DNA of 64,000 bases from an uncultured Gammaproteobacteria bacterium. GTDB lineage: Bacteria; Patescibacteriota; Patescibacteriia; UBA9934. Numbering within the stretch: the stretch's first letter is position 1; every line of letters starts with the position of its first letter. Below the pieces are notes generated by a model, which was not told where the DNA came from, made no database searches, and worked only from the letters and a program-made list of their open reading frames with translations. The stretch spans positions 371,061 through 435,060 of the forward strand of contig CAZKGL010000001.1 in assembly GCA_964552565.1 (NCBI GenBank). The letters run 5' to 3'. Below, in pieces: positions 1 to 64,000 of this stretch. Both the position numbers and the translations under genes were made by a program.

Positions 1-340
1 CCCCGATCCCCCGACGAGTGATCCATGCAATGAAATCCTTCTTCAGCGCCTCCTGGTCGTACCCGAACACGACGGTATCCGGTTTCTGTTCGGCCGCGGC
101 GGTGTAGACGCCCTCCGCGTCGTCGCCGGCAACGACCTCGTCGACCAGCCCCGAGGCAAGGAGTGCTGCGCTGCGCTCCGCGAACGGATGTACCGGTGCC
201 CTGCCCTTCAGCCGTGCGATGGTCGCGTCGGTCGCAAGGACGACGGTGAGCGATTCGCCATACGACTTCGCCTGGGTAAGGAAGTGTTCGTGGCCGGGAT
301 GGAGGCCGTCAAACGCGCCGAAGACCATCACGCGGTTCAT
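1..340 (-). CDS. Cytidylyl/adenylyltransferase-family protein, partial (C-terminus lies beyond window start)
   Basis: Minus-strand translation [21 protein letters not shown]... carries the HxGH nucleotidyltransferase motif. Its ATG overlaps the lysS TGA (ATGA). Confidence 0.55.
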   Translation of the reverse strand, partial: MNRVMVFGAFDGLHPGHEHFLTQAKSYGESLTVVLATDATIARLKGRAPVHPFAERSAALLASGLVDEVVAGDDAEGVYTAAAEQKPDTVVFGYDQEALKKDFIAWITRRGIG

Positions 341-1824
341 ACGTCGTCGGCCTTCGCCTCCGGACGCAGCGTCGGGAACAGGATGACTTCCTTCAGGTTC
401 GGCGAGTTCGTCAGGAACGCGACCAGGCGGTCGATGCCGATGCCGACGCCGCTCGCTGGCGGCATACCGTGTTCGAGGGCGTTGACGAACGCCTCGTCCA
501 TCCATTGCGCCTCTTCACTTCCCTTTTCACGCAGGTCCTGCTGCGCCGCGAAGCGCGCACGTTGGTCGACCGGATCGTTCAGTTCGTGGTAGTAGGCGTT
601 GATGATCTCCGCGCCTTGTACCACCAATTGTACCGACGCGCTTTTTGTCGGGTCGTCCGGGTGCGCTTTCGTGAGCGGTTTCAGTTCGATCGGATAGTCG
701 AACACCCACGTCGGCTGGAGCATGGTCGGGCGTGCGGTTTTCTTCCAGAGTTCGTCGAGATGTTCGCCGAGGCCCGTGCAGGTGCTGAAATCCACCGCGA
801 GTTTCGCTTTTTTTGCTGCAGCAACAACGTCCTTCGGCGACGAGAGTGTGTTGATGTCGATGCCGCAGTTGTCATTGATGGCATCGCGGAAGGTCGTGCG
901 CGGCCACGGCGCGGTGAAGTCGATTTCGCCGTCACCGTACGGGACGCGGGTCTTCCCAAACGCCGCGGTGATGGCGTGGACGACAAGGCGTTCGAGGAAG
1001 TCGACGTATGCATCTTTCTTCGCGTACGCCCAGTACATCTCGAGCATCGTGAACTCGGGGTTGTGCGAATAGTCGATGCCCTCGTTTCGGAAGCAGCGCC
1101 CGATCTCGTAGACCTTTTCGAAGCCGCCGACGAGTAGCCGCTTCAGGTACAGCTCAGGCGCGATTCGCAAATAGAACTCGCTGTCGAGTGCATTGTGATG
1201 CGTCACGAACGGCCGCGCACTTGCACCGCCGGGGATCGGCTGGAGGATGGGCGTTTCGACTTCGAGGAAGCCGTGCTGGTCGAGGAAGCTGCGGATCGCG
1301 GACACGAGTTTCGAGCGCACGACGAATCGCTCCCGGACTTCTGGGTTCGCAATCAAATCGAGTTCGCGATGGCGGTAGCGGGTTTCGACATCTTGGAGGC
1401 CGTGCCACTTGTCCGGAAGCGGTGCAAGGGCTTTGGCGAGGATGGTCCACGCCGAGGCCATGACTGACCGCTCGCCTTTCTTTGTGACGAACATCGTGCC
1501 GGTGAAGCCGAAGAAATCGCCGACGTCGGCGTGGTCGAGGAATGTCGCGTACGTCTCCGCGCCGACCTCGTCCTCCTTGAGGATGGCCTGCATGCTGCCC
1601 GTGCCGTCTTCGAGCCGGATGAACGTCAGCCCGCCCATTTGGCGGATGGCGCGGACCCTGCCGACGACCGTCACCGAAGCGCCTGTGGTGTGCAGCTCCT
1701 CAAAGGCGGCGAGCACTGCGCCGATCTCGTGGGTACGCTCCACGGTCGCGGGATACGGGGCGATCCCCTTTGCCTCAAGGCTGGCCAACCGATCGCGGCG
1801 CATCTGTTTTTCGTCACCGGACAT
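337..1824 (-). CDS. lysS: Lysine--tRNA ligase (class II)
   Basis: 497-aa ORF with class II aaRS motifs (FRNEGID..., GGxGIGIDRL). The track ORF starts at TTG 1830; the first ATG gives MSGDEKQ at ~1824. Confidence 0.9.
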
Positions 1825-1887
1825 AGGCAAAACAAAAGAGACCTGTCCCCGAAATTCTATCGGTTCCAGGCCCCTCTGTAAAGTCGC

Positions 1888-2352
1888 TTAGGCAATGGCG
1901 ACGACCTCGTAGGTCATGGTCCCGGAAGGGACCGTCACCTCGACCTTGTCCCCTACCCCTTTGCCGACGAACGCGGCGCCAAGCGGTGAGACGTTGCTGA
2001 TCTTCCCCTCCATCGGATTGGCCTCGTTTTCGCCGACGAGCTCAAAGTTGCGTTCCGTCGCGCCGGTTTTCACCGTGAATTTCGACCCGAGGCCGATAGT
2101 GCCGCCGGCCTTGCTTTCCACGATCTGCGCGGTGGCGATCATGTGCTGCAAGGTGACGATGCGCATTTCGTTTTGCCCCTGCTGCTCCTTGGCATCATGG
2201 TATTCAAAGTTTTCGGAGATGTCGCCAAGTTCCTTGGCATCACCGATTTTTTGCGCGATGAGCGGGCGGAGAACCTTCATACGATGCGCAAGTTCGTCCT
2301 TGAGCATCTGCAGGCCTTCCGCGGAAATGTGGGTAACGCTTTTATGGTCCAT
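1888..2352 (-). CDS. greA: Transcription elongation factor GreA
   Basis: MDHKSVTHISAEGLQMLKDEL...DISENFEYHDAKEQQ (acidic finger) followed by a C-terminal FKBP-like domain. The internal ATG was chosen as the start. Confidence 0.85.
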   Translation of the reverse strand: MDHKSVTHISAEGLQMLKDELAHRMKVLRPLIAQKIGDAKELGDISENFEYHDAKEQQGQNEMRIVTLQHMIATAQIVESKAGGTIGLGSKFTVKTGATERNFELVGENEANPMEGKISNVSPLGAAFVGKGVGDKVEVTVPSGTMTYEVVAIA

Positions 2353-2430
2353 ACGAACGAAATCCGCCCCGCAACGCGGGACGGCTAATTTGTAAAGCAA
2401 CTATAAACAGCCTGAGCAGAAGCTGTCAAG

Positions 2431-4341
2431 CTAGCGCGAAAAGTACCACGTCAAAATGTCCTTTGCGACCGGGATGGCGAGAGAGGATTTGCCGCCGCCC
2501 TCTGCGATGACGGTCAACGTGATTGCCGACGCGTCGTCCGGCGCGAAGCCGGCAAACCACGCGGGCGGGGGCGCGGTGCGAGACCACTGCGCCGTCCCCG
2601 TCTTGCCGCACACCTCGGTCGGCACCGCCTGCAGCGAGGTCGCGGAGCCCTGCGTCACCGTGCGGCGCATCGCGTCCTTGATGACCTGTGCGACCTCGTC
2701 GGTGACGACCTGTTTCGTCGCTGCCTCCTGCCCGAGGACGAGGTGCGGCGTCGTCAGGACGCCGTTGTTCGCAAACACCGAGGTCGCACGCGCGATCTGC
2801 ACCGGCGTTACGAGGAAGTCACCCTGCCCGATGGAGACGTTGTACGTGTTGCCGATGTACCACGGCTCGCCCGTTTCCGATTCCTTCCACTCCGGCGTCG
2901 GCAAGAAGCCGTCCGCTTCGCCCGGAATGTCGAGACCGCTTTGCGACCCGAACCCGAATGTTGCCGCCCACCCCATGAGCCGGTCGATGCCCATGCCCTG
3001 GAAGGTGTCGAATCCGCCGCCGATGATGTAGAAAAACGTGTTCACGGAGTCGGCGATGGCGTGGTAGACGTTCGTGACGCCATGTCCGCCGGCGCGCCAG
3101 TCCGGGAAGAACCGGTCGCCGATCTGCAGGCCGCCGCTCGAAAGGAACGACGTCGACGCGGTAATGATGCCGTCCGTCAGCGCCGCCGCGGCAAAGACCG
3201 GTTTGATGGTGGATCCGGACGGGTACTCGCCGGCCGACGCGCGCGGGAACAACGGATCGTTCTCATCCTCGAGGAGCGCGCGGTACGCCGCTTCGTCGAT
3301 GCCGCGCGCAAACAAGTTTGCGTCGTACGCCGGCCAGGAGACGAGCGCGAGTACTTCGCCGTTGCGGGGATCCATGGCGACGACCGCCGCGCGCTCGGAC
3401 CCCGTCCCCTTCAGGCGTTGCGCGAGCACGTACTCGATCTGCGCCTGGAGCGTCGCGTCGATGGACAGCGTCAACCGTTCGCCGTTCACCGGGTCCACTT
3501 TGGCGATGGTGCGGAGATACTCGCCGACCGCATCGACCTCGATGGTTTCTTTCCCGTACGCGCCGCGCAACGTCGCTTCGTGCGAGGCCTCGACGCCTTG
3601 CTTGCCGATGCGGTCGTACGACACATACCCGTCGTCGCGCCGCGCCGCATACTCCTCGGCGCTGATGATGCCGGTATACCCGAGTACGTGCGAGAGCGAC
3701 GGGAGGTCGTCGGTAATATACGCGCGCTGTTCGCCAAGGACGATGTCGATCCCCTGTACCTCGTCGTCATGCACGGCGAACTCGAGCGCGGCCTCGTATG
3801 GCACGTCGAGCATGAGGACGGCTTCCGCCGCGTTACCCGCCGCGTTGTAGGCGTCGGTGAACTGCGTCGGGTCGGCGCCGATCTGCACTGCCACGTCGGA
3901 AAACAGCGTCTCGCGGGCGACCAGGTCGTCCGGCAGTTCGTCCATGCGGCCGACGAGCGTGAAGGATGGCGTGTTATTTGCGAGCACGACCCCGTTGCGG
4001 TCCGTAATAATTCCGCGTTCTGCCGGCAGGATGTGCGTCCGGACGCGGTTCGCCTCGGCAAGGGCGCGGTAGGTCGCTCCCTGCGCGACCTGGAGGTACC
4101 CGGCGCGCAGCACGAAGACGCCGAGCAGCGCGAGCGCGATGATCGTGCCGGCCCGGAACCTGCTGCCGGCGACGATGTTCCCCACGAACGCGCCGGCCGG
4201 CTGGAGCGCCACGGACGGACGCCGGCTGACCGCTTCGTTGAGCGCGGTGTCCTGTACGCCGGCTTCAACCGGGCCCAGCTCGTCGAGCGGGAGGAGGCCG
4301 AACGGCGACGGCGTGCGCGGGCGCTGACGAAACATTCCCAT
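2431..4341 (-). CDS. mrdA: Penicillin-binding protein 2 (elongasome transpeptidase)
   Basis: 636 aa with an N-terminal TM segment, SxxK (PSGSTIKP), KTGTA and a dimerisation domain. It sits immediately downstream of mreBCD. Confidence 0.85.
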   Translation of the reverse strand: MGMFRQRPRTPSPFGLLPLDELGPVEAGVQDTALNEAVSRRPSVALQPAGAFVGNIVAGSRFRAGTIIALALLGVFVLRAGYLQVAQGATYRALAEANRVRTHILPAERGIITDRNGVVLANNTPSFTLVGRMDELPDDLVARETLFSDVAVQIGADPTQFTDAYNAAGNAAEAVLMLDVPYEAALEFAVHDDEVQGIDIVLGEQRAYITDDLPSLSHVLGYTGIISAEEYAARRDDGYVSYDRIGKQGVEASHEATLRGAYGKETIEVDAVGEYLRTIAKVDPVNGERLTLSIDATLQAQIEYVLAQRLKGTGSERAAVVAMDPRNGEVLALVSWPAYDANLFARGIDEAAYRALLEDENDPLFPRASAGEYPSGSTIKPVFAAAALTDGIITASTSFLSSGGLQIGDRFFPDWRAGGHGVTNVYHAIADSVNTFFYIIGGGFDTFQGMGIDRLMGWAATFGFGSQSGLDIPGEADGFLPTPEWKESETGEPWYIGNTYNVSIGQGDFLVTPVQIARATSVFANNGVLTTPHLVLGQEAATKQVVTDEVAQVIKDAMRRTVTQGSATSLQAVPTEVCGKTGTAQWSRTAPPPAWFAGFAPDDASAITLTVIAEGGGKSSLAIPVAKDILTWYFSR

Positions 4342-4347
4342 ATCGGG

Positions 4348-4857
4348 TTATCGTACCACGAAGGTGCGCTGGACCCAGCTGCGGAAGGTCACGATGGTGA
4401 CGAACCCGACGTACAGCCCCGCGAGGAGCAGGATGAACGTCCACGCGCCCTCGTGCAATAGGCGCCCGAACGTCGGCCCGGCGCCTTGGATGGCGGTGCG
4501 GAGCAGGGAAAGCGCGAGAAACAGGCTCACGGCGGAAAGGCCGCTTACCAGTCCAAGGCCGAGAAGCGCGTACACGGAGCGCGTCGCGAACACACGCTCC
4601 ACGAGGAGCGCGGCGAGGAACGCCGTGGCGATGACGGGGATGCACCATCCCGGCGTGATGCCGCGCACCTCGAGGACCAGCGCGCCGATGACGAGCCACG
4701 CGACGCCGGGGCCCACGCCGACGCGGTGCATGACGAGAAGTCCGGTGACCAGCATGAGGGGAAAGACCGCGAGCGGGTACGGCAGGGACGGCACACCCGC
4801 GAACGCGACGACCGCAGTGACGAGGAACAGCGCGGTGAGGAGTGCGGCTTCGCGCAT
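4348..4857 (-). CDS. mreD: Rod shape-determining protein MreD
   Basis: Small polytopic membrane protein directly after mreC. The start was chosen at MREAALL; the track ORF extends to 4896. Confidence 0.65.
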   Translation of the reverse strand: MREAALLTALFLVTAVVAFAGVPSLPYPLAVFPLMLVTGLLVMHRVGVGPGVAWLVIGALVLEVRGITPGWCIPVIATAFLAALLVERVFATRSVYALLGLGLVSGLSAVSLFLALSLLRTAIQGAGPTFGRLLHEGAWTFILLLAGLYVGFVTIVTFRSWVQRTFVVR

Positions 4858-4859
4858 AC

Positions 4860-5666
4860 TTACTCGGCGATGTCGACGACGAGCACGTTCGTCCACGTCC
4901 GCGCGTCGTACAGCGGTTCAATGAGCGCCTCGAGGAACGGCGCGGTGTCTTCGCTGATGACGCTCGTCACGAGGCCGACGACGATGCCCTGCGGCAGTTC
5001 GGCCGCAAGGCCCGACGTCACGACAATATCGCCTTCCGCGATGGCGGCGTCTTCCGGGATGTAGCGCATCCGGAGCACGCTGCCCTCCTGCCCTTCCACG
5101 AGGCCGATGGTGCGCGTCTTGCCGAGAATCGTCGCGGGAATGCTGCTGTCGCGGCTGTGGACGAGGCGAACGCGCGCCGACCCGTAGAACACGTCGCTGA
5201 CGACGCCAAACAGGTGGCCGTCCGCGACCACCACGGCCATCCCGGTCGCAATGCCGTCCGCACTGCCTTTGTCGATCGTCACCATCGCCGCGTCAGGGAG
5301 CGACCGCGCGGTGATGCGCGCCGCCGTGCCCGTCGTTCCGGATTCGCGCATGTACCCGATGATCGCCTCGAGCTCAGCCACGCTCTTCGCGTCCTCAAAC
5401 AGCGCCGCCTCGCGCACCGTCGCGTCCCCGAGCCGTTCCTCGCATGCGGCGAGGGCGGTGCTGACGGATTCTTCCGAGCTGAACATGCGACCGATGACGT
5501 TGCCGACGCCGGTGCCCGCGACGACCATGCCGTGCTCCACGTAGCCGAGCAGGACGCCGACCGGCGGGATGGAGCGCAACAGCAAGTACGCCGCGACCAT
5601 GGCGGCGAAGATGATGGCGGTCCGGATGCCCCGCGGCGTTCGAGGAGTCCCCACGATGCGTCGCAT
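4860..5666 (-). CDS. mreC: Rod shape-determining protein MreC
   Basis: 268 aa with an N-terminal TM segment and MreC-like beta domains. Position between mreB and mreD. Confidence 0.85.
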   Translation of the reverse strand: MRRIVGTPRTPRGIRTAIIFAAMVAAYLLLRSIPPVGVLLGYVEHGMVVAGTGVGNVIGRMFSSEESVSTALAACEERLGDATVREAALFEDAKSVAELEAIIGYMRESGTTGTAARITARSLPDAAMVTIDKGSADGIATGMAVVVADGHLFGVVSDVFYGSARVRLVHSRDSSIPATILGKTRTIGLVEGQEGSVLRMRYIPEDAAIAEGDIVVTSGLAAELPQGIVVGLVTSVISEDTAPFLEALIEPLYDARTWTNVLVVDIAE

Positions 5667-5669
5667 AGG

Positions 5670-6722
<1,053 letters not shown>

Positions 6723-6793
6723 ACGGGGATCCGGAGCTTCATACTACCCGATTCCCCCTTGGTTTCGCCACCCAAGTTACCCACTTGTTGCCC

Positions 6794-7174
6794 TCACGCG
6801 TTTTTCTTGCCGGCAAGGAAGAAAAATTCCACTAACGTTACCAAAAGAACGAGCAGGACGACGGTCCAAATGGTGAGCATGTCGCGCGACGAGAGATAGA
6901 GCGACGCGAGGAACAGCACGGCGAAGAACACGCCCTGCCGCAGCGACCGGGCTACCGCGACGCCGACGTCGCCGGTCTTGTCCCTGCTGACGCGCGCCAA
7001 CGTCCCGACGATCGAGAAGAGCCCGACCGCCCCCGCCCCGAGCGTCACGTACAGCGCAAGGAACGCCAGGGCGCCGGCGGTTGCGGGGTCGATGGCAAAG
7101 AGCACGATGCCCGCAGCCGAGAGCGCAGCGACCGTGCCGACGCTGAGCGCGATGAGATAGTCGCGGAGGTTCAT
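6794..7174 (-). CDS. Hypothetical polytopic membrane protein
   Basis: 126-aa ORF with 3-4 hydrophobic helices, in an operon-like position upstream of mreB. Confidence 0.45.
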   Translation of the reverse strand: MNLRDYLIALSVGTVAALSAAGIVLFAIDPATAGALAFLALYVTLGAGAVGLFSIVGTLARVSRDKTGDVGVAVARSLRQGVFFAVLFLASLYLSSRDMLTIWTVVLLVLLVTLVEFFFLAGKKNA

Positions 7175-7503
7175 AGGTCGTTATGAGTATACCATTCTTC
7201 GCCGCTGACGCGCGTGATGATGCGGCTGAAGGTCTTGTCCGGGAAGGTGCGCTCCAGCTCGCCGCGCAAGGCGGGCAGAAGCGGTTGGACGTCGTACGAC
7301 GCCGCGGCGTGGCGGCAGCTGACAACAAGCTCGTCGTTTTTGTACACGACGACACGCGCATCGTCAGCGAGCGGCGTCCCCGCCACGAGCGAGGAGAGGA
7401 TGTGGTTTGCGCGCTGGACGACCATCGTCGCCGTCACCTGCTTCTGGATGCCATGGCGGTTCAGCGCGGAGTTCAGGAGGTTTCCAAGGCCGTGCATACT
7501 CAT
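7171..7503 (-). CDS. DUF721/DciA-like small protein
   Basis: 110 aa; the pattern is recalled from memory as matching the DUF721 family. Its start overlaps the stop of the downstream gene. Confidence 0.45.
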   Translation of the reverse strand: MSMHGLGNLLNSALNRHGIQKQVTATMVVQRANHILSSLVAGTPLADDARVVVYKNDELVVSCRHAAASYDVQPLLPALRGELERTFPDKTFSRIITRVSGEEWYTHNDL

Positions 7504-8318
7504 TCGTGCGTGATAAACGACGCCACTTCAGCCGGGTGCAGGCTCAACAGTTCGCGGATGCTCATCTGTTGCGCCAGCTGCGCGGCGAGTCGCATGCCGT
7601 AAAAGTACCCCGCACGGTTGTGGACGTGCGGTGCGTCGTCATTTGCCGTCAACAGTGTCGCGTCTGCCGTGGCGGCCCAGGTTCCGCGCAACCGCTGCCA
7701 CGCTTCGTGCTCCGACGCGGCAAGCGACGTCATCCAGTCATGCACCCACGCTGCCGGACGATAATCCGCCCATAACGCGTCGCCTTCGGAAATGCCGAGC
7801 GCGCGCATCGTCACGAACGACGCAAGGCCTTCCGTGAACACCGCACGGCCGGTGCGGAAGTACGCATCCCGTGTTGACGGATACCACTCCGGAGACGTCC
7901 GATAATGGATGGCGTGCGCGAGTTCGTGGGTCATGAACACCTCGACCTGTTTTCGGGTCGTATAGGCTTCAAGCGCGATCCACGCGTAGCCGGCGCCGTC
8001 GAGCATGACCGCGTGTCCGCTCGCCGTGCCGTTCCCAAGCAGGGCGACGCAATCCGGGACGCGGTCGACGGCGCACGTCGCCATGAGCCGTTGCTTGATG
8101 TCCGGAAACGCCGCGTCCGCGGCACGGAGCATCGCCTGCACTGCGGCCGCATCGTACGTCTCGCCGGTCACGAACGGGACGACGTCTTCCCCGTGGTTCC
8201 AGATGACCGCGAGTTGGTTCAAGGCATGTCCCGCGTCTTGGCGGTAGGCAACCGCATCCGTCAGCCGCAGCGCGCCGCGTGTCGTCGTAAAGTGGTTCGT
8301 GATGGCGTCGAGCAGCAT
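7500..8318 (-). CDS. Putative HExxH zinc-metallopeptidase-like protein
   Basis: 272 aa with an MTHELAHAIHY HExxH motif. Family assignment is uncertain. Confidence 0.5.
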   Translation of the reverse strand: MLLDAITNHFTTTRGALRLTDAVAYRQDAGHALNQLAVIWNHGEDVVPFVTGETYDAAAVQAMLRAADAAFPDIKQRLMATCAVDRVPDCVALLGNGTASGHAVMLDGAGYAWIALEAYTTRKQVEVFMTHELAHAIHYRTSPEWYPSTRDAYFRTGRAVFTEGLASFVTMRALGISEGDALWADYRPAAWVHDWMTSLAASEHEAWQRLRGTWAATADATLLTANDDAPHVHNRAGYFYGMRLAAQLAQQMSIRELLSLHPAEVASFITHE

Positions 8319-8319
8319 A

Positions 8320-11277
8320 TTAGACGGCTGAGTGTTCGCAAATCTCCTTGAAGTCGCAGTACTCGCAGGCGTGGTGCGACGGCGTCGGCGCGAAGTCGCT
8401 GTGCACGATGGCGTCCATAAACGTCCGAATGTCGTCCGTCAGCCGCTCCTTGTCGTCGTCGGCCACGTCAAAGCTCACCGTCGAGTTGTCGCCAAGGTAA
8501 TAATACGTCACTTTTTTCACCGGCGGGGCGTCCGGGAAACATTGTTCGACCGCCATTGCATAGAGTACGAGCTGCCGCTTTTCGTCCCACCCGATGTCCT
8601 TGCTCGTTTTCGGCTTGCCCGTCTTGTAGTCGACGATCTCCACGCCGTCGTCGCAGGCGTCGATGCGGTCGATGCGGCCCTTCACGCACACGCCCGCGAC
8701 TTTCAGCGTGAAGCCTTTTTCAAGATACAGCGGCTTTGGCTGCTCGGTGAGCGTCCTCGCGTGGAATGCGCGCAGCGATTCCCTTCCTTCCTTGCGGTAC
8801 TCCTCTTTTTGCTCCTCGCTCTCGTACCACTCGTCGATCCAGCACTCCTGGAACATCGTGAGGAGGTCGTTGACGCCCGGGACGGTTGGCGCGAGCGCGG
8901 GCGCGTCGAACAACGACGCTTGCGGCGCGGCCTCCTGCGGAAGCAGGTGCTCCATGAACCGCTGCAGCGCGTTGTGCATCGACTTTCCGAAGCTCATTTG
9001 GTACCGCCCGAACACCGGCACATGGAGCACATGCGCGAACTTGTACTGGAGCGGGCACTTCGCGAACGCGGTGATTTGCGTGAAGCTCAGTTTGTCCGGG
9101 ACGCCCACGTCGATGGGGCGCGTGTCCGGCGACGCGTCCTGCGTCTCGAACGCCGCTCGTTCCTTTTTCGTCACGATCTGCGACGGGTCGACGAAACCCA
9201 GCTCGACAAGGAACCGTGACGGCTTTTTGTATCGCGCCCCGCCGTAATCTTTGGCGGACATGAGGTACAGGCCGTCCTTGGCGCGGGTCATAGCGACGTA
9301 GAACAGGCGCCGTTCTTCGCGATGGTGCTCCTCGCTCGACCATTCCTCGTCGCGCATGAGGCCGGGCGGGAATGCCAACGCCGCGCCGCGGGACTGCGAC
9401 GGGAAGCGTTGTTCGACGAGGTTCACGACGAACACATACCGGAACTCCAAGCCCTTTGCCGCGTGGACGGTCATGATGCTGACGACGTCCGGCCCCTCCT
9501 CCGCGTCCTGTGGCAGCGAGCCCGCTTCGCCGGCCGCGCGTTCGTGCGCGAACTCTTCCAGGAATGCATGCAGCGACCGGTCCGGCGCGGTCTGCGCAAA
9601 GCGGCGCAGCCGCTCGAGGAACGACTGGAGATAGCCGTACTGCTCGCGCTGTTCGCGTTCCGGCCGCGTCGCGATCGCGCCGAGGATCCCGGTCTGCTTC
9701 ACGACCTCCACGAAAAGTTCGGTCACCGGAAGGCGTTTCGCCGTACGGCGGAGCGTCTCGAGCTCTTGGAGCAATTCCAGTGCGCGCCGCTTCCCTTCCA
9801 TACTGACGCGCGGCAACATGGTCGCGCTTTCGAGCGCCCGGTGGAGCGTCAGTCCGCGTTTTTTGCCGTGGAGCGTGAGCTCGACGACGTCGGCTTCGCT
9901 CATGCCGAGCGTCGGGTGGCTGAGCACGCGGTACATCGATGGGCCGTCATGCGGTTGGTCGATGACGCGGAGGTACGCCAGGGCGTCGAGGATGACCGGT
10001 TTCGTGTAGAGGCCCGAGAGCGCGACAAAGCGGTACGGGATCCCCGCGCGTTCGAGTTCGAGGATGAACGGTTCGGCCGCATCGTTGGCGCGCACAAGGA
10101 TGGCGACTTCGGCCCACGGGCACCCCTGTCCGTGGAGCGCAAGGATGGTTTCGGCGGTCTGGCGTACCTCGTCGGTAAGCGTCGCGGCGTGGACGTGATG
10201 GACGAATCCGTCGGTGCCGTTTGCCGCGACAAGGCGCTTGTCGAGCGCTTCGCTCGCCTCGAGCCGGTGCGGGTTGTTGTGCTGGATAAGGGCGTAGGAG
10301 CGGTCGAGGATCGCTTTGCCGCTGCGGTAGTTGTGCGTGAGGACGACGCGCGTCGCGTCCGGGAAATCCGTGCGGAAGTTGAGGATGTTTGCGAGCGCGG
10401 CGCCGCGGAAGCGGTAGATTGCCTGGTCGTCGTCGCCGACCACGGTGACGTTGCGGCGGGTGCCGGCAAGGAGTTTGACAAGCTCGTACTGTGCGCGGTT
10501 CGTGTCCTGGAACTCGTCGACGACGATGAACCGGAACTGCTCTTGGAATTTTTTGAGGACGTTCGGACGCGTGCGGAAGAGTTCGAGCGTGTACGCGATG
10601 AGGTCGCCGAAGTCGAGCGCGCCGTTTTCCGTGAGCAGCTGCTGGTACGTCCGGTACGCGTCGGCGAGTTCGCGCCACTTTTTGCGTTCGAGCGCTTTTT
10701 CGTCATCCGTGAGGGCTGCGAGTACGTTCGGGTCGCCGCCGCTCGCGTCCTCGTCAAGCTCCGCGGCGCGTGCAAGGTACATCTCCGGCGTGACGCATTC
10801 GTCTTTTGCGCGCGAGAAGTGCTGCAGCATCGCCTCGATGAACTTCGTCGGCGTACCGCGAGGTGTGTAGTAGTCGAGATTGAAGCGGTCGAGGTTGCGG
10901 CGCACGAGGAGCCACGCGTCGACGTCGGTCACGAGCGTGAAGGTATTCGGCAGCCCGATGTCGAGGCCGTGTGCGCGGAGTACGCGCTCGCAGAAGCCGT
11001 GGAACGTCGAGATCCACAACTCCAAATAGCCGATCGGCAACAACCGGTCGACGCGTTCCTCCATTTCGTTCGCCGCCTTGTCGGTAAACGTCAGCGCAAG
11101 GATCTCGTCCTGCTTCGCCTTCCCGGTTTCGATGAGCCAGGCGATGCGGTGCGTGATGGCCTTGGTCTTGCCGGTGCCTGCCCCTGCGACGATCATGAGC
11201 GGCCCCTCGCCGTGGGTGACGGCGGCGCGTTGCGCGTCATTGAGGCCCTCGAGGAGGCGGTCGGGCTGCTCCGGCAT
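8320..11277 (-). CDS. UvrD/PcrA-family SF1 helicase fused to a C-terminal PD-(D/E)XK nuclease domain with a Cys cluster
   Basis: Helicase motifs: Walker A (GAGTGKT), motif II (DEFQDT), motif III (GDDDQAIY), motif VI (VAMTRAK). The C-terminus has GRIDRID...IVDYK plus AKCP...CEYCDFKEIC, resembling AddB/Cas4 nuclease domains. Confidence 0.85.
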   Translation of the reverse strand: MPEQPDRLLEGLNDAQRAAVTHGEGPLMIVAGAGTGKTKAITHRIAWLIETGKAKQDEILALTFTDKAANEMEERVDRLLPIGYLELWISTFHGFCERVLRAHGLDIGLPNTFTLVTDVDAWLLVRRNLDRFNLDYYTPRGTPTKFIEAMLQHFSRAKDECVTPEMYLARAAELDEDASGGDPNVLAALTDDEKALERKKWRELADAYRTYQQLLTENGALDFGDLIAYTLELFRTRPNVLKKFQEQFRFIVVDEFQDTNRAQYELVKLLAGTRRNVTVVGDDDQAIYRFRGAALANILNFRTDFPDATRVVLTHNYRSGKAILDRSYALIQHNNPHRLEASEALDKRLVAANGTDGFVHHVHAATLTDEVRQTAETILALHGQGCPWAEVAILVRANDAAEPFILELERAGIPYRFVALSGLYTKPVILDALAYLRVIDQPHDGPSMYRVLSHPTLGMSEADVVELTLHGKKRGLTLHRALESATMLPRVSMEGKRRALELLQELETLRRTAKRLPVTELFVEVVKQTGILGAIATRPEREQREQYGYLQSFLERLRRFAQTAPDRSLHAFLEEFAHERAAGEAGSLPQDAEEGPDVVSIMTVHAAKGLEFRYVFVVNLVEQRFPSQSRGAALAFPPGLMRDEEWSSEEHHREERRLFYVAMTRAKDGLYLMSAKDYGGARYKKPSRFLVELGFVDPSQIVTKKERAAFETQDASPDTRPIDVGVPDKLSFTQITAFAKCPLQYKFAHVLHVPVFGRYQMSFGKSMHNALQRFMEHLLPQEAAPQASLFDAPALAPTVPGVNDLLTMFQECWIDEWYESEEQKEEYRKEGRESLRAFHARTLTEQPKPLYLEKGFTLKVAGVCVKGRIDRIDACDDGVEIVDYKTGKPKTSKDIGWDEKRQLVLYAMAVEQCFPDAPPVKKVTYYYLGDNSTVSFDVADDDKERLTDDIRTFMDAIVHSDFAPTPSHHACEYCDFKEICEHSAV

Positions 11278-11329
11278 ATCGGCCCTATTCTACCCCGCAA
11301 CGGCGTGTCAGCCAACCCGCAAAATTTCG

Positions 11330-11968
11330 CTAGCGAGAACGCCGCGGCTTGCTCTCCTTCTCTTGTCCCCACCGTACGATGAGCGCGTGGTACTCGTTGT
11401 AGACATCGTAGTCCTTGGGCAAACGCGCTTCGAAGTAGTCCTTGTAGCCTTGGTAGTTTGCAAAGCTGACGCCGTGGCGTTCGCAGAGGCGCTTGGTGTA
11501 CACGTCGACGACGAATTCCAGACGCTTGCCCGCGTAGCACAACATCGAGTCCGCGGTTTCCGGACCGACGCCCCACAGGGCGAGGAGCTCGTCGCGAGGA
11601 ATCGTCGTGATCATTGTTTTTGCGTCGCCGTGGTAATGATCGATGACGTGCTCCGCGAGGATCTTGAGCTTCTTCGCTTTCTGGTTGAAATAGCGCGCGG
11701 GGACGATGCGTGTTTTGAGTTTTTCGATGGTGACCTTCGCGATGGATTGCGGGTCGAGGCAATCGACGGCATGGAGGTTTTCAATCGCCATGGCGACGTT
11801 CTTCCATGACGTGTTCTGCGTGAGGATGCCGCCGAGCATGATTTCAAACACCGGGTCGAACCCCGGGCGCTTCTTTCCCTTATGGACCGGCCACCATTGC
11901 TGCGGGCCGTATCGTGTGCGGAGATCGCGGTAGACCTTCATGACCTGCATACGTCGGTATCCTAGCAC
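11330..11968 (-). CDS. HhH-GPD / endonuclease III-family DNA glycosylase
   Basis: 212 aa with a helix-hairpin-helix LWGVGPETAD and HhH-GPD fold features. Confidence 0.7.
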   Translation of the reverse strand: MLGYRRMQVMKVYRDLRTRYGPQQWWPVHKGKKRPGFDPVFEIMLGGILTQNTSWKNVAMAIENLHAVDCLDPQSIAKVTIEKLKTRIVPARYFNQKAKKLKILAEHVIDHYHGDAKTMITTIPRDELLALWGVGPETADSMLCYAGKRLEFVVDVYTKRLCERHGVSFANYQGYKDYFEARLPKDYDVYNEYHALIVRWGQEKESKPRRSR

Positions 11969-12015
11969 ATTGACGCGAAGCGTCCTCTGGCGCAGACTGG
12001 TGCCGGAGGTGCCCC

Positions 12016-12327
12016 ATGTTCCAGACCCACGCCGCCGTCGTGCTCATGGAGCTCGACTCGGAGCCAGCGCTCGACCTCGTGCTCATCGCCGGCAACGACG
12101 GCGAGGAGGAGGTCATCGCGTTCACGGCCGTCACCATGGACGGCGAGCGCGTGCTCGAGTCCGAGCCGCTCACGCGCCGCCTCGTCTCGGAGGAGGATCC
12201 GCGCATGCTGCGCGCCCTTGCCCGCTTCGCGGCGATGTGGGGGCTGCACGCGGGCGACCTCGTCCGCATGTTCGCCGCCTACGAGGCGTACGAGCACCTG
12301 ACGCTCGACCCGCGCCTCGCCGCCTGA
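12016..12327 (+). CDS. Hypothetical small acidic protein
   Basis: 103 aa, very GC-rich, with a GGAGG ribosome-binding site (RBS). Followed by a GC hairpin (ccccgcatcgagctccgcgatgcgggg). Confidence 0.5.
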   Translation: MFQTHAAVVLMELDSEPALDLVLIAGNDGEEEVIAFTAVTMDGERVLESEPLTRRLVSEEDPRMLRALARFAAMWGLHAGDLVRMFAAYEAYEHLTLDPRLAA

Positions 12328-12430
12328 ACCTCATCCGTCTCCGCCCCGCATCGAGCTCCGCGATGCGGGGCTCGCGCGTCTTGACGGCAGAGGTCGTTTT
12401 CGAGACGATGGGAATCACAGGAGGTGTCGG

Positions 12431-12787
12431 ATGTCCCGTTGCCTTGTCCATCTGCGCCATGTCGTCGCGCTGTTCGAGAGCAATCCCGGCGTGCACTACC
12501 TGCCGGAGCTCCTCGCCGCGATCGGCCATGCGCTCGAGCTCGACATGACGAACGCCGAGGTCGACGACGTCGCCCGACGGTTCGCGCCCCTCGTCCGCTC
12601 GATCGACCGCGACCGGCGCCAGCGCGCCGTCACCGAGTGCGTCACCACGCTCACGGACAGCCGGTGCAGCCGCGACTACTTCGAGGCCTTCGATCCCGAT
12701 GAGGCGACGCCGCGCGACGTGCTGCGGTGGATCCAACTCGGCGCCAGACGGCTCGCCTGCCCGGTCGTCGTCCCGCGCGCCGCCTGA
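12431..12787 (+). CDS. Hypothetical small protein
   Basis: 118 aa with an AGGAGG RBS. Followed by a related hairpin plus T-tract. Confidence 0.5.
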   Translation: MSRCLVHLRHVVALFESNPGVHYLPELLAAIGHALELDMTNAEVDDVARRFAPLVRSIDRDRRQRAVTECVTTLTDSRCSRDYFEAFDPDEATPRDVLRWIQLGARRLACPVVVPRAA

Positions 12788-12814
12788 TCGGCGGCAATAC
12801 CCGTGTCCCCGCAT

Positions 12815-12850
12815 CGAGCCTCCGGTGCGGGGCTCATGCTTTTTTCTGAC
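12815..12850 (+). terminator. Rho-independent terminator (hairpin ccccgca...tgcgggg + TTTTTT)
   Basis: Read directly from the sequence, downstream of the 12431-12787 ORF. Confidence 0.55.
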
Positions 12851-12904
12851 GAGAAACGGCCTACGCGCGAGGGCGAGGCCGCATTGAACCACTGCGGCGG
12901 TTGA

Positions 12905-13051
12905 CTAGCCGTCGAACTCCGAGCAGTTCATGACGATGCGGTACGTGCATTTTTCACTGCGGCAGATGACCTTGCACTTCTCGTTCTCGCAACGCTCGCC
13001 GCACACTGGGCAGAGCATGTTGGGTATCGGTTCCGGGATTTCGTCGGTCAT
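12905..13051 (-). CDS. Small zinc-ribbon protein (48 aa; four Cys in CPVC...CKVIC spacing)
   Basis: Hand-translated MTDEIPEPIPNMLCPVCGERCENEKCKVICRSEKCTYRIVMNCSEFDG. Not in the ORF track because it is shorter than 60 aa. Lies downstream of an AT-rich palindromic region. Confidence 0.4.
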   Translation of the reverse strand: MTDEIPEPIPNMLCPVCGERCENEKCKVICRSEKCTYRIVMNCSEFDG

Positions 13052-13298
13052 AGCGTTTCACTTTTTTCACGATCGTGAATGTTCTGTAACGCGATCATTC
13101 AGCCCTGTTATTTTATGGCGGCCGTCGATTTTTTGACACCTGAGGTACGTTTTTTGTCCGATCGGACATTTCCCGTTCCTTTAAACGAAAGGACTGCGCT
13201 CGCTGGCAGTGGTCCTTTGCAGGATGGGAACAAACTGAAGACCGCGCCCGGGCCACGATCTCCAGCCTCGATGAGGCGAGTGTGGCGCCGAAGCGCGG

Positions 13299-13667
13299 TC
13301 AGGGGCTGTACGTGTGGATGATGACCTGGGCGACGAGGATCTTGGTGATGACGACCTCGGTCGTCTTCCGGCGGTCCTTCTCATCGTTCTCGAGAACCCG
13401 CTGCAGCATGCACGAGACCTCGTTGAGCTCGCGATGAGGGTCTTCCTGAGCACCGTGAGGCTGGAACCGCAGCTTGAGATCCGTGACCTGATCGATCACA
13501 CGCTCGAACCGCCCCCGAACATCGTAGGGCCGGTCGTCGCGACCCACGACGCGCTCGCCGTGAACCTTCGCAGTCGACTTGGTGAGCACGATCTCGCGCG
13601 TCAGGTGCGAGCTCGGCAGTTCTTCGCCCTCGCACCAGACATGCAGGAGGAGGCGGAAACTGATCAT
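13299..13667 (-). CDS. Hypothetical protein
   Basis: ORF with GGAG upstream of an internal ATG (MISFRLLL...). No recognisable family. Confidence 0.45.
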   Translation of the reverse strand: MISFRLLLHVWCEGEELPSSHLTREIVLTKSTAKVHGERVVGRDDRPYDVRGRFERVIDQVTDLKLRFQPHGAQEDPHRELNEVSCMLQRVLENDEKDRRKTTEVVITKILVAQVIIHTYSP

Positions 13668-13720
13668 TGGCACTCCAGGTTGCGCGCGAATGCTAGCGCA
13701 AAATTCAACCTTTGTCAACC

Positions 13721-13748
13721 AAAAAAGCCCTGTTCGGGGCTTTTTTGA
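13721..13748. terminator. Bidirectional rho-independent terminator (aaaaaagccctgttcggggctttttt)
   Basis: Perfect hairpin flanked by A and T tracts, immediately downstream of atpC. Confidence 0.8.
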
Positions 13749-13754
13749 TTGGGC

Positions 13755-14204
13755 TTATTCGTTTACCGGGGCTTGGGTTTTTGAGCCGCGGTGCTTGTGT
13801 TTCATTGCGACGCGGTAGCGGGCCAGTTCGCGTTCGAGGTGTGCAGCGGCGTCGGCGAATGCGACAGCATCCTTGTTCTTCGCCTCGACGAGCGCCTGTT
13901 CGGCACGCTTCTTTGCTTCCTCAATCGCCGCGAGCTCCAGTTCGTCGGATCGTTCCGCGGTGTCTGCGAGGATGACGATCTCGTTTGCGCCGCGGACTTC
14001 CAGGAGCCCGGTCGATACGGCGAGCGCCGTTTCCTCCTTGCCCTGCATGACCCGCATTTCACCAGCGCGGAGCAGCGTTGCCAGCGGGATGTGGTTCGGC
14101 AGCACGGTAATCTCGCCGTTCTCGGTCATCGCGGTCACCGAATCAACCGTGCTCTCGAGCACGATGCGTTCCGGGGTCACGATCTTGAGTTTGAGTTGCG
14201 CCAT
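13755..14204 (-). CDS. atpC: ATP synthase F1 epsilon subunit
   Basis: 149 aa, last gene of the atp operon, with an epsilon N-terminal beta-sandwich motif. Confidence 0.85.
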   Translation of the reverse strand: MAQLKLKIVTPERIVLESTVDSVTAMTENGEITVLPNHIPLATLLRAGEMRVMQGKEETALAVSTGLLEVRGANEIVILADTAERSDELELAAIEEAKKRAEQALVEAKNKDAVAFADAAAHLERELARYRVAMKHKHRGSKTQAPVNE

Positions 14205-14333
14205 AGCTTTTTTCTCTCCTAGAGTGACGGCGTAGGCCGCGACGAAGCGAGTCCCGGCCCTGCTGAATCCCGCCGAGACACCGCGAGGCGCCGTTCCTGG
14301 ATTCAGCGGTTGACGGGACGAGCGAGGAGCGGC

Positions 14334-15701
<1,368 letters not shown>

Positions 15702-16565
15702 TTATTTCTCAAGTGCCGCTTTACCGCTGCTGATTTCGGCAATTTCTTGCGTAATCGCGGCCTGGCGTGCCTGGTTATAGGTGAAGGTCAGGTCTTCGAG
15801 CATTTCGGTCGCCGAGTCGGAGGCGTTCCGCATCGCCATCATGCGTGCCGCGTGTTCGCTCGCCGCTGCCTCGAGGAGCGCCTGGAACACCATGGTTTCA
15901 ATGAGGCCCGGTAGCGCGCGGTCGAGGACCTTTTGCGGACTCGGTTCGAAGGTAAATTCCCTTCCGACGTCATGTGCGCCGTCCACCGTCATCGGCAGAA
16001 GCGTCGTCATGTTCGGTCGCTGCGTGATACCGGAGACGTAGTCGGTGTAGCCGAGGAGCACGGTTTTGTACTCGCCCGCGGTGAACCGCTCGATGATCAT
16101 GCGCCCGATCGGGATAATGTCCTTGAACTGCGGGCTTTCGGCAAGGCCGGGGAACGAGGCGATGACCGGGTATCCGGCGCGCGCCAATGCGTCGCCGCCG
16201 CGTTTGCCGATCGCGACCACGTCGACGCTTCCCGCGGGCAGCTGCTTGAGGGCCGCAAGCGCGGTCTTCAGCATGTTGACGTTATAGCCGCCGGCAAGTC
16301 CGCGGTCGGAGCTGAAGAGCACGAGCAATGTGCGGGTCGCCCCTTCCTTGCGTTCGAGGAGCGGGTGGCGAATCGCCTCCCCCGTCGCCGCAGCAACCGC
16401 GCGGATCGTTTCCCACGACAGCTGCGCATACGGCCTCGTCTTCACGACGGCGGTTGCGGCGCGACGCATCTTTGCGGCAGCAACAAGCTCCATCGCTTTC
16501 GTAATCTTGCGAGTATTACGAACCGATTTGATACGGCGCTGAATTGCTTTTTTCGAGATGGCCAC
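15702..16565 (-). CDS. atpG: ATP synthase F1 gamma subunit
   Basis: 287 aa in the gamma position of the operon. Confidence 0.9.
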   Translation of the reverse strand: MAISKKAIQRRIKSVRNTRKITKAMELVAAAKMRRAATAVVKTRPYAQLSWETIRAVAAATGEAIRHPLLERKEGATRTLLVLFSSDRGLAGGYNVNMLKTALAALKQLPAGSVDVVAIGKRGGDALARAGYPVIASFPGLAESPQFKDIIPIGRMIIERFTAGEYKTVLLGYTDYVSGITQRPNMTTLLPMTVDGAHDVGREFTFEPSPQKVLDRALPGLIETMVFQALLEAAASEHAARMMAMRNASDSATEMLEDLTFTYNQARQAAITQEIAEISSGKAALEK

Positions 16566-16574
16566 AACGTACGG

Positions 16575-18077
16575 TTACTTGGTGAACATGCCGAGGAAAT
16601 TCTTGAGGTGCGTCTCGAGTTCGGCCTTTGCCTCCGGCGTGACGTCCTTTGCGGACTCGATCGCCTTCAGCGTCGACTCGCCGCTCGTGCGCATGTACGC
16701 GAGGAACTCCTGCTCGAAGCGCGACACGTCAGCGACGTCGATCGTGTCGAGGAACCCGTTGTTGAGCGCGAAGATCATGATGGACTGCTCAAAGAACGGG
16801 AGCGGTGCGTACTGCTTTTGCTTCATGAGTTCCATGGCGCGGCGGCCGCGCTCGATTTGCTTCTTGGTCGCCTCGTCCATGTCCGACGCAAACTGCGCGA
16901 ACGCTTCGAGTTCGCGGAACTGCGCCAGGTCGACTTTCAGCGTCTTCGCGACGTTCTTCATCGCCTTCGTCTGCGCGGCGCTGCCGACGCGCGACACCGA
17001 AAGGCCGACGTTCAGGGCCGGGCGCTGGCCGCGGTAGAACAGGTCGCTCTCGAGGTAGATCTGGCCGTCGGTGATGGAGATGACGTTCGTCGGGATGTAC
17101 GCCGACACGTCGCCGCCCTGCGTCTCGATGATCGGGAGCGCGGTAATCGACCCGCCGCCGTGCTCTTCGCTGACGCGTGCGGCGCGCTCGAGGAGGCGGG
17201 AGTGGAGGTAGAAGACGTCGCCCGGGTAGGCTTCGCGGCCCGGCGGACGGCGCAGGAGGAGCGAAATTTCGCGGTATGCCCACGCGTGCTTGGAAAGGTC
17301 ATCGTAGACGATGAGCACGTCCTCGCCCTTCTCCATGAAGTATTCGGCGATGGCGCAGCCTGCGTACGGGGCGATGTAGAGCATCGACGCCGGATCCGAC
17401 GCGCCGGCGAGCACGATGGTCGTGTACTCCATCGCGCCGGCCTTTTCGAGGCGCGCCTTGATGTTCGCCACCTTCGACTCCTTCTGGCCGACGGCGACGT
17501 AGACGCATTTCACGCCAAGCCCCTTCTGGTTCAAAATCGTGTCGATGGCGATTGCGGTCTTGCCGGTCTGGCGGTCGCCGATGATGAGCTCGCGCTGGCC
17601 GCGGCCGATCGGGATGAGCGCGTCAATCGCCTTGATGCCGGTTTGCAGCGGCACCGAGACGGATTTGCGCGTCATGACGCCCGGCGCGACCTTTTCGATC
17701 GGCATGTCCTTCGCCACGGTGATGGCGCCTTTGCCGTCGACCGGGTTGCCGAGCGCATCGACCACGCGGCCGATGATGTCGTCGCCGACCGGAATAGCAA
17801 GGATGCGGCCCGTTGCGCGGACCGTGTCGCCTTCGCTGATGCCTGAGGTCTCGCCAAGGATGATGGCGCCGATGACCTCGTCTTCGAGGTTGAGCGCGAT
17901 GCCGGTGACGCCGTTGAAGTCAAGCATTTCCTGCGCCTTGACGTTGGCGAGTCCGGACACGCGCGCGACGCCGTCCGCGACCGACAGGACGGTGCCGACG
18001 GTCTCGACGTGCGCGTCGGCCTTGAAGGCCTCGATCTGCTCGCGCAAGGCGGAAATGATATCTGCTTTCTTTGCCAT
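16575..18077 (-). CDS. atpA: ATP synthase F1 alpha subunit
   Basis: 500 aa with Walker A GDRQTGKT. Confidence 0.95.
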
Positions 18078-18081
18078 ATGC

Positions 18082-18471
18082 TTAGACTTCGCTATACATT
18101 GCCTGTTTCAACCGCATGAGCGCCCCCGTGACCGAACCGTCGATGCGTGTGTTGTCGATGCGGACGATGGCGCCACCGATCAGCCGGTCATCGATGACCT
18201 CGGCGACATCGGCGCCCGCCCCGCGCTTCTCGAGTTCCGCGCGCGCGGCCTCGGTGAGCGAGTGGGCGGAGACGACCGTGATCGACGACGCGCCGTAGAC
18301 CTTCGCCCAGGCGTTGTGGATCGCCGCTTCGAGCTCGCGCCACTTGCTGAGCGCGCCGTGTTCGGCGAGGAACGCGACGACCGACTGCATCATCGCCTTG
18401 ATCTCTGCCGCGCTCTTGCCCTCCGCGGCTTTTGCGACCGTTTCCGCGATCGCGTGCATGGGAAGCCGCAT
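18082..18471 (-). CDS. atpH: ATP synthase delta (OSCP) subunit, unusually short (129 aa)
   Basis: Sits in the atpH position. Only the C-terminal part resembles OSCP. Confidence 0.7.
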
Positions 18472-18473
18472 AG

Positions 18474-19106
18474 TTAGGTCATTTTGCGCACGACCTCTTC
18501 GGCCAGCGATTTGGATTTCCCTTCATCGACACCCGTGTGCAGGATGCGCGCGGCAGCCTTCACGGCGATATCGACCATGTCTTTGCGCACCTCGCGCAGC
18601 ATGGACTCCTTGTCGATGATGAGCTGTTGTTTGCCTTTGGCGATGACGCGCTCCACCTCGCGTTTTGCCGCGTCGATCATCTCCTCCTTGCGCGTCTCGC
18701 TTTGCGCGACCGCGGCGGTGACGATCTCCTGCGCCTCCTTGCGCGCAGCGGCAAGCAGCGCCTCGCGCTCCACTTCGAACTCGCGGACGCGGGCCTCGAC
18801 CGCTTCGGCGTCTGCGACGCTTTTTGCGATCTTCGCCTCGCGTTCCTCAAGCATGCGGAGCACCGGTTTGTAGGCGAACTTCCACAAGACGAAAAGCACG
18901 AGGAGGAAGTTGACGAGCTGCGCGACGAACATGCCGCCGTTCAGCCCGAACGTGCCGATGACGGCCGCAGGGCCGCCGGCTGCTTCTTCGGTTGCCGCAA
19001 TTTCGGTCGACGTCTCCGCGACGCCTTCTGCGGCGATGGTGGTTGCTTCGTTTGTGGGGGTGGACATAACCGGTGTGTCATTGCGAGGAGCGCAGCGACG
19101 AAGCAA
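18474..19106 (-). CDS. atpF: ATP synthase Fo subunit b
   Basis: 210 aa with an N-terminal TM segment followed by a long charged coiled coil. Confidence 0.8.
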   Translation of the reverse strand: MLRRCAPRNDTPVMSTPTNEATTIAAEGVAETSTEIAATEEAAGGPAAVIGTFGLNGGMFVAQLVNFLLVLFVLWKFAYKPVLRMLEEREAKIAKSVADAEAVEARVREFEVEREALLAAARKEAQEIVTAAVAQSETRKEEMIDAAKREVERVIAKGKQQLIIDKESMLREVRKDMVDIAVKAAARILHTGVDEGKSKSLAEEVVRKMT

Positions 19107-19164
19107 TCCGGGCTAGCCAAGATTGCTTCGGCCGTGGGACGGCCTCGCAATGACGGAGATAAAA

Positions 19165-20351
<1,187 letters not shown>

Positions 20352-20600
20352 ACGAACGAACTTTCCGGATCAGGATGAAGACGGTCAGGACAAAGGTGCA
20401 TGCGAGGAGCCCGATGAACCATGCCCTCCCCGTGCCGTACCGGCCGTCGAGGAATCGACCCAAGAGCGCGGCGACCACTGCCGGGACGAAAATCGTCGCG
20501 GTCAGGTCCGCCATGGCGCGAAGGGCGAATACGTAGTATTTCCCCAGCCCCTTTTCCTGCATAAATTGCGCCATAAGTATAGACGTGGCGAGAGGCTGCG

Positions 20601-21485
20601 TCAAGCGCGCTCGAGCCCAAAAAGCCGGACGGCGTTTTCCGTGGTCACTCGGGCGACCTCGTCGACGGATATGCCTTTAAGTTCAGCGATTTTTTCGGCC
20701 ACATATTCCACGTAACGCGGCTCATTTCGTTTGCCGCGCAGCGGGGCGGGTGTGAGGTACGGGGCATCGGTTTCGAGCATGATCTGCGCGAGCGGGATCT
20801 CCCGCACCGCGTCCTGGACGTTCTTCCCAAAGGTCACGATGCCGCCGATCGACACCAGGAACCCGACATCCCGATATGCCGCCGCTTCTTCTGCCGTGCC
20901 CGTAAAACAATGGATAACGCCGCCCTTCGTGAGCCCGCCACGGTTGTTCACCTCTTCGGCGAGGAGGCGCACCTGGTCGGCGTGCGCGTCGCGACAGTGG
21001 ATGACTACCGGTTTGTCTACTTCGGACGCGAACTGCAGTTGGGCCCGGCATGCGTCGCGCTGGTCTTGCTTCATGCGCTCGACGTCGACGCCTGGCGGGA
21101 CGCGGTAATAGTCCAACCCGAACTCGCCGATGGCGACGACTTTCGGATGCCGTACAAGCGTTCGATAGTATTCCGGGTCAAACGCCTCCGCGCGGGTTTT
21201 TATTTTCGAGAACGCGTTCCCATTTGGTAATGGATTATCATTTGGTAATTCATTCTCATCAAGAAACTCCTGTGCGTGGAGGTGGTTCGGATGCAGTCCG
21301 ATGGTGCACCAGACACCGTCGTACCGTTCTGCAACCTCGAGGCCGTTCTTGCTCGTTGTCGACTGCGTGCCGACCGTAATCATGCCGACGCCCGCATCGA
21401 GCGAGCGGCGGATCACGTCGTCCATGTCGTCCTTGTACGCCTGGAAGTGGACGTGGCAGTGCGTGTCGATGAAACGCATGCGCAT
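20601..21485 (-). CDS. tatD: TatD-family metal-dependent DNase/hydrolase
   Basis: FIDTHCHV and related His/Asp metal ligands typical of TatD. Confidence 0.85.
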   Translation of the reverse strand: MRMRFIDTHCHVHFQAYKDDMDDVIRRSLDAGVGMITVGTQSTTSKNGLEVAERYDGVWCTIGLHPNHLHAQEFLDENELPNDNPLPNGNAFSKIKTRAEAFDPEYYRTLVRHPKVVAIGEFGLDYYRVPPGVDVERMKQDQRDACRAQLQFASEVDKPVVIHCRDAHADQVRLLAEEVNNRGGLTKGGVIHCFTGTAEEAAAYRDVGFLVSIGGIVTFGKNVQDAVREIPLAQIMLETDAPYLTPAPLRGKRNEPRYVEYVAEKIAELKGISVDEVARVTTENAVRLFGLERA

Positions 21486-21488
21486 ATG

Positions 21489-21971
21489 TTAATCGAGTCG
21501 AAGGATATGAACGGCCTGCGAAATGATCGCGCTCTCCGACATGAACGCGCTGCTCACGAACCCCGACGGAACGAGGTAGTTGACCGCGACGTAGAGGAGG
21601 ATGGCCGCGAACACCCCGCCCTCGATGACGCCGACGACAGCTCCGAGGATGCGGTTGATGAGGCCAACGCCGGGAATAATGCTGATGATGCGGAACAGCC
21701 CGTTCAGCAATGAAACGACAAGCCGGAGCAGCCGGATGACGAGCAGGAAGACCGCGACGAACGCGAGGAGCATCAGGATCGGGTGTGCGGACTTGAACGC
21801 CGCAAGAAATGCGATGTCGTCAACAAACGAAAACAACAGTCCGGTGATGACCATCCCTGCAACAAGGCTCAAGACGTTGCCGAATGCCACGACGAAACCG
21901 GCGCGCCATCCGTGGATGACGCCGAGCGCGAGGATGGCGAGGATGGCGATGTCGGCCCATGTCATATGCAA
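21489..21971 (-). CDS. CvpA-family membrane protein
   Basis: 160 aa with 4 TM helices. CvpA-like; the assignment is recalled from memory. Confidence 0.5.
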   Translation of the reverse strand: MHMTWADIAILAILALGVIHGWRAGFVVAFGNVLSLVAGMVITGLLFSFVDDIAFLAAFKSAHPILMLLAFVAVFLLVIRLLRLVVSLLNGLFRIISIIPGVGLINRILGAVVGVIEGGVFAAILLYVAVNYLVPSGFVSSAFMSESAIISQAVHILRLD

Positions 21972-22001
21972 TCGGCGGGGTGCGGGGACCCCCGCCTATG
22001 A

Positions 22002-23444
22002 TTATGGAGAGGTTTGGTCGTGGCGCGGGAAGAGCGGGTCGCCATGGACGATCGTGGCATCGGCGTAGCGGCGCAGGATCTCCTCGGACGCATTCGGAGT
22101 GATCGGCGCCATCGCCTTCGCGATCCAGCGCACCATGCCCGCGGTCTCGGACAGCGTCTTTTTTGCTGCGGCCGGGTCGGTCTTCGCCGTCTTGAACGGC
22201 GCCTCCTGGTCGATCTTCAGGTTTGCCGCGTCAACGACGTCCCACACCGCTTCGATATACGACTTGAAGTCGTACTTCTCGATGAGCGATGCGAGCCGGG
22301 CATCGTCGCCCGCGTAGTCCGCCATGTCGAGCGCGCCCTCAAAGTATTTGTGCGCCATCGCGGAGACACGGCTTACGAGGTTGCCGAGGCCGTTCGCGAG
22401 GTCGGCGTAGCGTTCCTCGAGCTTTGCAATGCTGATGTCGCCGTCGTCGCCATACGGGAGCGACCGCAGGAAGCCGTAGCGGAGCGCATCGACGCCGAAG
22501 TCATCGACGAGCGCGATCGGGTCGAGCACGTTGCCGAGCGACTTCGACATCTTTTCCCCATCGACGGTAAAGAAGCCGTGCACGAAGACCTCGGTCGGCA
22601 ACGGAACGCCCGCCGAAAGGAGGAATGCCGGCCAGTACACGACATGGAAGCGCGCGATGTCCTTGCCGATGACGTGGAGGCGCTGGTCTGCGTCGAGCCA
22701 AAAATCATGGTACGCCGGCGCGTCGTCCGCAAACCCCAGCGCGGCGATATAGTTGCTGAGCGCGTCGACCCAGACGTACATCACTTGGCGTTCATCACCC
22801 GGGACCGGGACGCCCCAGTGCTCGGCGCGCTCGACGCTGCGCGAAATACTGAAGTCCTGCAGCCCGCCTCGGACGAAGGCGAGCATTTCATTCTTGCGCG
22901 AGGCCGGCGTGATCTTCAGCGTGTCGTTCGCGATGAGCTCTTCGAGTTTCTGCTGGTAATTCGAGAGTTTGAAGAAATAGTTTTCCTCTTCCACGTGCTC
23001 GAGGGGCTTCTTATGGATCGTGCAGATGCCGCCAGGGGCCTCGGCGTCGGTATAGAACATTTCGCAGCCGACGCAGTAGTTGCCGCGGTACTTCTTCTTA
23101 TAAATATCCTCCGGCTTGAACATGCTCCAGAGCTTTTGCGCTCCGCGCATGTGCCGCTCTTCACGCGTCCGGATGAAATCGTCGAACGTCAGCGCGAGCA
23201 CGTCCTTCAGGTTTTTGAAAACTTCGGCGTGGCGTGCAACGTACGTTTCGGTCTCCTCGCCCGCCGCTTCCGCCGCGCGGACGTTCTTGAGGCTGTTGTC
23301 ATCCGTGCCGTACTGCCCGCGGACCGCGTCGCCCGTTGCGCGGAAGTAGCGCAAGAGCGCGTCGGCTTGGATGTACTCCAATGCATGGCCGATGTGGGGC
23401 TTGGCGTTCACGTACGGGATGGCGGTCGTAATGTAGCGCTTCAT
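22002..23444 (-). CDS. metG: Methionine--tRNA ligase (short form)
   Basis: MKRYITTAIPYVNAKPHIGHA (HIGH motif) and KMSKS. The track ORF has a ~100-aa spurious N-terminal extension. Confidence 0.9.
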   Translation of the reverse strand: MKRYITTAIPYVNAKPHIGHALEYIQADALLRYFRATGDAVRGQYGTDDNSLKNVRAAEAAGEETETYVARHAEVFKNLKDVLALTFDDFIRTREERHMRGAQKLWSMFKPEDIYKKKYRGNYCVGCEMFYTDAEAPGGICTIHKKPLEHVEEENYFFKLSNYQQKLEELIANDTLKITPASRKNEMLAFVRGGLQDFSISRSVERAEHWGVPVPGDERQVMYVWVDALSNYIAALGFADDAPAYHDFWLDADQRLHVIGKDIARFHVVYWPAFLLSAGVPLPTEVFVHGFFTVDGEKMSKSLGNVLDPIALVDDFGVDALRYGFLRSLPYGDDGDISIAKLEERYADLANGLGNLVSRVSAMAHKYFEGALDMADYAGDDARLASLIEKYDFKSYIEAVWDVVDAANLKIDQEAPFKTAKTDPAAAKKTLSETAGMVRWIAKAMAPITPNASEEILRRYADATIVHGDPLFPRHDQTSP

Positions 23445-24121
23445 ACCTTCCAATGCTTCGGTGCTAAGACAATGACGAACTCGCCCTTGCTGCTTGTCGC
23501 CGCGATCGCATCGGCGATTGACGCTGCCGTGCCGCGGTAGATCGTTTCGTGCAGCTTCGTCAGCTCGCGGCCGACCATCATCGGGCGGTCCTGCGGCAGT
23601 TCTGCGAGGGTCTTCATGATGCGGTGGGTCGATTCGTACAGCACGACGGTTTCTTCGCGCTCCGCGACCTCGCGGAAGAACGTCGCTCGCCCTTTTTTGT
23701 GTGGCGGAAAAGCGAAGAAGCTGAACCGGTCGGCGGGGAACCCGCACACCGACAAGGCCGCAATAACCGCCGACGGGCCCGGGATCGGCGTGACGGTGAA
23801 GCCGGCTTCCGCAGCGCGCGCAACAAGCTCGCCACCCGGGTCGCTGATGCCCGGCGTCCCGGCGTCCGTGACGAGGCTCACCGACTTCCCTTCCGCCAGG
23901 AATTCGAGGACTCGGCCGATCGCCGCATCGCCCGAATGCTGGTGCAGCGCCATGACCTTGGGGTGCGCATCGATTGATGCGAGGAGTTTTGCCGTGACGC
24001 GGGTGTCCTCTGCACAGACGACATCGGAGGTCCGAAGCGTCTCTGCGGCCCGCGAAGCAAGGTCGGCGAGATTGCCGATCGGGGTTGCAACGACGAAAAG
24101 CTGGCCGTTAGTCGTCTTCAT
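23441..24121 (-). CDS. rsmI: 16S rRNA (cytidine1402-2'-O)-methyltransferase RsmI
   Basis: 226-aa tetrapyrrole-methylase-fold protein; stop overlaps the metG start. Confidence 0.85.
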   Translation of the reverse strand: MKTTNGQLFVVATPIGNLADLASRAAETLRTSDVVCAEDTRVTAKLLASIDAHPKVMALHQHSGDAAIGRVLEFLAEGKSVSLVTDAGTPGISDPGGELVARAAEAGFTVTPIPGPSAVIAALSVCGFPADRFSFFAFPPHKKGRATFFREVAEREETVVLYESTHRIMKTLAELPQDRPMMVGRELTKLHETIYRGTAASIADAIAATSSKGEFVIVLAPKHWKV

Positions 24122-25319
24122 CGGGGAGGGGGTTTTCGTCGAGGACAGCGACTCGGGTGTCCGGATGCGCCGCCGCCCACGCGAACCAATAATACTCCGG
24201 TGCGTTCATTCGGACGAGCGACGCGCCGCGCAGCTCGCCCGCGGTGGCGATGCCGGTCGCCGACCACGTCGAGCCGGTCGCGTCGTCGACGTACACCTCG
24301 CGCTCGGCATCCCAACTGAAGCTCAATGCGCCGCCGTTCATATCGGTGCTGAAGACGTGCACGACATCGAGGTCGTGGTCGTAGAGCGCGACAAGGTGCA
24401 TACCGCCGAGCGTGGCGTTATACAGCCGCGGGCCCGGATCTTCGTCGGAACCCTCCGCCGGCTCCTTGTACAGCGCAAGCTTCGGGATGGCGAGTTCTTC
24501 GCCGTTGATGCTGAGGCCGTACACCGCCCATTTCGAACCCGGAATGCGCTCGTCGGTCGACGAGACCGGGAAGTACACGTTCATCGTCGTCGTGTACTGG
24601 CCGTACGGATGGCGCGTGTAGTCGCGGTCGAATCCGGTCGCGTCCGACAGCACTTCCCCACTGGGATAGAGCTCCTTCCAATCCATCCAACGGATGCTTT
24701 GGGACGGATACTGCGTCAGTTCTTCGCCAACCGTTTGCGGCATGTCGCCGCCGTTTTTCGCTACCACGAGCACGCCCTCCATCTGCCACCACAAGTCGCC
24801 CCGGCCGTCGGCAAGCAGCATGCCGTTGTTATAGACCTTGCCCGACACGTCAAAGCGGAGCATTTCACCCGACTCCTTCTGAACCTGGTACACCACCGCC
24901 GCGCCCGTAAGCGGATCGAATGTGATCGCGAGCCCCGCTTCGGTGTCGTTCACGACACGGTGCCAGTTCAGGATCTGCTGCGAGTAGAAACGGTGCACGC
25001 CGTCCACCTCGACGTCGATGCCGTAGACCTCGTCCGCGAGGACGCCGTCCATTGCGGCGATGGTGGTGAACGAGGGGTCGGTCAATGCCGGGACGTCTTC
25101 CGACGTCAGCCCGCTTTCATACATCTCCTCGGGGGGGATGAGGTACGTTTTTCCGTCCTCGACGAGTGCTTCGGCGAGGAGCGCGTCGTTCATGGCGCGT
25201 TCTTCGGGTGCGGTGTCGACAAGACGCTTCGCGCGAATGGCGACGAGCAGCCCGACCACGACGACTGCCGTGCCGAGCGCGATGGCGATGAGGCGTTTTT
25301 TATCCATAGTCGAATACAT
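24108..25319 (-). CDS. Secreted DUF3179-like repeat protein
   Basis: 403 aa with an N-terminal signal anchor and two internal repeats. The family is recalled from memory. Confidence 0.5.
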   Translation of the reverse strand: MYSTMDKKRLIAIALGTAVVVVGLLVAIRAKRLVDTAPEERAMNDALLAEALVEDGKTYLIPPEEMYESGLTSEDVPALTDPSFTTIAAMDGVLADEVYGIDVEVDGVHRFYSQQILNWHRVVNDTEAGLAITFDPLTGAAVVYQVQKESGEMLRFDVSGKVYNNGMLLADGRGDLWWQMEGVLVVAKNGGDMPQTVGEELTQYPSQSIRWMDWKELYPSGEVLSDATGFDRDYTRHPYGQYTTTMNVYFPVSSTDERIPGSKWAVYGLSINGEELAIPKLALYKEPAEGSDEDPGPRLYNATLGGMHLVALYDHDLDVVHVFSTDMNGGALSFSWDAEREVYVDDATGSTWSATGIATAGELRGASLVRMNAPEYYWFAWAAAHPDTRVAVLDENPLPDEDD

Positions 25320-25402
25320 ACAACCGCGTTTTTAGGGGCATTGTCAATGCACCCGGTACGGATTATGGTACCATGCATCGGCACGATTCTTAAACGCTTC
25401 CT

Positions 25403-25924
25403 ATGATCCGAGTCGGCAAACCCGCGCCAGTCTTCACGGACACCGTCGCCTACCAGAAGGGTGAATTCACGACGGTGGGCCTTGAACAGTACCGTGGCAA
25501 GTGGGTCGTCCTTTTCTTCTATCCCCGTGACTTTACGTTCATCTGCCCGACGGAGATCCGCAGCTTCGGCAAGCTCGAGGGCGAATTCGCGAAGCTCGGC
25601 GCCGTCATCCTCGGCGCGTCCACCGACAGCGAGTGGAGCCACAAGGCGTGGTTTACGCGCGACCTTCCCGAGGTACAGTACCCGGTCATTGCCGACACGA
25701 CGCAGCAGATCAGCCGCGACTACGACGTCCTCGACGACGACGGTTCGTCACAGCGCGGCCTGTTCCTCATCGACCCGGACGGTATCGTGAAGTATGCGCT
25801 CGTTTCGGCGGGCAGCGTCGGCCGCTCCACAAGAGAGACGCTCCGCGTGCTCCAGGCGCTCCAGTCGGGCGACCTCTGCCCGGTGGAGTGGGAACCTGGC
25901 GAGCAGACACTTGGAAAAGCATAG
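25403..25924 (+). CDS. Peroxiredoxin (AhpC/TSA family)
   Basis: Active-site motif FTFICPTE. Confidence 0.85.
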   Translation: MIRVGKPAPVFTDTVAYQKGEFTTVGLEQYRGKWVVLFFYPRDFTFICPTEIRSFGKLEGEFAKLGAVILGASTDSEWSHKAWFTRDLPEVQYPVIADTTQQISRDYDVLDDDGSSQRGLFLIDPDGIVKYALVSAGSVGRSTRETLRVLQALQSGDLCPVEWEPGEQTLGKA

Positions 25925-26086
25925 ACGAAAAGCACAAACGAGCCCGCGGGCTCGTTTGTGTTTTGTCGCGTGTTGTCAGGATGCGCTTGCCGCGGCTTCA
26001 CAATTCCGACGATCGTGAAGTTGTGAAGCCGGATTCCCCCCCTCCACCAAAAGAGCAATGCGGAACTTTTCATCGCAATGCACTGT

Positions 26087-27493
26087 CTATCGGAACGTTG
26101 ACAGCCACTGCACCAGCGTCCGGACGCCGAAGCCCGTGCCGCCCTTGCCGATGTAGCTCGCCATCGGGCGCTCGGCGAACGCGGGACCCGCAATGTCGAG
26201 ATGCGCCCACGGCACGTCGTCAACGAATTCCTTGAGGAAGAGCCCTGCGGTCAGCGTGCCGCCGTAACGTGAGGTTGCGATGTTTCTGAGGTCGGCGACG
26301 TCGCTTTCGATAAGGCTGCGGTAGCGCGCCGGCAGCGGCAACTCCCAGATCTTTTCACCGGTCGCGTCCGCGGCATCCTCAAGTGCGTCCTCGAGGTCGT
26401 CATCATTGCTCATGAGCCCCGCGATCTCCTCACCGAGCGCCACCGCGCATGCACCGGTCAGCGTCGCGAGGTCGACGATGGCGTCCGGCTCGAGCTGCAC
26501 CGCATACGTCAGCGCATCAGCCAGCGTCAGACGACCTTCCGCGTCGGTGTTCAAAATCTCGATCGTCTTCCCGTTGCTCGCGCGGACAACGTCGCCGGGA
26601 CGCATCGCCTTGCCCGACGGCATGTTTTCGCACGCGGCGATGATGCCGTGCACGGTGACGTTCGGAGCGATTGCGGGCAGGACGCGGAACAGGCCGAGCA
26701 CGGCCGCCGCGCCCGCCATGTCGAGTTTCATCGTCATCATTGCGTCCGCGGGCTTGAGCGAAAGGCCGCCGGAGTCAAACGTGATGCCCTTGCCGACGAC
26801 TGCGACCGTCCGCTTGCTCTTCTTTGCCGGCGTGTACGTCAGGTGGATGAACTGCGGCGGAAACTCCGATCCTTTCGCAACGGCGAGGTAGGCGCCCATG
26901 CCCCGCTGCTCGCACTCCTTGCGGTCGAGCACCTTCGCCGTAATGCGGCCCTTCGACTTCCGGGCAATGGCGCGTGCGGTGCTTGCGAGCTCGGCCGGAT
27001 GGACGTGCTCGGCCGGGGCGTTGACGAGGTCGCGGGTCAGCGTGACGCCGTCGTTCACGGCGATGACGCGGTCGACAGCCTTCCGGACCGACGCGCGCGT
27101 CCGCTCGTCCGCGACGATGACCGTGACGCTGTCCGGCAGTTTCTTTGCGTCCGTCGCCGCCTTGAACGTCGTGTACGCATACCCAAACAGGAGCGCGGAC
27201 TCGGCGACCGCGGCGCCGACCTCGGCGACGGTATGCCCGGGCACGTCCGGAAGCGCCATCGCCACGCGTTGCGCCTTGAGCCGGCGCGCCTCTTGGAGCG
27301 CAGCGCCAACGGCCTCGCGGACGGTCTCCCGGGTCAGGTCCTTTTGCTCGCCAAGCCCCATTGTCAGCATGAACCGTGCCGCGCTGCCGACCGGCGCGGC
27401 TTCAAGCGCCGTTTCGGTATTTCCCGCCGCAAAGCGGACCAAGAGGTCCTCCGAACGCATGTCCCACTTCCCTTTTTCTATTGTGATTCGCAT
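26087..27493 (-). CDS. pepA: Leucyl aminopeptidase (M17)
   Basis: 468 aa with the NTDAEGRL metal-binding signature. Confidence 0.85.
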   Translation of the reverse strand: MRITIEKGKWDMRSEDLLVRFAAGNTETALEAAPVGSAARFMLTMGLGEQKDLTRETVREAVGAALQEARRLKAQRVAMALPDVPGHTVAEVGAAVAESALLFGYAYTTFKAATDAKKLPDSVTVIVADERTRASVRKAVDRVIAVNDGVTLTRDLVNAPAEHVHPAELASTARAIARKSKGRITAKVLDRKECEQRGMGAYLAVAKGSEFPPQFIHLTYTPAKKSKRTVAVVGKGITFDSGGLSLKPADAMMTMKLDMAGAAAVLGLFRVLPAIAPNVTVHGIIAACENMPSGKAMRPGDVVRASNGKTIEILNTDAEGRLTLADALTYAVQLEPDAIVDLATLTGACAVALGEEIAGLMSNDDDLEDALEDAADATGEKIWELPLPARYRSLIESDVADLRNIATSRYGGTLTAGLFLKEFVDDVPWAHLDIAGPAFAERPMASYIGKGGTGFGVRTLVQWLSTFR

Positions 27494-27553
27494 AGGATTG
27501 GTTGACGGAACAACGAAAGGAACGTATCATAGCCGTACGTTTTTACAACTGCT

Positions 27554-27676
27554 ATGCCATCACGTCAGCACCTCCCGCGCAAATCCCAGCGAAACCGCTG
27601 GAAGGAAGCGCGCAAAGAAGCCGAGGCGCGCCGCCGCAAGAACAAGGCGAAGCGCATGAAGAAACTCGGCAAGTAG
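27554..27676 (+). CDS. Small highly basic protein (40 aa)
   Basis: Hand-translated MPSRQHLPRKSQRNRWKEARKEAEARRRKNKAKRMKKLGK. Not in the track. Divergent from pepA. Confidence 0.3.
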   Translation: MPSRQHLPRKSQRNRWKEARKEAEARRRKNKAKRMKKLGK

Positions 27677-27706
27677 CGCACACGGCATCACGGGCTTCGG
27701 CCCGTT

Positions 27707-28813
27707 TTGTCTTTGGCGTATCATGTCTTCCATATGCAGCTCAATGAACATCGCTTGCTCATCATCGCCTCCTGTTTCGGCATCGCCGCGCTTGCGCTCG
27801 TGCTCGGGGCACTGTTTGTCGGCCGGCTCGCGCCTGACGACGCCGCCGATACGACGGACGTGGCGATCGTCGACACCGACGACGCGGCCGCGCCCGAGCC
27901 CGAGACACACGTCTACGTCACGACGATGACGCATATGGAAGGGAGCTTCCAGGACGACACGGACGAAGCGCTGTTCCTGCGCCACGTCGCGCAGATGCGC
28001 TGGGCCATGGATCTCTTTGACGAGTACGGCATGAAACTGACGTTCGAAAGCGAACAGTCGTTCGCGAAGGCGAACACGACCTGGGGACTGAACATGCTCA
28101 AAGAGGTCGTGGAGCGCGGGCACGGCGTCGGAACGCATGCGGACTTCGGTGCGGAGTCCGTGGCGAAGAGCACGGCGTTTTATGTCCGCGCGTTCGAGGA
28201 GAACAAAGCGCTCGTCGACGCGCTCGCTGGAGCGGAACACAACCGCGGTATCTCGGGCGGCATCGGCGCGTACGATTGGGCGACGGCGATGTCGCGCGCG
28301 GGCTTCTCCTACGTTGACGGCGTCGTCGGGTTTGCATACCTCGCCATGCCGGAGAGCGAACGACCTGACGGCTGGACGGACGAGTATATCCGCTCGACCG
28401 CGTTCCACACGCCGGTGCCGCTCGACTTCTCGTTGCGCGCCCGCTTTTACGAACTGACGAATGCGGACGACTTTACGCCGGACGGGGAGGGCATCACGAT
28501 CTCGGGCGGCGAGACAGCGGAATTCTCGAAGCTGGCCGAAGACGGCGACTGCCGTTCCTGCCCGGTGACGACCGAGGACGCCGACGCGTTCTTCGCATGG
28601 GTTCGTGAAGCCGAGGCGGTCCGGACCGAGTACGACGAGCCGACAAAGGTCAATGTCCATATTCCGCTCGTGCTCTTTACGGAGAGCAACGAAGCGGTCC
28701 TACGGTACTTCCTTGCTGGTCTGGAGGAGCTTGTGGCAGAGGTCCCGTCCATCCGCCTCGCAACACAAGGAGAGGCGTACGACGGCTACCTCGAGTGGCG
28801 CAGCGCGCGTTGA
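27707..28813 (+). CDS. Hypothetical secreted or membrane-anchored protein
   Basis: 368 aa with an N-terminal TM segment and an acidic linker. No confident family. Confidence 0.5.
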   Translation: MSLAYHVFHMQLNEHRLLIIASCFGIAALALVLGALFVGRLAPDDAADTTDVAIVDTDDAAAPEPETHVYVTTMTHMEGSFQDDTDEALFLRHVAQMRWAMDLFDEYGMKLTFESEQSFAKANTTWGLNMLKEVVERGHGVGTHADFGAESVAKSTAFYVRAFEENKALVDALAGAEHNRGISGGIGAYDWATAMSRAGFSYVDGVVGFAYLAMPESERPDGWTDEYIRSTAFHTPVPLDFSLRARFYELTNADDFTPDGEGITISGGETAEFSKLAEDGDCRSCPVTTEDADAFFAWVREAEAVRTEYDEPTKVNVHIPLVLFTESNEAVLRYFLAGLEELVAEVPSIRLATQGEAYDGYLEWRSAR

Positions 28814-28860
28814 GCTTGCAGGTTCACGGCGGATCGTTAGGATGGAAGAAGTAACTCTTA

Positions 28861-29142
28861 ATGATCGCCCGTATGTTGTCGCAAATCTTTGGCTACTTGC
28901 TGATCGGTCTTCTGGCCGGTTGGCTCGCGAGCCTCATCGTCCGCGGCCGTGGCCTTGGGCTCGGCGGCGACATCGTCGTCGGTATCGTCGGTGCGCTCAT
29001 CGGCGGTCTCGTCTTCGATGCACTGAACATTACGACGTTCGGCACGTTCGGCAGCCTGGTGACGGCGGTGGTGGGCGCCATCCTGCTCCTCCTCATCGTC
29101 AACGCACTCCAAGGCGAGACACGGCGCGGGGTCGACATCTAA
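28861..29142 (+). CDS. GlsB/YeaQ/YmgE-family small membrane protein
   Basis: 93 aa with a Gly-rich repeated TM pattern. Confidence 0.7.
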   Translation: MIARMLSQIFGYLLIGLLAGWLASLIVRGRGLGLGGDIVVGIVGALIGGLVFDALNITTFGTFGSLVTAVVGAILLLLIVNALQGETRRGVDI

Positions 29143-29147
29143 GCCAA

Positions 29148-29178
29148 GAACAAGACGCCCGTGAGGGGCGTCTTGTTC
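29148..29178. terminator. Bidirectional terminator hairpin (gaacaagacgcccgtgaggggcgtcttgttc)
   Basis: Perfect 12-bp stem between convergent genes. Confidence 0.7.
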
Positions 29179-29313
29179 GAACCGTTATTTGTTTTCCTGG
29201 GAACCGGTCTTCTTTTCGTCGTCCTTCTGCTCCTGGCCCTGGTTCTGGCCGGTCTGGCCGGCAGGCATGTTCTTGTTGTCCATAGAATGGATGATTAGAT
29301 ACACACGATGCGG

Positions 29314-29508
29314 TTAAGCGTTCTTGCTTGCGTTTTGGCTGCGCGCACGGCCGCCCTTGCGGCCTGCCTCACGCGCCTCCTCCGGACTGAACTCATGCGC
29401 ACGGCCGCTTGCGTGGGCCGCACGTCCCCCGCGGCTGGCGATCTCGCGCTGGCGTTCTGGGTCCATGCTCGCGAAACCGCGACCACCGCGCTCTTCAACG
29501 TACATCAT
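29314..29508 (-). CDS. KGG-repeat general stress protein
   Basis: RGGRAAHASG...RKGGRA repeats. The start was taken at MMYVEE inside a longer track ORF. Confidence 0.5.
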   Translation of the reverse strand: MMYVEERGGRGFASMDPERQREIASRGGRAAHASGRAHEFSPEEAREAGRKGGRARSQNASKNA

Positions 29509-29876
29509 ATCGCGCAATGCTACGGAATTAGCGCTGTGCGGAGCCGTATCCACGGTTGTGTCGTGGGGCTGCAACGCACAGGGCGGCCGTCGCCAACACC
29601 GGTTGAGCTCCGTCCAGAAAAACAAAACGACGGCCATCCCCTACGTTCAAGCCGCTCGCAACAAGCGACATTCCTGACTCATCACGCAAGCGTGTATCGT
29701 CACTCCTGTCGATTGAATTGTTGAGGTACGCCGGGCACATCCCGGTATGTCGACCATAAGCCCATCCCAGAGGCATGTCAAGGAAAAATGGGTATTTTTC
29801 CTAAGAAAAGCCCAGTTTTATTGTTGAGATATGAGGATCCCGGGGTAGGCCGAAGCCGTACCCCGGGACGCGCCTC

Positions 29877-31445
29877 CTAGTCGCAGGTCGTGGGTTCGCT
29901 GTACGCGATGGCGATGGTGTCGCCGTCCGTCGGCACGTACGGCTCCTGGAACACGACCGCGTTCGCGCTGCCGTCGTACGCCCAGGTGCCCGTCTCCTCG
30001 GCGCCATTGCGCGTCACCCGGATCGTGAACGGGTCGGCAGGGTCCGAGAGGTCGAACTGCTCCTTGCGGACGCTTGCCGAGGCGAGCGCCTCCACGTTCT
30101 CGCCCCAGTCGGAGCAAATTGAGAGGAAGAGCCCGCCGGTCGCGAGCGCCGCCTCACGGTAGCCCGTGCCCGGCGCCGCAACGTTGTCCGAAGTCGAGCA
30201 GCCGCCCGGCACGTCGCCGACGATCGCCGACATCTTGAGGAGCAGCTCGTCGCCCTTCACCGCGGAGAGCCCGTTGACGTAGTGGTCCCAGGCGTACTCG
30301 CTGTGCTCGGGCTCGTCGCTCACCATGATGACGTGGAGCTGCGCATCGGGCCGGACGAACCCCTCGTTGCACGCGCCCGGCGCCGACTGCGCCACCGCGT
30401 TCGTCGCGAGCGTCAGCCCGGCTTCGGTGTACGTCCCGCCCCCGCCTTCGGTCGCTGCCTCGCGGAAGCGCTCGACGTAATCGGGCACGTCCGGGGTCAG
30501 CACGCCGCTCGCGCTGCAGCCCCCGTCCTCCTTCACCACCATGATCTGCCAGTCCGGCATGTACGGCGAGAGGAGGTCGATGAACGTACTGATGTTGTCG
30601 GCGAGCGCCGCCTGATCGTCGTCCATGGAGACCGACTCGTCGATCGTGAACAGCATGTCGACCTTCGGGATCGCGGCGAGCACCCACGTCTGCTCATACC
30701 GCTGGGGCACGTGCCCGTCGCCCTTCTGGACCGCCTCGCGCGTGCCGACCGCTTCGTTGCTGTCGACCGCGAGGATGCCGATCTCGTCGTCCTCGTCGTC
30801 CGGCGCGAACCGGATGCCCACCGTCTCCGCCTCGCCCGGATCGAGCGTGAACGGCAGCCGCGGCAGGTCGGTGATCGTGAACGTCCCCTCGGACTCGCGG
30901 ATCGCGGTGACTTCGAGCTCGGCGTTGCCGACGTTCGTCAGCACCACCTCGTTGTCGCGTGCGCACGAAACGTTCACCGTGCCGTAGTCGAGTGGGTCGG
31001 GCGTGATCTGCAGTTCGGGCATGATGCCCTCGCCGACGAGATCCACGTACACGACCTCGTTGCCGTCGTCGTCCGAGTACACCGCCGCCGTCGTTGCGAA
31101 GCGGCCGGGGTGCTCCGGCGCGAACGTCGCCACGACTTCCCGCTCCTTGCCCTCGGGCAGCAGGAACGAAAGGTCGCCGTCGGCGGTCATGAGGGCGTAC
31201 GCGCCGTCCGCCTCGAGGCGGATGCCCGACACCCGAAGGATCGAGTTGTCCGTGCCCACGCTCTGCACGGTGAACGGCAGCGCGCGCGTCTCGTTCGGGC
31301 CAAGCGCGCCGAAGTCGAGCCGGCCCGGCGTGACCTTGATCGCCGGGTCGCCGTTCGCGCCGTTCAGGTCCGTGTGTTTCGCGAGCCCATTGTCCATGCA
31401 CCCCGCCAGCATGATGGCGAGCGCAGTCCCCCCGATGCGATTCAT
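29877..31445 (-). CDS. Lipoprotein with repeated beta-sandwich (ASH/choice-of-anchor-like) domains and a C-terminal vWA domain
   Basis: Lipobox LAGC and a DxSxS MIDAS motif (DESVSMD). Paralogous to the 33202-34761 gene. Confidence 0.65.
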   Translation of the reverse strand: MNRIGGTALAIMLAGCMDNGLAKHTDLNGANGDPAIKVTPGRLDFGALGPNETRALPFTVQSVGTDNSILRVSGIRLEADGAYALMTADGDLSFLLPEGKEREVVATFAPEHPGRFATTAAVYSDDDGNEVVYVDLVGEGIMPELQITPDPLDYGTVNVSCARDNEVVLTNVGNAELEVTAIRESEGTFTITDLPRLPFTLDPGEAETVGIRFAPDDEDDEIGILAVDSNEAVGTREAVQKGDGHVPQRYEQTWVLAAIPKVDMLFTIDESVSMDDDQAALADNISTFIDLLSPYMPDWQIMVVKEDGGCSASGVLTPDVPDYVERFREAATEGGGGTYTEAGLTLATNAVAQSAPGACNEGFVRPDAQLHVIMVSDEPEHSEYAWDHYVNGLSAVKGDELLLKMSAIVGDVPGGCSTSDNVAAPGTGYREAALATGGLFLSICSDWGENVEALASASVRKEQFDLSDPADPFTIRVTRNGAEETGTWAYDGSANAVVFQEPYVPTDGDTIAIAYSEPTTCD

Positions 31446-31702
31446 GTTCCCCCCTGTGTTCGTGAAAGGCTCCGCCCTTCACTGCCCCGGACGCCAAGCG
31501 ACGCCCAGGGTCGTAAAGGCCGGCCAACACGCCAGATGAGCATGGCCGGATGGGCTTGTCAAAACCCGCCGTTTTCACAGCTTGGAATAGCCATTACTCG
31601 ACATTTTTCCAGGAATAGCGTATGGTTGCGCCAGCAAATACGAGCTGAGTAGAAGGATCTTCTGCAACGCCACGCTTGCAGCTTATTCATCACTCATGCG
31701 CT

Positions 31703-31900
31703 ATGCAGGGTACTATCAAGCGCCTCACGGACCGTGGCTTCGGCTTCATCGCTCCGGAAGACGGCAGTGCGGACCTCTTCTTCCACTCGACGGAACTCGT
31801 CGGTGTGGCATTCGACGATCTGCGCGAAGGTGACAAGGTGACGTTCGAGGTCATGCAGTCGGACAAGGGTCCGAAGGCGACCGGCGTCTCCCGCGCCTAA
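31703..31900 (+). CDS. Cold-shock protein (CspA family)
   Basis: [16 protein letters not shown] (RNP1) and FFH (RNP2), preceded by a long 5' UTR. Confidence 0.9.
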
Positions 31901-31901
31901 C

Positions 31902-31935
31902 AAAAATCGGCTGCCTCTCGGCAGCCGATTTTTGT
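31902..31935. terminator. Bidirectional terminator (aaaaatcggctgcctctcggcagccgattttt)
   Basis: Perfect hairpin with flanking A/T tracts, after csp. Confidence 0.85.
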
Positions 31936-31936
31936 A

Positions 31937-32539
31937 TTAGCGCACGGTCACCCACCGGGCGCCGGACGCGCCCGTATTCCCGTCCCAGTCGGTGCACGAT
32001 GCGGCGACGCGGTACTTCCCCTTCTCCGTAAAACGATACGTGGTCACGAACTCTTTCCCGTCCTGCGTCATGGCGGCAGCCGCCTCGCCGTCGACGACCA
32101 GCGTGCAGGCGACCGCGTCCGACTCGCCGGACGTCACCACGCCGAACGTCGTTTTCTTCCCGACCCTCGCACTCGTCGTCGCGATGCGCGACACCTTCGG
32201 CCCTGTAGTATCGATCTCAAACGTCACCGAGGCCGGCGTACTGATGCCCTTGCGGAGCCCGCGCGCCCGGACTTCGAACGTGTACCAGCCGTCATCGAGC
32301 TTCCACAACGTCTTTGACGTGAAGTTCCCGATGCCGACGTAGTCGGAACCGTTCAAGCGGTATTCATACCATGTGGCGTCGTCGACCGGCGTCCAGGTGA
32401 TCGTCGGGGTCGTGTCGTTGGTGAACCGGCCGGACGCGATGGCGAGGTCATGCGGCGTCGCAAGCAGGTTGATAGCCGCGGACGCGGACGCTGGCCAAGC
32501 GGACGCGAGCGCAAGGGCAAGGGCAAAAAAGCGGAGCAT
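31937..32539 (-). CDS. Secreted Ig-like/FN3-like domain protein
   Basis: Signal peptide followed by a beta-rich 200-aa body. Confidence 0.5.
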   Translation of the reverse strand: MLRFFALALALASAWPASASAAINLLATPHDLAIASGRFTNDTTPTITWTPVDDATWYEYRLNGSDYVGIGNFTSKTLWKLDDGWYTFEVRARGLRKGISTPASVTFEIDTTGPKVSRIATTSARVGKKTTFGVVTSGESDAVACTLVVDGEAAAAMTQDGKEFVTTYRFTEKGKYRVAASCTDWDGNTGASGARWVTVR

Positions 32540-32656
32540 ATGCTTCCATGTATCCCGACCTTCGACCCGGCGTCAATGCCTCGGTATAATCAAGTCTAAG
32601 GTCGAAGGTCCAAAGTCAAAAGCTTTCGACTTTTCACTTTCGACTTTTTATCTTCT

Positions 32657-33160
32657 ATGCGCGTCCCCATCCGACGGTCGGAAATTCTCGCACAAACAAA
32701 AAAACAAGACGACCACTACGTCACGCGCAAGGCGATCGCGCGCATGAACGAGGAACGCTTGCGGCTTCTGAGCGAACGCCCCGCGCTCATTGAAGAAGTA
32801 CAACGGACCGCCGAGGAGGGCGACTTTTCCGAGAATGCCGGGTACCAGGCCGCAAAGGCGGCGTTGCGACGGTTGAACGGGCGCATCACGTGGCTGGAGG
32901 AACGGCTGAAGCACGCGATCCCCATTGAAGAAGACGCGGGCGACGGGACGGTGCGCATCGGGTCGACGGTACGGCTTGTGACCGCAGAAAGAACAATGAC
33001 CGTGCAGATCCTCGGCGCGCAAGAGGCGAACCCGTCGCGCGGCAGCATTTCCCACCTCTCGCCGCTCGGCGCCGCACTGCTCGGGCACGTCGCGGGCGAC
33101 ACGGTCACCGTGAAGACGCCAGAGCGGGAAATGACGTACGCGATTGCTGCTATCGAATAA
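32657..33160 (+). CDS. GreA/GreB-family elongation factor, second paralog
   Basis: GDFSENAGYQAAKAA acidic tip plus a C-terminal domain resembling GreA (1888-2352). Confidence 0.7.
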   Translation: MRVPIRRSEILAQTKKQDDHYVTRKAIARMNEERLRLLSERPALIEEVQRTAEEGDFSENAGYQAAKAALRRLNGRITWLEERLKHAIPIEEDAGDGTVRIGSTVRLVTAERTMTVQILGAQEANPSRGSISHLSPLGAALLGHVAGDTVTVKTPEREMTYAIAAIE

Positions 33161-33201
33161 GAAGCTGCCCGTGGCCTGCGTACAGGCCACGGGCACGTCG
33201 T

Positions 33202-34761
33202 TCACGGGCACTCGAGCGGGCTCTGGTAGACGAGCTCCACCAGGTCGCCGGTGTACGGGACGTCCTCCGAGAACACGACGGCGTGGAGCTCATCGCGCCA
33301 CTGCCAGCCGGTCGTCCGGAGCATGCCGTTCACATAGACGCGGAGCGTCGGGAGGTCGAGGTCGCCGAGCACCGGGAACGTGCTGCGATGGATCTCGCTC
33401 GCCGCGACGGTGTCGACCTCCTCGCTCCACGCGCTCATGAGGTCGAGCGGGGTCCCGTGGGTCGCCGCAGCCGCGTCGAGGTACGTCCCCGCGTAGTCGA
33501 GGTTGACGACCGGCGAGACCTTCACGAGATAGCTCGCGTCTTGGTGCCAGACCATCGTCTCGAGCGACGTGCGCCAATCTTCTGGCGCGACGCCGTCGCC
33601 GTCGTTCGTCTCGTCGCTGAGCGGGATGACGTGGAACAGCGCGTCCGTGCGCGGGAACCCCTCGTTGCACTGCCCGCCGCCGCTCTGCTCGACGACCTTG
33701 GCGGCGAGGTAGATGAGCGACTCGGTAAGCCTGTAGCCGCCGTCCTCTTCGCTGCCCGCTTGCACGGCGGTGGTGAAGGCCGTCGGGAAGTCCGGCGTCG
33801 ACGCATCCATGATGCCGCCGACGAGGCAGCCCGTGTCGCCGGTCACGACGCCGATGCGCCAGTCATCCGTCACGGCGCCGAGCGCGGTGGCGAACGCCGC
33901 AGCCTGTTGCCCGAGCAAATCCTGTACCGGATTCATGGAGTCCGACTGGTCGACGGCGAACAGGATGTCGATCTTGCCGGCCGACGGCACGGTGTAGGGG
34001 TCGGTGTTGCCGCCCGGATTCCCGGCGCTGCCGACCTGCGCGGCCGTCACGGTCCCGCGCGGGTCGTTGCTCGTGACGACGAGCGAGCCGCTCGCACTTC
34101 CGGCGACCGTGGGGCTGAACACCATCTGGACCAGCGCGTCTTCGCCGGGCCGGATGACGAGCGGGAACGGCGGCCGCGTGGCGAGGTCGAACTCGCCGTA
34201 CGTGCTGTCGCTCACGATCTCCGTGATCTCGAGGTCGTCGTTGCCGACGTTCGTGAGGATGAACTCGTCCTCGCGCGGCGGGCAGCCGACGGTCGTCGCG
34301 CCGAAGTCGAGCGGGTCGGGCGTAATGACGAGCTCGGGCATGAGGCCCTCGCCGATGAGCGTGACGAAGGACTCGCCCTCGTCTCTATCGTCGCTCGACA
34401 CCACGACCTGGCCGTGTTCGACCTCCGGATCCGCCGCCGTGAAGCTCACGATGAAGTCGAGCGACTCCATGTGCCGGAGCGCGGTCGCTCCCGGCGCCTC
34501 GACGATGGCGAACCCCGCGTCGCCGCCGAACGGCATGCTGATCGCGGTGACGTTGAGCTCCGAACCTTCGGTCCCGACGTTCGTCACCGTCACCGGGATG
34601 GCGACGGTTTCGCCGGCGGAGAGCGAACCGAAGTCGATCTCCTCGCGCGACACCTCGATTTCCGCCTCGTCGATGCGCCCGATGTGGTCGTCCTTCGTAT
34701 TCAGATTCTGGTCGCTTTTGCAGCCGGGCAGGAGCCAGGCCGCGAGGAAAAGAGCAGTCAT
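33202..34761 (-). CDS. Lipoprotein with beta-sandwich repeats and a vWA domain (paralog of the 29877-31445 gene)
   Basis: Lipobox LLPGC and a DQSDSMN MIDAS motif, with the same architecture as the paralog. The track ORF is extended upstream. Confidence 0.65.
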   Translation of the reverse strand: MTALFLAAWLLPGCKSDQNLNTKDDHIGRIDEAEIEVSREEIDFGSLSAGETVAIPVTVTNVGTEGSELNVTAISMPFGGDAGFAIVEAPGATALRHMESLDFIVSFTAADPEVEHGQVVVSSDDRDEGESFVTLIGEGLMPELVITPDPLDFGATTVGCPPREDEFILTNVGNDDLEITEIVSDSTYGEFDLATRPPFPLVIRPGEDALVQMVFSPTVAGSASGSLVVTSNDPRGTVTAAQVGSAGNPGGNTDPYTVPSAGKIDILFAVDQSDSMNPVQDLLGQQAAAFATALGAVTDDWRIGVVTGDTGCLVGGIMDASTPDFPTAFTTAVQAGSEEDGGYRLTESLIYLAAKVVEQSGGGQCNEGFPRTDALFHVIPLSDETNDGDGVAPEDWRTSLETMVWHQDASYLVKVSPVVNLDYAGTYLDAAAATHGTPLDLMSAWSEEVDTVAASEIHRSTFPVLGDLDLPTLRVYVNGMLRTTGWQWRDELHAVVFSEDVPYTGDLVELVYQSPLECP

Positions 34762-34935
34762 GTCCCCCCGCGATGCCGCCCGATGAGGTTCGGCGGGCAT
34801 CGTCAAGAGCGCATCACGACGAGCAAGCGGGGTCAACCACAACCGGGGCTGCGCCGCCAAGATTGCGGCAGTTTTCCTGTTGAGGTTGTGTGCCGCGCTT
34901 GCACGATGCCGGGCGTCGGCGCGCAATACCGTCAT

Positions 34936-35388
34936 ATGCAGATCCCCGCCGAATTCCGCATCCTTGCGCCGACGCTCGTCGTCGCCGCAAACCGGCTCCA
35001 CGCACGGTTTTTCCTTGTTGACGACAACCGACTCGACGAGCGTGCGCCCATGGACGCCGCGGGTTTCCCCCTCGACGACAAGGAGAAATATTCCATTGAG
35101 GTCTATGACGGCATCCATGCCGGCGGGGATGATGAGCGGATCCTCGACCGGGCCGGCGATGCGCTATTTCGCGACCTCGCCGCACGTCTTCACGCACTCC
35201 TTCAACAAGGTGCGTTCGCACGATGCATCATCATCATCGCAAACGAAAACCGGAGCATGCTGCTCCGGCATCTCACGCCCGATGTTGCGGAGCGCGTCGT
35301 CGACGTCATCGGCAAGGAAATGGTGCGCATGCACCCGATAGATATCGTCCGCGCCGCGTTCGCCCCCGTTGCAGCGACGACGGAATAA
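34936..35388 (+). CDS. Host-attachment-protein / baeRF-like hypothetical protein
   Basis: 150-aa ORF hidden in the tail of a long spurious track ORF. The LVVAANRLHARFF pattern is recalled as resembling host-attachment proteins. The start is uncertain (34906 or 34936). Confidence 0.4.
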   Translation: MQIPAEFRILAPTLVVAANRLHARFFLVDDNRLDERAPMDAAGFPLDDKEKYSIEVYDGIHAGGDDERILDRAGDALFRDLAARLHALLQQGAFARCIIIIANENRSMLLRHLTPDVAERVVDVIGKEMVRMHPIDIVRAAFAPVAATTE

Positions 35389-35859
35389 TTACGCAGGGTT
35401 GCCCGGCCGGTTGTAGCGTCCCATCAGTTCGGCGCGCGCAAGCACGTGCCCCTGCATCGCGTCTTCGACCTCGCGCTTCGTCGCGCCTTCGGCAAGGTCG
35501 AGCGTCGTATCGAGCGCGTAGAGTGTGAAAAAGTAGCGGTGCTCGCGGTCGGGCGGGCAAGGGCCGCCGTAGCCGAGGTTGCCGCGCGTGTTCTTCCCCG
35601 CCGTGCCTTCGGGGCTCTTCCCTTCCCCGACTTCGGCAGTCGTCGGCGGGATATTGAACACGACCCAGTGGTCCCAAACGCTGACCGGCGCGCTCGGCGG
35701 GACGTCCGGATCGTCCATGATGAGCGCGAGGCTCTTCGCGCCGGGCGGGACGTCGGCGATGGAAAGCGGCGGGCTGATGTTTTCGCCGTCGCACGTGTAC
35801 GTCCCAGGGATCGCTCCCCCGTGGGTGAACGCAGAACTCCTAAGTTGCAACATATGCAT
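35389..35859 (-). CDS. YbhB/YbcL-family PEBP (Raf-kinase-inhibitor-like) protein
   Basis: Contains DDPDVPP...WDHWVVFNIP and the GYGGPCPP motif. Confidence 0.8.
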   Translation of the reverse strand: MHMLQLRSSAFTHGGAIPGTYTCDGENISPPLSIADVPPGAKSLALIMDDPDVPPSAPVSVWDHWVVFNIPPTTAEVGEGKSPEGTAGKNTRGNLGYGGPCPPDREHRYFFTLYALDTTLDLAEGATKREVEDAMQGHVLARAELMGRYNRPGNPA

Positions 35860-35940
35860 TCTGTGTACGCCAAATGTCGGTGCGGATCAACCACAAGGAG
35901 CATGACGGGCTAGACGGGAGCGCGAAAAACTGCTATCCTG

Positions 35941-36414
35941 TTGCGTTCTATGGCACGACACGTCCCACGACCCGCACCGTACGCATGCCGCGTGAAACGA
36001 GGCGCCTCAGGCCTCGGTCTTTTTGCCGACGAATCGATTCCGCGCGGCAAGTTTGTCATCGAGTACTGGGGCAAGGTCGTCAGTGAGGACGAGGGCAACC
36101 GCATCGGCGGCAAGTATCTCTTCGACCTCGAGAACGGCAAGATGATCGTCGGCACGACGCGCAAAAACGTCGCGCGGTACATCAACCACTCGTGCAAACC
36201 GAACTGTGAAATCGAATACCGTGGCAACCGCGTCTATATCTATTCGCGCAAGGCAATCAAGCCCGGCGACGAGCTGACGTACGACTACGGCAAGGAGTAC
36301 TTCGACTGGTTCATCAAGCCGCACGGCTGCCGCTGCGGTGCGTGTCGCGCTACGACGCGGACGCGAGCAGCATCAGGAGCGCCGCGGCGAGCGCGAGGTT
36401 CTTCTCGAAATTGA
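35941..36414 (+). CDS. SET-domain protein (putative protein-lysine methyltransferase)
   Basis: SET signatures GLGLFA, NHSCKPNC and ELTYDY, plus a post-SET CxCxxxxC. Confidence 0.8.
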   Translation: MRSMARHVPRPAPYACRVKRGASGLGLFADESIPRGKFVIEYWGKVVSEDEGNRIGGKYLFDLENGKMIVGTTRKNVARYINHSCKPNCEIEYRGNRVYIYSRKAIKPGDELTYDYGKEYFDWFIKPHGCRCGACRATTRTRAASGAPRRARGSSRN

Positions 36415-36730
36415 TCCGGTCGCCCATGCGCGCCGCCGGGTCTTTTTCTTTCCAGAACGTGTGCACGAACACTGCGGCGCCGACCAAGAACATGACCAGG
36501 AGCGCGTAGGTGATCGCGATCTGCCACTGGAACAGGACGCCGATGCCGCCGATGACGAGCATTGCGCCCGTCACCGCGACCGAAAGCTTCGGTGCGGGAA
36601 GTTTCTTAAATGTCGCGTAGCCGACCGTCCCCGGGAACTGCGTGAAGTGCTTGACGCCGGAAACGATGAAGTAGATGCCCAGCACGATCTGCCCGATGAG
36701 GAAAAGCGTTTCCATATGCATGGTGTTCAT
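36350..36730 (-). CDS. DoxX-family membrane protein
   Basis: 126 aa with 4 TM helices; C-terminus NFEKNLALAAALLML. Convergent with the SET gene, overlapping it by ~65 nt. Confidence 0.75.
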   Translation of the reverse strand: MNTMHMETLFLIGQIVLGIYFIVSGVKHFTQFPGTVGYATFKKLPAPKLSVAVTGAMLVIGGIGVLFQWQIAITYALLVMFLVGAAVFVHTFWKEKDPAARMGDRINFEKNLALAAALLMLLASAS

Positions 36731-36743
36731 GATGAATGATTGA

Positions 36744-37826
36744 TCACTCGATGGGTTCAGTGACCAGCGTGAATGGTACCACGCCGAGCACCTGGCCGCG
36801 TTCGGTTTCGACGCTCACCCGCCACTTGCCCGCCGTCAGCGACGTCTTGAACGAGTAGCCGCGGAAGCCTTCGTCGCGTCCGCCGCTGATGCCGAAGGAA
36901 AGCCGGTCACGCACGTCCCACGCGCCGTCCGCCTCGTCGTAGTACTGCCACTCGTGGTAGATGCGGGTCGTGAGGTCGGCAGGCGCGAAGATCGCCGTAT
37001 AGACATAGATGCGGTTGCTTTCCGCGAGTGACAAGGTCTGCCCGGGCAGAAGCCGGTCCAGCCAAGACTCGTCTTCGCCTTCCCGCACGTATTCGCCGCC
37101 GTCCGTGCCGACACGATAGTACGCGCCGGCGTCGCGTAGCGACAGCGGGATGGGCGGGATGACGTTCGCGAAGTACAAGGCGGTCATCGCGACGAACACC
37201 GTCACGCTCGCCGCGGACATCTTCGTGCGGTCGTTGCGCACGATGGGCGTCATCTTTGCGACAAGGGCAATAAAGCAGAACATCGCGACGAGGCTTGCGG
37301 CGCCTGCGCTGAGGAACGTCCATACGCTGAGCGAGTTGAAGAGGAACGGGAACAAGAGCGTCGTAAACGAAAAGACGATGTACGCGTAGACGCCGACCTG
37401 CACGACCGGCCGCAGGAAGAACTTGCGGAACAGCTCGTTGGACGCCATGAGCGCGGCGAGCATGCCGAGCACCGGCCAGCTGACCGACGCCGCGCCGCTG
37501 AACCAATAGAACACCAGCGCGTTGCTGAGGAGCGCGCCGAACGTGAACTGGATGACCGGTTGCACCGCGACGCGCAGATAGCCGAGCACCTTGCCCTTCA
37601 CCGCCCATTCGCGACCGTCGTAGACGTGGCTGTACACCAGGCACGCGCCGGCGATGACGAGGTACGCGGCCTGGAGCGTGAACGTGGTCTCGATCGAGAG
37701 CGTGCGGAACGTGATCGCGTCAAATACCGTGCCAAGCAAAAGCATGGTCGGCATGAACGCCGCCTCATATTTTTCGTAAAACGCCTTCGCCCGGTCGTAC
37801 CCTTTGACGATGTGCCGCCGGATCAT
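36744..37826 (-). CDS. Polytopic membrane protein with a C-terminal DUF2914-like domain
   Basis: 360 aa with ~8 TM helices and a soluble C-terminal domain. The family is recalled from memory. Confidence 0.5.
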   Translation of the reverse strand: MIRRHIVKGYDRAKAFYEKYEAAFMPTMLLLGTVFDAITFRTLSIETTFTLQAAYLVIAGACLVYSHVYDGREWAVKGKVLGYLRVAVQPVIQFTFGALLSNALVFYWFSGAASVSWPVLGMLAALMASNELFRKFFLRPVVQVGVYAYIVFSFTTLLFPFLFNSLSVWTFLSAGAASLVAMFCFIALVAKMTPIVRNDRTKMSAASVTVFVAMTALYFANVIPPIPLSLRDAGAYYRVGTDGGEYVREGEDESWLDRLLPGQTLSLAESNRIYVYTAIFAPADLTTRIYHEWQYYDEADGAWDVRDRLSFGISGGRDEGFRGYSFKTSLTAGKWRVSVETERGQVLGVVPFTLVTEPIE

Positions 37827-37842
37827 GCGGGAAGTATACCAC

Positions 37843-38274
37843 CTAGTCGGTAAGGATCGTCGTGGAAGTCAGTTGTTCGGCGATCGCGGCGAGGTCGGCC
37901 TCGGCGACAGCGTTGCCGCGGAGGTCGAGGGTCTGCAGCCTCGTCAGGTTGCCGAGCTCGAGCGGCAGGCCCGTAAGGTCGTTATCGGAAAGATCGAGCA
38001 TGCGAAGGTCGGCAAGCCGGCCGATTTCCGCCGGGAGGCCGGTCAACCCGTTGCCGCTCGCATCGAACACGCGGAGGCTCGTGAGTCGTCCGATCTCCGC
38101 GGGGATCGCGGTGATGTCGTTATTCGAAACATCCAGCATTTCAAGTTCACGCCGCGTAAACGTGGATGCGGGGATCTCGTCTAACCCGCGTCCGCTCACA
38201 TCCAGCGCCGTCGTTTGCGTACAGCCTGCGCCGAGGATGCATACGACGGACAAAAGTATGGCTCGCCACGTCAT
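37843..38274 (-). CDS. Leucine-rich-repeat lipoprotein
   Basis: LxxLxLxxNxL repeats with a lipobox LGAGC. The internal ATG was chosen as the start. Confidence 0.6.
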   Translation of the reverse strand: MTWRAILLSVVCILGAGCTQTTALDVSGRGLDEIPASTFTRRELEMLDVSNNDITAIPAEIGRLTSLRVFDASGNGLTGLPAEIGRLADLRMLDLSDNDLTGLPLELGNLTRLQTLDLRGNAVAEADLAAIAEQLTSTTILTD

Positions 38275-38569
38275 ACGAGCGCTCCGCCACCCGCCCTGCG
38301 TCGTGCATGTCAGCATAGAGGGAAGACGTTCGTTACTGTCTGCGGGCCATGATACCATGCAGCCATATGGAACGATCACTCGAACACGACCCGTCAATGG
38401 CAATGTCCGAACTCCATAGCGTCCTCGGCCGGTTACAGGCGGAAGGCGCCATGGACGAGGAAGGTCCGTTCATCCAGCATCTCATGGAACAGGTCCAGCG
38501 TGGGAAGTTGGCGCCGCAGGAAGCGTTGCAGAAGCTCCAGCAGAAGATGCAGTCGCGCGGCGACTACCA

Positions 38570-40612
38570 CTAGGGCGCCTCGCCTATCGTGACACGCCAG
38601 ACTTCGGCCGCGGTCATGTACAGCGCGTAGAGCGTCCCGTCGGCGTAGACAAACCGCGCGGAAACGTACGCGCCGCGAGCGAGCGGAATACTCCCGAGCC
38701 GCGCGCCTTCCCGGTCGAGGATATACAGCGTTTCTTGACCTTGCCGGTCAATGCCCGCTGTGAGCAGGAGCCCGCGGTCGTTGTCGACCGCCGCGACGAC
38801 GTCGCCGGCAGGAAGCGCGCCTTCCCGGTCGAGCGTCACCGCATCGTAGACGGCGTCCCCGATGAACACGACGTCGTGCGCGTTATCGACGACCAGCGCG
38901 TACGGAAACTCTTTCGCGACCGAGGAAACGGCAATGGTGTCGAGCAGCGCGAAGCCGTTCATCCCGTCGTACACCGACAGCGTCTTTGCCGATGCCGAGT
39001 ACACAAACAGGCGCGCAAGGGGTTCGTACACGCCGACGAGCAATTTTCCTGCGCCGGAAAGGTCGCCGTAGTCGACGCCGGCCGCGTCCGCCAGGTCGAG
39101 CCGGACGACGGTCGTTTCGTCGCGGACATCAAACCCGACGACGCGGTTCTGTTCAGGGATCGCCGCGTACAGGATGCCCCGCGTCGCGTCGTATGCGGCG
39201 TCGCCAATCGCGTCGGACTCCCCTTCGGGAATACCGAGGTGATACGTTTCCACAACCCTGTTTGTATCCGGATCGATCGCGCTCACGGTCGCGCTCAGGA
39301 AGTCGAACGTGAACGCGCGGTCGATGGCGGCGTCGTACGCCATGCCGACCGGCCATGCGGCGTCACCAAGGTCGATGTCCGCAGCCGTACCGCGCGTGGG
39401 GTCGAGATGGACAACGGTATTGCCGCCGAGCCGTCGCGCAAGGAGCAGCGTGCCGTCCGCCGTCGCGACGCCATGCTCGACCGATGCGCCAACGACCACG
39501 GTCTCGTGTTCGCCGTCCGCAAGCGCGATGCGCGTAAACGAGTTCCCATCGTTGTTCACGACATACAGCGCGTCGTCAGTCATCTGCATCGCCGCATGCT
39601 TGAACGGCAGTTGCACCTCGTCGCGCACCTCGTATGTCTCCCGGTCAATAATCGTCACGCCGCCCAAAAACCCGCCGACCGTCCCGTCGTCGAACCCGTT
39701 CGACGTCAACACGGCGGCATGTTCCCCGCGCACCTCGACGCTGCGGGCGTCGGGGACGACCGCAATCCGCGCGAGTTCGCGTCCGGTGGTAACGTCGTAT
39801 ACCACGACGTCGTCCGAGGTTGCGCTGAGGACCCAGAGTTCTTGCGTCGCCGCATCGTACGCCGCGCCAAGAAGGTCGCCTGCGACGTTTGGCACGGTAC
39901 CGACCGTCGATGCGCGCCATGCGGCGTCGTATTGCTCGACGGCGAGGGACTTCGGCCCGTCCTGCACGATGGCAAAGAACTCGCCCTCCTCCGTGATAAC
40001 CGGGAGGTAGCGGTCGAGCGCAAGGCTGGCGACGAGCGGAAACGTGACAAGATGCGCGCTCCGCACCTCGACGCCTTCCTTCGTCGGCACAAAGACCCTG
40101 CTATGCACCGGGTCGAACGCCACGTTGTCGCGAAGGATGCCGGGGAAACGGTGCGTGGCCATCGCGCCCCCCGATTTCGGGTCGATCTGTACAATGCCGT
40201 CATCGGTCGCAAGAAGCAGCCGCCCGCCCCCGCAAAGGAGATTCGGGATCTCATAGCTGCCGGCGGGCAAACCCGAGTCGATGTAGCGGACAATGCCCGC
40301 ATCGTCGAACACGGCGATGTCCGTCGTCATGATGCCCGCCGCGTACCCCTGCTCGAGTGATTCGTCGTAACAGACATCATGGACCTTCAGCACGTTGCCT
40401 TCCGGGAACCCAAGAAGCTCGCCGACCGCGAACATCCCGGAAAGCGCCGGCGCGATCGGTGTCGTTGGAGCGTCGGGACCCGCCTCGTACCGGTCGTCGG
40501 CCTCGAACGAGGGGAGGAGCGCGGTGGTGTCGATGGGCGCGCTGTCTTCAAAAAGGCTGCAACCGGGAAGGACGAGCAGCGCGACGAGTGCCGCGGTGAT
40601 ACGCATAGTCAT
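38570..40612 (-). CDS. Secreted beta-propeller repeat lipoprotein
   Basis: 680 aa with lipobox LPGC and many ~40-aa repeats with Y/D patterns. Confidence 0.55.
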   Translation of the reverse strand: MTMRITAALVALLVLPGCSLFEDSAPIDTTALLPSFEADDRYEAGPDAPTTPIAPALSGMFAVGELLGFPEGNVLKVHDVCYDESLEQGYAAGIMTTDIAVFDDAGIVRYIDSGLPAGSYEIPNLLCGGGRLLLATDDGIVQIDPKSGGAMATHRFPGILRDNVAFDPVHSRVFVPTKEGVEVRSAHLVTFPLVASLALDRYLPVITEEGEFFAIVQDGPKSLAVEQYDAAWRASTVGTVPNVAGDLLGAAYDAATQELWVLSATSDDVVVYDVTTGRELARIAVVPDARSVEVRGEHAAVLTSNGFDDGTVGGFLGGVTIIDRETYEVRDEVQLPFKHAAMQMTDDALYVVNNDGNSFTRIALADGEHETVVVGASVEHGVATADGTLLLARRLGGNTVVHLDPTRGTAADIDLGDAAWPVGMAYDAAIDRAFTFDFLSATVSAIDPDTNRVVETYHLGIPEGESDAIGDAAYDATRGILYAAIPEQNRVVGFDVRDETTVVRLDLADAAGVDYGDLSGAGKLLVGVYEPLARLFVYSASAKTLSVYDGMNGFALLDTIAVSSVAKEFPYALVVDNAHDVVFIGDAVYDAVTLDREGALPAGDVVAAVDNDRGLLLTAGIDRQGQETLYILDREGARLGSIPLARGAYVSARFVYADGTLYALYMTAAEVWRVTIGEAP

Positions 40613-40638
40613 AACGTCTGGCTATTTCGGATTCATCA

Positions 40639-41391
40639 TTACTCAGAATGCTGCTCTTGCAGCACTGCCCAGTTGTCCTGATCCTCCTGGGCTTCGAAGT
40701 AGGGCCCCTCTCCCTGATAAGTGCACGGATCCCGATCGCGCTCTTCCTTGCTGATGTATAACATCTCTCGTGAGGAAATCCCATACTGCTGGTACTCTGC
40801 GAACACCTCGTCCGTCATGTGGTCGAAGAGGAAATCGAGGTCGGCAAAGGGCCCCGTCCAGTTGTCGATCCGTTTCGGCGGCAGTCCGAGCTTCCCGTAC
40901 ACGAGGTCGAACGTGCGGCCGTACGGCGTGTCGTCAACCGCCGCGTAACCGAGCACCTCCCCGGCGAGGACCCGGCTCCCCACCGTGAGGTCCTCGCGGG
41001 GGTGAATGTGCTGGACGCTGAAGTTCCAGAGGCCGAGCGGCAGGAACGTCCGCACCGGCGAAAGCCATATCTCCCCCTCAAGCCCCTGTTCGGGCTCGTC
41101 GCGGAGAATCGACACATACCCGTCGTACGGCGCGTAGATCGCGACCGTATTCGCCTTCCCGTATTCCGCCTTGACGTCGACATACGCCTTCATGCTGCGC
41201 GCGCCTTCCCGTTCATCCTGCGGGACGGTGACGTGGCCGACGCAGCTGCGGTACTTCGAAATACGCTCGATTTGCTCGAGGTCCATGACGTTGGCGACAA
41301 GGAGCGGCGGCGGCGCAGTCAGGACACGGATGACGTAGGCGACGAAGAGCAGCACAACCGCCCCAACGCATAACAGCATTTTCTTGAGCAT
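40639..41391 (-). CDS. Hypothetical membrane-anchored protein
   Basis: 250 aa with an N-terminal TM segment. No family match. Confidence 0.45.
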   Translation of the reverse strand: MLKKMLLCVGAVVLLFVAYVIRVLTAPPPLLVANVMDLEQIERISKYRSCVGHVTVPQDEREGARSMKAYVDVKAEYGKANTVAIYAPYDGYVSILRDEPEQGLEGEIWLSPVRTFLPLGLWNFSVQHIHPREDLTVGSRVLAGEVLGYAAVDDTPYGRTFDLVYGKLGLPPKRIDNWTGPFADLDFLFDHMTDEVFAEYQQYGISSREMLYISKEERDRDPCTYQGEGPYFEAQEDQDNWAVLQEQHSE

Positions 41392-41403
41392 AGGATCGCG
41401 TCG

Positions 41404-41760
41404 CTATTTTTCCTTTCGCAAAATGCTGTCCATCGGCTTCCCCTTTGCCAGCTCGTCGATAAGTTTATCGAGATATCGAAGTTCGCGCATGGTCTTTTCC
41501 TTGATGTCTTCCACACGAACGCCGCAGACGATACCGGTAATCCGCTTTCGCTTGGGATTCGGTCGTGGTGCCTCCGCATAAAACGTTTCAAAGTCCGTTT
41601 CTTTCCTGAGCTGCGTCTCCAGTCCCTTCTGCGTATAGCCCGTGAGCCAGCGGATAATTTCATCGACCTCCGTTTTCGTACGTCCCTTTGCCACCGCTTT
41701 CTTCACATAAAGCGGGTAGACGCTGGCGAAGCTCACCCTGTAGATCCGATGCATGGTCAT
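41404..41760 (-). CDS. DUF2200-family protein
   Basis: [40 protein letters not shown]...[16 protein letters not shown] matches the remembered DUF2200 consensus. Confidence 0.55.
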
Positions 41761-41831
41761 ATCTTCTTGCACTATAAAGGAAAGCACGAACCTTTTACAG
41801 CTCGTGTTTCCTGCCGCGATTGAGTTGCGTG

Positions 41832-42287
41832 TTACCGACTGAGCTCCTCGGCCAGTCCGATGATGATGCCTTCGGGGCCGCGCAGGAAGCAGAGCCGATA
41901 GATGTCCTCGTATTGCGCAATCTCGCCGACGAGTTCTGCGCCGTGGCCGCGCAGGCGTGCGACGACGTCGTCGATGTCGCCGACGGTGAACATGATGCGG
42001 CGGATGCCCAGCGTGTTCGCGGGTGCGTTTTCTGGCTCGGCTTTCACCGCCGGCGGCCGGTGGAACTTCGTCAGCTCAACCCTGCCGTGGCCATCCGGGG
42101 TCCGCATCAAGGCGATGTCGGCGCGGACGCCGCGCAGCCCGACGACGCTGTCCACCCAAGGCCCCTCGACCGTCGTCTCGCCCTCCAGCTCCATACCGAG
42201 TTCGGCGAAGAACGCTTTCGCCTTCTCGATGTCTTCGACAACGATCAGCACATTGTCCATCCGTAGCGATGTATTTTTTGTAGTCAT
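41832..42287 (-). CDS. VOC/glyoxalase-family protein
   Basis: 151 aa with paired beta-alpha-beta-beta-beta modules ([12 protein letters not shown]..., [10 protein letters not shown]). Confidence 0.75.
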
Positions 42288-42332
42288 ATGCTTAGGGGAC
42301 GACGTGAGAGCTGCCGTGCAAAAATACGACGG

Positions 42333-42557
42333 CTACATCAGCCGTTTCAGTGAGAACTCGACGCGGAAAACCTCAGTATAAATATCAAGATCATATACCG
42401 CACCGCACCGTGCACATGTCACACGCTCTTTCGTTTGCATTGTTGTACGGATGTGGTGTTCGTCCATGAGGTTACGAATGGCCTGTGGCAGGTCCTCCCT
42501 GTACAGATCGCCGTCGTATTGTTCGGGAATGTGTTGGCAGTTTTCGCACAACTTCAT
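42333..42557 (-). CDS. Small zinc-ribbon protein
   Basis: 74 aa with CENC...CARC. Low GC. Confidence 0.4.
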   Translation of the reverse strand: MKLCENCQHIPEQYDGDLYREDLPQAIRNLMDEHHIRTTMQTKERVTCARCGAVYDLDIYTEVFRVEFSLKRLM

Positions 42558-42707
42558 ACTTATTCTGATGCCCTATTGAGCGTGCCCATACGAGATCTAG
42601 TTTACCAGCCGAGGCCCCTTACGGGTAGTCGTCAAACAACAAAACCCCAGCGTTTCCGCTGAGGAATTGTTGGCTCGGCGGCACGGTCTCGAACTCACTT
42701 TACGACA

Positions 42708-43295
42708 ATGATTGAGGGGTCTTTCAAGGGGGTCAAACAGGCACCCGGGTCTCATCAAAGTGAGACAAATGGGACGATACGTCAGGGGGTCACCACAAAC
42801 GAAAATAGCGGAAATAAAGGGGTTTTAATAAATTCCAATATGCGAACAGAAGACGAACAAAGTAGGACGCTCACAGACGAAGAGATCGGGGACTTTGTGA
42901 GGTTCTTCGAGTTGCTTGCTCAAGTCGATAGACGACTTAAGGGATGGAAAGAGCGTCTCAAGATTGAACCGGAAGGATTCCCGATTAACAATGGGATTTA
43001 CGATTGCAACCTGTGTTGCCGATCTATGAAGGATTACGAGGGTTGGTACGACCAGTACGGATTGAAATGTCCGTTATGCCGAAAGGCGGTCAATGACGGC
43101 ATCGTGCCGGGATCGGCAGTCCTCGATGATACGACGTGGTTTTCGGTGAGTCAGTTGTTGACGAAATACGGATGGCATCATACGACCGTACACAAAAAAG
43201 CGCGGAGCGGAGAGCTGAAGGCGAGAATCGTCAAAAACGTCGATGGCAGGCCATACTTCTACGTGTTCTTGAAGGAGGAGAATCCCGGCATTTAA
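42708..43295 (+). CDS. Hypothetical protein with a CxxC...CPxC ribbon and a C-terminal excisionase/MerR-like HTH
   Basis: The C-terminus WFSVSQLLTKYGWHHTTVHKKARSGELKARIVK resembles Xis-family HTH_17. The start is uncertain. Confidence 0.4.
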   Translation: MIEGSFKGVKQAPGSHQSETNGTIRQGVTTNENSGNKGVLINSNMRTEDEQSRTLTDEEIGDFVRFFELLAQVDRRLKGWKERLKIEPEGFPINNGIYDCNLCCRSMKDYEGWYDQYGLKCPLCRKAVNDGIVPGSAVLDDTTWFSVSQLLTKYGWHHTTVHKKARSGELKARIVKNVDGRPYFYVFLKEENPGI

Positions 43296-43510
43296 GACTT
43301 CATGGTTACGCTACTCAGGCTATTTGGAAGATTTGTTTTTAGGGGTATTTACAGCTTGCTTTGCAATATCAGTTCGACAAATCCCACGTTTAGCGCACGC
43401 ATCCTCACATTCCTGCGCATACTGCGCCTCAAGATACTGAAAGCCGCATTGCTCGCAGGTAAAAAGTGTCTTGTCGTCTTTCTCGACCGTTTTGACCATA
43501 GAGATGGCGA

Positions 43511-43960
43511 TTAGTTTCGAAGCGCTTCTCGTTCTCTGAGAAAGGCCATTTGCGCGTCTTGTAAATGCATAACCGGACGACGTTCTTTGAGATACGCGAC
43601 CGCTTCGTCGGCTGTCTTACCTTGCTCAGCGACAAGATAGGCGGCGACAAGCACAGGCGCTCTTCCATGTCCGTTTTTGCAATGGATGAAGCACGGGATA
43701 TTCTTCCCTGCAAAGAAGCGCAACGCTGCAACGCCGAGATCGGCTTTCTCGTGTGACATAGCAGCATGGTCTTCGGTTGGAAGCCAAAGGAAAAAGTCGA
43801 CGCCGTACGGTTGGTCGATCCGCTCCTTCTCAAGGCTGATGGCAGCGCGCACTCCTCGAGCGATTAATGTATCGTCGAAGTGCGTGACGCAACAGGCATT
43901 CTGACCAATGAAAATCAGTGGGGTTATTTCCGAGTAATCAAAAGATTCGTGAACATGCAT
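43511..43960 (-). CDS. Dual-specificity (Cys-based) protein phosphatase
   Basis: CX5R P-loop HCKNGHGRAP. 149 aa. Last gene of a 4-gene operon. Confidence 0.8.
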   Translation of the reverse strand: MHVHESFDYSEITPLIFIGQNACCVTHFDDTLIARGVRAAISLEKERIDQPYGVDFFLWLPTEDHAAMSHEKADLGVAALRFFAGKNIPCFIHCKNGHGRAPVLVAAYLVAEQGKTADEAVAYLKERRPVMHLQDAQMAFLREREALRN

Positions 43961-43968
43961 AACGTAGT

Positions 43969-44223
43969 TTATGAAGCAATCTTCGCTACTAGCTCTCCTC
44001 GTTGATGCAGGGCTACCACATCATCGTAACCTCCCACGAATTCGTCGCCAATAAAAATCATCGGCACCGTTCTCCAGTTGTATTTTTCGCTCAAAGCCTC
44101 CGCCTCTGCGGCATCTGCAGCAAGGTTCTTTTCCTCAAATGGCACCTTGAGCGAAGTAAAAAGTTGTTTTGCAAGCATGCAATATGCACATCCTGGCGAA
44201 GTGTAAATTGTTACTTGTTTCAT
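43969..44223 (-). CDS. Glutaredoxin
   Basis: 84 aa with a CAYC active site and a TVP...GGYDD glutathione-binding pattern. Its ATG overlaps the upstream TGA. Confidence 0.85.
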   Translation of the reverse strand: MKQVTIYTSPGCAYCMLAKQLFTSLKVPFEEKNLAADAAEAEALSEKYNWRTVPMIFIGDEFVGGYDDVVALHQRGELVAKIAS

Positions 44224-45611
44224 ACAATGGCTTTCACGCTATAAGCGGCGGCACCGACCCCTTCTGCAAATGTCGGATACGCATGAATCATTTTTGCGAT
44301 GGTCGTGTACGGAATATTCGCGAACATCGCGAGCGCAATCTCGTGGACAATCTCAGCCGCAGCCTGACCTACGACGTGGCCGCCGAGCACGTGACCACTT
44401 TCCATGTCGACGATAATTTTTACAAGCCCGTCAGATTCGCCCGTGACGAGCGCCTTGCCGAGCATGGCGTACGGAGCGGTACCGATACCGACTTTCTTGC
44501 CCAGCTTCATCGCTTCTGCTTCCGTCACGCCAACCGACCCAACCTCCGGGGTGCAAAATGTCCCTCGTGGAACAACGCGAAGGTCTGATTGCACAGTATT
44601 GCCTTTTGCTATGTTTGTCGCGGCAATGGTTCCTTGCTCGTGCGCGACGTGGGTGAACAGCATTTGGCCAGCCGCATCGCCCGCAAAGTAGACCGAAGCA
44701 TTGGATATCGACTGCATGAACTCATTCAGTTTTGGCCGACCGCGTTCGTCGAGTGCAATGCTGGCTTTTTCGGGCTCAAGGTCGGCAATGACTGGACGCT
44801 TTCCAACGGCCACGAGAACCGCATTCGCCACGAGCGTTTCGCGTCTCTTTTCAGATCCGAGCTCTATAGTGACACGACGCCCATCTTCGTCCGTTCCCAC
44901 ATCGACAGCCTGAGCTGTGGTAAAAATTTTTACGCCGCGCTTTGTGAAAGCCGCTGCGACAATGCCGGCAATTTCGTCATCTTCACGCGGCAAAATGTGC
45001 GGGGCGAATTCAACTATTGTTACAAGCACGCCAAGTTCCGAGAGGATCTGTGCGGATTCCACGCCGATCGGACCACCACCAATAATGATGATGGATTTCG
45101 GCAACTTTTTCAGCGTTACGATGTCGTCGCTTGTGAGAAAGCCAGACTCTTTCAATCCGGGAATGGGCGGAATTACCGTCTCGGATCCAGTAGCAATAAT
45201 AAAATGTTTTGCAGTAACCCGTTCCTTCCCGACAGCAAGCGTATCGGGTGAAATAAACTTCGCCTTTCCGCGCAAGAGATCGATGCTGAGTCTTTCGAGT
45301 ACGCCCTCGATACGTCCTTCGCCGGTCAACGCATCAACGATGCGAATTTTGCGTTCCATGATTTCGCGAAGACGAAACGAAACGCGCGGGATACGGAGGC
45401 CAAACTCCCCCGCACGGTGGGCGAGGGAGATGACTTCCGACGATCTCAATAATGCCTTTGTCGGCACACAGCCCCAGTTTGGGCATTCGCCGCCAAGACG
45501 CTTCGCGGCCTCAACGAGCGCGATACTCTTTACCCCTGCTTCGCGCGCGGTTTCTGCCGCGGAGAGACCAGCGGAACCGGAGCCGATGATGATGAGATCG
45601 TATGAGCGCAT
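44220..45611 (-). CDS. Class I pyridine nucleotide-disulfide oxidoreductase (Lpd/glutathione-reductase-like)
   Basis: FAD motif GSGSAG, redox-active CPNWGC, an NAD(P) GxGxxG motif and a C-terminal HAYPTFAE His-Glu dyad. There is no MerA CC tail. Confidence 0.85.
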   Translation of the reverse strand: MRSYDLIIIGSGSAGLSAAETAREAGVKSIALVEAAKRLGGECPNWGCVPTKALLRSSEVISLAHRAGEFGLRIPRVSFRLREIMERKIRIVDALTGEGRIEGVLERLSIDLLRGKAKFISPDTLAVGKERVTAKHFIIATGSETVIPPIPGLKESGFLTSDDIVTLKKLPKSIIIIGGGPIGVESAQILSELGVLVTIVEFAPHILPREDDEIAGIVAAAFTKRGVKIFTTAQAVDVGTDEDGRRVTIELGSEKRRETLVANAVLVAVGKRPVIADLEPEKASIALDERGRPKLNEFMQSISNASVYFAGDAAGQMLFTHVAHEQGTIAATNIAKGNTVQSDLRVVPRGTFCTPEVGSVGVTEAEAMKLGKKVGIGTAPYAMLGKALVTGESDGLVKIIVDMESGHVLGGHVVGQAAAEIVHEIALAMFANIPYTTIAKMIHAYPTFAEGVGAAAYSVKAIV

Positions 45612-45615
45612 ACCA

Positions 45616-45780
45616 CTACATTGCCGCGTGATCGTGCTGTACGCCTTCTGCGCACTTCTGGCAGGCCGCAGGAGCGGGGGCACTTTCCGCACCAGCACAC
45701 ATTGGACACATTTCAGCTTCGTTCTCTGGCTTTTGCGGTGCCGGAACCGCTCCGCCGCAGGCTGTACAAACTTTTCCCAT
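45616..45780 (-). CDS. Small Cys-rich protein (three CxxC pairs)
   Basis: MGKVCTACGG...CPMCAG...CQKCAEG. First gene of the operon; ends 4 nt before the reductase start. Confidence 0.4.
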   Translation of the reverse strand: MGKVCTACGGAVPAPQKPENEAEMCPMCAGAESAPAPAACQKCAEGVQHDHAAM

Positions 45781-45893
45781 AGAAAAGAAATAAAGAATCA
45801 ACAACGACAGTATATCGCTTTGCAAGAAATACGCTTGTAGCACAGGCTACAAAACATTGGCTCCGCTGTGGATGAGTGGTACTCTCTCAGCAT

Positions 45894-46556
45894 ATGGATC
45901 GTGTCTGGTACATCAAGAATTTCAATCTCTTCGCTGGTATTCCCAAGGAGGAAATCATGCGCATTGCTGCCTCCGCCAACGATGAGCGACATAACAGTCG
46001 TGCGCTGTTGTATACGCCGCACGACCAGGAAACACGGCTCTTTCTGGTAAAGGAGGGTGAGGTATCGCTGTACCACGTCAAGGATGGGAAGCGCTTTGTT
46101 TTTGACGTCATGGGTCCGGGGACATTGTTTGGCAATGTTGGTATGCAGGAAGGTTCACTTTCTCATTTTGCAGAAGCCGCCGAAGGCACCCGCATCTGCA
46201 CGTTTTCTTCGGCTGACTTTCAGCAGATTATTTCGGCATATCCCGTGGTCATGATGCGGGCGTTTTCGTCACTTGCACATCGACTGGAAGATTACGAAAC
46301 GAAACTCGGAGAGACGCTGTCGGACGCGAAAGAAAAGATTTTGCACGAAATTGAGCGATATGAACAAAAGCGCACACCAAAATTTCTTGAGTGGCTTTCG
46401 GGTGAGGCGACGAAGCGTCAACTTACGCACGAGCATCTCGCAAAATTAACCGGACTTAATCGAGTGACGGTTACGCGGGCAATTCATGATCTTCAGGCCG
46501 AGGGAGAGATTGACGTCGACGAGCACGGAAAAATTGTTATCCACAATAGTTTGTAG
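45894..46556 (+). CDS. Crp/Fnr-family transcriptional regulator
   Basis: cNMP-binding beta-roll followed by a C-terminal HTH (LTHEHLAKLTGLNRVTVTRAIHDLQ). No Fnr-type Cys cluster. Divergent from the Grx operon. Confidence 0.8.
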   Translation: MDRVWYIKNFNLFAGIPKEEIMRIAASANDERHNSRALLYTPHDQETRLFLVKEGEVSLYHVKDGKRFVFDVMGPGTLFGNVGMQEGSLSHFAEAAEGTRICTFSSADFQQIISAYPVVMMRAFSSLAHRLEDYETKLGETLSDAKEKILHEIERYEQKRTPKFLEWLSGEATKRQLTHEHLAKLTGLNRVTVTRAIHDLQAEGEIDVDEHGKIVIHNSL

Positions 46557-46603
46557 TATTTGTTACCGACATATATATGAGCATATCGCTATGATGTGCC
46601 CAT

Positions 46604-47086
46604 ATGAAAAATACTCTTTTTGCGATCGGAGGAATCATTGTCCTTATTGGGCTAGGATACGCAGTCTTTTCACGTCCGTCTGCTACAGACGTACCGCAAC
46701 CGGCTACGACGTCTGGCGTTGAAGCGTCGCCCACTGCGCCAACGGGCGAACAGGTCGTCTATGTAGCCGGGGCGTATCAGGATTTTTCGCAGACCGCGTA
46801 TGACTCCGCGCTTGCTGACGGCAAAACCGTTATTCTTGATTTTCACGCAGACTGGTGCCCAACGTGCCAAGTGAATGAGCCGATTATCAAGTCGGTATTT
46901 TCGACGAATACCGATACCAACATCGTCGGATTCAAAGTGAACTACGATACAGAGATCGGACTGAAGAAGGCGTTTAACATTCAGAGTCAGTCCACAATCA
47001 TTAAGACAGTAAAGGACGAGGCCGCAGAACAACTTGGCCCAGGTCCAGTAACAGCCGAAAGTTTCAGCGCATTTATCCAGTCCTAG
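46604..47086 (+). CDS. Membrane-anchored thioredoxin (TlpA/ResA-like)
   Basis: Signal anchor plus WCPTC. Confidence 0.8.
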   Translation: MKNTLFAIGGIIVLIGLGYAVFSRPSATDVPQPATTSGVEASPTAPTGEQVVYVAGAYQDFSQTAYDSALADGKTVILDFHADWCPTCQVNEPIIKSVFSTNTDTNIVGFKVNYDTEIGLKKAFNIQSQSTIIKTVKDEAAEQLGPGPVTAESFSAFIQS

Positions 47087-47090
47087 TAGT

Positions 47091-47795
47091 ATGGGGATGT
47101 TTTTATTGGCGCTTGTCGCCGGTGCTATCACCGTTACGTCACCGTGTATCATCCCCATTCTTCCGATTATTCTTGGGTCGGTACTGAAGGATCATAAGTG
47201 GTATCCCGTGTACCTCGTGCTCGGGATGTCGACGACGTTCACGGTGCTCGGCATCCTGTTTGGTGCCTTTGGTAGTGCACTTCCGATTGATCGCGTTTTC
47301 CTGAATCAACTCGCCATCTGGCTTATCGGCCTCATGGGAATTGTTCTCCTCGTAAAACCACTTGGCGATCTGTTCTCGCGTGGCACATCTATGCTCACGT
47401 CGTGGCTTGGCTCGTATGGTCCGAAAGCAAACCAGCTCGGACAGCCGGGTGAGGCCTTTGCGCTCGGATCGCTCCTTGGCATCGTCTGGGCACCGTGCGC
47501 CGGACCGATCCTCGGGTCAATCATTTTGCTCGCGTCGGGAACCGGAAGTGTCGTAAAGGCCGGACTACTGCTCTTCACGTACTCAATTGGCGCAGGGATC
47601 CCCATGCTCCTCATTGCCTACGGCGGGAAACGAGCAGTAGCGGGTAAACAGTTCATCCAAGAACAATCCGGCAGATTGAAAATGGCATTCGGTGTCGTCT
47701 TGCTTATCTCGGCACTCCTCATGGCAACGGGGGTGTTTCGCGAGCTGGAATCGCTCATCGTGCCGTATGTTCCCACGTGGAGCACGCAACTCTAA
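47091..47795 (+). CDS. ccdA: Cytochrome c biogenesis protein CcdA / DsbD-beta-domain electron transporter
   Basis: Six TM helices with the two conserved Cys (TSPCIIPILP; WAPCAGPILG). Confidence 0.85.
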   Translation: MGMFLLALVAGAITVTSPCIIPILPIILGSVLKDHKWYPVYLVLGMSTTFTVLGILFGAFGSALPIDRVFLNQLAIWLIGLMGIVLLVKPLGDLFSRGTSMLTSWLGSYGPKANQLGQPGEAFALGSLLGIVWAPCAGPILGSIILLASGTGSVVKAGLLLFTYSIGAGIPMLLIAYGGKRAVAGKQFIQEQSGRLKMAFGVVLLISALLMATGVFRELESLIVPYVPTWSTQL

Positions 47796-47816
47796 CATTT
47801 GAATGTCTATCACCCT

Positions 47817-48074
47817 ATGTCGCTACTCGAATTCTATGGCGCTGAATGCCCACATTGCATGGCGATGATGCCGCTCATTGAACGGTTGAAAAAAGAAGGC
47901 TTTGCCATTGAACAGTTTGAAACCTGGCATAACGAGGAAAACGCCAACAAGTTGAAGGAATACGACAAAGGTTTCTGCGGCGGCGTGCCGTTCTTCATAA
48001 ACACCGAAAGCGGAAAATGGATCTGCGGATCTGAATCCTATGAAGCGCTCCGAGCTTGGGCAGAAGGAAAATAG
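47817..48074 (+). CDS. Thioredoxin-fold protein with a CPHC motif
   Basis: The GAECPHC motif. Short, ~85 aa. Confidence 0.6.
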   Translation: MSLLEFYGAECPHCMAMMPLIERLKKEGFAIEQFETWHNEENANKLKEYDKGFCGGVPFFINTESGKWICGSESYEALRAWAEGK

Positions 48075-48441
48075 CAGCGCTAGGGAAATTCTTCGCATAA
48101 CGGGCATTCCCATTTTGCTTGCATCCCTGTGCTGCCTGAGTCCGGTTATCCTTGTGCTTTTAGGACTCACGACAACGACGTTTGCCGCTTCATTGTCCGA
48201 CACCCTTTACGGACAATATCGCTGGGTGTTCCGACTCGTGGGCTTCGTCGCACTTGCCGTATCGATTATCTGGCATCTGCGAAAGCGAAGGAAGATTTGC
48301 ACATTGGATCAGGCGAAGCGCCAGCGACACAAAATTGTTAACCTCATACTGCTCTCCGTTATCACCGCTATTCTTGGATATGTTTTCTGGCTCTACGTGG
48401 TCGTGGAATATATCGGCAAACTTCTCAATATTTGGAACTAA
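48040..48441 (+). CDS. Small membrane protein with vicinal Cys in TM1 (MerT/MerF-like)
   Basis: ILLASLCCLSPVILVLLG resembles the MerT CC helix. The start overlaps the previous gene by 35 nt. Confidence 0.4.
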   Translation: MKRSELGQKENSSAREILRITGIPILLASLCCLSPVILVLLGLTTTTFAASLSDTLYGQYRWVFRLVGFVALAVSIIWHLRKRRKICTLDQAKRQRHKIVNLILLSVITAILGYVFWLYVVVEYIGKLLNIWN

Positions 48442-48458
48442 TATAACCCCTTCAATCT

Positions 48459-49175
48459 ATGACAGAAAATACAACGCCGCCCGCTAGCTTCTTCAGTGGA
48501 AATCCTAAGATGATATTCGTTTTTGGTCTCGTGGCAGGCATCGCACTCACGTCCTTGGCCGGAGATCTGTTCGCGAATACTGGATCTGCAACCGGTACAG
48601 ACACCGCCGTCGTGAATGCGAACAATACCGGGCCATCTGCTGCGGCCTCCGCAAAAACGCTTGCCGCAGTAACGGAGGACGACCACGTACGAGGCGATCT
48701 TGAAAAAGCAAAGGTCGTGCTTATCGAGTACTCGGATTACGAGTGCCCTTTTTGCGGTAGGCACCATCCCACTATGCTCGATGTAGCAGAGCAATACGGC
48801 GACGATGTCGCTTGGGTGTATCGCCATTTTCCGCTCACGTCCATTCATCCGCAAGCAATGCCAGCAGCGCTCGCCGCCGAGTGTGCGAACGAACAAGGAA
48901 AGTTTTGGGAATATACGGATGCGCTCTTTGAAAACCAGAGCGATCTCAGCTCTTCATTTTATACCGAACTTGCTGGTGACCTTGGCATGAATACGTCAAA
49001 ATTCAGCGACTGCGTGGAAAGCGAGAAATATGCGGCGAGAGTAAAGGCCGATATCGCGTCAGGACAAGCCGCTGGTGCCACGGGCACGCCAGCAACATTC
49101 GTGAATGGCACGTTGGTGTCTGGCGCTGTACCGCTTTCGACATTCACAGGCCTTATAGACGCGGCACTCAAATAA
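48459..49175 (+). CDS. DsbA/BdbD-like thiol-disulfide oxidoreductase
   Basis: TM anchor, CPFC active site and the DSBA-fold cis-Pro region. Confidence 0.8.
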   Translation: MTENTTPPASFFSGNPKMIFVFGLVAGIALTSLAGDLFANTGSATGTDTAVVNANNTGPSAAASAKTLAAVTEDDHVRGDLEKAKVVLIEYSDYECPFCGRHHPTMLDVAEQYGDDVAWVYRHFPLTSIHPQAMPAALAAECANEQGKFWEYTDALFENQSDLSSSFYTELAGDLGMNTSKFSDCVESEKYAARVKADIASGQAAGATGTPATFVNGTLVSGAVPLSTFTGLIDAALK

Positions 49176-49257
49176 ACGAAAAATCGTTGCCGTGGTAGAA
49201 TTCACTCAAAGGTTCCTGACTTTTCAAAAATAATTAACTCATCACCTCACGAAAAAT

Positions 49258-49623
49258 ATGCAAATACTTTTCACCGTCGGTCACATCGTTCTCGGTCTGT
49301 TCTTCCTCATGATGGGCATGATGCACTTCATGAAGATGCGTGACATGACCGCGTATGCCAACATGAAGGGATTGCCAATGCCGTCGCTGTCCGTCGCGGT
49401 AACTGGAATGGTTCTTGCTCTTGGCGGCGCAGGAGTAATTTTTCAAGTCGCGCTCCCTTGGGCATACGGAGCACTGGTCGTATTCCTCGTATCAGCGGCA
49501 TTCCTCATGCATAACTTCTGGGCTGCCAAGGATGCACAGTCAAAGATGAACGACATGGTGAACTTCCAGAAAAATCTCGCCCTTGCCGCCGCCCTCTTGA
49601 TGCTCATCACGCTTCAAGCGTAA
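49258..49623 (+). CDS. DoxX-family membrane protein (island copy)
   Basis: 121 aa. Its C-terminus NFQKNLALAAALLMLITLQA is nearly identical to that of the core DoxX at 36350-36730. Confidence 0.8.
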   Translation: MQILFTVGHIVLGLFFLMMGMMHFMKMRDMTAYANMKGLPMPSLSVAVTGMVLALGGAGVIFQVALPWAYGALVVFLVSAAFLMHNFWAAKDAQSKMNDMVNFQKNLALAAALLMLITLQA

Positions 49624-49632
49624 TTCAATAGT

Positions 49633-50040
49633 GTGAGCAACCTCGTTTTTATTTATCAGGCAAACTCTGGCATTCTTGCGAATATACCGGGAGCCATCGC
49701 GAAAGCGTTTGGCGGAAAGAGCGTGTGTTCGCTGTGCAACATCACGAACGGCCCCTTTCGTGAAAAACCTGAATGGGAAACGTTCGTCGCGTCACTGCAA
49801 GAAAAGCCCGAGATCTATCACGCTAACGAAATACCGATTGACATTGCGTCATTCCTAAAAAAGAACGAGCACCCCATTCCCGTTGTCCTTGAGCGAAATG
49901 GATTTGAATTTACGGTCGCCATGTCTTCCGACGACCTCGATGCATGTCAGGCGGATCCCACCTGCCTCGCCAAGAAACTTACATCCTATACACGCACCTC
50001 GTGTAGCAATGGGGTGTGTTCGCTGAAACAGCCGAGTTGA
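49633..50040 (+). CDS. Hypothetical CxxC protein (possible thioredoxin-fold)
   Basis: GTG start and a CSLC motif. 135 aa. Confidence 0.4.
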   Translation: MSNLVFIYQANSGILANIPGAIAKAFGGKSVCSLCNITNGPFREKPEWETFVASLQEKPEIYHANEIPIDIASFLKKNEHPIPVVLERNGFEFTVAMSSDDLDACQADPTCLAKKLTSYTRTSCSNGVCSLKQPS

Positions 50041-50242
50041 GCTCAGAAAATATGATAGGAAGAATATTAGAAGTTTCCGGTGAGCTTTGCATCGGTTATC
50101 TCGCCACACGAGTGCACAGCCGCGTCGTGAAGGAACATCGCATTGATGCTGCTGTTCTTCGTGAAATGAAAATGGAAAAACATGTAGGAACGGTCGGGAT
50201 GGCACTTATCCTTGTTGGATTTATTTTAGAATCACAAGGAAT

Positions 50243-51592
50243 ATGATTTTACAAAATTGGTGGTACACAACCTTATTGGACGCATCGGTGCGCCACCAGC
50301 CGCCTTTGCGTGGTGCGCTCAAGTGCGACGTTGCGGTTATCGGCGGCGGCATGGCAGGACTCCACGCGGCGCTCCAGCTGAGCCGGATGGGTAAAAAAGT
50401 AATCCTTCTCGAACGAAACATTTGTGGCGGAAGTTCCACAGGAAAAAGCGCAGGGTTTCTTACGCCAGATAGCGAGCTCGAACTCAGCCAACTTGTCAGA
50501 AGATACGGCGTAGACGGTGCAAAAACTGTCTGGAATATGCCCGTGCAAGGCGTCAAACTTATCAAGCAGACGATCAACGATTTTAATATTGCGTGCGATT
50601 TTCGCAAACAAGATAGTCTATTCGTCGGTATTGGTAAGAGTGGCGCCGAGGACGTCGCGAGTGAGGCAAAATCAAGAAAGAGATTGGGATTTGCCTCCAC
50701 AAAGTACAACAAAGACGAGCTCAAAAAGGTGAACGCAGGGCTTGGCTACGAGGCGGGTATCAGATACGACGATACCTATTCCATAAACCCGCTGCTCTAC
50801 GCGCAGGGTTTGAAGCAAGCGTTAATGGACAGCGGCGTACAGATTTTTGAAAGCACCGAGGTGGTGCGCATTGAAGACGGGGCTGCGATTACCCATCTTG
50901 GATCCGTCATGGCGGATAATTTTATCGTTTGCATCGACAAAATGAAGTCGGAATTCAGTTCCGTCGCGAAGCAGACCTATCATGCTCAAACATTTCTTTC
51001 CATTAGCGAACCGCTAGACGACAACGATATTGCAGCAATATTCCCGGATGGCGAAGTGCAGTGTTGGGATTCACGACTTGTCTACAGCTATTATCGACTG
51101 ACACCCGATAAGCGGCTGTTGCTCGGCGGCGGGAGCGCGCTAACGACTTTTTCTCCTAACGATATAAATTCCCCGGCCATCATCAATCAGGTGATCGCGG
51201 ACTTCAAAAAAAGGTTTCCAAAGCTGGAACACGTCGCATTTGTTCAGTACTGGCCTGGGCGCATCGATACCACGAAGGACATCATGCCAATCATCGATTG
51301 GTTTGACGCGCCGAACGTTCAGTATGTTTTGGGCTGTGTCGGTTTGCCGTGGGCAAGTTTTTGCGGAAAGTATGCCGCAGAGCGTCTGTATGAACCACGC
51401 ATCTGTCAAAAGTACTGCATGTATCTCGGTGCTCATCGCTCATTTTTCATCCCGCCATGGCTTCAGAGTATCGTTGGTAAAATGATCAGTTTTTCTCTCA
51501 ACAATGCGTACGCCAAATACTTCGAGAAGGATAGGCCTCAAATGAGCCAGATCATGCATGCCCACAAAGGCGAGCTTCCTTCCCATCGATAA
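50243..51592 (+). CDS. FAD-dependent oxidoreductase (DAO family)
   Basis: N-terminal VAVIGGGMAGLHAALQL Rossmann motif. 449 aa. Confidence 0.8.
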   Translation: MILQNWWYTTLLDASVRHQPPLRGALKCDVAVIGGGMAGLHAALQLSRMGKKVILLERNICGGSSTGKSAGFLTPDSELELSQLVRRYGVDGAKTVWNMPVQGVKLIKQTINDFNIACDFRKQDSLFVGIGKSGAEDVASEAKSRKRLGFASTKYNKDELKKVNAGLGYEAGIRYDDTYSINPLLYAQGLKQALMDSGVQIFESTEVVRIEDGAAITHLGSVMADNFIVCIDKMKSEFSSVAKQTYHAQTFLSISEPLDDNDIAAIFPDGEVQCWDSRLVYSYYRLTPDKRLLLGGGSALTTFSPNDINSPAIINQVIADFKKRFPKLEHVAFVQYWPGRIDTTKDIMPIIDWFDAPNVQYVLGCVGLPWASFCGKYAAERLYEPRICQKYCMYLGAHRSFFIPPWLQSIVGKMISFSLNNAYAKYFEKDRPQMSQIMHAHKGELPSHR

Positions 51593-51595
51593 TAG

Positions 51596-51967
51596 CTAGA
51601 CGATAATTTTCAATTCGAGTTCTATCGTATCCTCTGCGAGAACATGCTCTTTCTTACGTATGCCAGATTTGAGTGGGAGCACATAGCTTCCTAACTTCGA
51701 GTCTGGAAAAATTGACGTCTTCCAGAGTGTTTTCCCGAGCGTCATTTCAACACGAATCGATCCCCATCCTTTTTTCAGTGGCGAAAACCGCGTTTTGATC
51801 TCGCGCGATATCTTTTTTGGCAGAGTAACAAAATGCCATCCGGCCATGCCGGGATACAACCATACTTTCGCTCGAAACGAATAATTTGTTTTCATAGACC
51901 CGGTTGTTTGAGAAAAATCCGACGGTTTTGCGTCCTGGGTGGTTCCGCTTTCTGGATCGAATGCCAA
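51596..51967 (-). CDS. DUF1905-like small protein
   Basis: AKVWLYPGMAGWHFVTLP...GWGSIRV pattern; family recalled from memory. Confidence 0.45.
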   Translation of the reverse strand: MAFDPESGTTQDAKPSDFSQTTGSMKTNYSFRAKVWLYPGMAGWHFVTLPKKISREIKTRFSPLKKGWGSIRVEMTLGKTLWKTSIFPDSKLGSYVLPLKSGIRKKEHVLAEDTIELELKIIV

Positions 51968-52150
51968 GAGTCGCTATTTGCTCAAGCTTTAAACAAAAAA
52001 TCGCCATTTTTCAATGACGACTTTTTGACAAGGCATGTGGGTCACCTCACACGCCTTCTCATGGCTCCGGGGGTGGTCGGGTATTCGAACCTCTATCGAA
52101 CAAGCAAAAAACAGGGACGAATTCGCAATCGTGCGAACTTGGTAGTGTCG

Positions 52151-55100
52151 CTACTGCAACTCGCCACCCGCCTTGAAGGATCTAATGTCTGCAGCCACGC
52201 GGCGCAGGTGTACGGGCAGTAACCGCATCCGAATCGCGAGAAGTGATACAGCGATCTCGATCGCCTTATTCGCTTGCGGATGCCTACCAATGTACCGAAG
52301 AAGGCTATGCAGTATTCCTCGCTCCCTAATGCCAAGACGCTTGTCCGTATAGATATACATTATCAAATCGCCAAGTATCGTCCCGATCGGCTGGACGGAG
52401 GTCTCCTTCTTCACCAACTCATTCATCAATAGCTCAACATTTTGGTCAAGCAGATTGAAGTTCGCAACTTCGAGATAGCGAACAATCATTGCGGTGTCAA
52501 TCGTTACATACGAATATCCGCACTTCAACAATTCCATTCTCCCGGCGTCATACTCCTCCTCAGACACCAGATTATGTTTACGCGCATTTCGAAGAAGTTC
52601 CTGACTTGTTGCAATGTCGAGACCCCCCAATGTTTTTATTGCATCACGGCCGAGGTACGAATCGTCACACACTACAGGTAGCCCTCTCTGTGAAGCAATT
52701 ACCATAGTCGTGCCCGATGATCCGTACTGCTCCTCAAACTGCTTCCTATCAGGAGAAACTGGACGTGCGTAGCCGACTCGTGTACAGGTCTCAAAGAAAG
52801 CTTGCACCTTTGTCAGAAGCTGCAGACTTTTCTCGTACGCCTCGGCGCTGACATCATTCATCATGACTGAGCCGTCGGCGCTGCCCTGTAGAAAAGATTG
52901 CCCTTTCTTAGAAAGCTTCGTGTACTCCTCGATTAGAGAGGAGAGCTGATCGCAAGTAAACTGATCAACATACACTTGCGTAAATGCCTTCTTTATCAAA
53001 TCCAAACGATCGAGGCGCGCCAATGTCAGAGCGGCACTCATGTCTACGATCACCTCTTTTTCCTTAAAAAGGATATTCTCACTTTCCGCAGCCTCTTGCG
53101 TATTTCCGAGGAAGGCATAAACCGGGAAGTCTTTCGCGGTTATCACATCGGACCACACCTCGAAATACTTCTTGGAGATGAGAGTTGAGATCTGATTCAA
53201 GGATAGGCGCTTGGCCTTATACTCCGCGATGACTTTATCGATCGCCTTGGCCCTTGCTGAGACCACCTCACCGATTTTCTTCATTCCATCTTGATCGGCT
53301 GAAAACTTCATGATCGCCTCTTGTCCCGGGGCGCGATTCTCGAAATTTTCCATTATGTCCTGATAGTACCTGACGTGCTTATCCTGAACAGCACCTTCCT
53401 GATCACTTACATGGTGAAAGACAGAGATGTACGCCAACTGAATCTCAGGGTTAGTGAAGTTTCTATCCAAAGCACTGAAGGCTGTTTCAAGTGCTTCGGC
53501 ATATTCGCCATTCAAGACAAGAAGGTTCGCAACTTGCATGAGTTGCTCCGCTTCGCTCGCCGAGTGCAACGCCTTCTTGATGTAAGGTGAATAATCTGCG
53601 ATAGACCCCGAAAGTCTAAATCTGCACTCAAGGAAGCCTATAACATCACCGAAAACGAAGTGATCCTCATCTATTAACTTTTTGTATTTCTCTGCTGCGG
53701 TCTCAAGGTCTCCAAGTACATGGGTGAAGTTCGCCGAAACCCGGAGAAGAGTGTCGGATTGAAGCGCCTTTTCGCTAGCCAAAACCATCAGAGCTTGCAA
53801 CTGTTCATACTTCTTTGCGTTGAATAGAGCAATTGCATATCTTTCAAAATTTTCTGCCGACGGATCTCCCTCGATAGCCAAGGCTAAAATTTCTGCGGCC
53901 TTCTCAAAATCTCCTATCTTCAAGAGAAAGGTTGAGTAATCATCGAGAATTATTTGATGAATTGGATTTGCCTCTACGGCCGCGTCCATCGCACGCTCGA
54001 AGTATTCTCCTGAAAGTTCGAGCTGATTTTGGTGCGCATGAAATATGGCAACCGATCTAAACGCCAAAGGATTGTCCGGGCATTCGGCGAGCAACTCATC
54101 TCTAACCTTTAGAGCCTTATCGGTCTCTTGGAGATCCAAATGGCCTAACATCAACAATCGCATCGTTTCAATATAAACCTCATCTCGATCGTCGCTCCTA
54201 TTCCCAGACAACAGTTCGACTGTCTTGCCCGGCTTCTTGCTGAAGAGGTACGCGGCCGCCAAATCCCTCCTCAAGTGATCTGGTAACGTGGTAATTTTTG
54301 AATACGCCTCTAACGCTTCGATCACGTATTCGTAACGATGGGAGATAAGACCCGCTCTCGACTTATTCACCAACGCCTCTATATTTTCGGCATCAAGTGA
54401 AAAGGCCCGATTAGCATATTCGATGCAGTCGTCATATTGTTTAAGAACCAAGTTGGCGGCCGATAGGTTGGTATAGAGGGGTGCCTCAAACTGTTTTGGC
54501 GCTTGCCCCTCAAACAACTTTACAGCCTCGGTCAAAGCCTTTTTCGCTTCTTCAAAATCCTTACAGATTGCATCCGGGATAATCGCGCCTTGTAATCTTC
54601 CTTCAAGATCCCTCGAGTGAAGCAGTAAAATTTCTTGAGCGAAAAACAATTTATACCAAACCTCCTTATCATCGCTTTCCTTGAGTTTTTTATATGCATC
54701 AGCTGCGCCCTTGTGGTCACGCAACTTACTCGCCTTCAGCGCGAAAATAAAGTCTTTGGTTGCTTGATTTTCAATGTCAGCAATGTCCCGATCAACTGCA
54801 TCGATGTCATTCAAGTCAAGATGGCAACGCGCGCGAATAGACAAGGCATGATCTCTATCCTGTAGATCTCTCGCTAGTACCATGTTAATCATTCCGAGAG
54901 CAGTTCCCGGATCCTTGGCGGCCAAGAATGCCTGTGCGTGGTTTGCGCCCGCCTTCTCATTTTCCGAATCAAGTGCGATTGCTTTTTCAAATAACAATTT
55001 AGCTTTATCCGTTTCGCCAAGCCGCAATTCGCATAGTCCAAGATTGTTATGAATCTTGGACATAGTCTTCTTGCCGACTCCACCGGCAGTCGGAAGATCC

Positions 55101-55771
55101 GCAAGAATATCGTACCCATCGCGGCGGGCGCCCGTGTAATCTCCCTCATCTATTTTCTTGACCATCCGCTTGTTTCTTGCATCGAATAGACCCGAAAGTT
55201 CCCCACTCTCTATTACAGAAGATTGCAAAGAGGCGACAGCTGCCTGAAGCGCCGCAAGCTGTTGCTGTGTTGTTTCAAAGATATCCGGATGACGTTCCTT
55301 TACTGTCGGATGCTGATCTGCCAGTTGCCTCAAATGCTCAGCGGAGTACACGAGGTATTTGCAGTTGTTCTCTCGTGTCAGCTCTGCAAGAACATCGTGC
55401 TGCTCCTTACGCAGTGCGGCAGGGGTAACAAACACCCAAGTATCAAACGGGTACATCCCACGTTGTTCGATCGCCTTACTGAAATCAGAACGAATTTTCT
55501 TGTTGTAAGCATCGTTCGACGACCGGGTACTCAAAAGCGGAGTATAAATTGCGAAAAAAATCTTGGCTGATGTTGTGTACCCATCCATCCCATCATCGCC
55601 ACCCCTGTCGTCAATAACAAGAAAATCTTGATGCTCCGCGAGCAAGAGATCTTTGACTAACGCTTCAAATACTTTGTTGTTGTCAATGTGCTCGATTTTC
55701 TTCGTGTACTTATATGCGTCACTATCCGGCATATTCTTATCGTAAGGAAGAACCCTGCCGACATGAAACAC
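52151..55771 (-). CDS. 1206-aa TPR-repeat array protein with an N-terminal Mrr/restriction-endonuclease-like domain
   Basis: More than 900 aa of TPR-like helical repeats. The N-terminus FEALVKDLLLAEHQDFLVIDDRGGDDGMDGY resembles the Mrr_cat signature. Low GC. Confidence 0.75.
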   Translation of the reverse strand: MFHVGRVLPYDKNMPDSDAYKYTKKIEHIDNNKVFEALVKDLLLAEHQDFLVIDDRGGDDGMDGYTTSAKIFFAIYTPLLSTRSSNDAYNKKIRSDFSKAIEQRGMYPFDTWVFVTPAALRKEQHDVLAELTRENNCKYLVYSAEHLRQLADQHPTVKERHPDIFETTQQQLAALQAAVASLQSSVIESGELSGLFDARNKRMVKKIDEGDYTGARRDGYDILADLPTAGGVGKKTMSKIHNNLGLCELRLGETDKAKLLFEKAIALDSENEKAGANHAQAFLAAKDPGTALGMINMVLARDLQDRDHALSIRARCHLDLNDIDAVDRDIADIENQATKDFIFALKASKLRDHKGAADAYKKLKESDDKEVWYKLFFAQEILLLHSRDLEGRLQGAIIPDAICKDFEEAKKALTEAVKLFEGQAPKQFEAPLYTNLSAANLVLKQYDDCIEYANRAFSLDAENIEALVNKSRAGLISHRYEYVIEALEAYSKITTLPDHLRRDLAAAYLFSKKPGKTVELLSGNRSDDRDEVYIETMRLLMLGHLDLQETDKALKVRDELLAECPDNPLAFRSVAIFHAHQNQLELSGEYFERAMDAAVEANPIHQIILDDYSTFLLKIGDFEKAAEILALAIEGDPSAENFERYAIALFNAKKYEQLQALMVLASEKALQSDTLLRVSANFTHVLGDLETAAEKYKKLIDEDHFVFGDVIGFLECRFRLSGSIADYSPYIKKALHSASEAEQLMQVANLLVLNGEYAEALETAFSALDRNFTNPEIQLAYISVFHHVSDQEGAVQDKHVRYYQDIMENFENRAPGQEAIMKFSADQDGMKKIGEVVSARAKAIDKVIAEYKAKRLSLNQISTLISKKYFEVWSDVITAKDFPVYAFLGNTQEAAESENILFKEKEVIVDMSAALTLARLDRLDLIKKAFTQVYVDQFTCDQLSSLIEEYTKLSKKGQSFLQGSADGSVMMNDVSAEAYEKSLQLLTKVQAFFETCTRVGYARPVSPDRKQFEEQYGSSGTTMVIASQRGLPVVCDDSYLGRDAIKTLGGLDIATSQELLRNARKHNLVSEEEYDAGRMELLKCGYSYVTIDTAMIVRYLEVANFNLLDQNVELLMNELVKKETSVQPIGTILGDLIMYIYTDKRLGIRERGILHSLLRYIGRHPQANKAIEIAVSLLAIRMRLLPVHLRRVAADIRSFKAGGELQ

Positions 55772-55802
55772 CTTTTATGCCTAACTCCGCAACCAAGAGC
55801 TG

Positions 55803-56177
55803 TTACTGCTTGACGATTGCAATCCCCGTCGCCCTATCCCAATAGAATCCAAAGACAAGCATTGCTAAGAACCCGATACCTGTAACAGCAGACAATGCGA
55901 TGATTTCGCGTAGGACGAGACGAAGTAGTGTCGGTCTCGCAAGCGTCTTGCGATCTACTGTGCGCAATTTAAAGAGCCTCTGACCGGGCGTTGCGCCTGA
56001 GTAAGCTGCGAGAGCTAAGCCTGCTAACAAAGCGACCAGAAAAGGCCACATCGCTCGGGACAACGCTTCGTGAAGCAGCGCATCAAAAAGGGCGACCGCC
56101 GTGCCGATGACAAAAAAGTCAATCATGAGAGCCGTGCCGCGCTTAAAATGACCATATTCAAAAATTACTTCGGACAT
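55803..56177 (-). CDS. RDD-family membrane protein
   Basis: 124 aa with 3 TM helices and an RDD-like pattern. Confidence 0.55.
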   Translation of the reverse strand: MSEVIFEYGHFKRGTALMIDFFVIGTAVALFDALLHEALSRAMWPFLVALLAGLALAAYSGATPGQRLFKLRTVDRKTLARPTLLRLVLREIIALSAVTGIGFLAMLVFGFYWDRATGIAIVKQ

Positions 56178-56178
56178 A

Positions 56179-56391
56179 CTATTTTGCCCAGCTTCCGTAA
56201 TGCTCGCAGGCTTCGGCGGCCGTTAGCTTGTTCTCAAGAGCATAGCGGTACTGCGTTTCGCCCATGCAGGCTAGAAAATCACCGCGTGCTTGATTGGGCA
56301 TCACTATAAGACGCCAAACGGCCGTCCCGGTGAGTAATACAATGCACGCGATAGCAACCTTGGTTGCTGTTTGCCTTGATATTTCCTGCAC
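56179..56391 (-). CDS. Small membrane-anchored hypothetical protein
   Basis: 70 aa with an N-terminal TM segment and a Cys pair. Confidence 0.35.
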   Translation of the reverse strand: MQEISRQTATKVAIACIVLLTGTAVWRLIVMPNQARGDFLACMGETQYRYALENKLTAAEACEHYGSWAK

Positions 56392-56955
56392 AAAGCTCGT
56401 TATTTAGAAATAAACAAAAGGACACCCCTGAGGTGTCTAGACCCAAACAGCAGGGCTACTGCCGCTTGTTTTATCAGGGATGCCCGTTACGGCGCACCAA
56501 TAGCCCTAATAAAACTGCCGACAGTTTCCTGTTGGTCAGCGCTGTTGTTTGGATCTAGACAAGATAAGTGTGCCTTAGCAGAGAAAAAGCTGCAAGAAAC
56601 ATACAGATGTGGAAAAGATGCCTTGCCTGATAGGCGTAAGGCGAGCAGAATAGAACCACAACGACTCGGGCCTTGCCCGGGTCAACAGACTGCAAAAGTC
56701 AGCCTTACCCTGAAATCACTTTAGGACGGCCGGACATAGCAGATTGGGAATTTTTCCCGTCTTCTATTTGTCCGGTCGTCCTTTTTGTATGAGTCAGCGC
56801 CTGCTCAAAAAGTTCATCGAGATCTACCACCGCCAATACGGGGTCGAACTCACAGAAGCAGATGCTCGCTCAAAGGCTGCTGATTTTCTCAGTCTCTACC
56901 GCGCAATTGGCGCACCTCAAAACTGAGGGTTTATCCAAGAAACCTGAGAATAAGT

Positions 56956-57204
56956 ATGAAAATTGCACCGAGCTTTTATACATCAAACTTTTACCTCGCA
57001 GCATTCATGCTTGCGAGTGGTTTTACGCTTCAGGGCTACGAACGATCGGATGACGGGAAGGTCACCTTCGTTATCGAAGACGGCGAGAACCGAGAGGAGG
57101 CCGTCGACAGTTTCCACTGCGGAAACCCGCAAGTCGATGCAAGACGTTTTATTGCGGCGATTAGGCAGCTCAAGAGCGGCATTTACGACGGTGCTGCTAC
57201 GTAG
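56956..57204 (+). CDS. DUF5659-like small protein of mobile elements
   Basis: The YTSNFYLAAFMLASGF motif is recalled from memory as typical of this family, which often sits near integrases. Confidence 0.4.
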   Translation: MKIAPSFYTSNFYLAAFMLASGFTLQGYERSDDGKVTFVIEDGENREEAVDSFHCGNPQVDARRFIAAIRQLKSGIYDGAAT

Positions 57205-57224
57205 CTGCGAATTGAAGAGAGCAT

Positions 57225-57815
57225 ATGGATTCGGGTCAATTCATCAAAGTGCCTGTTTACATCGAAGCCGACAAGCGCCTGTCTCCCACGGACAAGGCTG
57301 TCTATATGGCACTTCGAAAACATAGGAACGAACGTTCCGGCGAAGAAGTGTTTCCTTCCCGGGAGCTAATCGGTAAAAGCGTTGGACGCGGTGTGACAAC
57401 GGTGTGGCGTTCACTCAAAAACCTAGCGAACTGTGGGCATATCGTTTGGAAAAGCGGAGCGCAAGGCAGGTCCAATCGCTACCAGTTCACCCATGAAACG
57501 GTAAGCAGTTCACCGGTGCAATCTAGTCATGTCGCCAATGAACCACTCAGCAGTTCATCCGCGAACCACGAATCAGAATCAGGAACCCAAAAACAAGAAT
57601 CAGATAACTCATCACTTTTCTTTCGAGGGGAACTCTGCCTGATCAATGAAGACGGAACCTCCGTTCAGGTTATCGGCAACGACGGCTTCCTCACGCCCTA
57701 CGACGGGAGAAGCGACTCAGACTTTCGATATCGAAACCTTACAGGACCCAAAGCCCTTCGTGTCGCCCTCCACGACTACCAGATGCAAGCATTTGGTTTC
57801 GCAAGAAATAGCTAA
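57225..57815 (+). CDS. Winged-helix/HTH protein (phage replication- or regulator-like)
   Basis: LSPTDKAVYMALRKH...FPSRELIGKSVGRGVTTVWRSLKNL fits the HTH_36 pattern. Confidence 0.5.
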   Translation: MDSGQFIKVPVYIEADKRLSPTDKAVYMALRKHRNERSGEEVFPSRELIGKSVGRGVTTVWRSLKNLANCGHIVWKSGAQGRSNRYQFTHETVSSSPVQSSHVANEPLSSSSANHESESGTQKQESDNSSLFFRGELCLINEDGTSVQVIGNDGFLTPYDGRSDSDFRYRNLTGPKALRVALHDYQMQAFGFARNS

Positions 57816-57895
57816 GACTAGCACCTTATTCAGTTATTCAAGTGATGGCGCGAGACCCGCTGTTGGGATAAAATCGAAGAAACTAGAATAAGCAT

Positions 57896-59515
57896 ATGCA
57901 ATCAGCCGTTGTCATTTACGCCCGCAAGTCGAGCGAACAAGAGGATCGTCAGATCTTGAGTATCGATTCTCAGATCGCCGAGCTTAAGCAACTTGCCCTG
58001 AAGTTTGAGGTAACCCCGAAGTACGTTATTAGCGAATCCTTCAGCGCAAAGGCTCCCGGTCGAGAAAAGTTCAACGAGATGGTTGCTCTTATTGAGGCTG
58101 GAAAAGTAGACACGATTTTTGCTTGGCATCCCGATCGTCTGTCTCGCAATGCAGTAGACGCTGCGTGGCTTATTCACCTTCTTGATACTGGTAAGCTCAA
58201 AGCAATCATCACGCCGAGCCAATCTTTCAAAAATACTCCGAACGATAAGTTTCTTTTCAACCTCCTCACCAGTCAGGCGAAGCTTGAAAACGACAACAAG
58301 AGTATCAACGTAAAACGAGGGTTGAAGACTAAAGTCGAGATGGGCTGCTACCCCGGTGTTGCTCCGCTTGGCTATCTGAACAACAAGTACAAGGAGAAGG
58401 GTAAGAAGGACGTTTATCTCGATGCTGAACGTGGCCCGATCCTCCGCAAGATCTTCGACCTAATTCTTGAAGGCATGCCTCCCATGCGAGCCTTGGAAAT
58501 CGCAAATGAAAAGCTTGACTTCCGCACCCCTCACGGAAATAAGCTCGCACGTACGACACTCTACCGTGTTCTCACGATGCCCTTTTATTACGGTGAGTTC
58601 GAATACCCGAAAGGTAGTGGCAAATGGTACAAGGGCAACCACGAACCCCTGATCACAGTTGAGGAATACGACCGAGTTCAAACTTTTCTTGGACGAGACG
58701 GTAGACCACGGGCGCGCCAGAGCCTCTATAACTTCCCCTACAAGGCGATGATGCGCTGCGGGGAGTGTGGCGCCGCTATTACCATTGAGCGCAAGGTAAA
58801 GCGTCAGAAGAATGGTAATGTCCACGAGTACGTCTATTATCACTGTACGAAGCGCATTAAAAGGGACTGCACGCAGAAATGCGTCGAGGCAAAAGAGATT
58901 GATGACCAGATCGCCGAGACCTTGGCTTCCGTGAAGATCCCTCAGGAGTTCCATGAATGGGCCATTGAGGCGTTACGCGAGGAAAATGAAGCCGAGACCT
59001 CGTCACGCGCGCAGACTATGAAACGCCAACGCTCCTCATATGACGAGACGGTTCGGATGATGGATGAGCTGCTCGATATGCGCCTCAAGAAACAGATCTC
59101 CGATGAGCAGTTCGCTGACAAGAAGGCATCCTTGGAACACGATAAAACGCGCTATAAGGAGCTTCTCAACGATACCGACCGTAGGATCGACTGGTGGATG
59201 AATGTCGCGGGGGAGGCCATGCAATTCCTTTGTGAAGCCCAACAGAAATTTATCGAAGGCGACGCAGACCGAAAGACCCGCATTCTGAACGCCCTTGGTT
59301 CGAACTTCACCCTTCTCGACGGAAAACTAGTCGTTTCTGTGAAGGAAACGCTTCTTTCGGTTACCGAGCAATATCACCAGATGAAACAGGCTGGAAAAAT
59401 GTTCGAACCTCTGAAATTTGGCTCTACAAAACAAAGAACCGACACCATTTCTGATGTCAGTTCCATGTGGCTCCGGGGGTGGGGTTCGAACCCACGACCA
59501 TCTCGTTACACTTGA
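57896..59515 (+). CDS. Large serine recombinase (integrase)
   Basis: Resolvase catalytic region YARKSSEQEDRQ...SIDSQ, a recombinase domain, a zinc ribbon CGECG...HCTKRIKRDC and a coiled coil. 539 aa. Confidence 0.9.
   Translation: MQSAVVIYARKSSEQEDRQILSIDSQIAELKQLALKFEVTPKYVISESFSAKAPGREKFNEMVALIEAGKVDTIFAWHPDRLSRNAVDAAWLIHLLDTGKLKAIITPSQSFKNTPNDKFLFNLLTSQAKLENDNKSINVKRGLKTKVEMGCYPGVAPLGYLNNKYKEKGKKDVYLDAERGPILRKIFDLILEGMPPMRALEIANEKLDFRTPHGNKLARTTLYRVLTMPFYYGEFEYPKGSGKWYKGNHEPLITVEEYDRVQTFLGRDGRPRARQSLYNFPYKAMMRCGECGAAITIERKVKRQKNGNVHEYVYYHCTKRIKRDCTQKCVEAKEIDDQIAETLASVKIPQEFHEWAIEALREENEAETSSRAQTMKRQRSSYDETVRMMDELLDMRLKKQISDEQFADKKASLEHDKTRYKELLNDTDRRIDWWMNVAGEAMQFLCEAQQKFIEGDADRKTRILNALGSNFTLLDGKLVVSVKETLLSVTEQYHQMKQAGKMFEPLKFGSTKQRTDTISDVSSMWLRGWGSNPRPSRYT
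59468..59510 (-). tRNA. tRNA 3' exon-like half (anticodon-stem 3' strand, variable loop, T-arm GTGGGTTCGAACCCCAC, acceptor CCCCGGA-G-CCA)
   Basis: The reverse complement reads tgtaacgagatggtcgtgggttcgaaccccacccccggagcca. It pairs with the 5' half at 60056-60087. Confidence 0.5.
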
Positions 59516-59703
59516 TCCATCGGTTTCCCGACAGCGTGGACTATATCTTCATCCGTCTCTTGTGAGCGAGGATGCAGGGCGCTTCCGGCTCTGAAGCCGT
59601 ACTCCCGTGAGGGATAGTCTCTGAACCTTCATCGCTTTTTCAAGCGACGCTTGGCTGCTGATTACCCTGCGTAAGCGAGGGCTTCCAGCAATTCACCCTG
59701 TGG

Positions 59704-59943
59704 TCATTCCGACGTCTCCGTCGGAAGCTGCGTTATGCCCGCATGCAATTCACGATGACAATTTGCGCAGATGAGAATGCATTCCGCAATCTCCTTCTCG
59801 ATCGCTGCCCACGATCTCGTATATCCACGCGCCGAGATGCCGAAAGATTTCTTCTTCGGATCTCGATGGTGGATATCGAGGGCTTACGGGCACCGATCAT
59901 ATCCGCAAATCTGACATCGTCCACCAAGCTTCGCGACTGCCAT
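59704..59943 (-). pseudogene. HNH endonuclease ORF with an in-frame TAA (between CQICGYDRCP and ALDIHHRDP...CANCHRELH)
   Basis: The hand-translated single frame contains complete HNH motifs. It is interrupted by TAA at 59884-59886. Confidence 0.6.
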
Positions 59944-60055
59944 TTCGCGGACCTTTCGTCGGCGATTGGCAACTGCTCGCTTGATGGCTTCTGCACGCTG
60001 GGCGTAGGTTCGCCGTTCTTTCATACCGCTAGTGTATCGAAGAAGGCGTGTCCAC

Positions 60056-60087
60056 AGCGAGCCGCTCTGCCACTGAGCTACCCCGGA
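60056..60087 (-). tRNA. tRNA 5' exon-like half (acceptor TCCGGGG, D-arm GCTCAGTGGCAGAGC, anticodon-stem 5' strand)
   Basis: Reverse complement tccggggtagctcagtggcagagcggctcgct. The acceptor is complementary to the 3' half lying 545 nt away. Confidence 0.5.
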
Positions 60088-60117
60088 AGGGTTGGCTTTG
60101 CCTCTTAAGGCTGCGAA

Positions 60118-60146
60118 AGATTACCACGGCATTCGAGGGATTTCAA
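60118..60146 (-). promoter_or_regulatory. Sigma70-like promoter TTGAAA-17-TAATCT, ~30 nt upstream of the tRNA 5' end
   Basis: Read on the minus strand as ttgaaatccctcgaatgccgtggtaatct. Confidence 0.45.
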
Positions 60147-60228
60147 GCCCAGGACGTTATCCACATCAGGCATCCCCCCGTCCGCTGGGGATGCTACAAT
60201 TTCGCCAACTAATCCATGTCAGAAAAAT

Positions 60229-60889
60229 TATGGACACTCCGAAATTCCGGATCGGGCAGGCGCTCAGCGTCGGCTGGGAAACGTTCAAGGGGCACGCGGG
60301 CTACTTTGTCGGCGTCTTTATCCTTGGCTCGATCGCCTACATGATCCCGAGCTTTATTTCGAGCGCGACCGCTGAGGACTACCCGACCCTCTCGTTCCTC
60401 TTCAACCTCATCGGCATCATCGTCAGCTACGTCGTCAGCGCCGGCTGGATCTTCATCTCGCTTTCCGCGCTCGACAAGAAGCCGCTCACCGTCGACATGC
60501 TCTGGAGCAAGTGGCAGTACGTGGCGAAGTTCGTTGGCGCCGGCATCCTGTCGACCCTCGCCATCATGATCGGCCTCGTGCTGCTCATCATCCCGGGCAT
60601 CATCGTCGCCTGCCGCCTTGCGCTTGTCGGCTTCTACCTGATCGACAAGAACCAGGGCATTATCGAGGCCATGAAGAGCAGCTGGGAGGCGACTCGCGGC
60701 AGCGCCTGGAACCTCTTCCTGTACTTTGTCGTGCTCGGGCTTATCGGTATCGCCGCGACGATCCCGCTTGGCCTCGGCTGGCTTATCGCCGCACCGTTCA
60801 TGGCGATCTCAGTCGCCTACGTGTACCGCCAGGTCGCCGGCATCCATCACGCCGCCCCGGCCGCAGCAGCGCAGCCGGCACAGATGTAA
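60229..60889 (+). CDS. Polytopic membrane protein (DUF975-like)
   Basis: 220 aa with 5-6 TM helices and an Ala/Pro-rich tail. High GC. Confidence 0.55.
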
Positions 60890-60932
60890 CCAACAAAACC
60901 CTAGGGGCACGGCGCGCCGTGCCCCTACATTG

Positions 60933-61262
60933 TTACCCCTGCGTACGCAGCGCATGTCGCCGACGGAACGAGCTGTAGGCGATTGCGCGGACAAGCGTCG
61001 TAATGATGTGCGCAACGACCGCGTAGAGCACCAATGCGAAGACCGTCGCGAATTCGAGGACATAGCCTTGCTCGAGGGCGAGCGAGGGAAACACGTCTGC
61101 GAACGGCGCGACGAGCGGCCAGGAGACTGCGTAGATGGCCTGCACGACGGCGTTTGCCTCGTTTGCTCCGAACAACTTGAGGACGATGCGGAGCCCCAAA
61201 AGCGCCGCGACAAGCGTGATGATGAAGTCGATAACCGCCGTGGTGGCGCGATAAACCGTCAT
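60933..61262 (-). CDS. YggT-family membrane protein
   Basis: ~110 aa with two TM helices. The start was taken at the internal ATG. Confidence 0.5.
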   Translation of the reverse strand: MTVYRATTAVIDFIITLVAALLGLRIVLKLFGANEANAVVQAIYAVSWPLVAPFADVFPSLALEQGYVLEFATVFALVLYAVVAHIITTLVRAIAYSSFRRRHALRTQG

Positions 61263-61574
61263 AGGGGTGGATAAAGAGATAACAGCGCACTGTACCCGTG
61301 TTATCATTTCTTGCAAGGGGCGCACTGGTGAGTTGTCGCGATTCTGTTTACAAAACTTCAGACCGGATTTCTGAGCGTATTTAAAAGCCGTAGATAGTAT
61401 ATTTATCTACACTCAGCTAAATAATTTTATACCGTCCATTCATAGTTTACAGACTATTGACGAGCTTAACAGTATTTTGTAAGTTTCGCCTGGACCTCGT
61501 TCCCCATCGCCCTGTTTCTAGAGCTCGACGATGCTACCGAGGCCGGTTTTAGTCTTAAGCTCTTCAGTGAACTA

Positions 61575-61718
61575 TGATGTTCAACGATGAGATGATGCTC
61601 ATGGATGAGCATGAGATGATTCCGGCGATGCCGTCGATGCGATCGACGATGTCCGGAATGGAAGCAACGATGGAGGGATGCGGAATGGGCACAGGCAGCG
61701 CGGATCGCATGATCTAAG
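61575..61718 (+). CDS. Methionine-rich 48-aa small ORF
   Basis: Hand-translated MMFNDEMMLMDEHEMIPAMPSMRSTMSGMEATMEGCGMGTGSADRMI. Preceded by an AT-rich promoter-like region and followed by a terminator hairpin. Confidence 0.35.
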
Positions 61719-61747
61719 CTCCCCCTGCGGCCTCTTCCGGGGCCAAT

Positions 61748-61779
61748 GAAAAGGACCGCACTTGAAGCGGTCCTTTTCA
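61748..61779. terminator. Bidirectional terminator (gaaaaggaccgcacttgaagcggtccttttc)
   Basis: Perfect 10-bp stem flanked by A/T tracts. Confidence 0.75.
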
Positions 61780-61828
61780 TTTGTGGCGAATTCCTTGCTA
61801 TACTGAAGCATCGTTTTTTTTCGCCCGT

Positions 61829-62725
61829 ATGCTCTGGTTCCCGGTCCCGAAAACCCGTCTCGTGGTGCAGAACACCCCGCTGCCTGATGGCTACAAGTCC
61901 TACCTTTCCCACCCGGCGTACATCGCCCGCGAGGCGGGGACGCAAAAAGGCTTCCAGCTCGTTGGAACGGATGCGTGTCCAGGCGTCGCGTGGAAGTACG
62001 GCCCCATGCGCTTTGAGCGCTATGTCGGCGACATCGAACCCGCGTACGACGCCGACGGGCCGCTGCGGCTGGTCACGTGGCAGTGCGTCAACCGGAACGA
62101 TGTCCCGCCCGGCTGGAAGCACACGCGCATGGTCATGACGACGAGCAGGACGGGTTTTGCGGTCGTCGACGGCGCCCAGGATTACCACAAACGCTGGTCA
62201 TCCCATGCCCAGCGGCACCGCAAGGCCTGGCTGAAGGAATCCCTAGGCTGGGAAATTGTCCCCATCACGGTTGACGAGTACATCGCCGCCTACAAGCGAT
62301 CCAAACAAGACGCGTTCCTCAAGTTCCTCTTCTCCAACCTGCTCCGCGAAAAGGTCCGCGGCCATGGCGCGCTCGTTACCATCGTCGGCGCACGCCGCAC
62401 CGCGCCGCACGCCCCGACCGAAGCGGGGTTCGCGTTCGTGAACGTCCCCGAAACGCATCAGTCCATCCACCTCATGTCGTTCCACGGCGAGGCGGCGAAA
62501 GCGCACCACGTCGGCGTCGGGCTTATGGATTACTGGTTTCAGTACGCCGCCGGACACGACATCCGCTTCCTTGAGTTCGGAAACTTTTGGACGCCGGGCG
62601 AACCGACCTCCTGGAAAGGGTTCACGCGCTTCAAAGCCCAGTTTGGCCTCCAGTTTACCGACTACCCGGGTCCGCTCGCCCGCTGGATGGGGCGTATCAA
62701 AAACCCGTTCGTCAGGCAACGATGA
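61829..62725 (+). CDS. FemAB/GNAT-fold-like protein (tentative)
   Basis: ~300 aa with no TM segments. The family was guessed from its length and composition only. Confidence 0.35.
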   Translation: MLWFPVPKTRLVVQNTPLPDGYKSYLSHPAYIAREAGTQKGFQLVGTDACPGVAWKYGPMRFERYVGDIEPAYDADGPLRLVTWQCVNRNDVPPGWKHTRMVMTTSRTGFAVVDGAQDYHKRWSSHAQRHRKAWLKESLGWEIVPITVDEYIAAYKRSKQDAFLKFLFSNLLREKVRGHGALVTIVGARRTAPHAPTEAGFAFVNVPETHQSIHLMSFHGEAAKAHHVGVGLMDYWFQYAAGHDIRFLEFGNFWTPGEPTSWKGFTRFKAQFGLQFTDYPGPLARWMGRIKNPFVRQR

Positions 62726-62927
62726 CAAGGACCAGCACGAGGACGAGCGCCCAAAAGAAGGCGAAAAGCGCCAGGAAGAACTCGTCTTTTGCGAAATCTT
62801 TGAAGTCGTGCAGGTTCATAGCTCCGCATCGTACCGCCTTCCCGCGCCGCCGTCATGCTGGACGGGGCGTCTTCCTTGACGGAACCGCGAAAATCGGCCA
62901 TACTTCGCGGGAATTTATTTATTGTTT

Positions 62928-64000
<1,073 letters not shown>

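Follow-up and report, generated by a model that had tools for sequence, protein, structure and literature searches.

A predicted subgroup IA-like group I intron in a tRNA-Asn(GUU) gene of Candidatus Uhrbacteria

Bacterial tRNA genes and their group I introns

The classical group I introns of bacterial tRNA genes, found in tRNA-Leu(UAA) of cyanobacteria and in tRNA-Ile and tRNA-Arg of Azoarcus and Agrobacterium, belong to subgroup IC3, usually lack an ORF and lie at 34/35 or 36/37. In the scheme of Michel and Westhof, what sets subgroup IA apart is a pair of additional helices, P7.1 and P7.2, placed between P7 and the P3 3' strand. Phage introns of subgroup IA may carry an HNH gene in a peripheral loop, as with I-HmuI of SPO1 and I-TevIII of RB3; these interrupt protein-coding genes, and their ORFs sit in other loops than the one described below. 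Closer to the present case, group I introns at 35/36 of tRNA-Asn are known from Patescibacteria, some with PF01844 HNH genes; 25 of 28 introns at this position were classed as IA, and homologues were spliced in vitro and sequenced, with the junction at 35/36 (Nakagawa et al., 2026; PMC13011429). They correspond to type Asn.4Ug, the 35/36 tRNA-Asn(GUU) intron class of Williams (2020; bioRxiv 10.1101/2020.01.27.920355).

We analysed a 64-kb stretch of DNA (the window) and read one of its loci, with a probability of about 0.9, as a tRNA-Asn(GUU) gene of Candidatus Uhrbacteria with a 545-nt subgroup IA group I intron between U35 and U36. It shares its phylum, tRNA, insertion point and IA-type core with the introns of Nakagawa et al. 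and Williams, and an HNH-like frame lies upstream of the guide, the place of the PF01844 HNH gene in four published cases (PMC13011429). Its exon sequence is absent from the 22 in Table S3 of that study, its HNH gene carries a nonsense codon, unlike that class, and it is also targeted by a serine-recombinase element, which PMC13011429 does not discuss. With the classical tRNA introns it has in common a group I intron of the self-splicing kind in the anticodon loop and a P1 built from anticodon-loop bases, but it is IA-like, with P7.1 and P7.2, and lies at 35/36, whereas they are IC3. With the phage introns it shares an IA-type core and an HNH-like gene in a peripheral loop, but at the DNA level similarity could be detected only in short stretches of the core; DNA searches of phage and plasmid collections likewise returned only short matches to the conserved core. 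Since the tRNA-Asn group I intron arrangement of this phylum was already described in 2020 and 2026, the window copy is another example rather than a new principle.

A split tRNA-Asn gene and its splice junction

By sequence reading, a 545-nt insert separates two tRNA halves on the minus strand (60087-60054 and 59508-59468). The 5' half starts at 60087 with TCCGGGG, followed by the D-arm; the 3' half contains the T-arm, the acceptor CCCCGGA, G73 and CCA, and ends at 59468. The acceptor strands are perfectly complementary across the insert (7/7 pairs), the exons together form a perfect cloverleaf, and a search of the window for the 28-nt string of T-arm and acceptor gives one occurrence, where chance would give 0. 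The features of the gene are as follows:

60054-60087, minus strand: tRNA-Asn exon 1, positions 1-35, ending C32 U33 G34 U35 (ARAGORN on the splice, comparison of 85 loci)
59509-60053, minus strand: group I intron, 545 nt, IA-like, between anticodon positions 35 and 36 (RF00028, borders in 85 loci, covariation)
59509, minus strand: terminal G of the intron (omega G); all 85 loci have this G next to UAA, and the two bases ahead of it vary
59468-59508, minus strand: tRNA-Asn exon 2, U36 to A76, CCA encoded, discriminator G73 (sequence reading, ARAGORN, comparison of 85 loci)

A preliminary description of this DNA had claimed a tRNA gene split by an insert of about 545 bp, and the complementary acceptors and group I intron score bear this out. 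Its two halves stand, but its borders were each 2 nt off (60056 instead of 60054, and 59510 instead of 59508).

The same split tRNA was found in 85 of the 91 loci bearing a homologous HNH ORF. Across these 85, the CUGU ending exon 1 and the G followed by UAA at the start of exon 2 are invariant, as is the loop CU-GUU-AA after splicing; the triplets preceding UAA include GUG, AUG, GCG, ACG and UUG. ARAGORN called the 60054/59508 splice product as tRNA-Asn(gtt), a cloverleaf with anticodon GUU, and the annotated full-length matches of the spliced sequence are tRNA-Asn genes from records of phages and E. coli. Bacterial tRNA-Asn typically has U1-A72 and G73, as here. The preliminary description had proposed a comparison with intron-less tRNA genes; the spliced product is identical to the intron-less tRNA-Asn of locus L092 at 66 of 75 positions (88%).

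The preliminary description had instead modelled a tRNA-Thr(UGU) with the loop CU-UGU-AA and the intron at 33/34, exon 1 ending at 60056 and exon 2 starting at 59510. Within the window sequence alone, this model does provide a U at -1 and a G at the intron end, its product is accepted by ARAGORN as tRNA-Thr(tgt), and the same call is frequent from software: ARAGORN and tFind make the same 2-nt mis-call, Thr(UGU) at 33/34, in the published introns (PMC13011429). However, the UG with which its exon 2 would start is CG or another dinucleotide in L023, L026, L032, L057, L088, L069, L070 and L086, and where it ends the intron, many homologues have A or C. Pairing of the conserved guide GCAG extends through U35, with U33 paired to an A; the exons match tRNA-Asn genes, which are the annotated full-length matches even when the Thr-type junction is the query; and the 35/36 junction was sequenced in spliced homologues (PMC13011429). 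We therefore consider a tRNA-Thr practically untenable. Because CUGU and G|UAA are invariant while the dinucleotide of the Thr model varies, the comparison places the splice at U35|U36, with tRNA-Asn(GUU) as the predicted product. The rule of a U at the 5' splice site and a terminal G on the intron, cited for the 33/34 site, does hold, but at U35 and G59509.

Such genes are easily overlooked. ARAGORN in default mode found no tRNA in the 64-kb window, and its intron option returned a tRNA-His with a long extra arm, which we rejected as a wrong call. Since default tRNA finders miss the gene and intron-aware finders tend toward tRNA-Thr, genomes of this phylum seem to be without tRNA-Asn and look less complete than they really are.

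We assign the host to Candidatus Uhrbacteria (Patescibacteria) from its AtpA, which matches a protein of Candidatus Uhrbacteria with 100% identity. This rules out a proteobacterial host with cross-phylum transfer, which had been suspected from the 62% G+C. The G+C content of the intron is 54%, compared with about 63% in the host.

Ribozyme core, internal guide and HNH frame

Rfam model RF00028 matched 59517-59798 with 78 bits (E = 4e-18), well above its gathering cut-off of 50 bits, in the group I scan that had been proposed with the preliminary description. The following elements, all on the minus strand, were placed in the window:

59519-59700: catalytic core, composed of P3 to P9 below
59700-59696 with 59579-59575: P3
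59690-59685 with 59661-59656: P4
59681-59665: P5
59655-59625: P6/P6a
59621-59615 with 59543-59538: P7
59614-59603: P7.1, hairpin; 4/4 pairs with changes on both sides
59599-59586: P7.2, hairpin; 5/5 pairs with changes on both sides
59573-59551: P8
59532-59519: P9
59707-59726: P2, hairpin UUCCGAC GGAGAC GUCGGAA; 5/7 pairs change on both sides in 22 sequences
59727-59731: internal guide GCAGC, the 3' strand of P1, pairing with exon 1 G31-U35 with a G.U wobble at U35 (conservation)
59704-60024: ORF of an HNH homing endonuclease, 106 codons and a stop, within the loop of P1 (ORF reading, Pfam, homologues)

Among the 22 aligned core sequences used for the covariation analysis, 88.8% of cells are paired, compared with 33-47% when the partners are slid. 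Changes on both sides occur at 38 pairs, and none of 500 shuffles reached the observed values. Such changes are found in P3, P5, P6a, P8 and P9, whereas P4, P6 and P7 show no change and have all their pairs formed. With no variation in P1, P4, P6 and P7, covariation speaks neither for nor against these helices, and P10 is weak. J6/7-P7, J8/7 and the guide agree base for base with the family consensus. The predicted helices P3-P9, together with P7.1 and P7.2, are thus supported by covariation, except for the invariant P4, P6 and P7, and the presence of P7.1 and P7.2 makes the intron IA-like. The preliminary description had counted an unfoldable P3-P9 core among the grounds for its refutation; all helices could be placed, the P3/P7 pseudoknot included. 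Its other suggestion, a tRNA disrupted by a small homing-endonuclease element, is unsupported because the ribozyme core is complete.

The guide lies in the string ACGCAGC, which is invariant in the 22 aligned core sequences and found at the same position in a wider set. In P1, four pairs are invariant and standard in all 22 sequences, and U35 (60054) pairs with G59731 as U.G, also in 22/22; a pair that never varies is compatible with the structure but does not prove it. In ORF-less relatives the corresponding segment reads CTGT-taaag-GCAGCC-P2 (Table S3 of PMC13011429). The guide put forward earlier, AGCGAGC, does exist as a 7-mer, but it is unconserved and would pair the splice-site U with an A. 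Two other candidates were discarded: GCAGCGA at 59808-59802 makes seven pairs with exon 1 but is unconserved in L001, L005 and the larger set, and a second apparent guide, about 57 nt past the CANCH-coding motif, is the 3' strand of P2.

Splicing could then proceed as follows. The whole split gene would be transcribed as a single precursor, in which G31 and the anticodon-loop bases C32-U35 pair with the guide GCAGC 322 nt downstream; in the P1 so formed, the splice-site pair is a G.U wobble. The catalytic core would be built by P2 to P9 together with P7.1 and P7.2. A free guanosine would attack after U35; the terminal G59509 would then take its place and the exons would be joined, giving the loop CU-GUU-AA. 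We infer that the window copy self-splices from the roughly 80% identity of its core to an intron spliced in vitro, although the introns tested (PMC13011429) were without an ORF and the 322-nt P1 loop might slow folding.

The P1 loop houses the 106-codon HNH gene, the end of which also serves as the guide and P2; P2 encodes the final residues of the HNH protein. The PF01844 score of the window ORF is 21.2 bits, marginally under the cut-off of 21.4; several relatives have a precomputed PF01844 match, and all family-invariant Cys, His and Asn residues of the motif CxxC...HH...N...CxxCH are present. We found 679 homologues, mostly of 106 aa, the best being 79% identical. The HNH endonuclease ORF of the preliminary description is present as an HNH-like frame, but it is not intact: an in-frame TAA at codon 47 (59886-59884) falls between the CxxC and HH motifs, ahead of the final TGA at 59706-59704. 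In 11 aligned close relatives this codon is Q, K, G, E, D or A, and related intron ORFs are intact in 67 of 77 cases. Since relatives have sense codons here, the window ORF reads as a pseudogene, with the caveat that the TAA could be a sequencing error. A nonsense change of the CAA/CAG-to-TAA type would have inactivated a gene that presumably once served homing, and for this reason the intron is probably no longer mobile.

Should the TAA be a sequencing error or be read through, the endonuclease would still be made and the intron would still be mobile. The rest of the frame is clean, and its 79% identity to intact relatives with every conserved Cys, His and Asn kept would agree with this. Nevertheless, the stop is present in the sequence as given, premature stops also occur in family members L024 and L058, so such decay does happen, and TAA is not known to be reassigned in the host's group. 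Continued production of the endonuclease thus seems unlikely to us, and we favour the pseudogene. The locus would then illustrate a stage in the life cycle of a homing intron, with the endonuclease gene in decay and the ribozyme still kept.

The premature stop shows that some decay has taken place, and the ribozyme might have died along with the endonuclease, leaving another tRNA-Asn gene to serve the cell. This appears highly improbable given that all core helices are intact, J6/7-P7, J8/7 and the guide equal the family consensus, and the exon cloverleaf is perfect; moreover, it is reported to be rare for one anticodon to have copies both with and without an intron (PMC13011429). A functional intron may instead persist because the cell needs its precise removal.

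One signal was noted upstream of the tRNA:

60118-60146, minus strand: promoter-like hexamers TTGAAA (60146-60141) and TAATCT (60123-60118) with a 17-nt spacer (sequence reading)

The distance from these to the 5' end of the tRNA, which lies downstream, is about 30 nt. The hexamers and spacer of the promoter proposed earlier are indeed there, but the hexamers agree with the consensus at no more than 8 of 12 positions, and a promoter scan left the pair below threshold, with no call. The region upstream of the tRNA shows no conservation in the homologues of alignment A1. A promoter role for the pair is plausible but unproven.

A serine recombinase element at the tRNA 3' end

Outside the intron's own parts, the 3' end of the gene adjoins a recombinase gene and is repeated elsewhere in the window:

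57896-59515, plus strand: gene of a 539-aa large serine recombinase, convergent with the tRNA (Pfam)
52062-52076, minus strand: 15 nt repeating the tRNA 3' end exactly, CCACCCCCGGAGCCA (the other copy at 59482-59468; blastn E = 0.005)
59425-59464, minus strand: terminator-like hairpin and T-run directly 3' of the tRNA, inside the recombinase coding region of the opposite strand

The domains Resolvase (PF00239), Recombinase (PF07508) and Zn_ribbon_recom (PF13408) all scored above their cut-offs, and over its final 16 codons the gene runs antisense to exon 2 and the intron end. The recombinase has roughly 7,800 homologues, and the recombinase/tRNA arrangement is also seen in other loci. The copy of CCACCCCCGGAGCCA is exact, against a chance expectation of 0.17 matches with up to two mismatches, and is preceded by a degenerate T-loop-like GGTTCGAA. 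It is likely the far attachment site, which would delimit an element of 7.4 kb, carrying the large serine recombinase and integrated at the tRNA-Asn 3' end. A far end near the G+C break at 42.3 kb was rejected, as no displaced tRNA 3' end occurs there and the repeat is at 52.06 kb. Viral contigs scanned with the recombinase gave no match.

Could the intron-bearing tRNA be cargo of this element instead of belonging to the host? Exon 2 is overlapped by the recombinase ORF, G+C is 54% in the intron but about 63% in the host, and the pairing of recombinase and intron-bearing tRNA recurs in another Uhrbacteria contig. Yet the repeat bounding the element takes in no more than the final 15 nt of the tRNA, most intron loci (e.g. 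L005) are without a recombinase, and homologous recombinases abut an intron-less tRNA-Asn and a tRNA-Gln, which leaves cargo a very slim chance compared with a host gene.

The tRNA-Asn gene may, at clearly less than even odds, host two unrelated selfish elements. The second would belong to a widespread clade of large serine recombinases integrating at tRNA (Asn, Gln) 3' ends, with the recombinase gene running antisense through the tRNA 3' half and ending at the anticodon, or inside the intron where one is present. This element is the part of the locus that may merit separate attention: should the clade prove undescribed, it would represent serine integrases of a branch that targets tRNA genes and in which integration alters the C-terminal tail. 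As for the terminator-like hairpin, an equivalent of different sequence also lies 3' of the tRNA in L001 and L092.

A split tRNA-Asn gene

Two tRNA halves lie on the minus strand, with acceptor strands that read as fully complementary, followed by a hairpin and T-run:

60087-60054, minus strand: tRNA exon 1, reading TCCGGGG-TA-GCTC-AGTGGCA-GAGC-G-GCTCG-CTGT
59508-59468, minus strand: tRNA exon 2, reading TAA-CGAGA-TGGTC-GTGGG-TTCGAAC-CCCAC-CCCCGGA-G-CCA
59464-59425, minus strand: hairpin and T-run 3' of the tRNA

A single copy of the 28-nt T-arm/acceptor string is present in the window, where chance predicts zero. ARAGORN in default mode reported no tRNA in the entire 64 kb window, and between the two halves Rfam's model for group I introns matched 59517-59798 with 78 bits (threshold 50). 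Together, the tRNA halves and the Rfam match show that the split tRNA and group I intron proposed in the preliminary description are real; judged from its sequence, the feature probably behaves like a self-splicing tRNA intron.

The gene had been modelled as Thr-like, spliced at 60056/59510. Two junctions satisfy the rule of a U before the intron and a G at its end: this one, which gives the loop CU-UGU-AA (Thr), and 60054/59508, which gives CU-GUU-AA (Asn). ARAGORN accepted both spliced products, and a single sequence is hence insufficient to choose between them. Searching with the intron ORF yielded 679 homologous proteins, mostly of 106 aa, and the genome collection encodes a relative in at least 587 places. 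Of 91 fetched loci, 85 had the ORF flanked by this split tRNA, as located by script. In all 85, exon 1 ends in CTGT, followed by a variable base (G, A, T or C), and exon 2 starts with TAA, preceded by an invariant G behind two variable bases (GTG, ATG, GCG, ACG, TTG). The Thr model requires TG before TAA and a G one step upstream, and since these positions vary, many loci contradict it. All loci compared are compatible with the Asn model.

Queries joined at the Thr junction also matched tRNA-Asn genes, both among annotated full-length matches in phage records and in all annotated E. coli matches listed. An intron-less tRNA-Asn, that of locus L092, is identical to the spliced window sequence at 66 of 75 positions. 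In these comparisons the exons behave as tRNA-Asn, and both the Thr identity and its junction were wrong.

The proposed promoter is a candidate. The TTGAAA and TAATCT hexamers do exist upstream of the tRNA with a 17-nt spacer, but they agree with the consensus at only 8 of 12 positions, a promoter scan did not call them, and they lie in a region without conservation among homologues. Just upstream of an intron-bearing tRNA-Asn in another Uhrbacterium (L001, 2880-2950), there are two copies, approximately 55 nt apart, of the 15-nt CGTTCCGAGGTAGCT, made up of two flanking bases and the tRNA's initial 13 nt.

Guide sequence, ribozyme core and HNH frame

59731-59727, minus strand: guide GCAGC
59726-59707, minus strand: P2 hairpin, directly after the guide, with both-side changes in many loci
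60024-59704, minus strand: HNH ORF of 106 residues, motifs CxxC, HH, N and CxxCH

Common to the aligned loci is ACGCAGC, with CUUCC (or a similar sequence) after it, located 38 nt past the start of the CANCH-coding motif. GCAG pairs with C32-U33-G34-U35, the splice-site pair being a G.U, and G31 pairs with the fifth guide base. Published ORF-less introns read CTGT-taaag-GCAGCC-hairpin (Nakagawa et al., 2026; PMC13011429), confirming the P1 and P2 assignment. The guide suggested earlier, AGCGAGC, was rejected, being unconserved in homologues and setting U33 against an A. A first alternative candidate (59808-59802) was likewise unconserved and discarded.

To assess the core, 22 sequences of the same core type were aligned with the ORF removed, and pairs were counted on a hand-drawn structure. 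Standard pairs filled 88.8% of cells, vs 33-47% after partners were shifted 1-3 columns; both-side changes were seen in 38 of 62 pairs, and none of 500 shuffles reached the observed pairing values. P2, P3, P5, P6a, P7.1, P7.2, P8 and P9 covary, and P1, P4, P6 and P7 are invariant. A P3-P9 structure can be placed in the window. P7.1 and P7.2 are two hairpins between P7 and the P3 3' strand, the mark of subgroup IA in the Michel-Westhof scheme.

The HNH ORF starts 30 nt downstream of the 5' splice site, and is thus located in the P1 loop. Roughly the final eight codons (TQLPTETSE) double as guide sequence and P2, explaining the strong conservation of this tail. The endonuclease frame described earlier is broken; codon 47 is TAA (59884-59886), a position that encodes Q, K, G, E, D or A in eleven aligned close relatives. 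The Pfam HNH model scored 21.2, just below its cut-off of 21.4. The frame is intact in 67 of 77 distinct ORF-bearing introns, with premature stops in at least three, at independent loci (the window, L024 and L058). From its sequence, the window's endonuclease gene is best read as recently inactivated. In the window and L058 the stops occupy neighbouring codons.

Two loci, L059 and L071, have short introns without the ORF at the same site (242 and 230 nt). In L059 (4001-4650, Candidatus Terrybacteria), a homologous free-standing HNH gene ends 10 nt upstream of the tRNA-Asn, whose 242-nt intron sits at 35/36. The arrangement may be a halfway state between an endonuclease gene beside the tRNA and one carried in the intron.

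A convergent serine recombinase

57896-59515, plus strand: large serine recombinase gene, 539 aa, convergent with the tRNA
L092, 10001-11644, and L093, 10001-11649: recombinase homologues ending antisense inside intron-less tRNA-Asn and tRNA-Gln, respectively

The recombinase ORF runs antisense through the tRNA terminator and, with its last 16 codons, through exon 2 and the final intron bases, stopping inside the intron. The recombinase alignment extends to the exon 2 edge in about ten intron loci. A 51%-identical homologue adjoins an intron-less tRNA-Asn, and a 48%-identical one a tRNA-Gln. A C-terminal [GD]SN[PLQRH] motif, the antisense reading of the tRNA T-loop, occurs in 51 of 120 homologues (P0241-P0360) vs 93 of 1,995 background stretches, which points to a clade of serine recombinases that target tRNA genes. 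The literature searched gave no description of such a clade.

An exact direct repeat of the tRNA's final 15 nt (59482-59468) lies at 52076-52062, and the two copies probably bound a 7.4-kb element (52062-59515) that is independent of the intron. Its cargo comprises the recombinase, an HTH_36 protein, an RDD-family protein and a 1,206-aa TPR protein with a PIN domain (TPR-GreAB-C-PIN system). Adjoining it is a stretch of 47-53% G+C (42300-52060) encoding a pyridine-nucleotide disulphide oxidoreductase, a Crp-type regulator, thioredoxin, DsbD and DsbA-like proteins, DoxX, a DAO oxidoreductase and a DUF1905 protein; neither a recombinase nor a tRNA fragment was found at its left edge.

Published introns and distribution

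A protein named Candidatus Uhrbacteria bacterium, encoded on an 838,942-bp contig, matches the window's AtpA at 100% identity, making the host a Patescibacterium despite a G+C of 62%.

This intron class is already published, and the window copy is a further example. The tRNA-Asn type appears in an earlier list (Williams, 2020; bioRxiv 10.1101/2020.01.27.920355). Nakagawa et al. (2026) assigned 25 of 28 introns at 35/36 to subgroup IA, found PF01844 HNH genes in four Asn introns, and noted that ARAGORN and tFind often mis-call such genes tRNA-Thr(UGU) 33/34 by a 2-nt shift. They also confirmed self-splicing in vitro by sequencing the junction; the window core, from guide to terminal G, shares approximately 80% identity with the intron spliced in that work. 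The window exon sequence does not occur in their Table S3, which lists 22 sequences.

Among complete genomes, endonuclease-bearing 35/36 introns were reported only in Patescibacteria (Nakagawa et al., 2026). Among our loci, HNH-bearing tRNA-Asn introns also occur under other labels (L057, L032, L047, L054, L056, L088 and others): in genomes labelled Pyrinomonadaceae, Blastocatellales and other Acidobacteriota, one of them a 5.5-Mb chromosome, and in bins that bear the labels Gammaproteobacteria, Omnitrophica, Methylomirabilota and Heliobacteriaceae. In eight loci (L030, L064, L066, L069, L073, L078, L082 and L085), the same HNH/guide/P2 module sits on a visibly different core (GGGAUAACGGUGAA...ACCGUGGGAAC), hinting at module exchange between introns.
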